DNA of 64,000 nt from Bugula neritina (lineage: Eukaryota; Animalia; Bryozoa), in contig OZ037768.1 in NCBI GenBank assembly GCA_964035545.1, positions 5,922,741 to 5,986,740 of the forward strand, written 5' to 3'. The notes beneath the pieces are model-generated. The model saw only the letters and a program-made list of their open reading frames with translations. It searched no databases and had not been told where the DNA came from. How positions within the stretch are numbered: position 1 is the stretch's first letter; each line of letters begins with the position of its first letter. A program made the translations under genes and the position numbers. Of this stretch, positions 1-64,000 are shown piece after piece.

Positions 1-204
1 ACCAGACAGTTCACTCAACACAGTACCACATGATGTCACTATACCAGACAGTTCACTCAACACAGTACCACATGATGTCACTATACCAGACAGTTCACTC
101 AACACAGTACATGATGTCACTGTAACAGACAGTTCACTCAACACAGTGCATGACGTCACTGTACCAGACAGTTCACTCAACTCAGTGCATGACGCCACTG
201 TGCC
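1..204 (+). repeat. Exonic 42/39-bp tandem repeat encoding PDSSLNTV(P)HDVT(I/V)
   Basis: About 5 copies of ccagacagttcactcaacacagt(acc)acatgatgtcact; the frame is open and continuous with the PMS2 exon. Confidence 0.85.
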
Positions 205-3200
205 ACTCTCGAAGTCATGTGATGATGAAGCCTGTGGTCCCTGTGACTTGGAGAGTGCTGATGAGTTATTCTGTGCCAGTCAATCATACGTTAGTTACCT
301 AATTTTATTCTGTTGAAATATCCACAGTTATTGTTACAATGTAAATCAACAATGTTTATCGGTTCATTATTTAACTGAATAAATTTATTGTAGTTTATAT
401 TAATGTATATCCATCATTGCATTGGACTATAATATTTGGAACATATTTTATACTTATGAGACCTTACATGTTGATTACTAGAGATATCAGTGGTAGTCTA
501 ATCTTTATCAGTCAGCAACCCAATTCTTTCCATTTTAGCATTAGTTACTGCTCATGTGTTTCTTTAAAAGCCTGAAGTCATATTGCCAGTATAATTTACA
601 TTCTATAGTCTGTCAAAAAAACAAAGTAGAGCATTTAATTCTACCAATTACTTTCACTTTTATTTGTTAAAAACGTAAAAGTGTGTACGCCATGAAAATT
701 TAAAATAAGCAAATGATCATGAATGTAATTTGATGAAAGATTTACATATGTTTGTAGTGGTTAATAAATATTCAATGTATATTATTATGAATGCATATTT
801 TTAAAATTATTCCCGAAGCTAAATAGACAAATATAATTAGGTTCAAAGAAAAAGTATAATATTTCGGCTATTGTATCTCCTGTTAGAAACTGGATGCACC
901 AAACACCAGGCAAAGACAGGAGTTATCTGTCCAGTTTAGTCTACAGAGTATTAAAGACAGATACAGATCTTCAACAGATGCCAAGGCCAAGTCGTTGACC
1001 TGCCCTCTGTTTAGAGCTAAAATAACACCTGAGCAGAATACTGATGCTGAAAGTGAACTTAAAAAGTCCATCAGGTCAATAGTCAACCCTTGTATGAGTC
1101 ATATTAGAATTATTCATTAGTAAATATACTTAAATTATTATTATTGTAGTGCAATATCAATTAACAATGGTTGACTTATTTGATGAAGTAGTGAAAAAAT
1201 TACATTTCCCTTCATTATTAATGCCTTCCAGTGTCTTTTTTCTGACAGTTCTACTGATAATAGCAAGCTCTGCACATGTATCATTACACTGGTATATGCT
1301 ATGTTGAGTTGTTTGTATTTTGTCTACTCAATATGTAGATAGCATCTTTCAGTACACTTTGCATCAAAAGCTTGGGCAGTTAACGTCCTCGTAGAATTAT
1401 AAATATTTTTATTTATCTATACCACAGTATTGAGATACTGGCAATATGATTTAATTTCTTCAAAACGTTTGAAGTGTGAAATTACCCTGTCAACGTGAAA
1501 GCACTGCTTTTAGAGCCTGTAGACTGAGCTCTCTGTGTAGACTGAGCTCTCTGTGTAGACTGAGCTCTCTGTGTAGACTGAGCTCTCTGTGTAGACTGAG
1601 CTCTCTGTGCAGACTGAGCTCTCGGTGTAGACTGAGCTCTCGCACTTTTCTATCATTGTGTTACAGTAAATCAGATTTCAGCAAGATGGAAGTGTTGGGT
1701 CAATTTAATCACGGCTTCATAATCAGCAGACTACACGGTGATCTGTTCATCATTGATCAGCACGCAACAGATGAGAAATACAATTTTGAGATGCTACAGC
1801 AACATACAGTCATTAAAAGACAAGCTCTATTAATGTAAGCATAATTGGCTTGTATTTACTCGTGTTATATTGTATTGTATCAAGACTCCATCAACATGAT
1901 TATAGTAGTTGTAAATAAAGTTAATCATTTATTTTGGTGTTATGGTACACACAGCTGAAAATAGAGGTGGTAATGTAGGCATTTAGATTGGTAGTTTTAG
2001 AAAAACTAACCCATTTTAGTTCTGAATAATGAGATAATTGTCAACTGCAGTTTTAATGAGTAAAAACTGTTATTAGACAAGGAAAGAGTGATTTTAGTTG
2101 GTAGTAATGGAGTATTACAGTATTGTCATTAAAATATAGTTTGACAAATATCTGTATATTTTATATTTTAAATTAGCAATGTGTAATTAGTATTATTTTC
2201 ATTAAATAATTTATGGTTAACTAAATGTTATTTTTGTTGTTGAACTGTGACTAGCATTGCTTATGGATTAATGTATGTATAATATTTTCAGTCCCAAACC
2301 TCTAGATTTATCGTCCACCAACGAGTTATTACTGATGGACCATATAGGCGTGTTCCATAAGAATGGATTTGAATTTGTAATTGACAAAGAAGCTGAACCA
2401 ACAAAGCGGGTTTTACTAAAGACTCAGCCAGTCAGCAAGAATTGGTCTTTTGGTAAAGATGGTGAGTATTGTTGTTGTGAAATTATCTCTCCATATCTCC
2501 CAGATCCATTAAACTTGGCCATTGTGTTCCTATACATACATATATAAGCCAGAAAACGGGGCCCATGCCCTTCTCGTGACGTATGGAATTTCGTGAAAAA
2601 TTTCTCTGTGAGATATGAAGGGAGCATGTATATAACAAATCATATTGTAATAATTTTCAACATTCCTTAGCACCTTGTTACAGGAAAGAAAGCAATGTGC
2701 TCCTCATTTTCAGATGGTTTATTAAAATAAATTGTTCTCTAATGTTAATTTACTTTTTTTCAGATATTGATGAAATACTATATATGCTGAGAGAGTCTTC
2801 AGTAAGTGCATTTGAGTAATTATTTCTGTGAGTTATTATGCTGTTATTTAGTACTTGGTTACTAACAAATAAAATTAGTACTTTAAGTTATATCAGTTTG
2901 TCAATGTATTTGAATAAGTGCACTAAAACAGAGCTACACTTCTTAGGAAAGGTTCTTTCGACCAAGTCGAGTAAGAGCCATGTTTGCATCCAGAGCCTGC
3001 AGAAAGTCTGTTATGATCGGAAAGCCGTTGTCGGTACAGGAAATGAGACGGATTGTGCAACATATGGGGGAGATTGAGCAACCGTGGGTAAGTCACGACC
3101 TCTACTTGCTGACCTCATGCACATCTTTAACTGGATTAGATATTACAGTTATGCAACTCTCAAGAGATATAAGTGCACATATATGTTGGCAGTGTACTTT

Positions 3201-3431
3201 AAGATATTGAGCGCTTTTTGTTTACTGTAGAATTATTTTATTGGCTCACAATAACTATACTTTAAGAATTATATTTCATCTTTATAATATGTTTGAGTAA
3301 AAATTTGAAAAATGCTCAAATTTTGTAAACATTGCATGTTTTAAAGTAATGTAATTTATTTTTAGAACTGTCCCCACGGAAGGCCGACTATGAGACATTT
3401 AGTTAACCTTGAATTGCTTACGGAGAATTAG
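1..3431 (+). CDS. PMS2: Mismatch repair endonuclease PMS2, 3' part (exons approx. <1-289, 887-1074, 1667-1834, 2292-2461, 2764-2801, 2947-3087, 3366-3431)
   Basis: Spliced translation gives [46 protein letters not shown] (MutL endonuclease DQHA(X)2E(X)4E), [14 protein letters not shown] (ACR) and [14 protein letters not shown]. Introns are GT-AG with consistent phases. Confidence 0.95.
1518..1640. repeat. Intronic 18-bp minisatellite (tgtagactgagctctctg), about 7 copies
   Basis: Direct tandem copies upstream of the PMS2 acceptor at 1666. Confidence 0.9.
2486..2628 (-). mobile_element. MITE family A, partial copy (Tc1/mariner-like)
   Basis: Its reverse complement aligns along its length with 33813-33950 (tatctcac..ttcacgaaattccat..ggcttatatatgt.tgtatagg..). 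One end is flanked by TA. Confidence 0.65.
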
Positions 3432-4023
3432 CCGAGTAAATAAAAAATGCTTATCATGCTTATGTTGAAGGGTTATTTAATTTAAATCTTTTAAACTAAT
3501 TTAGGCAGTTTTTCAATATTATATATGCTGACATAGCCAGAGTTTTAAAAACTTTAATTTTATAATTCATTTTTGTAAATATTGTATTCTTGTAACATAA
3601 ATTGTATCTTTTTGTACATATAGTCTTATAATATATACATGTATACACTTGTTTAAATAACTTTCTCTTACAGGCCATTGCGTAATATTATGAAAAAACT
3701 AAGGTTATATATTGATAACCTAAAATATGACCTTCTAAGGTACTTGTGATGCAGGAGTTTTATGGCCATGCAGTTAACAAAAACAGAGATTATCAACAGC
3801 AATTAGTTACATAAGTGAGATGATTAACATACGTGGCTAGCAACAAGTGAATTACTGGTCCTTACGATTAGAAAGATACAGTCACTGCATTTATTCTTAT
3901 CTGCTGCATGAATTTGAATTATAAAATATTACTATCAATAAATATACAAACATTGGCAAACATGATTTAACAGACTCACTGCTTCGGGAGTTGTAGTTGA
4001 AGACTGACAATAAAATGTAAGGC

Positions 4024-5643
4024 ATGGGAGATGGCTGCGAATGTTGTGGAAGGAATGAAGACCGAACCACACAATACAACATCTCATCGCTGTCTAATTT
4101 TACAGGGACAACTGTGGATATTTGGAACAGCACCACTACTCCAGGCTTATTGTCTAATATAACGGCATTCACCAACACAACCAGTTTGGCTAATTCTACC
4201 ATTCCATTCAATCATACTCTATACGATAATATCACCACAACATTCGCAAGCAATGTAGTTGCCAATTCAACATTGGCCGGCAGTACACCAAGTATCAACT
4301 GTTCATTTAATTCTACTACCGAAGGATTTATATCTACGACAGCATTGGAATACGGCAGCCTTAATAGCACAAGTTCTGATGACAATCTTATTGGTCTAAT
4401 TATTGGACTTACTTTGCAGCTGCTCTCTTTTTTTCCATGTTTATTTGGCAACTTGTCTGTCTTCATAGCTTTTGTCAAATATAACAAACTTCGAACAAAA
4501 ACGAATTTTTACATAGTAAATTTAACCGTGGCAGATTTTCTTGTAGGAATATTGGTCATACCATTCGACTCTACAGAAAAAATATATGAAATCACTAGAC
4601 TCAACTCAGTGGTAAACGAAAGTTTACCAAGAGATCCCATTTTTTGTACAATTCACCGATTTATATTAACATTTTTAATGGGCTATTCGTTAGTAGCCTT
4701 GCTCATGATCTCAATAGATAGATACATTGCAGTAGCGCGGCCATTTTATTATGTTGAGAAGGTGACTTCAAAAGGCATCTTGATCACCATAGGAATCAGT
4801 TGGTTGCTGATGTTTGCACTATGTGCGCCAATACTTGACCGACTGGGAGATATTGGTGAACCATTCTACAGAGTATGCGGTTTCCCATGCTGGAACTCAC
4901 TAAAAAGTCAAGGAAAAGCATACGTCATTATACTGTATATACTGCTGGTCATCATTTACTTTAGTAACATTGTCTGCTATGCATGGGTAGCCGCTATAGC
5001 TGTAAAACAGCATCTTAAATTGAAAGACCTTACTCAAAGAAATGTTATATACAGTAAAGGGTACATCAGAAACACAAAAATAATGACTAGTATGTTTGGA
5101 ATATTCATACTATTTTGGCTGCCCTACATGCTCATCTTGACACTGCATGTTGTAGGAACATGTTCAAAAAACACCTGCATTATCCCTCGTGATATTGCTT
5201 TATCTCTCGGTGTAGTTAACTCCAGTATTAACTGCTACATATACGCCTGGAGAAAGCGAGACATTAAAGAAGTGCTATCAATGATGCTATGTTCACGTAA
5301 AAGAGTTCGTGTGGTGCCACAGGATTCCGCACAAGCTATGAGAAGAGCCAACAGAAACAACTCATCCGAATCTGCCTACAATTTTACTGCCAGACTATCA
5401 CATAGACCGACAGAGCTGTCCTTAATGGCATCGTGTCACAGCAGTGTTGTTGGATTGGACAATCTTGAAATGTCCTGCACAGTTGATATGAGCTGCTACA
5501 ATGCTGAAAACTCTAACAACATAGAATCAAGAAATAAGGATATGTGTGAATGCGAACAACAACCATCAACAGCTACCATTGAGCCTAACGATGTATCATC
5601 AGGTACAGGTGACCATCCAATTTCAATCATTAGACTAAATTGA
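4024..5643 (+). CDS. Intronless rhodopsin-like (class A) GPCR, orphan / amine-adenosine receptor-like
   Basis: 539-aa ORF with 7 hydrophobic segments: GN (TM1), NLTVADFLVG (TM2), SIDRY (TM3), W (TM4), FWLPY (TM6), NSSINCYIY (TM7). N-terminus is Thr/Ser/Asn-rich. Confidence 0.93.
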   Translation: MGDGCECCGRNEDRTTQYNISSLSNFTGTTVDIWNSTTTPGLLSNITAFTNTTSLANSTIPFNHTLYDNITTTFASNVVANSTLAGSTPSINCSFNSTTEGFISTTALEYGSLNSTSSDDNLIGLIIGLTLQLLSFFPCLFGNLSVFIAFVKYNKLRTKTNFYIVNLTVADFLVGILVIPFDSTEKIYEITRLNSVVNESLPRDPIFCTIHRFILTFLMGYSLVALLMISIDRYIAVARPFYYVEKVTSKGILITIGISWLLMFALCAPILDRLGDIGEPFYRVCGFPCWNSLKSQGKAYVIILYILLVIIYFSNIVCYAWVAAIAVKQHLKLKDLTQRNVIYSKGYIRNTKIMTSMFGIFILFWLPYMLILTLHVVGTCSKNTCIIPRDIALSLGVVNSSINCYIYAWRKRDIKEVLSMMLCSRKRVRVVPQDSAQAMRRANRNNSSESAYNFTARLSHRPTELSLMASCHSSVVGLDNLEMSCTVDMSCYNAENSNNIESRNKDMCECEQQPSTATIEPNDVSSGTGDHPISIIRLN

Positions 5644-5856
5644 TAATCTAATATTTTCACATCATTTTACAGACTAAAAATTATGTTCTAATTGTGTTAT
5701 AGTTTATTTTACTAGTGAAATATTGTTGCTTACTTTCAACCAATACACGTTGAATTTGCTCAAGAATAAAAACTTTATTATATTAATATAATATTTACAG
5801 CTATAAACAGAGTACATTTCAAAATAATGAACACAACAAAACATTAACAAATCCCT

Positions 5857-8800
5857 TCATTTGAACTGGGAGCTCATCCCAGAAGTGTTTACAATAGATG
5901 GGTCATACGGCATGCCTTGAAATGGCGATCCCTCCGAATTCCAAGCTTTTTTCAACATATTTTGCATTTCCTAAAAAACAGAGCACACAATATTATTCCA
6001 TAAACCTATTTACACATGATCTGCATAGCTAAAGCATAGAAACATCAATTTTTGGTGAACAAATACAGGTTTGTAACCACCACAGTACTTGTATGGCAGA
6101 AATTATGGCTTCATATTTGAGGTTTCATAGACAGTTATAAGTGACTGTGTGGCCTTGGTACAGAGCTGGTGTAAACATTCAAAAGACCTAAAAATCTTTA
6201 GCATCAACCAAACAATACATTCAAAACACACTGGTGTGTTTGTGAAGCACAACATGCACATTAGATCAAATAAACTTGCTTGTTTCATATATAATAGGCT
6301 TCGCACCATGTCTTCTGTACCAACCACAGATGCAATTACACTTGGAGTATTTCGCTTTATTTTAACTTATCAAATATTTTATTAAATTATCAGCAGTGTT
6401 GCTAGGACTATTTGATAACAGCAATGAACTGTCATTAAAACAATTATTAAATTTTTTTACTATTGAAGTTATTATTAAAAACTATACTATAATCCAGTAT
6501 TACTCATAGGGTTTAAAAAATTATTAACTAGTAAAATATTTAAAAAAAATATTAGGTAAAACTCATATGTTATTCATTCAGTTCTGCGTTGTCTTGTTTA
6601 TATTTAGTAGGTATTACGGAAATAAATGTAGTTTTGCTACAAAGAGCGTGTTTTTGAGGTCAATTTTTATTGTATTAATATAAGTTTCAACTGCAAGCTA
6701 GGTAAGCCTGAACCAATAAAATGTCACTAACAAGAAAGAGCCCAGTTGGTGTTTTCTACTGCTTTCCTAAACAGTCTTTACTCTTCTAAGTTTCAACAGT
6801 CTATCAAACTAGACATGCATATTATATAACAAGTTTGACATTACACTTACAAAAAGTTAATAGATAATACTGACACAGGGTTGACCACCAGAGGGCAAAC
6901 ATACCTGCTCGCTGGAGGTTGGTAGCCCCAGTTTCTTCTGCCGCTCGTCATACATAAGTTTACCAATAGCAGACTGCGCCCCGTCATCTAAGTGCTCCAT
7001 AGAAACTGAGGCCTCAATTTTCCGTGTATTTATTTTAGGCTCTTCTACAAACACTTGCTCCCACCACCTTTCTTGCACCTTCTCTAAATTTATCTGTGTA
7101 AATAGCAGTCTGATTTGACGACATATTTTAGAGATTAACATTCAACATTTAAGAGCATCAAGTATATTTGCTTAACACCAGCGAATATTTAACCTTTACA
7201 TAAAAATCATATCGAAAAATAAAATGCATTATTAGTTAATCTTGACTCTCACTTGAAGATAAAAAGCTAAATATAAAATCTAAATCTCACTGCAACCAAG
7301 AATTGAAGGCTACAAACTGTAAAACTCATAACTGGAAACGTATGGCGAGTAGTTGAGTTTAGTCTAAGCTCTTACATGAATGCAGTCTTTTGGTACGAGG
7401 CTCCACATTGACTCCTCAACATTCACATCCCATGCCAAGTCTGAGTTCACAAGCTCAACCACTTGATTTTCTCCATCAATATAACTAGCAGATATGTGTT
7501 TCCTCTTTATATTCACTGAAACTTGTTTGGCTTTCAACACATTAGACGGCACCTGAAGGTTACAAAAACCCATCATCAAACTGCATAATTCTTTTTAACA
7601 ACGCAACTAGCTGGTGATAGAGTGGTAATTTTAATTTGTTACAGCTACCCTTGACACAACCAACCATCCGTACCCCAGGACATGGTGAACAGCATAGCCA
7701 TTGTACATCCAGTAGGCTAACACATATTAAACATGTTAAATTCATTATCAAAAGATTCTGTCATCTAATATGCTTACTTCAATCCTGAGATCACAGTCAG
7801 TGAGGGTCTGTGCCCATCTATATCCATCTCTCATCGCCCCGTTGTGACTTTCTGGATTCTCCTGGAACACTTGTTGACTGCAATTACAAAGATGTGCAGA
7901 CTTTATACAATTCAGAGTTCACACAAAATAATCTTCTGAACGTGCATTGAAAGCTCGTGTCCATGAAATCTACTGACATTTGCACTTTTACTGATAAGCA
8001 ATACTTATTCATTGCTTGTAAAACACTTATTTATTAAGTTCTACTAATTGATGCTCCTATATTTAGAACACCTGCTTTGTAAGCGTGTGGTTTAAAACTA
8101 AAATAAAAAGTGATATATTTATGTCAATACAAAATATAATTGTCATAATTATCATTTTTAAGTAAATCTAAATTTTTATAATTATCAAGAGATCACCTGT
8201 TCAGAGTTTCTGTATTTTTCGTTGGAGTTTTCTCAGTTGACTCGGAGGTCTGCATAGTGGGTGGAGGATTCTGGGAAGACGACTTAGTAACATCAGAAGC
8301 TTTCTTATTTTTTAGGTCTGCAATTCAAAATGATATGGTCAATGGTTGTATAGTCTAAACATTGTGATTGTTAGCAGTCAATCATTCTAGGACTTTAATA
8401 CTAAGTTAAATCTCGTTATACTAGGAGACTTTGAGCGAGATTCGAATTTACAAGTAAAGACCATTATGGTATCAAGTAATAAAAATTTGCCAATAAGTCA
8501 TAAAGCTTCAAAGAAAAATTATTTTTGTTAGAGATTTTATAATTTTTCCTAAACATTCCAATATATTCACAAGTGTTTGCATAGCAGATGTGCCTATAAC
8601 CTAGCTACTCTTTACGGCAAGAGGTACAGAACTCATCTCTCTAAACCTTCAATGTGTCATATTTTTCTCTCAGCATGATACTGTTTACTTAGTATAATAT
8701 ATTTCTAATGCCAAACTTCACCAAATAATGCTGGGGAATGCATTACATTTACGTAATATTTTCATTTACATCACTAACAATCATCACTCAGTTAAGGAAC

Positions 8801-10162
8801 TTTATGATATATAGTTAAAAATAACCACCACCTTTTTGATCCGGCCTTGATGGTATTACGGTTCGAGCGTCCTTGGCATTGTCTCTTTTTTCAGATAATT
8901 TCTCGTATTTCTCATAAGCCTACAATCAGTAAATTATGTGCATGCAAATGCTACAGAGTGTAGATACATCGATGTGTATTAAAGAATTTTACGTACAATT
9001 TCGGAAGTGATAAATTAAATAAAATGAATCAACAACTTTAAAATGCAATAAACTATTGCCGGAGAATCTTATGCTTACAGTGGACTGTACAGAGCATAAT
9101 GACAATTGGTTTATAATAGATAGCAATTATTAATAGATACAGAAAACTCATAAATTATGAGACATTATTACAATTATTACAATAATTTACCAGCCAGTCT
9201 AGATTAAGTAAAATATTCCCAGAGATTATTTCAGAATATTTGTCAAAATTATTTTCTGACATCAAGTGAAAACAACTCCTTTGTTATGTTATAGATACTC
9301 AATATCACTATAAACTTCCAATTACTAAAAGTACTTTATTATAGGAAATCTAGACACCCTCAGCTGCAGAGAGGACAACCCTCACCTGAATAAGAAGGCG
9401 CTGAGCAACACCCTGAGGAAAGCCTAGTTTGCTATCTCTACTCTCCATTATGTGATAGTAGTCTGTTCTAAAACCATGAGTAATATTTGTTTTAATGTAA
9501 AATTAAATTGTAAACTGCGACAAATAAATCATGTGGCTGTGTTAGCAGAAACTCATAAAAACTGAAGTGTTAAAGTAACAGCTGCTGTATGCACAACATG
9601 ACACGCAAACATTTGTGACATTTTTATACGCATTTCTTTATGATTTATTTTTATAACCTGTTTATTTGCTGATACCAAACCACAATTTTTGATTTTGGTA
9701 AATGATCAAACCAAACTTTTTAAAAATGCTAAGCAAAAAGTTGCAATTTAGAACAGATAACTCCAAAAATATTATTTGGTGTTTGGATTATTCTGTTATT
9801 TAGCAATCAGTCATAAAATTATAAAACTAATGCTTATAAACAATTCTCAATAACATACTCATACAAGATTGCTTCATGCATTATTTAAAACATTTTTATA
9901 ATATATACAAAGTTGTAACATTCAGTTTGTGCCAAAAAAATATTTTCTTCATACAATTTTAGTACCTGATTATAAAAATGGTCATAGACCATACGGGAGT
10001 AAAACACTGCAAGAGGTGAAAAAGTTGATAGCTATTCAAAGAGCCTTCTTACCTTCTGTAAAGGAAGCCCATCACTACATCTAAAAACTTGGCAATCTGA
10101 CCTTCTTTTTGAAGAATACCCAATAGTGTAGCATCATATATCTCGTTCTCAGCTGTTGCCAT
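5857..10162 (-). CDS. NUDCD3: NudC domain-containing protein 3 (about 8 coding exons)
   Basis: MATAENEIYDATLLGILQKEGQIAKFLDVVMGFLYRRTDYY; HNGAMRDGYRWAQTL; CS/p23 domain ..EESMWSL..INLEKVQERWW; KLMYDERQKKLGLPTS; C-terminal LKKAWNSEGSPFQGMPYDPSIV. Confidence 0.9.
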
Positions 10163-12344
10163 GGTAATTCTGGGTTTAAATTAGCTAAACTAACTAGAAG
10201 TACTCAGTTAGTCACTTAGGTTAACAGGTCAATACAATCAAGTAGATAATTTTAGACATTCAAATCAGGTCAATAAATTTTGAGTCAGCCTAATGATAAC
10301 ATTAACTTGAACTATACAAAAATTAAAATTATTACAGCTACTAGGTTACTTCTATGTTGGACACTTATAGTTGTAGGTGCAATCAAAGCAATGGTCATAG
10401 TAATCAGTCACAGTAAGAGTATTATACCAACACTGAATATCATAGCATCAGTGATAATGATATCAATATCCCTAGCAAAAATATGAATTACAATGTCATT
10501 TAACATTGATTGACATTGACACTGCAAATGTGGCATTGGCATATTCACTATCATATTGATATTGTAAAACTTTAACTGGTACTGTAAACCTAACAGCAAT
10601 TTTTTACTTCGAGCATAGTATGACTATGAGTAGCCCTATTAGTATTACTCATAATCACTTTGATAATCATAATAATAATCTCTAATCATAGTAATACTAA
10701 TAGTAATAGTCATTACTAATTAGTGTTATGATTGATTATAAATATAAGTGTAACTCAATTACACTTATATTATAGTAATACTAATAGTAATTGATGATTA
10801 ATAACAAAATTAAATCATAAAATTAAATGAATCGTTGAATTAATGAAATTGAATGTGTTATTATTTTATCATAACTATAAAATTTAATGCGACTATAAGT
10901 ATAGGATTAAGTATTAGTATAACTCAAGTATAACATTAATTAGGTATTGACAAAATTATCAAGTCGTTATTCTCATTATAGCCATGCTGATAACGAGAAT
11001 TCACTATTCATTATTCATTATTGTTGGATAAACGATTGAAACTAGAAACAAAAAATTATCTTTCAAAAAAGTGAATAAGGTCAAGGTGATTCAGCATAAG
11101 CCGCCATAAACGCAATCTCATTAACTTTGTCCAATAGAAACAGAGTTACTCGCGCGACTTATCACGTTTTATCCCCCCAAGAAACTCGCTGCATGAAACT
11201 GTACACTGCCTTCAATTAGGTATATAATATATTACCTATAATAATAATATAGTGACAATGCTATAGCCTATAGAATGCACATTCTTTAGATATAACGTGT
11301 GTGCAAATAATTTCTAATTGCATTTTCTAGACTATAATATCTAGCTCATATATTATATTTGACACACCCTCTTTTGTTTAGCTTAGACTGCAGATACATG
11401 CAGCTTGACAATAGAGCTGCCGCAATTTTAATAATCTTATTGGCTGCTTTAGGATATTTCATGTTGCACTTCTCTAACAATCCTAACTATATTTAGTATC
11501 CAGTTTTTAAGGCAGATGCAAAACTAACAATTCACTAAAGATTACCACACATGTTTTGTTTTTTTATTTCTAATATATCACTGATATTCATATTTAAGTA
11601 GTATAAGCCTATTATAGTGCATTGGCTACTTGGTAAGACGGTGTTTGAAGCATACCGGGTAGAAAGTAAAAACTAAAGCCTTGTAGTTCTATGCAACTGC
11701 CATCTAAATCAATGAAGAGGGACAACATATATTACAAAGCATTACATAGTATTCTAAACAACAAGAGCCCGACATTTATATGCTAGAAATGTGGCATTTG
11801 TCTAAATTATATTATAAAGCTTTGCAAATAAGGATAGAATTATTACTTAGTTGTTTAGTTTTTCAACTAATTTACATTCTTTATAAGCATATAATTGCAA
11901 AGTTGTACTTTCATCAACACCTAAGAATTAAGTGTTTTACAGGTAAAAAAATTATAGTTCGATAAATTTTATTTACATTTTACTCCATTGTGCAAATTTG
12001 TTAACTACTCTTATTTATAATTCAGTTTTCTTTAACTAGAAGACAAATTCATGCTTACCATTTATTTATATTTAACATACTTTTTAGAATACATGAAGGA
12101 TACATATGAAATACTTATTTATTTTTCTTATAAATTTTCAAATTAACATTAAATTGTTGTTTCATGATAACTATAAATTAGTTTATCATGGTAATTTACT
12201 CAAATCCATAAAGTAAATTTGCTTGAAACATCTTTTAAAACTCATGAATTGGTCACCAAAATAAAAAATGTGTAAATATAAAACTTATTCTATATTATTT
12301 GTCAATGAAGTTGTAGCAGACTGTAAAACTGTTTTAACTGATAG

Positions 12345-12393
<49 letters not shown>
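12345..12393. repeat. (GCT)16 microsatellite
   Basis: Perfect trinucleotide run in AT-rich non-coding context. Confidence 0.95.
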
Positions 12394-12396
<3 letters not shown>

Positions 12397-12892
12397 ATGT
12401 TGAAGATTTGGAATTGGCAATGTAGTACCCAAATGATTGTATTAATTTGTATAAATTTGTTGGACTATTTCGAAATGAATTCTATAGGTGGAAAGTGTTG
12501 TTTATAGCATATTAATAGCTGCAGTGTATGACACTTACAAGTCTGCAAGAGGTATAATGACCTAATCAAATCTGCATTTAACATTCTGAATGCAGTTTAA
12601 ATTGTATTGCATTCACTTATCACTTCAATCAGGTTAATCCTCTCCTTCGAGAAATAATCACAGCTTCAATTATTATTTTTATATGTAGGTAATTATATAA
12701 ATGTATTAGCCAATTACAACATTGGCACAATAATTCAGTTATATAGCATGTCACTAAAATGAAAGCCATATAATAGTGCTCATTACTGCATATAATATCC
12801 TAAACTTTTCTAAAGAATATCTTAACGAATAATCATGAAATTTGAAACACTGAAAAAGGCTGATCTGCGTATTAAAACTAATTCATTTGCAG

Positions 12893-15800
12893 TTATGAGG
12901 TGCTGAAACGGATCATGGTACAGAAAAGGCACATTTCAGTAGATAGTTTGCTAAGATATTCAGATAATTCACGCCGTGTAGCAAGTCACAGAGATGTGTT
13001 GGCTGCTATCAAAAACTCAGGAGACAGAAGCCTCCTTAAACAATGGAAACAACCAGTTTTTCCACGGCAAGTTGCGTGATAAGACTTTTGTACTAAATAT
13101 TTATATACTGATTGAATAAATCAAACTTGTATTAAATTTGTATTTTCCTAAAATCATTATAATATAATTATTTAATGTGATGTATCAGAAATTGTTCAAA
13201 TTACAATTTACTATTTCTTATTTTTTTCTCTAACTATGGATGTGAATCTGAAATCACGTTGTGTTCTTGCAGATACCATCACATAGTGGACACTCATCCC
13301 ATATTCAACAGCATGGAGCAGACAGTTATTACAAGATTAGAGTCACTGTCAACTAGTGAAACACTAATTCCACTGAGCCACTCAATTAAAACAGGAAAAA
13401 ATAAGCATAATAATCAATATTGTTATAGTTTTCCGATTTAGGGTTGATGTGCCACCAAGAGAGTCTATTTAACACTAGAGAAACTTCACCAGTTAAGTCG
13501 AGTAGATATCGTTATATTTAATACAAGAATACATAATAAAAATCCAACGTACAACAGTAATGATACGCACGTCTATTTAGTTTACAGCACTATCCTCAAC
13601 TGAGCTAGTAGCGCGAAGCGGCTACTATTACTTATAAAACAGCCTAGCTAATTGGCTAATACATTGTTCCGGGTCAATACGCAACCTTGCGTATTGTGTT
13701 GCTGGTAGCTCCACGAGCCACCACACTGCCCCCTCCAGCAGAAAGCCCACTTTCTGATAAAATAAAATTCACATAAAAAACGTATACTTCGTTGTGGGGG
13801 GGTAAGAGAACAGTATAAAAGTATATACAAAAAAACAACAACTGATAAAAAATATACAGGTATATATAACGTGCACACTAAGTAATAAACAAGAGAAGGT
13901 CCTATCTACATGTAGAGTACGTGCCACCATTACGGTAGGGAATGCCACAGAGAGGTAGGTGAATGGGTAGTAGGGAGTGGTAGGTAGACTCGAGTTAACT
14001 GCGGGCCGCACGCTTTATGCGTTTAATAGACTCCTGTAAGTATTTGAGTTCACTGGAGGCTGCCTGTATCCGTGGGGCCAGCCTGTACACTTCTTGCTCC
14101 AAGTCATGCGCCCTAGCTTCTACCTCACGTAGGTTACGGGCCCAGGGGGACGAGCGAGAGGAAGTTGGTTGCCTGTGTCGTTTCCGCTCTGAGGATGGAA
14201 GAGGAGGAGGTAGTGTATATGCATTTGTGTCTACTCTCTGTAGTACGACACGAGGAAAGGTATGCGGCATGCGTATAGGACTGTGAGGTGGAGAGTTAGC
14301 AGACTGTGTAGGTTTATCTGTGGCTCCAGAGATGATAGGTCGCGGGGAAGGGAAGCCTTGCTCCAGGCGAGATAGCCGAGCTGAGTCAGTGATGAGTGGT
14401 TTGATGGCGTTGAGAAAGGCAGGATATGATGATTCGTCTACTTCATAGACATGTCCTTGATAGCACTGCATAGTACGTTGGTGCCGCAGTAGGTAATCAC
14501 GGTTATAGCTATATTCTCCGCAAGGGCAGAAAGTGGTGATGTAGTGCTGCGGCAAGTGCACCTTTAGTCTGCGGTGGGTTGTGAATCGCTGCTGGCAGAG
14601 GTTGCATTCACGATTACTCTCACCTCCTTGATGGGTCCTGATTTCCCTCTCTGTGGCAGGGGTAATCCAGTTGGAGGTTGCTTCCAACTGGGGTGGTAGT
14701 TGCCTGGTGGTAGGAGTTGTTGGGGCCGGCTCTGGGTCCCATGCCATCTCTAGAGAAGGCATGTCCGTAGAGACGGGTGCGAGTGTGTCTACAAAAGTAG
14801 AATTATTGTTAGATCGCGGTGGATCTTTACAACATAATTCTAGTGACTGTCGACCGTTGCTAGCCTGAGAGTCACTGCTTTTGGAATGCACTCGAGGAAC
14901 TGATGAATCATGTGTGGACTGACCAAGAACAGTGTCTAGCTCCAGGTCTAACAGACCGTCGGCCATTACAGTGTCTTCATCGTCATTCACATGAAACGTG
15001 GTTCCCAGTAATTCTGATTCAATCTGCTGAATTAGCTCAGAATTTACTGGCATCGAGCCCGTTTCCATGAATAGGAATACAAGACTTATACTGGCTTACC
15101 TGGGAACTCGGTATTAATGTCCATACTCAACGTTCTTGGTAAGGTTGGAGCTGGTTGTGGGATACGTCTGCCTTTGGCGATGTCAGCATAAGAAAAGGCT
15201 GAGCATCGTTTCTGAGGCACGAGGTCGGAACTATTTGCTTTACGCGCATTAATTCCTCCCACTATTCCGCCCTCGCAAAAGTTGATATTTGCGTGGGGTT
15301 CACAACTCCAACATTTTATCGTACGGTTTTCCCCTAGACTTTCATGTGCGCCGCTTCTAATGCAGTCACATATGAAGTCTTTCAAATACGGTGGGGGCTT
15401 CCTCGTACGCTGTCCCCTTTCTAGGGGGGGTGACACGCTTGCCGGTTCGTTAGTAGGGGCCTCTAATGGCGTCTCTACTTCACCGTTAGTGGTCACCTCT
15501 TCTTGTTCTCCGGATGGAGCCCCTCCCTCCGTGGGGGTTTGCACTTCCGGAACCGGCTCGGTTTCTGGAAGTGATGGAATTAGACTTGGCGGTGGCGGGC
15601 ATGCTTCTGTTGACAAAAGCTGCCGCTCCTCTCTCACCAAGTTTTCCTCCCGCGGTATGACCACTTCGTATTCAGGTCCATGCCGCCGTCGCCCGCGCGT
15701 CGTTGTCTGCCTCCTGGGCTCTAACAACGGGGGGGCTTCTCCCACTCCGTCAGGGCTAGCCCAATACGGTTTCAAGCAAGACTCATTCTGGATAGACACC

Positions 15801-18800
15801 TGTCCTGAGCGCTCAATCTTGTACGTATGATTGGGCATAGCCTCGACGACCACGTAGGGGCCTACGAACTTAGGCTTCAGCTTATCAGCCTGTCCGCGGC
15901 GCCTACGGTAATTGACCATCCACACCTTATCTCCTCTTTGATAGAGGGGTGGTTCATCGGAATCTTCGTGCCGCACCTTCCACTGCTGTTGACGCAGTAT
16001 CTCGTGTGCGGCCTTCATCCGTTCCACTAGTTCGCTGGCATACTCATGGACTGAGTTATCCTGCTCTGGAACGTGATAGGTGAGATGGTCAGGGACACGA
16101 GTCTCTCTCCCGAGCATCAAGAGGTTTGGGGTCTCACCAGTACTGGTGTGTGGGGTGCTACGGTATGCACGCATGACTTGCGGCAACACCGTATCCCATT
16201 CCTCTTGACCTCGTCCAAGGAGGAGACTCCGGAGCGCATCACCTAGCATCCGGTTGTTGCGCTCCACCACCCCGTTACCTTGAGGGTGGTAGGGGGTGGT
16301 CCTGCTCTGATTTACTCCCCAGAGGTGGCAAAGGTCGCTCATCAGTTGAGACTGGAATTGAGCGCCTTGATCAGAGTGTATCTGTTCGGGAAGCCCAAAA
16401 TAACAGAATACATGTTGGTCTAGTGCCCTGGCCACTGTTGGGGCTGATGCATCTGGGATAGCCAGAGCATCCGCCCACCTAGTAAAGTGGTCGGTTAGTA
16501 CTAGGATCCAATTATTGCCTCTGGGGGTCAGGGGCATGGGTCCGACCAGGTCTACAGCGACCACTTGCCAGGGCCTACCAGCATATAGCCTCCGCCGTCC
16601 TGCTTCACCAGGGGGGCGGCTATGCTTACTGGCCTGGCAGATCTCACACTGTTTGACTCTGAGCCGGACGTCACGCTCCATCTGCGGCCAATACCACCGG
16701 AGTCGTAATTTGGATATCACTCGCTTGACCCCTGCGTGGGCCTGCTTGTGAGTATCCCAAATCAACTCACGGCGGATGGCTGCGGGGCAGACTACCCTCT
16801 TCCTTTCCGGGTGTCTGCCGCTGGCAGCTAGAGAGATGGTTAGCAACCCATCCTGCCCGATCCGCAGCGAGTCCCAACGCTGACAGTATAGCCGGAACTC
16901 GGCGCATCCCTGTCGTATGCGTTCCTCGCTGGGTCGTCGCCCTTCCCTTTTGGCCCGGTAGATGTCTGCCACGACTCCCGGCAGCTCTTCTTGGAGCTTC
17001 TTCAGCTCTCGAACATTACCGGCCAGTACAGGGTTGGCGCGGAGGTTTTGTACATCCTCCGGGGACTCATCAACTCTTTGCCTGAGTTGACCTTGATCCC
17101 AGTCAAACGGTGCTCCGTGATGAGCCAGCGTCTCCAACTCGCATCGTGGGGGACCTCCATCCCTCTTCTCGATGTTGAGACACTGTTTGCAACCTCCGTC
17201 AGGTCGGCGACTCAACCCATCTGCATTGCTGTGTCTCTTGCCCGGTCGGTGTTCGATCCGGTATGAGAATTCAGCTAGGATTTCGAGCCACCGGGCGACC
17301 TGACTGGAGGGCTCTGCTCTCCTGCACAACCAGATCAGCGAGGCATGATCCGTACGCAGCCGGAACTTCCTGCCATATAGGTATGGTCTGAAGTGCTTCA
17401 CTGACTTGATTACTGCCAGCAGCTCCTTGCGGGTAGTGCAGTAATTTCGTTCAGCGGGAGAGAGAGACTTGCTGTAGTAGGCTACTACTACTTCTCGGCC
17501 TTCCTGCACTTGCGACAGCACAGCGCCAACATTCTGGTCACTGGCGTCTGTGTCTAGGATGTACTCCAGAGTGGGGTCTGGGTAGGCCAAGATGGGCGCC
17601 GTTAGGAGGCAGCCCTTGAGGCGGTCGAACGCTTCTTGTTCGACTGGAGTCCACTGCCACGTCACTCCCTTTGCGGTAAGCCGGTTTAACGGCTGGGCTA
17701 TGCCCGCAAAGTCTGGTATGTATTGCCTGTAATACCCTACCAGCCCCAAGAAAGCCCGGAGTCCGGTCAAGTCTTGGGGGGTGACCCAGTCTTCTACTGC
17801 CCGTACCTTTTCGGGATCCGTTGCCACGCCGTTTCGACCGACAACGTGCCCCAGGTACTTGACCTTCGGCTGCAATAGAGCGCACTTGGAAGGTTTGAGC
17901 TTAAGACCGGCACCTCGGAGTCTCTCGAAAACCTCCTGCAGACGACTGACATGTGTCTCGAAGTCTGGAGAGATTACGATGACATCATCGAGGTAGACCA
18001 GCAGTGTCTTCCAATGGAGTCCGCTAAGGACTTGTTCCATCAGCCTCTGGAAGGTGGCTGGGGCGGAGGTTAACCCGAAGGGCAACACCTTCCACTTCCA
18101 CAAACCGTCCCGTGTGATAAACGCCGCTTTCTCCTGGGCGTCGGGACTCAGAGGAACCTGCCAATAGCCGCTTAGCAAGTCTAACGTACTGAAGTACTTG
18201 CTGCCGGCTAGGGCGTCCAATGACTCGTCAATACGAGGTAGAGGGTAGGCGTCCTGTATGGTTACGCTATTGAGTTTGCGGTAGTCCACACAGAACCGCC
18301 AACTGCCGTCTTTCTTCCGGACCAGTACGACTGGCGAGCTCCACGCACTATGGGCGGGCTCTATCAGTCCCCGGTCCAGAAGATCCCGTACTTGTCGGCT
18401 AACCTCCTTCTCTTTCTCCGGCCCCAGCCTGCGCGTGGGCTGCCGGACAGGGGCTGTCCCTGCAGTCAGCGGTATTTCGTGTCTGACAATTCCAGTCAGT
18501 CCCACGTCATTCTCCCCGCTGCTGAACACATCACCGTAGTCGCGTAGTAACTTGGCCATAGCTTGGCGTTCCCTGTTACTCGCGCAGCCGCCACTGGCTG
18601 TTTCGTATAACTCCCGGAGATGTGTCGGAACTGCCCCTCGTCCCTGAATAGGGTGTCGAGGGGGTGCCTCCGTCGCGTCACCCAGCGACGGGCCCACGTC
18701 CTCTTCCTGGACGGAATGGAACCGGCCCAGCATTGACCCAGCTGGGAGCTCAATGGGCTCGGTAAAGGGGTTGACGCACTGCACTAAGACCTCCCCTCGC

Positions 18801-21800
18801 TCAGTTAGTCGGTTTAAACTACTGGCGAGTTGGATCTTTTCGTGCGCGCTTTCAACGACCCCGAGCCTGGCTATCCGGTTGCTGTTCACTCGGCAGTGGA
18901 TAGTAGCTCTGGAGCGTCCGGGTACGGTGCAGTTCCGAACTACCTGAACACCGCCCACCAGAGGACGCCCAAACTTATCCACACAGGCGAGTTCTCGCCC
19001 GCCCATCAGCACCACCGACTTACTAAAATCTATTCGGCACTGGTGTTGCTTCAAGAAGGGCATGCCGAGGATAGCATCTTCCTCCAGTTGACCTATGATA
19101 AAGGTCTCCTGTACAGCCTGATCTCGGACACGCCCAGGGAGCTCGATAATACCATAAAAGGGGATACATGACCCGTCTGCCAGGGTGCCATGTTCTCCAG
19201 TATACGGTCGTACTCTATCCTTGTCCCGGCGGGGCAGTGCCTCAAAGACTCTACGGCTGAGAAGGTTGGTAGTACAACCGGAGTCGAGCAGGAAAGTGAC
19301 GGCGTTGCCGGCCACCTTTCCGGGTAGGAAATAGCTCTCTCCATGTGGTTGTACTTTCACCCCCCCCCGCATGTGCTGTCCTGGTTTGACAGGACGGCGG
19401 GGGTTTCACCCGTGGTTTACGGGGCTTCCGGCGGCGAGGTTGGTGCCGGCGGGGTTTGGGCCTCTCCACTGGGCCTTCTGGCTCCATTTCAGTGGCGGGC
19501 TCCTCCTCCCGAGGTAACCGGTGAAACCGGTTAGCGAGTGGCAGGGAAAAGGTACTGGGCCGTTGTGCGGGCCTACTAGTCCTGCGTGGTACCTGCCACT
19601 CGGGTAGAATGTTCCGCCGTGTCCGTACGGACAGACGGCGGCGTGTTCCACCATACTCCTTTAGTTGCGGCCCGCGGGGAGGGAGAGTGTCCGCGGGCCG
19701 TGACAGTTTAACGCCCCCTCGTATTGGGGTCGTCCTTTCTGTCCCTGGTCCTGATCAGCGCTACTCCAGCCTTGCCCCACAGGTGTTGGGGGCATCCGCA
19801 AGGCCTGACCGGGGCCAGCACCGGCCAGAATGGTTACCAATTGTCCCAGCATCTCTACCATACGGTCCACTTCGGCTTCCAGCGGGAGGGCTTCGGAGCC
19901 TGTCGTAGCCCGAGCAGCGCTGACTCCAACTACTGGTGGGTTCCGCTGTGCTCGATGCATTTGGGTAGCCAACAGGTAAGCTTCTCCAGCCTTCAGGGCA
20001 TCCTCTATTCTAGTTATCCCTTTAGCTCGTAGGTGGTGGTCTAGGCCCAGGTCGTTTAGGGACTGGACAAAGGCGTCATAGGTGTAACGCTCTTGGTGTT
20101 GTGCTGGCAGATCGCTATATGCAATCTGCGCCAGCTTCTTCACCGTCGCGGCATGTTCTTGCAGCGAGGTCCGCGGGGTGCGGCACAATCTCTCCAGCTT
20201 GGTCCTAGCGTCTATGACGGAGGTGCCAAAACGGGCCCGCAGCGCAGCCAGTATGCCGTCTACGTCCGTTCCCACTCCGTACGGCTTGGCTTGCTCCGTC
20301 ACCGCCCTCCGCAATTTGATAAGGGCCACTCTATGCGGCCATTGAGCAACTTCCATTACCTCTCTAAATTCTTGTATAAATTGTTCGACATCTTCCGACC
20401 CAGTAAAGGTGGGAGCTTTCAAGCAATGTCTATAAGCTTCTTCTCCTTCACGATTCACAGGATTAACAGCATTTCTACGCTCACCTTCTACTGGGGGTGG
20501 TTGCATTCTAGCATTTTCAGTCTCCATCTTTGATATACACTATCCCACTGCTGCCACCACTGTTATAGTTTTCCGATTTAGGGTTGATGTGCCACCAAGA
20601 GAGTCTATTTAACACTAGAGAAACTTCACCAGTTAAGTCGAGTAGATATCGTTATATTTAATACAAGAATACATAATAAAAATCCAATGTACAACAGTAA
20701 TGATACGCACGTCTATTTAGTTTACAGCACTATCCTCAACTGAGCTAGTAGCGCGAAGCGGCTACTATTACTTATAAAACAGCCTAGCTAATTGGCTAAT
20801 ACATTGTTCCGGGTCAATACGCAACCTTGCGTATTGTGTTGCTGGTAGCTCCACGAGCCACCACAATATGACAAATACAAGACTAATTTAAATGTTCAAT
20901 GTCCTAATGCAAACCATTCTACCGAGAGTAATGAGTTTTGTACTGAGAGCACAATTAGAGACACTAATAACAAATCATTGAACAGTCATTATAAATGCAT
21001 TTCAGGAAATATCATTAGCCATGGTCAAAAGCAAAGTAATACGGCTAATAACAATAGTGAAAAAACCTTTACAGACAGGCCACATCAATCGATATCAGCT
21101 CTAAGTGTTTCGAATCCGTACAACCATTTCATAGGCTCCTCTTATTCTAAAATGGCTTACCTCAGAAGTTCTTCTAACCAAATATTAAACTGTAGGACTA
21201 TTGACGATGGCTATCTACAAGGCTTGTACCAACCACTCACCAGATGCAATCAGAAAAGTGAAGACTGTGAATCGTCTGCCAATAGTTCAAAAGAAAGACC
21301 GCTGGAGATTATTAAAAAGAGAGCTAAAAATACAGGAATCTTTGGTTACGAGGGAACTCATAGTCTTGTAAAGGGATTCGACACATTAGACACTTTCAAC
21401 ACCCATTTAAACCCTTCTCAATCAAGACCAAAATCTTTAAGGGGAAGAAACTTTTATAAATGTGAAATATCGCCAAAAGTTAATTTGCAGGTAAATATTT
21501 AATTATAATAACTTAGTTTAACTTCATAAATAAATATATAATAGATAAAAAAACATAGCCCATGACATAAACTATGAATATGGCGCTTGATTATTATTAA
21601 TTATTCTTTTTTTGTACAAAAATAATGGAGTGCAAGAACTTTTAAAAAGACCTAAATATATAACATAATAATGTTATTGTCTTTTGCTATAGTACCTTTC
21701 ACTTTTATGTATTGAATTTATAAAGGTTTCGAACGAATCTAAAAGTTTTCGTAAGAGAAATGCGGTGCTTCGAAGAAAAATGGAGAACTTTCACCTTCAC

Positions 21801-21947
21801 TTACACGAGGAGGAAGTGATGTCATGTATTAGTGGTAGTGACTCACTCAGCTTAACCGATGACTCATCAGACTGCGCCTCTATCTCACAGGGCAATAGAT
21901 CAGGCAATGTACGGTGTGTTGAGGAAGTTAATGAGGACAGACTCTAG
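12893..21947 (+). CDS. Unrecognised spliced host gene disrupted by the Gypsy insertion (exons approx. 12893-13066, 13273-13420 + 20870-21490, 21726-21947; 5' end unresolved)
   Basis: Removing the element and one TSD copy rejoins ..KNKHNNQY|DKYKTNLNVQCPN..KSLNSHYKCISGN.. into one stop-free exon of about 770 nt, bounded by AG (13272) and GT (21491). Flanking exons are phase-compatible. Confidence 0.65.
13421..13725 (-). repeat. 3' LTR
   Basis: Identical to 20561-20865 except one C/T difference (13548 vs 20688). Confidence 0.97.
13726..13736 (-). promoter_or_regulatory. Polypurine tract (GGAGGGGGCAG)
   Basis: Purine-rich run directly abutting the 3' LTR on the element strand. Confidence 0.85.
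13995..15068 (-). CDS. Retrotransposon ORF3: zinc-finger / coiled-coil protein (357 aa)
   Basis: Starts 17 nt after the pol stop. Contains CNLC-x12-H-x3-H, then CPC-x12-H-x5-C; an acidic N-terminus; RKRHR; a C-terminal heptad helix. No signal peptide or TM segment visible. Confidence 0.85.
   Translation of the reverse strand: METGSMPVNSELIQQIESELLGTTFHVNDDEDTVMADGLLDLELDTVLGQSTHDSSVPRVHSKSSDSQASNGRQSLELCCKDPPRSNNNSTFVDTLAPVSTDMPSLEMAWDPEPAPTTPTTRQLPPQLEATSNWITPATEREIRTHQGGESNRECNLCQQRFTTHRRLKVHLPQHYITTFCPCGEYSYNRDYLLRHQRTMQCYQGHVYEVDESSYPAFLNAIKPLITDSARLSRLEQGFPSPRPIISGATDKPTQSANSPPHSPIRMPHTFPRVVLQRVDTNAYTLPPPLPSSERKRHRQPTSSRSSPWARNLREVEARAHDLEQEVYRLAPRIQAASSELKYLQESIKRIKRAARS
15086..19372 (-). 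CDS. pol: Pol polyprotein (protease, RT, RNase H, integrase)
   Basis: LLDSGC (protease); RFCVDYRKLN, LPFGL and YLDD (RT); DTDASD..ELLA..TDH..NADGLSR (RNase H); H-H-C-C, D,D(35)E core (VDL, HSDQG, VERNNR) and GPY module (integrase). Confidence 0.96.
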   Translation of the reverse strand: MRGGVKVQPHGESYFLPGKVAGNAVTFLLDSGCTTNLLSRRVFEALPRRDKDRVRPYTGEHGTLADGSCIPFYGIIELPGRVRDQAVQETFIIGQLEEDAILGMPFLKQHQCRIDFSKSVVLMGGRELACVDKFGRPLVGGVQVVRNCTVPGRSRATIHCRVNSNRIARLGVVESAHEKIQLASSLNRLTERGEVLVQCVNPFTEPIELPAGSMLGRFHSVQEEDVGPSLGDATEAPPRHPIQGRGAVPTHLRELYETASGGCASNRERQAMAKLLRDYGDVFSSGENDVGLTGIVRHEIPLTAGTAPVRQPTRRLGPEKEKEVSRQVRDLLDRGLIEPAHSAWSSPVVLVRKKDGSWRFCVDYRKLNSVTIQDAYPLPRIDESLDALAGSKYFSTLDLLSGYWQVPLSPDAQEKAAFITRDGLWKWKVLPFGLTSAPATFQRLMEQVLSGLHWKTLLVYLDDVIVISPDFETHVSRLQEVFERLRGAGLKLKPSKCALLQPKVKYLGHVVGRNGVATDPEKVRAVEDWVTPQDLTGLRAFLGLVGYYRQYIPDFAGIAQPLNRLTAKGVTWQWTPVEQEAFDRLKGCLLTAPILAYPDPTLEYILDTDASDQNVGAVLSQVQEGREVVVAYYSKSLSPAERNYCTTRKELLAVIKSVKHFRPYLYGRKFRLRTDHASLIWLCRRAEPSSQVARWLEILAEFSYRIEHRPGKRHSNADGLSRRPDGGCKQCLNIEKRDGGPPRCELETLAHHGAPFDWDQGQLRQRVDESPEDVQNLRANPVLAGNVRELKKLQEELPGVVADIYRAKREGRRPSEERIRQGCAEFRLYCQRWDSLRIGQDGLLTISLAASGRHPERKRVVCPAAIRRELIWDTHKQAHAGVKRVISKLRLRWYWPQMERDVRLRVKQCEICQASKHSRPPGEAGRRRLYAGRPWQVVAVDLVGPMPLTPRGNNWILVLTDHFTRWADALAIPDASAPTVARALDQHVFCYFGLPEQIHSDQGAQFQSQLMSDLCHLWGVNQSRTTPYHPQGNGVVERNNRMLGDALRSLLLGRGQEEWDTVLPQVMRAYRSTPHTSTGETPNLLMLGRETRVPDHLTYHVPEQDNSVHEYASELVERMKAAHEILRQQQWKVRHEDSDEPPLYQRGDKVWMVNYRRRRGQADKLKPKFVGPYVVVEAMPNHTYKIERSGQVSIQNESCLKPYWASPDGVGEAPPLLEPRRQTTTRGRRRHGPEYEVVIPREENLVREERQLLSTEACPPPPSLIPSLPETEPVPEVQTPTEGGAPSGEQEEVTTNGEVETPLEAPTNEPASVSPPLERGQRTRKPPPYLKDFICDCIRSGAHESLGENRTIKCWSCEPHANINFCEGGIVGGINARKANSSDLVPQKRCSAFSYADIAKGRRIPQPAPTLPRTLSMDINTEFPGKPV
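19661..20527 (-). CDS. gag: Gag-like protein (288 aa)
   Basis: First ORF after the PBS; KAPTFTGSEDVEQFIQEF..W..L..ALRARFG capsid-like pattern of Gypsy Gag. Confidence 0.85.
   Translation of the reverse strand: METENARMQPPPVEGERRNAVNPVNREGEEAYRHCLKAPTFTGSEDVEQFIQEFREVMEVAQWPHRVALIKLRRAVTEQAKPYGVGTDVDGILAALRARFGTSVIDARTKLERLCRTPRTSLQEHAATVKKLAQIAYSDLPAQHQERYTYDAFVQSLNDLGLDHHLRAKGITRIEDALKAGEAYLLATQMHRAQRNPPVVGVSAARATTGSEALPLEAEVDRMVEMLGQLVTILAGAGPGQALRMPPTPVGQGWSSADQDQGQKGRPQYEGALNCHGPRTLSLPAGRN
19668..19712 (-). promoter_or_regulatory. Putative -1 programmed ribosomal frameshift signal
   Basis: G_TTA_AAC in the gag frame (19712-19706), a 5-nt spacer, then a perfect 10-bp stem CGGCCCGCGG/CCGCGGGCCG with a 13-nt loop. 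The -1 frame is open downstream. Confidence 0.75.
20542..20559 (-). promoter_or_regulatory. Primer-binding site, tRNA-Leu type
   Basis: TGGTGGCAGCAGTGGGAT, 1 nt after the 5' LTR, complementary to a eukaryotic tRNA-Leu-like 3' end (ATCCCACYGCTGCCACCA). Confidence 0.85.
20561..20865 (-). repeat. 5' LTR
   Basis: TG..CA ends; CCAAT and TATAA-like motifs on the element strand. Confidence 0.97.
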
Positions 21948-21961
21948 GTAACCTTCCAAGG

Positions 21962-22123
21962 TAGATGCAGTAATGGAGAAATTGAGAAAAGCCTGTGTTC
22001 TAGATTGAAAATGTATCAAAAAAAGTTATGCTCTTGCAAAAATTTCTTCCCGCGCTCCAAACCAAAATTTAATAATAAGATTAAAGATCTTAGGCTATTT
22101 CAATTTCTCTACTACTGATCCTA
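21962..22123. mobile_element. MITE family B copy
   Basis: Terminal inverted repeats TAGATGCAGTAATGGAGAAATTGA / TCAATTTCTCTACTACTGATCCTA; aligns with the reverse complement of 42776-42910. Confidence 0.75.
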
Positions 22124-23566
22124 AATGAACCTTTCTAGGAGTCCACTGCAATATGGCTCTCATTTTTCACTTTTAAATGATTACAGCTGACTGCACAGGT
22201 AGTTGGTAGAGCTACATGTATGCAATCTTCATAAGAGTTGCAAGTGTTACAGCCTACAGAACTCTACCATCTATATTACAATATATATGAAAATGTTCTC
22301 AATTTTTGATGGGTTTTTGCTATAAAAATACCTGTGAAATCTTTATTTTTTTATGTAGCAGAAAACAAATAGTTATATACAACATTTTCTATAGCATACT
22401 TGTTATAACTGATATTAAACTGCACGGATGATTAATTTTTAATTTGATCAATTTAGGTTATAATGCACTAATGAATAATACTTCATGATTAGTCCGTAGG
22501 TGTATTCATAATAAATCATGCTACTAGCTAATTATTAGAACAAGATAATTTAATCTTTTATTGACTTTCTCTACAACATTTACTGTAGCTTCTCATAATA
22601 CAACTGCACATAATACTAAGTATATAGATTTACTGGGTGTACAATTTTATTCAATTACCAAGCTTAAAGTTTTTTGCTTCTTGAGTTACAGTAATGGAAT
22701 ACCTTCATATAAACACGAATGCATGCTATCTCAGTAACACAGAATGAACCAAGTATATAGTATTTGTGTATAGAACTGCCTATTGCATATATAGTATAAT
22801 ACTAGTTAGCTAATAATAATGTAGAGTATAATATATAAATTTATATTTAAATATTTAATGTGCGTTATAATTCATTTGCAATAAAGAAAATAACTTTTTT
22901 AGTTGGGATACACATTAAATTTAACTCAGCATTATTGTAGTTTTTGTGTTGAAAAAAATTTGATAGCCTATACTCTATAGCATGAAATATATTTTAACTA
23001 TATTACAACTTGATATACCAGTAGAATGCATTTCTTTACTTTGCCAAATATATTTTATGAATGTGGGTTATAAAGCGCATTTATTAAAGGCAAATGTTAC
23101 TATATTCCTACTGGGGAATAGGTTATCTCACAGCTAATAACTTCATTATTTATTGATATTTGTATTAATTTCTGCTTACCTTTAATAGATTTTCACTTAA
23201 GATTCAAATTACTTAACAAACATAGCAACAGCCTTGAGGCATATTTCTATAAGTACTCAATATAAATAACAACTTGTAAGAGTTTTAAACATTCACTTAT
23301 ATACAACTAAAATAATGGTTGCAACCGTCAACTTTATTTATTTAACTAACATAAAATTATTGTAGCTCTGTTTAAATAAAACTGGAACAAAAATGAAATA
23401 TTAGTTGAGAATTACATTACATACTCTGAATAAAAGTTTAAACATGAATAGCATACTTTAAAAAATATAAATAATAAATAACAAAAGCTATTTCCACAAA
23501 AGGTGTATGCAAACATAGTTTTCCCATTATGACTTCCAGAAGCGTGTTATAAGTCAATAAACTAGC

Positions 23567-26500
23567 TCATTGAACTTCATATACAAATGGTATTTCCTTA
23601 CTTAGAGGCCATTCCGCTAAAACCTTATCAAACATTTCATTTTCAGCTACTGTTAAATGATTCTTCCAATCTCCTATTTTACCTGCAAGACAATAGTAAT
23701 CAAAATAAACTTGGCAGATTTATTGCATAATAATATAAATGCCGGCCTTTTTTAAACTATATTTTGCAATCTTTAGGCAATTTGATTATTTTATTCTTGC
23801 TATTATATCAACTGTGACAATGACTTTGTGTATTGGCAAACTTCCTCTAACTTAAAAACATTGCTTAATGTATAATCACTTAATTTATTGAACAACTTAT
23901 TTTTTCAAATATTTGTCTTTCGTTTATGTCCACATGCATCTAAAAATAATCCAATGCTATCACAAAATCAGAATCAAAGTTGGCTGGAATTTTTGTAAAC
24001 AAATTACTCTACTTTGTTACCCAATAATTGAATTTAAATTTTTTTCTGTCTATAACCAAAAAGACTAAGCCTTTTTCACCAAAATCCAAATTAAGTTTTG
24101 CATGAAAATTAAATGTGGACCACATTCCAATATGGCGCTTTTGGATTTCCTACACATAGGGGATCCGAAAGCACCCTAAATCAATGATAAAAAATAAAGT
24201 AAAAGCCCAAGTTTTATGCTTGCTAGCATTATAATTTACAGCAGCTATTTTAAATGTTCAGTCCTATTACATAACTAATTAAGTAGTATATACTTTATAA
24301 TTTAAAAATATTAAATTAAAACATTTGTAAGGGAGGGGGTTCCACAATTCGTAACTTCTATACATTAAAATCAGAAAAGATAAAAACTTTAAACTTGACT
24401 AATGTTAAATATTTTGTTCATGATTAAATGAAAAAATCATGTTTTTGCTATAAAAATTATATTTTAAGCTTATTTTTTGTATGTTACTTCATTCTATTGT
24501 CTTTTGAACTAAGAAAGACAATTAAAAAAGTTCCTTTCTTGAGTTTTTAGTGGAGAGCAATGCATTACAATAGATCAACTATTGTGAAGCTATTTCAAAG
24601 GAAAATCCTTATTAACAGTTGCATTGCATCGTAATATTTCATAGCTTCAAGAGGAAGCAACTCCAAATAAACTTTCTTTCATTTGCATAGATTGCAAAGT
24701 TCTCAGTGTGTTGTATTTTAGCCATACTGCTGTTTGATTAAAAATATTTTACACTTTAATCAAATATATTTTTAGTTTTTTTAAATATAAAGAATGCTAT
24801 TTGAAATGTACTTGCCTAATTCAGTTTTTATTGTTTTAATGTTAATAATATAATCTTAAATTGAGTTATACATCAACCCATGTGTACATTTAATTTGGCA
24901 TATAAGTTTTCTACAGAAACATTACCTGCAGTTTTTATAATATAACATTATGGGCTATGCGTATATAGTTGTAGCCTGTATGGTTTATGTATCAATTTTA
25001 CAAGTTTCTCTTGTTTCCACAATAGTACATTGAGGGTTGTTGAAAGATGGCCGAAAATAGTGCAAAAAATTGCTGGTCTGTAGTCAAAATTGGAACAACT
25101 GAATATATAACTTAATATAAATTCTCACAGTAAAGCAACACAATAGATCATTTGACCAATTCCTGTCACATGTCTAAATTCCCTGCTTCCAATCTATGAT
25201 TCATGAAGATTTGAAGTGAATCTAATTGTCTATCACCGAACTCTTTAATCACAAACTGTTGAACAATAATGATTTAATACAAGTGTTACTTGTATTGTAT
25301 TGCAGAAAGTGGCTAGTTTCGTGTGACCAAGGAAATGCTTTGTTAATCCAAACTTACAATAGCCGTTTGAGTTTATATTTGATATTAATGATTTTTTAAA
25401 CTTTCTCACCTTTTCTATACATCTGGTCTCTGCGGTCTATAATATGCTGAAGCTACAACACGCAGAGTATAGTTAATCAGGAAATAGATTTTACATGCAT
25501 GACCGCATGAATAATGATAATACTACTGTTGCATCCCAATAATATTAATAATATTCTCTGCTATAAAGCTGTTTTCTATGATATAAAACATGTATTCAGC
25601 ACAATACTCTCAGATTAGGCTGCTATATATGGAAATTATTGCATGCCTATAGTGACTATACAACAGTTTTATATTACTAGTAATCATATAGCAATTTTTT
25701 AGTGTTAAAAGCATGCAGGTGTTGCAATCTGTATCATCCACCATTAATATACAAGTGAAGAGGTTATTGACATTAGAATGTAGATGTAATTTAAGTCAAT
25801 AGCAACTACCTATAATGTATTATTTGGTCTATTGTTTATTCTTTTTTCTATTATTTTTTTTCAAGTAGTTTTGGTTTATAAAATTGAAAAGCTGGTTTTT
25901 ACAAATTCATAAACAACCATTTCTGTCTTATACTCTACTCTCATTTATATTTAGTTTTGTTGTTCATTTTAAAATCACAAACTCTACTTCTATAAGTTTA
26001 ATTTCGACCATCTTAGCTCTTTCACCATCCCGAAGAAAATAGTTGTAGTACCTTTTCCTGAACTGCTACATTGTCGGAGGCACTGCTTGTGGTTCCTTTA
26101 GAGGTTTTCATATTTTGAAACTTTATGGCATCGGATATTTGTTGAATCAGATCTGCATTTCTCTGGGTTCCCATAAACTCATTCAATTTTTCAATATTTT
26201 GGACTGGGTTCTGTAGATGAATTAAAAAATATATTATAAACATGCTGTTGTTCTCTCAACACAATTACAAACTAGACTTTTTTAAATAACACAGTCTATT
26301 ATATAACTTTATTTTTGAAATAATATAATTAAAGCAAAAAACAATCTCATTTTTGGGTAACTTTGAAAGGATCAATGTTGCCTCATGCGAGCCAACTAGT
26401 TTTAATCAATAACATCAATCAATATAATATAGATGCAAGATGTTTATTGCCAAGGTTGGTGCAAGAGTTTACCATGATCATATCTTCAAAGTACATGATA

Positions 26501-27629
26501 AGTGTGTTGGGGTCATCTCTTAGTGACCACATGTATTCAGTGTAGTCAAAGTAACTGCCATACGGTACATCCTTACTAAACAAATACATCTTCAGGTATT
26601 CAGAGAAAGATAGTTGTCCCATCTCCTCCAGACCAGGCAAGTCACCAAGCTAAAAATCACCAAATATACCTTAAATTGGTAATTCCTAGAAGAATCATCT
26701 AAAACTAATACATAGTGGCTGCACTAACCATATAAGTAATAAAAAAGTAAATAACTAATAAATAATAAAAAAATAATAATTAAACAATAAATAACTAGTA
26801 AATAAATAGTTCTACTCACCATTTTACACTCATGATAGTACATAGAAACTGCAGAGTCTTTAGGATTTCTTATCACTAAAAGTAAACATGACAAGCTGGT
26901 AATTTTTGCACATTGTGTTCAGATGTTGACTTATTTGGATTACTTTAACAAAATATAGTCAACTGTATATATTTTACCAACAACAGTTTTTTTCCCTCTA
27001 AAGTCTTTTGGTAGGACATCAAGACGGTAATGAGTGTTTAGAACTCGAGGGGATGGGAATATTTCTACAGCTTTAGAAGGAGGAAACAAATCTATCATAC
27101 AGGCCTCTTTCATGTCATTTATGTACTCAGCAGAACCATTAAGTAACATCATCATTATCTCCCACGCTAAATGTGTACCTAGAAAGTCAACAATTAAGCT
27201 ATATATGATTATAATGAACTTAAAAAGTATCATATGAAAATGCATTGACCAAATTTGCAAAATGCACTTAATGTGTGAAAGATAACAATATTTAGCCCAA
27301 AACAAAACAATTATTTGTGTGCATATTAATGCTGTGTGGTTTAGAAGTTCAGTTGGACGTTTTTAAATGTCTTTTGTTTCATTGTTAAAAATGTGTAATA
27401 AAGTGTAAATAAAGCATATGGTTTATTCTTGTTTCAAGTGTTTACCATTTTTTGGATATGTAGCCAGAAGGAAATCTCCATCATTCCATCTATATTCTTC
27501 TATGTCTTGTCTTAACAGCTTATAGTCAGGCAATGTTGTTCCAATAGCTGCAACTTTTACTGCTCCATCTTCAGAAGAAAAGTATTGGTTTGTTACAGCA
27601 CCTCTCATTGGATGTTGAAAGACATTCAT
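23567..27629 (-). CDS. Cytosolic sulfotransferase (SULT1-like), copy 1, 7 coding exons
   Basis: TYPKNGTH (5'-PSB), SPRVLNTH, RNPKDSAVS (3'-PB), PYGSYFDY, YRKGKIGDWKNHLTVAENE. Confidence 0.9.
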
Positions 27630-30600
27630 TGTAGGTTCGGCTAAAACAAACAGAAAACATGTTCAATATTAGGCTTTAGCAAGTGAGGACTGAAAAGGGC
27701 TGAAAGTTATCGCAATGTTTATATAATAATCAATTCACTGAGCGCAGAAAATAAAATATCTGTTTGCCTAAACAGCCAATAAAAAACAACTTAGCAAAAA
27801 ATACTTTGTTATAACTTAGCATAGCACTGTTGCCTGATTATAAGTTATATTCAAACTTTTCCCTCCCAAAAAAAGCTGTAGTAAATAAAAACTTACTTGT
27901 ATGCAGCAAAATATTTATCACTTTGCATAGATAAATTGACTTTTGAGGTCAGCTATTGGTGCGTTTATGTTTTATTACCTGCAAATCAAGAGGCTCTCCC
28001 GATTTTAAAAATAATCGGAATCTGTACTAGCAATCCAGACTTAAATGATATAAGGAATTGATGTATTGATGTGAAGCCTGTTAAGCAAGTAACTCAGATA
28101 CTTTGTTATTTCACAGGTAGCCTAAAGAGGATGCAGCCCTATAGTACCAGCTGTAAAAGTTGCTGAGATATAGACACAAAACTACGGTTGCAATAGGAAG
28201 GAAGAAAGGGTGGTAATTTGCTGCCTCTCTTCATTAAAACAATAGTTACACTAAGAACCTCACCGGTGGGTCAATAATTAGCACCAGAATTACTGAAGTT
28301 ACTGCATGATTTATTTGCTAGGCATAGGCATCATTTATTGAGGTTTGTTTACGCTAATTGAAACTGAATACTACTAATGTTAAAACTTTTTATCGGAGTT
28401 ATTCCAGCCACCTCGTTAAATGTTGATTTTAGGCCATGCGCATTGGGCGTGGTGCAATGTTGGTTACTTCATCACTGCAACGTCATGCTAGAATACTTGA
28501 CCTATAAATCTATTTATAGTTGCTGCCATGATGACATTGTGTTGTATAGTGTCAAATTTATGACGTTGGCTGCGAAGTAGTGCAGCTATGTGACACGTAT
28601 AACACAGATACAGGAAGTTCATTTGCTGCATCTACACATACAGCACTTTAGTAGTGGGTAACCAACATTAAAAACCCTCATTTAATGAACTTGAGGGTTT
28701 CGACAATCATGAAAAGCTGCTGACTATTACTAAATATTTTAAACAAACTATGTTGGTAAATGCCGCAATCGTATTAATCGCGTATTATATATACAGTAGT
28801 TGCTCAGTCGAAGCTACTAAATAAATACACGTGGCAGACATGCACCGCTCACCAAAACCATCAACAAAAGCCCGTGTACTACATGTATAATATTGCTTGA
28901 AAAGCTAAAAAAGGAACAAGATTTGAACTTTTATTAGACATATGTTTTTTCCCTAAATTACTGTAAAAACTAGTGTTTTGCACTCAATTAAAAAAAATTT
29001 GATTACCCACCAGTTTAAACTTGATCAGGTAAAATTTCAAGTCATTCTATAATTATAGACTATAATTTCTAAAAACTTTTGTTGGGAAACCAGAAATCAA
29101 TGGCCCAACATAGAATTAAGCCAACCATTACATAATTTACTTATTATAATCTTTGATCTAAATTCTAAGAGATCCTCCTGAATTATAAGTACTTTTACTT
29201 GCCTCTAATTTTTTGTTTATTTAAACAAGAAACCAAAAAAAGTTATATAAAAAATTGCAATAGATAATGAATAGAACAGTTTACTTTTTTGTAGTTATAT
29301 AAGCCTGTGTACGACTTTTTAAAATAACTAGCAGCTTTATTATAACATATAAGATACTAAGAAAGCAGTAGGTTACAGACTAAAATATCTTAAATAGCTA
29401 TACGTTAGAATAACTAAATAATCCTTGCTACTAGATGTTAAGTAGCGAAAAAAACTGGAATAAGTAGTATAAGTATAGGGCTGGGCTACAAAATAATTTA
29501 TAAACTAGGCAGCTTGCAATTTATAGTTTAAACCATGCCAAGTTTGTTGAAATCGAAGTATAGGCCTATATGAAAAGTTGCATAAAGAAAGAATATTTAG
29601 CTTCAGTAGATAGCAGTACTTTATAAAACGCTCTTTTGAAAGATCTATAAGCAAGTTATTTGCTGTTCCAATATATTTTTAATTTGAGTAACAGTTTTAT
29701 TTGAATATTACATTGTTCTAACAAATATATTTTATAGCATATCTTCCAATCTACAAGCTGCTTCTAAACTCCAAAGTTCGTTTAGTTCTATTTATGTATG
29801 TGATAAATTGCACTTACCAAATGCAGTACGTATAAAGCTTTTAGATAATATTTTATTTCACTATTCACCAGCTGCTCACCAACACTGGTCAACAACAAGC
29901 CTAAAAGTGCTATCAACACTATCTACTTGATATTGTATCCAACTTTTAATACACTGGGTTCAAAAACGAGAGTGTAACCTATATTTCAACACAATACAGC
30001 ATGTCATTAAATAAGGGCAATGAGCCGTATCTGAATAGGAATTTTGAGATATAACTGGTCATGATAACACTTAAAAGTCTTCCCTGCAAAATGCATTTCT
30101 GGAAGTTAGAAATACAAAGATCCAAGGCTATCTCTAAAGCATATCACAAGCTTACCACTTGGCAGCACACCATTTGTAGCAAAGTAGTAGCAAAGTAGAA
30201 ATACGTATATAACTGTAAATTGTCCAAATTCCAGGAATCGGTCAGCTTTTTAACCTTTCATAGAATACTGAACTAATGACCTTGTTTACTGTAGTGACAA
30301 TCAAAGTAAGCAATTATCAAGTATGCAGAGTGAAGAGATGAGGATAGATATAATGCTAGTATACAGACATCTCTAAATGTACTATTAAGACTGAGTTACT
30401 AACAAATAGCTTGAAGTTGAAGAGATTTTATTGAATAAAATTAGAAACTGGTAACTAACTGCTATCAGTGGCAAACTTCTCTTGTAACTATAGAGCTAAT
30501 CTGAAAAGCAATGATAATATTTCCTCCATTAAAGCCTATAATTGAATCTTATTAGATAGTTGGTTTGTAAACTGCACAAAATATTTGGCTGTACTGTGGT

Positions 30601-32558
30601 TCATCTCAGTGCCTTTTGCTAATTCATCCTTTTTGAAGCAAAACTCCAAGAGAAGTGAATGCATATTATCCATTGCATGTGGACAAAGTTGTCTATTACA
30701 TAGCAGTTTTTAATAGTTATTTCTTCAGCATACATGGGAAGAGCACAACTCTAAACTAAAGTAAATTTGCTTCAGCAACAATATAAGTTCTATACTGCAG
30801 GTAGGGGTTTTGGTAGTTTATACGCATCGAAAAGGGTATAATACAATATATATGAGTGTGTATGAAGGGAGAATGCGAAAAGGAATGTGTAGGGATGTAG
30901 AGAGCTATAGTTAGTCACTGTTTCTTTTGATTCATGTTTATTTATTAAAAAGATTAATTTTAAAAACCACAAGCCTCAAAATATCTGCACATATCATCAG
31001 TAGAGCTTGGTTTGGACGTATAGCATACCTTCCCATAAAGCATCAGCTTTCATAGTTATATGTAGCATAAGAATTTGTCTACTCACATGAGTGCTGAGCG
31101 AAGTAATTGCAAGAAGTAATTTACACATGAATCATCTTCAGTCAACTACATACATTATACAGCAGCTTAGTTACCTCGGTTGAAACTGTATGCAAGTTAT
31201 TAAGGGGTCATTGATGAAATATTTTCTCTGTACAAAGATATCATTGTATGTAGAATGAAAGGTTAACAAAGTAGTTATCAGACTATGGAGATCAACACTT
31301 AGCATAAGCTAATGCAGTAAGTAGCCTTGGCTCTTTAGTTATTCATGGAAACTAAATCAATAGTTTTAACTAAAAAAAATGTTTACATTATTCTAGACAT
31401 CATTAATATATTGCTAAGTCATATCTCTGCATTATCAAAATGATGCTAGTTTTATTTCTGAATTGAATATGTTACAGAAAAATGAAGCAAAAATCCTCAA
31501 CAAGTCTCAGTTTGGCAAGTCAAATGGCTGCTAAGAAACACCACATAACATGCAGTCATCTAAGAAATGATTGGGCTATGTAGTTTATTTAAGTTATATA
31601 TCAAGTAAATTGAATTTATTAGTTGATTATATAGCAATAATAGCATAGAAATGTTAAACTAGCTTACACAAATACAGCATGTTATATCAAACAAAAAAAA
31701 GCGCAGAGTAATTAATAAAACAAAACATAAAAATAAATGTAAATGGCACCCAGCATAAAATACAAATGCACAATCCAACTAGCTAGAATGTAGTAAATTA
31801 CAGTGATGTGTGGCTATTTTTAAGCAGATCCACAAACATCAAAAACTAATTTCTAAAGCTAATTTATAATTTTTAAATTAAGAGCAACAAAACTGCAATA
31901 ACTTTGCATAGAAATGGCAAGGCAAGGGATTACAAAATATATTTAAAAATTCTTAATTTTAATGCTCAATAAAGCAATAACTACAATAGGCAAGTAATTT
32001 TATCCTCTCCAAGATAACCAAATAGAAGAATTTCAAAGTTTTTTGCACTAAAATTTACTATTATAAATTGACCCAATTTTCCTTTTAAAAAGGAGAGCTG
32101 TTTATGTAAGAAAATGCATAAAATGCATACATATATTTACCTGGAATTGGCACAAAATATAAGATAATTTAGAAAAAATAATAGAGAAGTTTAATGAGTT
32201 ACAAAATACAAATCAGCTATGATATTAAACAGACAATATCTTTTATTTGTATACACTTGGCTTTTAAAAAGGACAATTCAAATCAAATATACAACCGTAT
32301 AAAAAGTGCTCTTTAATTATATAAGTGATAGGGGCATACTGGGATTAGATAGTGTACAAGTCTTGTAAAGGCAGCCATGTTTTAGTAGTAGTTATAACAT
32401 CTTCAACCAGATAAATTACAGGTTATTTATACAACTTCAAGTTATTATTTTCTAAAGATAAATTTACACTTGGAAATTTCGTTCTTGAAATGAAATACTG
32501 TTGCCTCATCAATCAACAGCAAGTCAATTGCCTAAAGTACAGAGTAAATGTGAACATT

Positions 32559-35500
32559 TTACTCTGTACTGTCTGCTGGCACTTCATATACAAATGGTAT
32601 TTCTTTGCTCAATGGCCACTTAGCTAGAAACTCATCAACCATTTCATTGTCTGCTACAGTGAAATGGTTCTTCCAATCCCCTATTTGACCTGCAAAATAT
32701 ACGCCAGCAAAATAAGGCTGCAACAAAACCGTGCACACTGACTTACAACAACTGGGCACTGAGTATGTACTGTATATACATGAAGAAGATTTCACTTGGA
32801 GCTGCTCAACAACATGGCATTGTTGAGGTTACAACCCACAATGCATATTCCAGGCGATGAACTAATCCAAACAACAGGTAAAGAGGTGAGAGTTGTGTCC
32901 ACATATCATTTATTTACAGGAACCACAGAAATAGTTATACTGACAGTGTAACTATATGAATAGTTATACTGACAGTATAACTATATGAATAGTTATACTC
33001 CAACAGTTTACCAAGAATTTGTCAATACAGAAGTGACTGTTGCAGATTCACATTGCCATTCAGGCTCAGCTCCAATAAAAGCTACACTCGAAGTTGAATT
33101 TCAAAACTTACCTTTTCTATACATTTGGTCCACTCTGTCAAAAATATTCACAGACTAAAATAAAAATAGAAACACATCCACAAGATTGACTCTCATAATT
33201 TGGACAAATGCCAAGATTAAAGCACAAACTTACACCAACTTCATTGACTGTACATATAAAAATACCATTTAAATTTCCTACAAAACTGATATACTAAATA
33301 AGCAGTGTTTTATTATCTTAAGTGAGTAGCATGTTGGATTATTACAAAGCTGATTGAAGATTTCACAAAGATATTACAAAATAAAACTCCAGTGTCAGCA
33401 AATAAAAACAATAATAAACTTAATTAAAACTTTAAATTAAAAATTAGATATCCCCATTTCTCACAGGAGTTGGACAAAAAGTGATAAGTTTATAATAGCT
33501 CTTACGATAATGTTGCTGGGGAGAACTAGAGTGAAAAATAACAAATATTTTAGATAAATAAATATAAAATATTGATATTATAAACTGTAAAACCCTTACA
33601 CTCTCACTCAATACTGCATTCTGCTTTTTCTGGCTGATTTTTGCAGCTTTCATATTGTTGAAGGAAGTTACATCAGCAATCTGCTGAATTAGTTCAGGAC
33701 TTCTCTGTGTTCCCATAAACTCATTCATTTTCTGAATATTTTCTACCGGATTCTGTTAACACAAACAAAAATTCCTAGTTTCATATTCATGACTATTCAA
33801 TAGAAGCTAATACAGTGCTCTTTCTATATCTCACGGTTCCAGTTCTCACGAAATTCCATGAGTCACTCAAAAGGCTTGGACCCTGTTTTGTGGCTTATAT
33901 ATGTGTGTATAGGGACAAAATAGCCAAATTTAAGGGATCCGTGAGTTATATCTGATAGTCTACTATGTCAAGAATTGAGTTTTTAGGACCTGCAGCTTAA
34001 TGAGGTATGGAGGGAGCAATGTATTTTAAATATTTCAATACTTTAACAAATCAGTACTACTAAACTGAGAAATTTCAAGAGCTTGAATATTTTCAATGAC
34101 CAAAGGTTTATGAATTGTCTTGCTATATCTTACCATTTTTATGTTTCCAAAGAACAGTACCAACACATTTGGATCATCTCTGAGAGACCACATATACTCA
34201 ATATAGTCAAAGTAGTTGCCGTAAGGTCTGTCTCTACCAAAGATATGCATCTTCAGGTACTCAGAGAAAGGTAAATTAGTAAATTCCTCATGTTCTATGA
34301 TGCCCTTAAGCTAAGAATATTATATATATATATACAGTTATAAAAGGTGTTGATAGTAAAGGTAATATCATTCATGAAAAAAACACTCAACTATCCTACA
34401 ATTTCTTAAGTTGATAATTCACACACAAAGTTGCTGTTTCACCTGCCACTTTTAGCAACATTCAAGGACGCAATGCCTTACTCTAAATCAATACAGCTTC
34501 ATGCTCTGCTCTAGAAAGAAGGCAATTCCAACTTTTCTAACAAATAATGACTCGCAAGAGTAGCTCAGCACATAAACATGGAGTATACATAACATACTAC
34601 TTCATGTTATTATATATCTGTAAAATCAGACTGCATAACAGCATATGCACAAAACACCTATCAGCATGAAGAATGTAGGCTAAACATTGGTATAACATTG
34701 GCAATAAAATTGATGAAAAACAATATTCATACATTCTTTCCAATTTAAGTTCATCCTAAAAATTTAAATACCCAACACTCACCATTTTACACTCGTGGTG
34801 GTACGCAGACACTGCTGAATCCTTTGGAGTTCTTATCACTGAAACAACCAATCAAAATGATACACACGCTGCTGTTATGTAACACTGGGAAACAGCAATG
34901 GAGAGAGCATTCTATTTTTATTTACCACTGCCGAAGTTTGTAAGCAATGGCTGTTAACCATGGGCCCACGGTTTCTTTTTGTCAATTTTAAGTTCTAATA
35001 TAACTTAGAAAAATTATATGAGTAAATTTAACAAATAAAGCCAGCTCAAGTGACATTATCAAAAAATAACAATAATCTTGTGTTTACCAACAACAGTCTT
35101 CCTCCCTCTGAACTCTTTAGGGAGAACATCCAGACGGTAATGGCTGTTCAGAACTCGAGGAGAAGGAACTAATTGATCTACTTTAGAGAGAGGAAACATA
35201 TCTATCATACATGCTTCTTTAAACAGTTTGATGTATTCAGCAGAACCTTGTATTAGCATCATCATTATCTCCCACACATAATGAGTACCTGGAAGAATAA
35301 GATGGTTCACATCATCTTGAGTGGAGAAAGAATACAAAAACCTTTCAGTCTGAATATATTTAGGAGCACGATTCAAAGATGTCAGAAATAATCAGATTGA
35401 AATTAATGTATACATCTAAAAAAAGTTCTACAAAAGGGGCATAGTAATCTGTCATTAGATTTTCAGTACCAAGTAGTAAACCTATCAACAACTACTTCCT

Positions 35501-36221
35501 TGAGAAATACCTGAATTCCAACAGCAGACCTACTTATAGCCTTAGAGACACAAAGTGCACAATAGGAATAAGACATGTAACATCTCCTATTGTCTCCCTA
35601 TTATTCTTACTTGTATGTATGCCAGTGATAAAAAGGCTATCAGAAAGATTTTCAAAGATTGCTATAAACTTGGTATTGAGTATCATGACATAGATTTGCA
35701 TATTCAGAAACTAACTAAAGAACTTGCCATCAAATATATAGTAGACGATGACCTTTTCATCAATGAGTTTCTGAGTCAATGCCCCTCTGGAGGATATCGA
35801 ACTTTTAAATATAGAGTAGCATGGGGCAGAGATAGTTTATACGACAGCTTGTAAATACTTTAAATGATCTTTTATTTTAAATAATCCAACAGAGTTCTGA
35901 CTCTCTTCCACTTTTGTTCACATGTCTACTTATTATGGCCAGCATTTACGCTAAATTTCGCAACATGTTTTCATGTCTGTGACATGTAATAAATAAATAA
36001 ATCAATCAATCACACCCAATTTCAACACAAAGCTGTTACACACCATTTTTAAAATAGGAAGAGAGTAGAAAGTCTCTGCTGTCCCACTTGTATTCTAGCA
36101 GATCTCGTCTAAGTGTTGCCAAGTCATCTTTCACACGAGCTGGAACTTTTACTGTACCATCATCCGAAGTAAAGTATTCATTGGTTACTGAAGCACCCCA
36201 GGGATGCTGGTACAATGCCAT
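32559..36221 (-). CDS. Cytosolic sulfotransferase, copy 2
   Basis: SYFKNGTH, SPRVLNSH, RTPKDSAVS, YRKGQIGDWKNHFTVADNE; same exon structure as copy 1. Confidence 0.9.
32928..33000. repeat. 29-bp tandem repeat with a palindromic unit (atagttatactg-a-cagtataactat), about 2.5 copies
   Basis: Direct inspection. Confidence 0.75.
33813..34021 (+). mobile_element. MITE family A, full copy (TA-flanked, CAGTG termini)
   Basis: TA|CAGTGCTCTTTCTATATCTCA ... TGAGGTATGGAGGGAGCAATG|TA imperfect TIRs; homologous copy in a PMS2 intron. Confidence 0.7.
35575..36011 (+). mobile_element. 3' fragment of a CR1-group (Rex1/Babar/L2-like) LINE in sulfotransferase intron 1
   Basis: ISYCLPII..DKKAIRKIFK..IVDD..FINEFLSQCPSGGYRTFKYR..RDS resembles the LPSGRRYR..R..SF C-terminus of this clade. 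It ends in an AATAAATAAA(TCAA)n tail. Confidence 0.55.
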
Positions 36222-37102
36222 TGAGCTGAACTATTACAACTACAAAATACAGGTATCTAAAATAATGAAAATTATTGACTAAGAGGTACAACTGGTAGTG
36301 TTTTTCTCAAACTATGCTGTGCACTCTCAAACTTTTAATTCTAGTTCAGCCCCCTTTGTAGCATTTCTAGCTGATCCATTAACAATCAAACTTCACATTA
36401 GTACTTTTTTCATCCAACATCTTTAACAACTATGGATTTATAGTAATACAAATATTAGGTTCATAATTGTAAACTATCTGAAAATAATAAAATAAACTTG
36501 TGTGTCTAAAGTAGGTGTAGTTTCACCTATATCACCAAATTTAATATTTACCTAAATTGTAGTGAAATTACATTAAAATTCCCATCAGGTTATTATTAAC
36601 TTATTAAAACTTATTAGCCTTGGGGCTGAGCAAGCTTAACATCTAAAGTACCCTGACTAAGACTTTCAATTTGGCTTACTTTTAGGCGTTATCCTTAGGG
36701 CAAGTCAAACTCTAGAATGTAAAAGTTGCAAAATATTCAACTAAGTAAGAACTTTTGTTTTAAAATTGAAAGTACCTACAATTGTTGAATTGTTGAACTG
36801 TAACAACTAAAGTACTAGTGAAAATGAAATAGTTATTACTTATTAGTACCAACTTTTCCCTATGGCTACTGGCAAATTACAACCTGAATCTTGAGTATAC
36901 AATTATAATATTATTATATATGAATAACTATTACATTTACTGTAGTCTATACGTGTAACTATTAGGAAACGATAACAAATAACCAGGGTCAAACTCAAAG
37001 TCAATACAAATACAAAAGCAGTAACTATGAGTTCATCACAATAAAATGACTATGAGTGAATGACAGTCACAGTGAGTGTTGTAGCGTTGAGGTTACCCAG
37101 CA

Positions 37103-37175
37103 GCCCCTGTAGTGTAATTAGTTAGCGCGCCTGCCTGCAAGCCAGAAGTTTGTCGTTCGAATCCCGGTGGGGGCA
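37103..37175 (+). pseudogene. tRNA-like sequence (pseudo-tRNA or SINE head; nominal anticodon GCA)
   Basis: 73 nt with A-box TAGTGTAATTAG, B-box GTTCGAATCC and acceptor stem GCCCCTG/TGGGGGC. Anticodon and T stems are mispaired. Confidence 0.55.
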
Positions 37176-37899
37176 AAGTTTTTACAAGTGGGATCAAATA
37201 TTGAGTGAAAAGTGAAACTAAAAGTTTAGCAATACCCAGTCTCATCACAAATTAAACGACTAGAGTCTAAAACAGTGAAAGTAAAACTAAAAATCACTTT
37301 CTAAAGTATCAATATTATAATCATATTACCATTATAATTCATAATCACAAACTCAAAGTGATATCACAATCCCAAGGCTAAGCCTAATGTCATGCCGGTA
37401 GACTTGGTATAACATTAGCTATAAGCGTTTAGTTTAAGTTTATCATTATCATTATCAGTTATGATTATGATTATAGTTGCTAATAGTAATTATGCTAGTA
37501 GTTAGTGTTACGATTACTCGTGGTCTTATGGCTAAATGGAATAACAACAATGTAAAACACTAAACACTAGTGACTAAAAAGTAACACTCAGTCTCACAGT
37601 CTGAGTCACACTGGTGACTGCTAAACTTGATAATTATAATACTAATAGTAATACTAATAGCCATAGATAGGGGTGGCTGAACAGTACAGGAAATGTACGC
37701 GTAACGATAATATTAATATTGAACGAAACAGCAATTGCAAATGAACCTGTAGAGCAAACTTTGCTTTCTCAAAGAGGTATCCACTATAACTTATAGTATA
37801 GTATAAGTATAACTAAATCTTGCCTCAGATATTGTCCAAATTCCGTTTCGTGCCTGGTTTAGATTGAAGCAGAGTAATCAGTATTATATGCCTTTTAAA

Positions 37900-38140
37900 C
37901 CTTGAATTGTTCTATAAGCAACTCCGAGTTTGGGATTCTCAAGTTTGGAGTTAGAGGTTTACGTTGGAACTTGGAACCCCCAAATTTGAATTTAAGAATT
38001 TTAAACTATTGCACTTATTCACCCCCAATTCGCAGCTGCTTGTAAAATAAATTGAGCAAAAGCATTTGGGGGGGACCTAACTCCAAACTTGAGAACCCCA
38101 GCACGATCAACTCTGCGCTGCTTAAAAAGCAGTTCTTAAA
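37900..38140. mobile_element. Fold-back MITE-like element
   Basis: Inverted arms ttctcaagtttggagttag / ctaactccaaacttgagaa, with outer gaattgttctataagca / tgcttaaaaagcagttc and inner cccccaaat / atttggggg. Confidence 0.6.
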
Positions 38141-39245
38141 CCACAGGGTCAGACAAAAGCTAAAAAGTTTAACTGCGATTGGCGCCACAGAGTTACTATA
38201 ATAATTATTACCATGTGAAATGGAGTCACAACACTCCAATACTCAAAACAAGATCAAAGTTATCAGGTATTAAATGTATGACTGATATTGGCTATCATAA
38301 CCCAAATATATAAATTTCAAATATTTCTTTTGCACTGCTTTTCACTTGCTATATTATGGAATTTGTGGGATTTGTAATTGCTAGAAATGCATTAAAACAA
38401 ACGTTTCACACCTACCTGCCTATTATAGACCTTTAAATACTATGCACAGTTTTAATTATCATAAATACCAATTACTAGTGACAGTTGCATAAGCCCAGCA
38501 AAGGTTACTAACTAGTAACCTTTAACCCTTTACCTACTCTAAGCTATTTTGGGGTCTACATGCATGTATCAAATGAAATCTTCTTAGAGACTTGAAAGCT
38601 TAATTTTGGTGATGTATATATTGTTTCAACGGCCACATCCATTTTACTTGTCACTTTTATATAACAATGCTAACTTATATGAAAGTCATACAACTTAGAA
38701 TGGGAAGGCAAATTCCTAATTGTTATAACTTATACCCCTCTACTAATATAATAAATAGAATACCACAATTATATATAGCTCACTGTAAGCTTGGCACTGG
38801 TTTAATATGTAAACTTATACATGTATGTTTTCGAGTTACTTTTTAATCATGAACAGAATTGTTTTCTTTAGTTCATCAGGATTTGTAAATGTAAGATAAA
38901 TTACTCTTAACCAAACCTCTCATCATTATTAGCTTTAAAATACAATTTATTGGAATAGAGAAAATACAGTTAGTCATATTGTTAAAGTACCTTAAATGCT
39001 CGCAGAGCTCTTTTTATTCAAGTCAATTGAAAAATTTCAGAAAAATTTGCTTTTGTAGACAGATTTAGATTATTTAGAATTATAGGCACAAATTGAATTG
39101 TTAGTAATGGTAAAAGTTAGCAATATTGTATGTGATGTATGTATATGAGTATGTTTGCATGAACTATATAGGCTAGTTTAGTTAATAAACAATAAATACA
39201 AATTTATATCACGATAACACACAATTGAAAAGAAAATTCACAAAG

Positions 39246-42200
39246 CTAGTATCTAAATGGAATCTCTTTAGATGGTTTCCAATTGGCTAAGAATTCATCA
39301 AACATTTCGTTTTCTGCAACAGTCAGGTGGTTTTTCCAATCTCCTATTGTACCTGTAAATTATAAAACTGCATAGGGTAAGTGTGTACTCTAAGCTGTAA
39401 TTTGGTTAACATAATGCTTTGTGGTAGCAGGTATACAAGAGAATTATTGAAATAGGTGACTGACCAGTTGATAGTTATAAATCAACTACTATATAACAAG
39501 TAGAGCCAATTTTCCTCTTTAAAAGAAATATAAACATTGGTTTGTTATTTGTCTAATTATCATTGCATGTTGTACAGTGGTCATTGCTGACAATAATATA
39601 TAATGTAATTAATAACCTAAAGAGACAAGTTCTTAAACTAAATTTAGCAAATTTTACTGATTGAAATATATGACCGTAAATTTACACTTTTTATAATCAT
39701 CTAATTACAGTAGCCTTCATAGTAATTTATTAATATTGGAGCGTAATATAAGCCAACTTTAGTTTGCGAATGATATAAGATATGAATGCCAAGTCTGTAG
39801 TTATAATTGTAAGTATTTGATTATATTTAACAAATCTAGGACCATATTTTATATCGCTAATGGTTAAATCTTTTATCCAAAACTGCCAATTAAACGAAAT
39901 ATAATTTTATTTCATTTAGGCTTCATACAAATGTTTTACCTTTTCTATAAACTCTATTTGATAAATCATTTACATCATCTGCAGTAACACCTTCAATCTG
40001 CAATGTAGAAAAAAGAGAGAAAAATTATTAAAGAACAAAGAAAAAAACAAACACAATGATTCCTTTAGCTTGTATGATACTTCAAGTATGGTATCTAGAT
40101 AAAGAACTTACATATTGCATTCAAAGAGTATACATGAATTTTTGATATGAGTATGACGCACACATAAGTATAAGTATGCTTTCTATAATAACAAATGCAA
40201 TGCTGCTAATACCTGTTTTCTCAGCTCATCATTCATTTTAGTGTTGGCCAGTTTTCCTTTTTTCATATTTTCAAAGTTGGTTGCCTCAGCTATTTGCTGA
40301 ACCAGATCGGTATCTCTTTGAGTTCCCATAAACTCATTCACTTTCTGAATACTTGCCACTGGATCCTAAATTTAAAAGAAAACAAATACAAAGAGGCACA
40401 AATATAAATTATAAGGTTTTACACAATACAGTGACCCGTGAAAATACAATTTCTACTTGTAATTTTATTTTTAAAATCATGTTCATTTAAAAAATTCAAA
40501 CTTCTAATAAATTTTATCTCTTGAAAGCTAATGAAAATCCTTTTTTTAAAAAACCATAAAAAATACTTTCAGTTTAACTGAATGCATAAAGATTACTCAA
40601 AATAGAATAACTTGATATGGTACAACTATGCATGATCAACAATTATTATAAAATAACTATATATACTGAATAGAAAAACATACTAAACCGATTTGAAAAG
40701 AGAAAATTTTCAAAATACTCAATTTAGAGGTTGACATACATAGTTGCATTGAATAAACTCTTTGATGTCACTAAATTTATTAATTCCATTATTTTAAGCA
40801 AGACTTTTGGTTACAACTGTATACTTTTATACATGAAAAAGAAGATAATTCCTATTAACTTGTTAGAATAACAAATTAGTGAAAGTGGCTATATTAATAG
40901 CTTTTAAAGTTGAATAATTATTATGTGCGTGGTAATTAATATTAGTTGCCACAATTATTTCTAAAGCAAGCAGGAAATTCATAATAATGATGTACAATGA
41001 TGCATATAAATTGTTGCACATCATTATTATTATTACTATTATTATTATTATAATGGCAATTACGCCGATATCCTATTTTGTAAACTATTTTCTGAGAATA
41101 GTTGTCCAGGAGATAAAAAGCACCAAAAAAAGTTTCAGAACTGAAAACAAAAATGATTGGTATTCTCACTGGTTTAAGTCTCAGCTGAGCACCTATTTGT
41201 ATTGGTAATTTCAGTTATTTAGAAAGAAACTAGTGGAGATACAATAACTGTTTCAGGCATACCGCTTTCAAATCTTCAAAGAATATAACAAGTATGTTAG
41301 GTTTGTCCCTGAGTGACCACATGTATTCAGTGTAGTCAAAGTAACTGCCATACGGCATGTCTTTGTTAAACAGATACATCTTCAAGTATTGAGAAAAAGA
41401 AACTTGACTCCATTTCTTGAGCCTTGCATTAACAGCTGCCATCTAAAATTGAATGCAACTACTATTTTAATGCAGAACTTGAATGCCGTGGCTATTTCCA
41501 TACAGAAAAAAGCTTTCTAAGAAATATACTATGCATAAGTAAGTGCATACCCTAACAAGCTGGTCCAATAGCAGCTATCAGGTAGTAAGCAATAAATAGA
41601 GGGTTATAAGTATAAAGCATCTAGATCATGTATATATATGCATTTGTGTATAGAAACTTAAAGCCAGAGTGGCTAGTTGAGCTTTGGTTCCATTGAATGC
41701 TTCAGACAATACTTACAATGTGAATTTCGTGATAGTACATTGAAACTGCAGAATCTTTTGGGTTTCTTATCACTAAAAAATAATACAGCATAGACTTTAA
41801 TTTTGACAGAAATAGCAGCAAATAAAATAAATAAAATTCTTATTCAATTTGTAAATCTAAAAAGTAGTTTTGCAACTTTGACCTTCACACTTGATGTTTG
41901 TAACCTGAAAAGGTTGATAATTAAAAAAAAAATTAAATTTAATTGAGGTGGTTTTTGAAACTCATAATTTAAGTTGACAAGAGAAAGAGCAGAATTTCTG
42001 TCGAATTGTATTGGCTAACATCTGTTATTATTTCAATTTAATATTTAAAATAGTCACCAGAAATTTACTTTAGGTGAGGGTGGGGAAATAGGGGCCCCTG
42101 CATATTTCTGTCTAATGTAGTCAAGAGACTCAATACTGTTACAGATTAATAATCTGCCTTAACACAGCAACGTTTTACACTGGGTGCTTACACTTGGCAT

Positions 42201-43185
42201 TTCAATAGTCCCCGGCCTTTTGTACACATTTAATTTACTTATTATTAAATGCTTATATTAATACCTGCTTTTACTGCATACATACATCGGTAAACCAGGG
42301 TGCTGCCCTTACTTTATGAATTTAATAAAGAAATACACAGTAGCTTTGTCAAGAATGGCACTTAGGAAGATGGCCATTGAGCATTTCTGCAGTGGTAGAA
42401 AATGGCGATAGATCATACCAACGAGTAAAAATAAGAGTATATTTGTGTTGATATAAATAATTGCCTTTATTTACTTACCCAACACAGTTTTTCTATCTCT
42501 AAACTCTTGAGGGAGAACATCCAGTCGGTAGTGAGTATTGAGAACTCTAGGAGATGGAAAGACCAAGTCTGACTTACTCAAGGGAAAGAAGTCAAGCATA
42601 CACGCTGCCTTTGTATCTGTTATGTAATCGGCTGACCCTCTCATCAGCATCGTCATTATCTCCCACATGAAATGTGTTCCTAACATATAACATTGAATGA
42701 AAGAGTAATAACTAACTAAGAAATGTATATGACTTTGGTAAAATGGTAATGATAGAACATGTAGGAGTTTCCACTTAGGAGCAGTAGCGGAGAAATTGAG
42801 ATAGCCTCAGTTCTCTAATTTTGGTTTGGGACATGGGTCAAACATGACTTTTTTGCTGCATTTCTAATCTAAAACACAAGCTTTTCTCAATTTCTCCATT
42901 ACTGCACCTACCTCAAAGTTTCCAGGAAATGCAAAGATAGTTTGAAGACTAAAGGAGGGAAATTTCTACACAAAATACGAGTGAACTAAATAAGACATTA
43001 CCATTTTTAGGATAGGTGGCAAGCAAGAAGTCATCACTATGCCATTTATATCCATTTATGTCTTCTTCTATCTTCTTCGATGATTCTTCGTTGATGTACA
43101 CGACAGGAACCTTAACAGAGCCATCCTCACTAGACATGTATTGGTTGGTGACAGCTCCACCTACTGGGTGCTGTGGAATGTCCAT
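39246..43185 (-). CDS. Cytosolic sulfotransferase, copy 3
   Basis: TYPKNGTH, SPRVLNTH, RNPKDSAVS, PYGSYFDY, YRKGTIGDWKNHLTVAENE; same exon structure as copies 1 and 2. Confidence 0.9.
42776..42910. mobile_element. MITE family B copy
   Basis: TAGGAGCAGTAGCGGAGAAATTGAGA / TCTCAATTTCTCCATTACTGCACCTA TIRs. Confidence 0.75.
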
Positions 43186-43398
43186 GGTAACTTTGGGTAT
43201 GTTTTCCCTACGACAAAATAGTATAAAAATTGGACTGTGAAGACAGATCAATGTCGAACAGCTCGCCAGTTAACAAATAAATTGTATTTAGTGGTTATAA
43301 TCATAAAGACAAGACTTAACTTTAAACTTGGTAGCAACTAGTTTCTAGCAACATGTTATAAGGCAGAAGCACATTCATTCAATAACTGCATAATGACC

Positions 43399-43575
43399 AC
43401 TAACCACTGTAACTAACCACTATAACTAACCACTATAACTGACTACTATAACTAACCACTATAACTAACCACTATAACTAACCACTATAACTGACCACTA
43501 TAACTGACCACTATAACTAACCACTATAAAAGTAAAACTGACCACTATAACTAACCCCTAAACTAACAACTAACT
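43399..43575. repeat. 13-bp minisatellite (actaaccactata)n
   Basis: About 12 copies. Confidence 0.9.
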
Positions 43576-46500
43576 ATAGATTAAGTTCATAACTTACAGT
43601 GTCTTTTAAATAGTGTTGATGAGAAATATTTTAGGCTATAGATGTTTGCACTACAGCTCTATTATAGCAATAATGGGTGTCCGCTATGGCATTATTATAT
43701 ATATAGCCTACTGTTAATGGAGGGGGGGAGGGGGGGAAAGTTTCAATACATCATTCCCTGCGCGCTTGAGTGGTCATAGTACTGTTATATGAATGTGAGT
43801 TCATGGAATAGGACATTATTTATAAGAAACCATTAGGGTTTACGAGATGTTAAGTTTCATCATCTGTAGCTGGTCAGGGCTGTCTAGTTGATGAGCACAG
43901 ATATTGCATAATTGTAATCACTTTTTTTTCATCTTTTTGTATATGCAATGAAGTGTGAGCTATCTCACACACCACATAGTAATAATTATATATTATTATA
44001 ATATTCTATTATAATATATGTAATGCTGTAAACCTTCAGGAAATGTTAAATAATTTATTTAACAATATAATAATAATAATAATAATATTTGGAAAAAAGT
44101 TTTGTTCCTATAATGAATTCCTGTAAGTTTTGAAGTGCTTTACTAAACCATATCTGCAGATTATATGGTTTCTTGTCAATAGTGTCCCATTCCATGAACT
44201 CGTATTTTAAGATGCGACTGATGAAATATGCATAATTGAGTAAACTATAGCAAAAAAACAATGTTGAAACCATTTCATCAGCTTTAATCATCAGCTTATT
44301 ACATTGCCAGCTCCACCTATCTGAATGCAAAAATATTATAAATGATTACTAATTGTTTAGCTGTTATGAGGCTTTTTTCACGCCACCTGATTATTAGACA
44401 CACAGTTTAATCATCTTATTGCAGTTGGCGTAGCTGAACTTCTTATAAACTGTTTGATAGCGTGGCAATATAATGTAATTATTATTCTTGCTGGCTTGTC
44501 AACGGACAGGTTTATATACTTGATAATTTAATAACACAACTGTGTTATATTCAAATTAATTAATCCAAAAATAGACATAAAAAGTCATTTTGCATTAAAG
44601 TTTTCTGGATTTGGTTAGAATGTAGTTGTTAAGAAATGGCCAGTTTCTTATTGGTCTTAGATATAGCATTGGAGAAGTTTTTATAAAATAGAGCTTTTTA
44701 ACTTCAATAAGCAAATTTTCCAAGCAATATAGTTTATAGCATGAAACTATTAATAATCAAATTTGAATTCAAATAAAATATTCACACATGACGTATTATG
44801 TATTAGTTACTAAGCTAAACTTCACTGTAGATAGTCCATAATGATAGTGTAGTTAATGTAGTGCAGTGATGCAATATAACACGTAACAGTTAACTTCTGC
44901 TGCATGTGACATCACACACAGTTTGCCTCATATAAGTCAGTGAATAGGTCATTTGAGGAATCATATATAATTATCTTTCATCATGCTTGTTCAATAGCAT
45001 ATTCCACGTGTCAGTACAACAGAGATCATGTTATACCTATGTCACAAACCTTGTTAAACACTCATGGCAATTGTTATTATTGTTTGTCACTATTTTAACC
45101 TATTAATATTAATAAACAAGAAATGAATCTACTCTCTAAAGTTTAATATAAAGTCTTGGCTACAACCTTGTTCTCTGTTTTACCATTTTATTTTCTAGCC
45201 TCTATCATTTCATTCCATTGGCTAGTTCATTATATGTGATACTATTTTATTGGCTAGTTCTGAGGTAAGTGAAGTCAGAGCAACGTACTATGTTAGTTTG
45301 CTCAAAGAAGGGTCTCTTTCTGATTGTGTATATATAATAGTCTTGTTACTGCTAGCTTTATGACTTATCTTCTCTTGACCAGGATTTTGTGCTCTTCATT
45401 TAGACACTATATAGTAGCCATTTTAAAGTGTCTAATACAATTTATGACATGCGGTTATTTACTTACTACCCATTTAGGGGTGTTATAAGTCAATAAGGTC
45501 AAAGGTTGAAATAAATTCTGAGCATGAAGCATATTTTGTTTTACATTCATAAAGTTCAATAATAATGAAACAATTTGATCTCAAAAAGCTGTCAGGATGC
45601 ATCATACATGCCATGTTTTTGTGTTCCCAAGCTCCTGTTTTGTTGTTATATCTAGCATATAAGAAGATAACAATGGACTATGTATGAAAGGTATATACAA
45701 CATAGAATAAGCAATGTATACTTGCAGTGTGTAATATGAAAACATCAATCATAACAATATAAATCTATATAATATAAATTGTATTATTATTGCAACATAT
45801 TTTGTATCTTCTGGTTGAAATATAGTAGACACTTATTAAGACTATTGCTAAGAAAATGTTATATTATTAAAATGTTTTGCAAGTCAGAGAGCTCAAGTAA
45901 CTCTCAGGGTTTCAAACTTTGCATAATGTCAAATATTTTAAATTTATAGCCATAGTTAAAATGTTCAATAGCGCAGAAATATTTTTTTCTGAGGGTAAAG
46001 TGGTAGCTATTGTATGATTACTTGTGCAGCTAATTCTATGTAATAAAAAGAGTTGAGGAGTCAACCTGAAACTCTTTATAAACTTTATGCTTTAAAATTC
46101 TGTAAAACGCGTAGTTGTTTTGACTACTGATATTTAAATGCAGCACCCACATACCTTAAAAAGTGTTCTATACTATTAATATTGCCATTTAGATAAAATG
46201 GATTGGATACTTATACATGTCATAGAGTTATCTTCTTTATCTTTATATTGACTAAACTTTTGTTTTACATTTTACCACTCGCTATAATTGTAAGTGTTTG
46301 TTGAAAGAATATGTATTTCATTTATTGTGTTTCGGTTAGGTGGTCTCATTAAGCTTTGATTGCGTTAAAAAGCTGAGGCTACGCTTGGTTTTGCCTAGCT
46401 GCGCTGCTGCCCTCGTACTCGCAGCTAGCAAGAATTGTATTAAAATTTGATTGGCATTTAAACTCGTCAGCATAACCTAAACAATAAGAACCACTACAAG

Positions 46501-47497
46501 TTTATCGGTATACTTAAAATATTATTAGTTTTATTATGTTGTTTTCATCTTTTCATTTTCATAGTTCCTATTATAATAATAATCAAAGTCTATAGAATAA
46601 ATTAGTACTAGTACTACCAATTCACTAGTACAGTGTGAGTGTACACTCACACTGTGACTGTAGTAGTATACATAAATTTAAATAAATTTATTATTTATAT
46701 TTATTACAGTCATATAATTTGATGTTATAGTATCAAGCTATGATTATAAATATATACAAATAATGAAATTGAAATAGTTATAATGGCAATCAGTGTGAAT
46801 CACACTGATGATTAAACTATTGATTAATAATAATATTATTATAAATATTAGCATGGGCGTGATGGCGATTTTTTTGCAAATAAATTGAATGCCTCTTAGC
46901 TTTTAGGGTTTCTTGACCGTAAGCGGCACAATTTTTTTATATTTTATTAAGAGCATTTTGAGTTTTATAGCTGTCAGTTAATATAACCTCAATAAGCTGC
47001 TTACAATTTGAATTAAATCATAAAGGCAATAGTCTTTGACTGCATAAGTACACTGCCTATGTTTTTACATTTCTAATATATAAACTTCAATTTTTTTACT
47101 AAACCTGCAAATTTAGATCAAAACCATGGCAATTCAAATTATTAGTTGGTCAAATCAGTATATGGTTTAAATAAAAATCAAGTAAAGAGTCAAAGTGATA
47201 ACTTTATTCAAGACGTAGTCAGTTTAATTGAACCCAACAAGTGACATGAACCAACTTTCATTAAATTGGAAATGTTTGATGGAGTATAAAACCTGTAGTC
47301 TTTTACTAAATAGTTTTAATAATTTATTGAAATCAGCTAACAGTTGCATATATGTAGCAGTATTCAATTATTGGTACTTATCAGGCATACTGCAGGTTGA
47401 AAAATAGAATAAGCTATTTTGACTGAAAACAAATTGGTATTCGGTTAAATTTATGTATGTTTTAGGACAAAAAGTATAAAACAGTGGAGGTGAAGCA

Positions 47498-50400
47498 ATG
47501 GAGTTGCCAAAGAAAATTCCTCGAAGTGTATTATCAAAGTCAGCCAAACTTAGTGACACACCAGATGATAAAAAACGAGTTGTAGTCAATCGATATAGAA
47601 TTGAAAAAAAGCTCGGCAGTGGTAATTTTGGCACAGCATATCTTGTCAAAGATCTTAAAACACAAGATTTAAATGAACAGCTGTAAGTATAAAACTCCTC
47701 TTTTGGTTTATTTAGTCTGTGACTGTGAACATTCTATTGTAGCACCAATTTGTGTTTCTTGAATAAACATGGCCGACATTGTGGCATTGGCCAACTCATG
47801 CAACTCATTGTTTTGTTAGCAAAGTACTCAAACAGATTCCTTGCGGAGAGCTGCAACCGGACGAGACAGTTGATGCCATGCATGAAGCCAAACTACTCTC
47901 CAAGTTAGAAAATTCTGGCATAGTAAAGTTCTATGACAGTTTTTTGGAAGGGGAATTCTTTTGTATTGTTACAGAATACTGTGAGGTAAGAGGGTGGAAA
48001 CTAGATAATAACTTTATCTTACAAGATCTGTTTATATCAAGTTGTGTACTAAAGAATGTACTTATTCTTGGATTTATTTTTTTAATATTTTTACAAGGCC
48101 TTATCACATAATTAAAGTAAAGTTAGATTTAATATAAGTGATATATTTTGTATTAAAAATTACATGTTTTATTACCAAATTATTGGCTAGGATTAGAATA
48201 TTCACTTATATAATTCAGTTGCTATATTTTCATAGTAATAGTTGTTTTCCAGGGAGGTGATCTGGATGAATATGTAGTTAGAATGAAGAAACGAGGGCAA
48301 ACAATTCCTGAAAAGCAAGTAATGGATTGGACTGTGGAGTTACTGATGGCAGTTCATTACATGCATTGCCGTCGAGTGTTGCACAGAGATCTAAAAGCCA
48401 GGTTAATATTTACAGTATATTTGTGGTTTGAATTATAGCATAATTTTAAAAACTATTTTATTTCTTCAAGTTTTTATTTAGTAGAATATAAACTCAAACA
48501 TTTGGAAATCATGTGTGACTTTTAAATGCTTGTAGGAACATATTTCTGAGAAATAATCGAATAAAAATTGGTGACTTTGGCATATCAAGAATCCTAATGG
48601 GTACTGCAGATATGGCTACAACATTCACAGGCACTCCGTATTATATGAGTCCGGAAGTCCTTAAACATGAGGGATACAACTCCAAATCAGATGTCTGGTG
48701 CGAATAAATTTTTATAATCATCTTGAAACAGTATTCTTCTACATAAATAACAACGCATAACTTCTATCTAGTAACAGTTTATCTGATACTAAGTTGTATC
48801 TTACAACTATCCATCTTGTAATAACACTTGTACTGTGTGCAGGTCTATCGGGTGCATTATATACGAATTGTGCTGCCATCGTCATGCTTTCGAAGGTCAA
48901 GGTCTAATGGGTGTGATGTACAAAATAGTTGAGGGTGAATGTCCATCTTTACCGGATAAGTACAGCAAGAATCTTCACAGTCTGCTCAAGAAGTATGAGT
49001 ATACACACGTTGCTATTTATCTTAATAGTCTTATCCATGGTATTACTTCTTATAATTAGCCATAAGACCATTTAGACAATTTTGGGTTAAAATCATTTAA
49101 TTAATGCTTTGTAGAATATTTACAAAAGATCCCAAAGAAAGGCCATCAGCATCAGAAATCTTGAAAATTTCATTTGTTTCGCACCACATGGAGGTATGGA
49201 TATTTACAGCTATATTAATCACTTTGGTCAAATTTATTCACATTATGTTATTATAATATTATATTATAGAGTCTATTGTATTCATAGTAAGCTATAATAC
49301 AATACCATATTTATATTTGAACTAACAATGAGTATTTCTTTGTTAATTGTTTCCCAATGCATGATTATTGGGCTTCTTGTTTTGTTTCTTACAGAAAATG
49401 AAACTGAATTCTGAAACAGACTTTAATATGAATCAAGCTGAGGATGAAGCAAAGGCCATAGAGTTAACTTTGTAAGTAAGAAGTCATCCTAACACAGTAT
49501 GTTACAGTAGCAAAAATACACTGCGCAAAACTCATACACAAAGCTAAAATTTCAGCTAAATACATTTGTACATAATACAATGTAAGTAATGCTACAAATG
49601 TGTAGAAGGTAATATTTATACAAACAGTTTCAGCTGTAGATATGATGATTCCTGGCAACTATTTTGATTTAGCACTAAATATTTCTGTCACACATCTTTC
49701 AGTTTGAGGGGTTTTGTAGTTTCTATTCAATGATGATAAGCTAACAAACATTATTAAACTGTAAACAGTATTTTGTATATTGTATATTTGAATAGTTCTA
49801 ATTAGGTTGACATCTCTCATATAAGCTACAAATGTTATAAAATGACTTTAAATTATCCTTTATTAAGAATTGATTGATATACCGTTGGCCATCCAGTGTT
49901 GGAATATAGTACACCTGCTATTTGTATATATTATGATAATTAACATAGTGGTACATGATGTCTCAGTGAACTTTTAAATTTTAATAGGCAGAAGAAATAT
50001 CACATGAAGGATTTCCAACCCAAGTCAGAAGGTGGCAATGCTAAACATCTCACTCCTCGTGAGCGAATGAGGTTGCGGAAGCAGGAAGAGGCGGATCGGA
50101 AAGCAAGAGAACTCTCGTCAGTTTGAATATTTTTCTAATTATTTTTAAAGCTCCAATTAAAAACATAATCACATACCTACAATACTAAACTGCTTTTTTA
50201 TGATTGGCATGAATTATAATGCTCATCGCTTTATCTTTTTCTTAGGTTTTTAATCATTTTGTCAACAATAAAAAAATACTTGATTTCAATTTGGACAACG
50301 AATGTGTATAAACAGTAACACAGTGTGTACATACAATATTCTATATGCTGTCATGTGCAACAGGGAAGCAGCTCGAGAAAACCTCCACGGCAATATGACT

Positions 50401-53400
50401 CGTAAGCAATACTTTCAAGAGAGAAAGCGGCAGTCTGATGTGAGTTTCTCTATATCATCCAATGCTAATGTATCTTTTTCTAGCCTATGTTACCCTCTTC
50501 TCATCAAGTTCTTCAACAGCTAGGAATTTCTTTGACATATATTTTTAATATTAATAATTTAAATGATTGTTGAAAGAATTCTGACATACACATTAGTAAT
50601 ATTTTAAGCTAGTTTAAGATGTGTTTGGGCATCATAAATGTTTGTTACAGCCTGCTCCTTGGTCAAACAGTGTGAGAAGAGAGAACACGTTTGTCCCGTC
50701 TACCGATGCCACATTCACAACTACTTCAGCATCATTCCGTCCTAAAACTGCTCCAGGTAACCAAAGTATCTGCTTTTTCCATAATACATTTCTTGTCCAG
50801 TTTATATAAACTATAAACGTACATGCGTAATTGCTTCTGACTTAATTTTCAAAAGTAATCTTCTCTACCTCTTAATGTTGCTATTAACAGTTACTGTTTT
50901 AGATAAGACAACACAAAAACATTACTTTACTTATAATTTATTTAAATATTCAGCTGCATGATATAATTATATTTTGTGTTTTATAAACTCATTTATTTAA
51001 TTTGGATAGAATTTCCTGATAATAATCGTGAGTTGTTTGAAACTCAAGAAAACGAAGACGGAACTTTGGGTAATTTGCCAAACCAATTGGAGTTGCACAT
51101 CCTTTTTGATTCCTTCACTGTATAGTTTTGTAACATCTGCTGTTTTAGTTAATAACCTCAGGCGTAGTGCAAAGACTTTAAATGTAATCGTTGTTTTCAT
51201 GTTGACCTTCCCGGTTTGTTTAGTAGCCTTGCCAATATCTGAACTTGGGTATTGTAATCTGGAGAATAGTTCTCTTCTCTTTCACTACAATGCATCATTC
51301 AGTGTAGTACCATAGTTAATGCTGGTATTTCATTTACACAATAACTAGGACTTCAATATACAAACTTTGCTAGCAATAATAAAAATATACACAGCCCTGT
51401 GGAGTATAATCATCTGCTACAACAAAACCAGATCTGACTATTTGTATTATTTTCTTCAAGTATATGTTCCATTTAATAGCACTAGTGCTTGTCATTTATG
51501 ATTGGACAATCTGCTTTCATGGTTTATTTCAGTTGAATGTTTTGATACAAGTTATTTTTTTCTGCACTTGAACAGTAAAATTCAAAAACTAAATTAGCTA
51601 TATGCATTGTGTAGGCATCAAGTGTATGATTCTTTGTGGATAATTGTGCCAAATAAAACTTAAAGGATTGCTCTATCTTAGTTTATTACAATCACATTAT
51701 AATTATGAACTATAATCTAATGTGTATGCAAACAATTGTGACTTTGCAAAGGGATATATGCCTAGAAAACAGCTTTTCAAAATTCCAATTTTGAGGGAGG
51801 TAAAATTTTCAGCCATGAAAAAGAATAGCCTAATACGTGACGTGTGAACGCCAGTAACTATGCTGCACGTGCTAAATATAACGCTAGTATTCAAGGTTGC
51901 TGAGCGCAACATCAACCAATAACGCTCAAGCAGTTACAGTGCGCTATATAGGTCAGCTTTGGTGCGCCTGTAATATTGCACAATCTGACCTAGTTTAGAT
52001 CGATCGCAGGCATTCATCCTAAAGGATGCATGTTTTTGCAATGCTTTTTTCTATGTTTACAAGCAAAATATGGCCTAATGTTATCACATACATGTTATTT
52101 AACATGTCAAAAAACTATAGATTGAGATAATTCACATTTGCACTTCTATAAATATACAAATTACGAGCTGAAAGATCACATCTCACAGTCATATTTCTAT
52201 AGTTATTCATTTGTATAGTCACGTGACCAGCAGGAATGCTGGCGCTGTTACGTCACATTTCCCAGCTCATTTCAAAATCTGCGTTTTGGCTGTTACCAAT
52301 CTACACCCTCAACTTCAACTAACTTTTTCTACCTTTGGTCAAATGCTTTTTGTCAATGCATGCTTAGAAAAACACAATATTATGTGTGTTTGACCTAAAT
52401 GGCCATTTATTAGACAAGATAGAGCAATCCTTTAAAATAGAAAATACTTGTGAGAAGTTGGTTGTTTTTCCGAAGTACAAAGTTACTGACAAATATTCTT
52501 TTCACCACTTGGTGTTAAGTTTAAAATAAAATGTATGTTAGATGCTAGTGCCCTGTAAATTATAGTTGAATATGATGAAAGTGAAGGAAGTGATAATGAA
52601 GATAACGCCACGACTGTGATGTCACAACCTGTAAGCAGAACTGTACCTGCCAACACGACAGTCATACTCAAGTCCAGCAGACTTCTTGGCACTAATTTTG
52701 CAGCAGACGATCGACCAATCACTCCGATGAAGGACAGAATGGTTTATGACGTCAAACACTCGTCTCTAGACTTTAGAGATGGTTAGATTGTATAAATATT
52801 ATCTAATATCACAATACTTATGTAGTTTGAATTTTATTGTATTTCGTTTTGTGCCATTAATTTGGATGAAAGCAATGCTGTTTGGTTATTCTTATTAGTA
52901 AATTTATTTTTTTATCAGGGAGCGGTAGCTAGACATACTTGCTTAATGACTGATAATCAAATCTTATTAGAGTAATCTGGCTTTAACCGTTGAATGCTTT
53001 CACGTTGCTAGCATGTTTTGAAGCAGAAGTTCAGAACAAAGCCACTAGTATCAATGCTCTCGCGATAATTGAGACTAGGAATGGATATAATTTCAACTAT
53101 CTGAATGCATACTGTGACTGATTTAGGAGTGCCTGAGGACCCGAGGGTAGCCGAGACCTATTACTCACAGTTTGAGGAGTTTGAGGAGGACCGGGACACG
53201 TCTCATGAAAGTGGAAATTCTGGTGCAGTGAGAGACAGTTTTGAGAGCAGTGAAGGGGGTGATGAGGGTGAAGAGGTATCAAAAATATTTTAAATAAATA
53301 CATAAGGTATCACAAAATTTTTACAAGAGAGTGATTTGTTATTTTTTGTAAACGAGTATTCTCATGTTAGAAAACTTCTGTACTTGCACTCCCATGCTAT

Positions 53401-56143
53401 CAAACCTTCACATATTTAAAATATGCCTTTTTATTGGTGTATATTTTCAAACCAATTAAACAGGGCAACATTAGCAGCTGCCGAAAAACAAATTGTTGCT
53501 TTCAAGGCTTATTGTAGAGTTTAGTGCATACCTTTGTATACATATCATGAAAATATTCTTCTACTTTCATAGAATTTTTAAAAACTGGTTTTTCATCATC
53601 CTAAGTTTGGCACTAGAAGTTTTTTTATATGACAGCAATTCACATTTCCCACAATGTAGACTGTAATTACCATCACATAGGCAGTAAGAAAATTTCAATA
53701 GCACAAGCTCTGTCCAATTTGTATAGCAACCGCTGAGCATAAAATATGTAATAACTTTTTCATTTTGGTGGATTTGTGTGCTTGATAAATTGTAGAAGTA
53801 TGAAACCGAGAATGAGGAGGAATATGTAGAGACACCCGAAGAGGAGCTCACTGTGATAGAAAACGAGGCTACACACCATTACAGGGGTACTTTCAAAGCT
53901 AAGGGTACTATGAAATCTGGGGGTACATTGAAAGCTGGTGGTACTTTGAAAGCTGGTGGGACTTTGAAAGCTGGTGGTACTTTGAAAGCTGGTGGTACTT
54001 TGAAAGCTGGTGGTACTTTGAAAGCTGCCGTAACTCTTGGATATGGAGAGGAAGAGGATGAAATGATAAAACACATGGAAAATCATCTTTCCACGTTGAA
54101 AGCCTCAAACTATGATGACAACGATTACAATGGTTAGTTTCAAGATAATCTTTACTTGTTGAATTTAGATTAAGTGTACTGTAAAGTAAGTATACTGTAG
54201 TGTAAGTATACTGTAAAGAAAGTGTAGAGTATAGTAAATATACTGTAGAGTAAGTATACTGTAGAGTAAGTGTAGAGTAGAGTAAGTATACAGTAGAGTA
54301 GGTATACTGTAGAGTAGGTATACTGTAGAGTAAATGTAGAGTAGAGTAAGTGTACTGTAATGATTCCTTTACTGTTTGTATACAGTTTTCAGGAAGAATA
54401 TTTTTAAAGTAGCAATAGTAAAAAGAATATATATTTTTATTTCTGTTACAGAAGACACGATAACCTTAGCTGACGATACTGTTGCAGGAGCCTTTGGCCC
54501 GACTGCTAGATCTATAAAAATTAGGAATCTTAGAAAGTATCCTTTTCTGCAAACTCAGTATTTACTACTAGAAGTTAGAATGGAGATTGAGGTCACCTGG
54601 TCACTGTGGTCCTGCGCGGGTGGCGGGTTTTTGCTTGATACCAAGTTTTACCAGACATCTCTATCGAAATCGATCTTCAGCATCTGCGCCATCTAGATCG
54701 AGCCATCTAAGGTCTGAGTTTATTGTATCACACCATCTTTGCTTTAGTCTACCCCTAGGTCGAACTCCCTCAACTGTCATCTCTGACACTCTCCGGATGT
54801 CTTCCTCACTTTCTCTTCTTCTAACATGCCCATACCACTGCATTCGTCTTTTCCTCATCAGGTCTTTAATCGGCATCACTCTTGCTTCTGCTGTTATTTC
54901 CTCATTTGGCTTATGATCCTCTAAACTGACATTCAAACTGTATCGCAGCATGCGCATCTCACATGATGACATCTTGTCCGCCAGAGGTTTTGTGATAGGC
55001 CAAGTCTCATTTCCGTATAGTAGGGTTGGTCTGATAGCTATTTTGTAAATCAGCACTTTGAGTTTTGTGGGCATTTTCTTGTCACAAAGCACACCAGACA
55101 GCTCTCTCCACTTATTCCAAGCCTTGGATATTTTCAGCTCAACCTTCCTCCAGCAGCCTCCCTCTTGGTGGATTGTTGTGCCCAAGTACTTGAATTTGGA
55201 ACACTTAGGCAGGCTTTCTATAACCTGACTACCATACTTCTTCATCCCGATGTTTTCTTGGTCTCCAACTGCTGGCAGATGCTCCGTTTTCTTTCGCCTT
55301 ATCTTCAATCCTGCTGCCTCTATTTTCTCTCTCCAGATCTTTAACCTTCTTTCTAATCTCTCTCTATTACTGTCGCACAGGACCAGATCATCGGCAAATA
55401 GCATTGCCCATGGGCTGTCCTCGTTTATGTCTTCTGCTAGGACATCCATAATTATGATAAATCGCAGCGGGCTTAGTGCCGATCCCTGATGTAATCCGAC
55501 TTCAATTTGGATTTTGCTTGTTTTAGCTAGGCGGTGGATGATCTTTGGTCCATTCTTGTTTAATTCATCATATAGGTTTTCTGATGCTGCTTGTTTTGCT
55601 ATGGCTACCTTTTCCTTGCTTGTCTTGTTCCGGCTGGTGTATCGTTCTCTTGCTTCTTCTTTGTTTTCTTCACTTGCTATTTTCAACTCTTTCCATGCAT
55701 CTCCTTTTTCTTTTACTGCTGACTGTACTTCTTCATTCCACCACCAAGACTCTTTCTCTAGGTACTTTCTTGTCAATGGAGATTGAGGTAAAACTGCATA
55801 TTTAAATACTATATGCAGCTTCGCCTCAATCTCGGTGCTAATTTCTAGTCAACAGAGTCCACTGTGAGACTCGCAACTTGTGCAAATCTATTAAGTATAT
55901 TATTTGCATTTCCTTGACAATAAGTTTAGAAATGGAGAAAGTAAGTTGGGAAAAGAAGCATTCAAGAAAGCTTACGAGTTTCTAAAACACGCTCGCTATG
56001 GTGACGACGGTGCGACCTCAACGGTAGATGAAAGTCACATTATGTCACAGCTAAGGGGGATAACTCCGCATATTAGTGAGTGCTTTCTTATAGATCAGCT
56101 ACTTTTTCTAGAGAAACAAGCAGATATAGACAAGTCTAGCTGA
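47498..56143 (+). CDS. NEK11: NIMA-related kinase 11 (about 15 coding exons)
   Basis: RYRIEKKLGSGNFGTAYLV, KVLKQIPCGELQPDETVDAMHEAKLLSKL, HRDLKARNIFL, IGDFGISRILMG, FTGTPYYMSPEVLKHEGY, LTPRERMRLRK, GVPEDPRVAETYY and C-terminal KLGKEAFKKAYEFLK..CFLIDQLLFLE, all NEK11-like. Confidence 0.9.
53886..54029 (+). repeat. Exonic 18-bp repeat x8 encoding GT(L/M/F)K(A/S)G
   Basis: Lies in frame inside the NEK11 exon at approx. 53796-54132. Confidence 0.9.
54170..54360. repeat. Intronic ~16-bp minisatellite (agtaagtatactgtag)
   Basis: About 11 degenerate copies. Confidence 0.85.
54537..55929 (+). other. U12-type (minor spliceosome) GT-AG intron of NEK11
   Basis: 5' site GTATCCTTT; branch site TTCCTTGAC with the A at 55917, 12 nt before the AG; the phase-2 join restores ..RNLRK-NGESKLGKEAF. 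Confidence 0.85.
54594..55774 (-). mobile_element. 5'-truncated, internally deleted RTE-clade LINE with 15-bp TSD
   Basis: WWWNEEVQ, GLHQGSALSP, MLFADD, FKYLG, IRPTLLYG.ETW, QWYGHV, RPRGR..RW. AATGGAGATTGAGGT is duplicated at 54579-54593 and 55775-55789. Confidence 0.9.
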
Positions 56144-57012
56144 AAATCTTCAAAGGAATATTGATTGCATATATTAATATATTCTAGCATTACATAGTTT
56201 GATATGTTTAACCTCCTCACCAAAGCTTGATGGACGGGTATACTATAAAATGTTTATTGAAGGTAAAATCTATCTCATTATTTTCCTATAAATTTGTGCC
56301 ATGTAATTGATTATATTAAAACCATCAGGTAAATTGATATTTAGAGTTAAAAGCTGGATATAGCACGCCACCTGACATATGAGATATAATATAATACACT
56401 TATTAAGCAAATTTATAGATTTTGTGTTTTATATTCCTAATATATTATTTCATCAATGACTATTTTAATCAGTGCTATTACTTTATAGAGTGTACAGATA
56501 TGTTTATATATACCATTTTTTATCACGTGACATATTGCTTTTATATCCGTAATATTGATTTATGTATATTAATCTAATGTTTATCGTGAATTTTGTTGCT
56601 TATTATAAGCATTCATTACACACCATACACCAATTCGCTCAATCATTGTATTATTTGAATCAACACAGTTGTGCTTCCTATAATAGAAAATAGATGTATT
56701 ATGCTTATATGGTAATTTCTGTTCTCTTTGATTACAGAGCTAAATAAGTGAAAATTAGAGTGGCAAAATACTACTATATTTTAAAGTTGACAATAAATTA
56801 CATAACAAATAATAGGCCAAACAATTAACATGAATATATGACAAAAAATACAAATCAGTTTTTAAAGGTGAACTATATACAAGTGTGTTTTAAGGCAGTT
56901 ATCAGACCAAGTACCATCATTTGTGAGTAAAATATTGGTACTTGTTTTAATCACAAATATCACCATTTTATACCAATGACTAGATTATTAACACGATCTA
57001 ATTTTGTGAAGA

Positions 57013-60000
57013 TTATTTCTTTCTGCGACTTCTTCGCCTTGATTGTGGTGTTGATGAAGCGCCAACCGATATTTGACCATCTTCCAATTCTTTAGCATCT
57101 AACCCAGTGTTTTCTGACGAAAGTTTATTTTGAGCTTCTAAGTGAAACAATATATCTCTAAGTTGTTCTTGGGTATCTTTCAATTCCTGAAACATAACAT
57201 TTGTGATCAATTTTAGAGTTATCCCCCTTGAGTGTTGTCGCTGCATATTATCTCCACTTTTCCCCTTTCATAACTATTTGTCAAGATTGATAGCAATTTC
57301 TAACCTGAATTCTCACCAAATCACGGCTTCCCGAAGACACCATTTGAGTCTATAAATATTCCTTATTGATTTTGTCATTTACACACTTCAAATATTTAAA
57401 ATATAATTTTATATAAATATTAGAACACCCTTCCCATAACACCGTCTTTGTCTTGGGGTTGTAGCTCATTCAGTGAAGATAACTGAGAGTGGGCCTGCTG
57501 ACACCCATGAAATTTAACAAACCAGCATCGGGTGGTGTGAAAACATTGCTTAGATGCAATTTCTGGGGCCACGACAAGTGGTTATTGATATGTTGGTGCA
57601 ACAGCTACACAGAGTTATGAGTCACTTGTGCATGATCTGCTTGAACACCTTGTATGGCAATAACAACACAGCCCTTTTTTCCTCAACCAGTAGTTTAATC
57701 CATCGCATACAATAATTCACACATGCACATATACCAAGATCTAATGAGAGTTTCCCAAATTAATAGTTAATTTTAATTGCTAACTAGTATAATATATTAA
57801 AATACACAATAATGTCTTGCTATAGCAATGAATTTTCATAAAAACACCTACATGCATTTAATAAAGCTAACAAAATATAGTTTATATTCTATGTTTTGTT
57901 AAACCTAGACCCAACATCAACAATTTTTGTTTACAAATTTAGTAGTAATATTTTCTTTACTGAAATTAAAAATTAGGGTCTATTGACATATCCCAAACAT
58001 GCATTAAATGTTAATAATAGATACCTTTTCCTGTTTCTGTTTGTCTTCTTCAAGACGCTGAACTGCACTCTGCCAGTGCTGTTGATTATTCAACAGAGAA
58101 CGATTCATTGCCTGCTCTTCTTGAAGTTGATTTAAAACTTTTTTATACTGTGTTGACAGCTGAAAAAAGAAACTTTCTTTATAATACTTCAAAAAAAAAG
58201 TCATAGAAAATAAATGAAGGAAAAAGAACATTCTTGATGTAAAACCAACATAACATTGTCTATCAGAGATGCAGCATTGGTTTGTGTAACAAAACAACAT
58301 ACACTCTTTAGGAAAGAGAATTTAAACAATTCATTAAACTTCACCTAAACACTCCTCATTGTGATATGAAAAAATCAAGCTGGTACACCAAATGGAATTA
58401 AAAGTTATAAGAATATGTTAGCTTACACTGCAGACAAATTACATAATATAATATAAATTCTAAACAAACGTCAGCTTGCAGAGGCGATGCAGTGTTTATG
58501 CTAACAGGAACAATTGACTACCTGTTCACACTTCTTCTCAAAGTATTCTTTACTCTTTTGTAATGTTTGAATGTCTTGACCTTCAGTGGCTTTGAGGTCA
58601 ACCATGCTGTCCAACCTATGCTCTGTTTTAGCTATCTTGTCAGCACATTCTAATTCTACAGCAGTTATCCTCTCTTCAAAGTACCGCCTCTGTGATTCCA
58701 GTTGACTCGTCAACAAGTATGTATACTAAAATAATTACATATAAGCTTACATCTTACATTTTCACAGATTAATTTAACCAGCATGCATATGAGAAACATA
58801 TAATAGATTGTGATGTATACAATTAAGGTCACTAAGTTTCCTAATTTAACTTTGTAAACCCACAAACATTAGCCATTTAAATAATGGCAACTACATGACA
58901 CAGTTGGCACATGCCTTTAACTATAGAGCACTACATGACTACAGTAACTAAGATTACATTGCACTAGGATAAAAATACACAAGCAATTAGAAGTAGAAGG
59001 GAGTATTTCCCTTCAATAGTCAACAACCTCTAAAGTTAGAGAGTCTAACTTTTCATCATTGACTCTCTGGGAACGTTCATCCATTTCTACGAGTTTGCCA
59101 TCTTCTTTATTCTGTATCAGTCTGTGCACGTAGTTGTCACCTACATAGTCCCACACCCGCCCAGTACTCAACTGCATGGAGTAAGTGTGATTAGTCTTGG
59201 CAAAGTGGCGGTACGCATGTCCTTCTACATACCTACCGCATCCAACATGTCCACATATCAGGCATATCCACAGAGACTACAAATATAAAGAGAGACAACT
59301 AAAACCAACGTATAGCAAGACAAATAAATATACAAAGAAAAACAGCTTTATCTAGCAACAACTATTTTTATAAAAAAAAATCAAGTTCTGTCGCAAATAT
59401 TCCAACTAAATGATGAACAAAATAGCACCAGTTGGTATATAATGTGTAGTCTGATGATTTGCATACAATAATGTAACAATGCACTAAATATCTGTTTACT
59501 AGAACTATTGCTCACTTCAGTTGAGTCACATTCAAAGCAGGAGTTTTCTCCACTTTCTTCTGGAGTCTGACTATAGCGACAGACGGGACAGCTACAAAAC
59601 ATACAAAACTGCTTACTGGATATCTTAGCAAAGGGGAGCTACTAACATAGAACAATGTACTGGAGATAATACTACTAACATAGAACAGTGCTGCTGTATA
59701 TTAAATAGAGTTCACTAGAGTCTTACCTAGTGTCTCCCCACTTCTTGAGACAGTTACCATGGAATGCATGATTACAGAGAATAGTTAGTATTCCATCTAC
59801 AGACTCATCCATTCTTTCCAGACATACTGGGCAGTTGGGTAGCTCTATCAACCCAGGGATAGGTACTGCGCCACCCTAAATATATACACTATTCAGCTAT
59901 GAAACACCAAATATTAAACACATTCCTACGATCAGCTAAATGTCCAGGAAGGACTGAAAATAAGTCTTTATCCAAGAGCTCTGGTCACTAACATCCAGTA

Positions 60001-63000
60001 TTACTACAACGAAAAGGCAACATACCCTGTCACTATATTAAAGCAGTTATACCAACATGATAGATACAACAGTTGACCTATAGATAGGCTCTAATGCAAA
60101 TGGTATGGTAAATTATTGGCATTCCACAGAAAGCTACAAAACAGGACTAACAAATGAAAATCACAAAATGATTCATTTATGAAACATACAAATACGGAAA
60201 AAAACCCTAAAAAGCTCCGGCAACAGTTGTGATAAAACTGGAAAGTGATACTTTTAAATTTTCACACATCCACCATTTTTAATAACCCCAAAGTGCCACG
60301 GGATTACTAAAAATTAGTAGGGAGTCGAATAGATGACCACATGTACTAGTCGTACGTAACATATTAAGAATTCCATGAAACTTAAACAAACCTCAGATTC
60401 TTTGCGGAAATCAACTTGCGCCACGTAGACGAGGTGGCAAATGTTAGGCTCAATGCTGTTGAACTGCGTGCCATTGTAGTTGATGTAAAACTCATCTGCC
60501 AATTCCTAGAGAAAGTTAATCATCATATCAAGATGGATTAGGAATGTGTTATATTCAAATATAGCTGAAAGACATATTTAGGTTACAGCAATAAACAGTT
60601 AGATAAGGTAAACAACAATTAAAGAACTAGTGATATTGGAATACAAAATACAATCTAAATAAATTCATTAAAATCAGCTTATTTTACCACCACATGTTCT
60701 TTTTTAATACTAATATTGGTTAGAATGCTGTAATAAAGAGACTTAACATATTCGATAAAAAAATATATAGCAAATTTATAGAAATAAAGGTAGTTCTAAA
60801 TTAACAAATTAATAAAATGAACACTACTATAGGGTCTAGTCATGACAACAATGCTGCATTAAAAAGAGAATAGTCACCTGAGATTTAAACTTGACTAAAA
60901 CCATGTAGCGGTTAGGAGACATGTCTCTGATGATCTTCATATACTCGATACCCTGACTACAACATAATATATACTCAATACTCTGACTACAACATAATAT
61001 ATACTCAATACCCTGACTACAACATAATATATATACTCAATACCCTGACTACAACATAATATATACTCAATACCCTGACTACAGCATAATATATACTCAA
61101 TACCCTGACTACAACATAATATATACTCAATACTCTGACTACAACATAATATATACTCAATACCCTGACTACAACATAATATATACTCAATACCCTGACT
61201 ACAACATAATATATACTCAATACCCTGACTACAACATAATATATACTCAATACTCTGACTACAACATAATATATACTCAATACCCTGACTACAGCATAAT
61301 ATATACTCAATACCCTGACTACAACATAATATATACTCAATACCCTGACTACAGCATAATATATACTCAATACCCTGACTACAACATAATATATACTCAA
61401 TACCCTGACTACAGCATAATATATACTCAATACTCTGACTACAACATAATATATATACTCAATATCCTGACTACAGCATAATATATACTCAATACTCTAC
61501 ACTCTACAAAAATACACATAGTCACTGTATTTTGGCAACAGAGCAATTCTCAATATGGTAGACATGAACTAACTAGACGTGGTCAGTGAACTGTAGCAGG
61601 TCATGCAGAGTGAATGTAGCTGGCACTGAGAGCATACATATTAGTTCACTCCTGCTAGCATCTTTAGTCATGCTGGTCTTCTTACTACAACACAAACACC
61701 ATCATATATTCAGGTAGAATAATGCAGGTATAATACATTAACACATGTAGTCTACACTTACAAGTCGCCTGTAAAATGAATATCGGTGGAAAAAGCATAT
61801 CACATGGAAAGCTTTTATGTTGACATAGCAACTCTAAACCCGTTAGAATCTGCCTTGCATCTTATAACATTACCGAAAATATTTCTAATAACTGCAAGAA
61901 GCAGTTGCCACAAAAACAACAGAGTATATGCAAGATTGATATGCAAGCCAACAGAATATTACAGAAAATACACATTTAAACAATATTTTTGAAGTTGTCC
62001 TGCCAATACTTTTACATGAGTGTATTTTTAACGTCATCCATTTAATAAACCAGCAGTAAAGCCATAAAAAGTCAGAAGTTGTGCTCACCTGTCTTTATAT
62101 AAATGTAGTATTCCCTGTACTCTCTCAACCGAAGGATTACCACAGTAAAAGTCAACAGTACTACTCAACTTGGCCGTAGCAGACTTGGGACGACTCCTTC
62201 TGGGGGCTCCTCGCTCAGTATAGGAGTCTGGTGAACCCTGACGAGTGTGAGAGGAGATAATACTATGTATATGCACATGTTATCACACAGAATACTTTGT
62301 ATATGTACATGTTATCACACAGAATACTTTGTATATGTACATGTTATCACACAGAATACTATGTATATGCTATCACAATTATAACATACGTAATGAGGAA
62401 AGTTCACTTTCTATGTGTTAGCGAGATATGATATAAATTTCAACTGCCTAATACTAATTAATTTATAAATAAAAGATGTTGTAAACATTAAAACTCGCAA
62501 TTGAGAAACTGCACCAGCCTATCATTTACCACTTGACTAGATTTTGAATTCCAACACAGATAAAAAATATTTAGTTTTCTAGTTGTCATATAATTCAACT
62601 TGCACGTATTATAATACAGCAGCATGCACATCACATTACCCGGGAGGTAGAGGGCTGGGGATCTGTAGGTGAGCTTGCTGACGCTACTGACTTGTGCGCT
62701 ACTGCGGCAGCATAACTACCGGGTACTGCATCGCTGTCTGTGCTAGAGCGCAGCGAGTGTCTTTGACTGCTACTTGAGCTTGAACGTGGACTCCCATTCT
62801 TTGAAGGCTGACCAGATGCCTTAGTGGTTTCTACAATAAAAACATAATAATTATACGCGATACCCGACTTAGAACACATTTCAAGCATCAGAAGCATTAA
62901 GTAACATGATATAATATTTTCATATAGTAAGTAATGCCATGTATGCTAGATACCTGCTATGTTACTAAATGTCATTATTTATAGCATGTGATTGGCCTGA

Positions 63001-63601
63001 TAAAAAAATGTCACATGATTCAATTTATTGTATGAATTAAGAACACTTGCTGACTTGATGCCTCTAGCACATTTGATTCTTTACCCTACCATTAAAGACT
63101 AAAGTCTCGACTGTCACTTCATCAATTTGTCTACACCCTCTGATTTCTTCTGTTGTGCCACCATTTACTTTCTCTGCTTCGCTAGTGTCTTCCATATCCA
63201 GGAAAAAATTTGGAGCTATAAGTTATAAATATTCAAAATACATACTTTGACATTATAATAGTACGCATAAATCAAATATTTATATAATTCACTGAGTGCC
63301 TTTTTGAGAGTACAGTTTTATTTATTTAAAATTCAACAGAAAATACCATTGAAAATTGTTGTATAAATTACATTAGACATATAATTTAAAAATAGTCATG
63401 GCTTTAGCAACCAATTACTAATTGAAAGATGTCACATGACTACTTATCATATATAACTAGTTGCAATGACATAGATAAGTACTCAATCAAGACACTTGTA
63501 CTAGAATAGAATATTTAGTTACCAGAGTAGTGCAAGTCTAGTTCAGGGGAGTCGTCAATCAATTCTATTCGTATTACAACCAATGTTATACTATTGGTCA
63601 T
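57013..63601 (-). CDS. BRAP: BRCA1-associated protein (BRAP2/IMP) E3 ubiquitin ligase
   Basis: [14 protein letters not shown]; [19 protein letters not shown]; BRAP2 domain ..[17 protein letters not shown]; [39 protein letters not shown]; Zn[32 protein letters not shown]; coiled coil [13 protein letters not shown]. Confidence 0.95.
60939..61500 (-). repeat. 30-bp tandem array (about 18 units) duplicating a BRAP intron/exon junction
   Basis: Unit on the minus strand is attatgttgtAG|TCAGGGTATTGAGTATAT; the last copy is the real exon start (60956). Confidence 0.92.
62260..62378. repeat. 31-bp tandem repeat, about 3.5 copies, in a BRAP intron
   Basis: aatactttgtatatgtacatgttatcacacag units. Confidence 0.85.
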
Positions 63602-64000
63602 GACTTTTAACTTGCCAACTGAATAGCACCATCAGGATACCCCCTTATAAAAAGAATCATAAGCAAGTAACAACCTGAAGAATTATAAGCTATAACATTT
63701 TGCATGAATTATTTAGCTGATAAAGGCCACTATAATGTTGAACTCAAAGAAGCAAAAAAACATATGGATTCAACTCTATAACTAGTTTAAGCAATTATCA
63801 ACTTACTTACTTTTCAAAGTGCTTCTAAAATATGCATGTAATGCATGGTTAAAAAGCAAAATACAAAGAAAATAATTATCATTTAGAAAAGAAGGCTAAG
63901 ACTATAAGACAAGGCTAACTGGTGTCAAAGTTGTGGAAGTTCTGATAGACTGCATAATGTTCATAACTTTACCATAATTCACTTTAATACAAAACCATGG

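What the first reader, a model, noticed from the sequence alone, without database searches (positions are those of the whole stretch)
13995..15068. Gypsy retrotransposon encodes a transcription-factor-like zinc-finger ORF3 where env would be
Seen: an intact 357-aa sense ORF lies between pol and the PPT of an element whose LTRs differ at only 1 of 305 bases, so it was part of the recently mobilised unit. Its architecture is an acidic/hydrophobic N-terminus (ELIQQIESELL..DDEDTVMADGLLDLELDTVL), a Pro/Ser/Thr linker, a C2H2 finger (CNLCQQRFTTHRRLKVHLPQH), a second atypical finger (CPCGEYSYNRDYLLRHQRTMQC), a basic RKRHR patch, and a C-terminal heptad helix (LREVEARAHDLEQEVYRL..LKYLQESIKRI). No signal peptide or TM segment is visible, so it is not Env. 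Known: in errantivirus-type Gypsy elements this slot holds env. Inference: an element-encoded nuclear regulator, such as an LTR transactivator, anti-silencing factor or integration-targeting factor, analogous to complex-retrovirus accessory genes. I cannot tell whether it has already been catalogued.
Basis: partly seen in the sequence, partly recalled or inferred. Interest (0 to 1): 0.85.

Follow-up and report, generated by a model that had tools for sequence, protein, structure and literature searches.

The report
Retrotransposon's own double zinc-finger regulator
A young jumping gene, likely of a moss animal (bryozoan), carries in place of an envelope gene a conserved third gene for a protein with an uncatalogued two-zinc-finger domain, which likely binds DNA and would let the element control its own activity the way complex retroviruses do.

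Summary
Confirmed. An intact 357-codon sense ORF (15068-13995, minus strand) starts 18 nt after the pol stop of a Ty3/Gypsy element (LTRs 304/305 identical, ATAT target duplication). It is not a one-off: 59 homologues at 34-73% identity and 215 hits among 50%-identity clusters. Listed differences are mostly synonymous (16 of 30). The conserved core (residues 124-245) folds confidently (pLDDT 95) as two C2H2-like fingers in a scaffold that no Pfam family or solved structure covers. The finger pair overlays weakly on DNA-bound tandem fingers. An acidic head and a C-terminal coiled coil recur in distant members. It is not Env. Bryozoan host gene models carry the same domain; the direction of exchange is unresolved. 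Best reading: an element-encoded DNA-binding regulator of its own LTR (about 0.45); rivals are RNA-export factor, integration tether and decoy. DNA binding, expression and activation are untested. Non-env ORF3s are known (CERV, rotifer ORF3s); ten literature searches found none of this type, but Repbase/Dfam could not be searched. The scan noted other zinc-finger ORF3s elsewhere, none alike in sequence.

The parts
20561..20865 (-). 5' LTR, 305 bp, TG...CA
   Evidence: 1 mismatch to the 3' LTR
20815..20836 (-). perfect palindrome (10-bp arms, 2-bp spacer) at LTR positions 30-51; candidate site for a dimeric DNA-binding protein; also at 13675-13696 in the 3' LTR
   Evidence: arm of 9 or more with spacer up to 10 in 2.4% of 1000 shuffles; noticed after the fact; may instead be an RNA hairpin
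20542..20559 (-). primer-binding site, 1 nt after the 5' LTR (tRNA-Leu-like; that identity is recalled, not tested)
19661..20527 (-). gag-position ORF, 288 aa; no Pfam or PDB match
   Evidence: called gag by position only
15086..19405 (-). pol, 1439 codons open: protease, RT, RNase H, integrase with SH3-like module and a Pro-rich tail
   Evidence: best PDB match Ty3-G Gag-Pol, E 1e-127
13995..15068 (-). ORF3, 357 aa: acidic head (1-50), low-complexity linker, folded double-finger domain, linker with RKRHR patch, C-terminal heptad helix
14334..14699 (-). conserved core domain, residues 124-245
   Evidence: AlphaFold2 pLDDT 95.2, pTM 0.86
14544..14606 (-). finger 1, C155-x2-C158-x12-H171-x3-H175 (canonical C2H2 spacing)
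14463..14528 (-). finger 2, C181-x-C183-x12-H196 with a variable fourth ligand (C202 here)
14001..14147 (-). C-terminal amphipathic helix, residues 308-356, predicted coiled coil
   Evidence: helix, pLDDT 85-95; 13 of 14 a/d positions hydrophobic
13726..13736 (-). polypurine tract before the 3' LTR
13421..13725 (-). 3' LTR; target-site duplication ATAT at 13417-13420 and 20866-20869

Best explanation
ORF3 is a conserved accessory gene that follows pol in many families of this Gypsy lineage, and its protein is likely a DNA-binding regulator that would act on the element's own LTR to raise or protect its transcription. Shown: the gene, its place, its conservation and its linkage to pol. Predicted: a compact domain holding two C2H2-like fingers, and a C-terminal coiled coil. 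Inferred: the protein is made from a separate (probably spliced) message, enters the nucleus through the basic patch, pairs through the coiled coil so that two short finger pairs read a palindromic site such as the one at LTR positions 30-51, and recruits host transcription or chromatin machinery through the acidic head.
For: Conservation: 59 homologues at 34-73% identity; 215 hits at E<=0.001 among 50%-cluster representatives; in 80 distant domains (<45% identity) the seven ligands C155, C158, H171, H175, C181, C183, H196 are 94-100% conserved. Linkage to pol: 9 of 65 ORF3-homologue contig lengths equal a pol-tail contig length, shifted control mean 1.08, maximum 5, 0 of 400; P0161 and P0220 are pol-tail/ORF3 chimeras and distant P0312 carries a pol-tail motif before the domain (score above all 200 shuffles); five listed contigs of diverged copies bridge the pol-ORF3 gap (X1 records 6, 7 and X4 records 15, 16; X6 record 25). 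Selection: 16 of 30 listed differences synonymous against 24-29% expected, p 0.006; no indel at 15% share or more in run X1 within ORF3. DNA-binding hints: the 13 best structural rows are all C2H2 finger-DNA complexes, best Kaiso 5vmu Z 3.4, rmsd 2.7 over 57 residues; helix residues are basic in distant members (K/R at 166: 80%, 167: 65%, 169: 70%, 190: 68%; D/E at 191: 77%). Architecture: C-terminal heptad helix in 24 of 39 distant proteins against 2.1 for shuffles, net-acidic head in 15 of 21, basic patch in 33 of 43 close ones. LTR palindrome, P about 0.02.
Against: No direct evidence of DNA binding, nuclear location, activation or an ORF3 mRNA: one RNA-library contig covers 14070-14343 at depth 2.55, but gag and pol are covered alike and contigs show neither strand nor splicing. 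Structural matches are weak (Z 3.4 at best, none at 5 or more; Foldseek E 0.34) and C2H2-DNA complexes dominate the finger structures in the library, so the ranking is biased. The linker is not TGEKP-like, finger 2 has C-x-C spacing and position +6 of finger 1 is hydrophobic in most members, all unlike classical DNA-reading arrays; C2H2 fingers also bind RNA and protein (established knowledge). Splice acceptors upstream of the ATG have weak pyrimidine tracts. The palindrome was noticed after the fact, its conservation in other families is untested, and it also folds as an RNA hairpin. Only 11 of 59 homologues cover 98% or more of the protein; the rest are cut or decayed. The synonymous count rests on 40 of 106 rows chosen by the tool.
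Confidence: 0.45

Rival explanations
1. ORF3 is a Rev/CERV-like factor: it binds the element's unspliced RNA through the finger domain, multimerises, and promotes nuclear export or stability.
For: Precedent in the same slot: CERV of C. elegans Cer1 is nuclear, has a predicted leucine zipper and a Cys loop, and is needed for genomic RNA export (PMC10309623, passages). Basic finger helices fit RNA too. The first 126 nt of the LTR fold somewhat better than shuffles (z -2.2).
Against: The finger pair overlays on DNA-bound tandem fingers at rmsd 2.4-2.9 over about 50 residues; the acidic head suits activation; host gene models with the same domain would have no element RNA to export.
Confidence: 0.2
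2. ORF3 is an integration-targeting tether: the fingers read host DNA or chromatin and the coiled coil or head binds integrase.
For: In P0312 and P0220 the domain lies in one frame with a pol-tail motif, and P0315 and P0323 look so by eye, as expected if some lineages carry it as an integrase extension like a chromodomain (chromovirus analogy recalled).
Against: The profile test did not confirm P0315 or P0323; short chimeras can be frameshifted dead copies; in this lineage the pol stop is kept (a listed variant at 15086 still reads as a stop); no insertion-site data.
Confidence: 0.15
3. ORF3 is a captured host regulator used as a decoy or dominant-negative against a host silencing or defence factor, acting mainly through protein contacts.
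For: Bryozoan gene models carry the domain: Watersipora subatra XP_067940964.1 (two copies) and XP_067944745.1, Bugula neritina KAF6040922.1; the last two share a separate N-terminal region, as orthologous host genes would.
Against: In the tree pol-linked members lie on both sides of the host models and the order is unresolved, so the host genes may be domesticated from elements; no partner is known.
Confidence: 0.14
4. ORF3 is a neutral passenger: a transduced fragment that has no role for the element.
For: Many database homologues are truncated; expression is not shown.
Against: Open frames at about 50% identity over the full length in 11 homologues, ligand conservation, synonymous excess, linkage in distant lineages.
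Confidence: 0.04

Closest known systems
CERV of C. elegans Cer1 (PMC10309623; passages read)
   Same: [quoted passage not shown]
   Different: CERV has H, M and G domains, a C4-type loop, forms rings, acts in RNA export and has no obvious homologues outside Caenorhabditis; ORF3 has a C2H2-like pair and an acidic head. No direct sequence comparison was made.
Non-env ORF3s of bdelloid rotifer LTR elements (PMC5408684; passages)
   Same: Family-specific third ORF after pol in a small aquatic invertebrate.
   Different: Those are GDSL esterases, DEDDy exonucleases, TM or coiled-coil proteins; the words 'zinc' and 'finger' do not occur in that text.
Plant additional ORFs between pol and 3' LTR, e.g. 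Grande gene23, Retand ORF4 (PMC7264820; passages)
   Same: Same slot; nuclear, Tat/Rev-like roles proposed but unproven.
   Different: Plant elements, often antisense; the word 'zinc' does not occur in that text.
env-carrying Ty3/gypsy errantiviruses, including bryozoan ones (PMC13524379; passages)
   Same: Third gene in animal Gypsy elements.
   Different: Membrane glycoproteins; bryozoan ones are gag-env-pol. ORF3 has no signal or TM segment; 'zinc finger' and 'C2H2' do not occur in that main text.
Tandem C2H2 DNA-binding fingers (Kaiso/ZBTB33, ZBTB38, SALL4, CTCF)
   Same: Finger 1 spacing and weak sequence match; pair geometry.
   Different: Only two fingers, second with C-x-C, no TGEKP linker, embedded in a helical/strand scaffold with conserved W134, V210, D211 that matched nothing.
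Transactivators of complex retroviruses (foamy Tas/Bel1, HTLV Tax, HIV Tat; recalled, Tat and Rev also)
   Same: Proposed function and 3' position.
   Different: No homology found (viral structure library: no match at E<=0.001); function here untested.

Membership tests
Ty3/Gypsy LTR retrotransposon (Metaviridae) | pol order PR-RT-RH-IN | tested here: met
   best PDB match Ty3-G
Ty3/Gypsy LTR retrotransposon (Metaviridae) | TG...CA LTRs, target duplication, PBS, PPT | tested here: met
Ty3/Gypsy LTR retrotransposon (Metaviridae) | recognisable gag capsid domain | tested here: inconclusive
   ORF in gag position has no Pfam or PDB match
Env / errantivirus | signal peptide and transmembrane anchor in ORF3 | tested here: not met
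   highest hydropathy window 0.56; 3 of 152 domain-bearing proteins exceed 1.6
Env / errantivirus | pol groups with errantivirus clade | not tested
   no named reference elements were available in the tools; Gypsy clade not determined
Classical C2H2 (Kruppel-type) zinc-finger array | C-x2/4-C-x12-H-x3/5-H motif | tested here: inconclusive
   met by finger 1; finger 2 is C-x-C with variable fourth ligand; Pfam zf-C2H2 15.6 bits, cut-off 25.2
Classical C2H2 (Kruppel-type) zinc-finger array | TGEKP-type linker | tested here: not met
   five mostly hydrophobic residues between H175 and C181
Classical C2H2 (Kruppel-type) zinc-finger array | zinc binding and sequence-specific DNA binding | not testable with these tools
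   only structural resemblance
bZIP transcription factor | helical basic region continuous with the zipper | tested here: not met
   only E 0.08-0.9 matches to C/EBP, Maf, GCN4; the basic patch is in a Pro/Ser stretch modelled as coil before helix 308-356
CERV-type export factor | M-domain ring with C4 loop; needed for RNA export | not tested
   no CERV sequence compared; architecture differs from the description in PMC10309623
Any Pfam family for the core domain | match above curated cut-off | tested here: not met
   of 94 alignment members 2 hit zf-C2H2_4 and 1 DUF7310 at E<=0.001, the window's core none
Retroviral-type LTR transactivator | activates transcription from the cognate LTR | not testable with these tools
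   needs a reporter assay

The most novel reading that the evidence does not exclude
An old lineage of invertebrate Gypsy elements is 'complex' in the retroviral sense: it encodes its own sequence-specific transcription factor, built on a new double-finger domain, that binds a palindrome in its LTR; and this domain has been exchanged with the host, founding or deriving from a bryozoan gene family that would now regulate genes through sites spread by the element's LTRs.
Probability: 0.25. Interest if true: 0.85.

Novelty: new variant of a known kind. Interest (0 to 1): 0.64.

Why it matters
LTR retrotransposons are usually taken to depend wholly on host transcription factors, and the one well-studied non-env third gene found here in the literature for an animal Gypsy element (CERV) acts on RNA. 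A conserved, element-encoded DNA-binding regulator would be a retrotransposon counterpart of Tas or Tax, testable with a simple reporter. The core is a well-defined, confidently folded domain family missing from Pfam, and its presence in bryozoan gene models makes a clean case for studying capture versus domestication of a regulator.

Tried and rejected
No whole genome is held for this window, so sister copies could not be read directly. DNA context searches failed: viral contigs gave no confirmed relative; metagenome and prokaryote scans gave 2 and 2 loci with only 17-54-residue matches, taken as chance finger matches and not used. A search for longer, fused forms (626-2000 aa) found none among 106 candidates, weak evidence. 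Cluster look-ups gave no accession for 22 of 30 queried proteins' genomic context and organism names only for three bryozoan clusters. Homodimer prediction for residues 121-357 gave no answer (score 0.03, mark 0.32). ESM Atlas gave only hypothetical or generic C2H2 clusters. Whole-protein structure searches were filled by generic fingers or long helices; no solved structure matched the scaffold around the fingers, which does not prove a new fold. The careful tree did not finish; the quick tree leaves 40 of 74 inner branches open. bZIP reading rejected. P0315 and P0323 as pol fusions: not confirmed by profile; P0309 hit the wide profile but not the narrow one. One 'stop' among the 30 variants comes from scoring singly two adjacent changes in one codon. 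Runs X3 and X4 had small shares and are not used for habitat. Rows dropped: 2 obvious multi-finger host proteins and other weak hits fell out at the domain filter (154 domains in 152 of 204 proteins kept); 77 of 154 domains went into the tree.

Full report
Observation. It belongs to a 7445-bp element bounded by 305-bp LTRs that differ at one base, with an ATAT target duplication, a primer site 1 nt after the 5' LTR and a purine tract before the 3' LTR. pol is open for 1439 codons with protease, RT, RNase H and integrase in Gypsy order and matches Ty3-G best among solved structures. ORF3 starts 18 nt after the pol stop in another frame; none of 2000 shuffles gave so long a frame, and no segment is hydrophobic enough for a signal or membrane anchor. 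The gag-position ORF and pol are separated by two in-frame stops in this copy, so recent insertion is shown, autonomy is not. The Gypsy clade was not determined.

A family, not an accident. A homologue search found 59 proteins at 34-73% identity, 11 of them covering 98% or more of the query; the unfiltered search of 50%-cluster representatives found 215 at E<=0.001, of which 150 were listed. A profile of residues 123-246 kept 154 domains in 152 of 204 proteins; in the 80 domains under 45% identity the ligands C155, C158, H171, H175, C181, C183 and H196 are 94-100% conserved, with W134, G184, V210 and D211 at 85-95%; the fourth ligand of finger 2 varies (C202 in 71%). Pfam does not know the domain: of 94 members, 2 hit zf-C2H2_4 and 1 DUF7310 at E<=0.001. 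Outside the core the layout recurs: a C-terminal heptad helix in 30 of 43 close and 24 of 39 distant proteins with long enough tails (shuffles 0.75 and 2.1) and a net-acidic head in 29 of 30 and 15 of 21 (my own simple heptad rule).

Linkage to pol. No DNA loci with context could be fetched, so three indirect tests were used. (1) A search with the pol tail listed the best 120 of 211 proteins of up to 790 aa; 9 of the 65 contig lengths of ORF3 homologues equal a length in that list, against a mean of 1.08 and a maximum of 5 in 400 shifted controls. Equal length is taken as the same contig; the other 56 are untested rather than unlinked, since the list was cut. (2) P0161 joins pol tail and ORF3 start; P0220 and the distant P0312 carry a pol-tail motif ahead of the domain, above all 200 shuffles; P0309, P0315 and P0323 did not pass this narrow test. 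(3) Among the listed pieces, five contigs with 8-31 differences bridge the pol-ORF3 gap in three runs. In run X1 all 30 bins of the element are covered and summed depth over ORF3 (20,000-38,000) is like that over gag (34,000-39,000), which fits ORF3 being a regular part of the family but is no copy number. Of 30 listed differences inside ORF3 (40 of 106 rows shown), 16 are synonymous against 24-29% expected (p 0.006), 7 of 9 in the core and C-terminal part; X1 shows no indel there at 15% share.

Structure. AlphaFold2 on the full protein gives order only at 8-21, 121-245 and 308-356. The core alone, with 94 sequences, reaches pLDDT 95.2 and pTM 0.86: two helices, the two fingers, then a strand and two helices. 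The finger pair (about residues 150-201) overlays on consecutive fingers of DNA-bound proteins; the top 13 rows are all such complexes, best Kaiso at Z 3.4, rmsd 2.7 over 57 residues. These scores are low and the library is rich in such complexes. The profile matches C2H2 proteins at E down to 2.5e-6, by finger 1 mainly. Helix positions are basic in most distant members, but the linker is not TGEKP-like and position +6 of finger 1 is hydrophobic. The C-terminus resembles bZIP only weakly and its basic patch is not helical in the model.

Host side. The only named homologues among 30 looked up are bryozoan gene models: Watersipora subatra XP_067940964.1/963.1 with two domains, XP_067944745.1, and Bugula neritina KAF6040922.1; the last two share a separate N-terminal region, as a conserved host gene would. 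In a quick tree of 77 of the 154 domains, pol-linked members fall in two distant parts with the host models between and most deep branches open: capture and domestication cannot be told apart.

Mechanism. The most likely reading (0.45) is a DNA-binding regulator of the element's own LTR: acidic head for activation, basic patch for import, finger domain for DNA, coiled coil for pairing. All functional steps are inferred. Expression is not shown: an RNA library has one contig on ORF3 but also covers gag and pol, without strand or splice information. Rivals are a CERV-like RNA-export factor (0.2), an integration tether (0.15), a decoy of a host paralogue (0.14) and a passenger (0.04).

What is known. 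Non-env ORFs in this slot are common and mostly unexplained; CERV is the worked-out animal case (PMC10309623, passages); rotifer ORF3s are enzymes or membrane proteins (PMC5408684, passages); plant additional ORFs have proposed nuclear roles (PMC7264820, passages); bryozoan errantiviruses carry a gB-type env before pol (PMC13524379, passages). Passages of PMC2774666, PMC8220671, PMC6431247, PMC6338049 and PMC13326412 gave no zinc-finger ORF3; the last notes that bryozoan repeat libraries are scarce. Ten searches (listings only, apart from the papers named) found no description of this gene; the two most direct (Gypsy + LTR retrotransposon + ORF3 + C2H2; bryozoan + genome + LTR retrotransposon + Gypsy) returned no paper. 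Supplements were not read, and Repbase, Dfam and GyDB could not be searched, so an unannotated entry may exist. Within this scan no look-alike by sequence was found; other zinc-finger third ORFs were noted in other genomes (unchecked).

Verdict. Observation confirmed; interpretation partly supported. A new variant of a known kind: a conserved non-env accessory gene built on an uncatalogued double-finger domain, shared with host gene models, function untested. Interest 0.64.

Noticed in passing
window 19251-19754 (-): gag and pol lie in one frame but are separated by two stops (19663-19661, 19408-19406); a 167-codon Arg/Pro-rich open frame in another frame overlaps both. Programmed recoding or damage was not determined.
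   Followed up: partly
window 20815-20836 and 20746-20767 (and 13675-13696, 13606-13627): Two inverted repeats in the LTR (10-bp arms with 2-bp spacer; 7-bp arms with 8-bp spacer); a third copy of the first half-site lies near LTR position 157.
   Followed up: partly
P0328/P0188, P0272, P0329: Bryozoan gene models (Watersipora subatra, Bugula neritina) with the same domain; P0188 and unnamed P0212 hold two copies; P0272 and P0329 share an extra N-terminal region.
   Followed up: partly
window 4021-5643 (+): Single open frame of 540 codons for a rhodopsin-family GPCR with a long Ser/Thr-rich N-terminus.
   Followed up: partly
window 54661-55848 (-): Reverse-transcriptase fragment, 395 codons (Pfam RVT_1); looks like a non-LTR element remnant (recalled).
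   Followed up: partly
window about 23500-42700: Three tandem paralogous segments with exon-sized similar blocks about 7-8 kb apart; probably the gene cluster of earlier finding e1-10590514.
   Followed up: no
window 1-204, 1500-1661, 43373-43554, 53868-54045, 54150-54389, 60909-61568, 62259-62369: Tandem repeat arrays with units of 39-42, 18, 13, 18, 16, 30 and 32 nt.
   Followed up: no
window 13421-20865: The element is GC-rich (52-59%) in a 27-35% GC background, and CpG observed/expected is 0.68-1.04 inside against 0.41 in the flanks, in keeping with a young insertion.
   Followed up: yes
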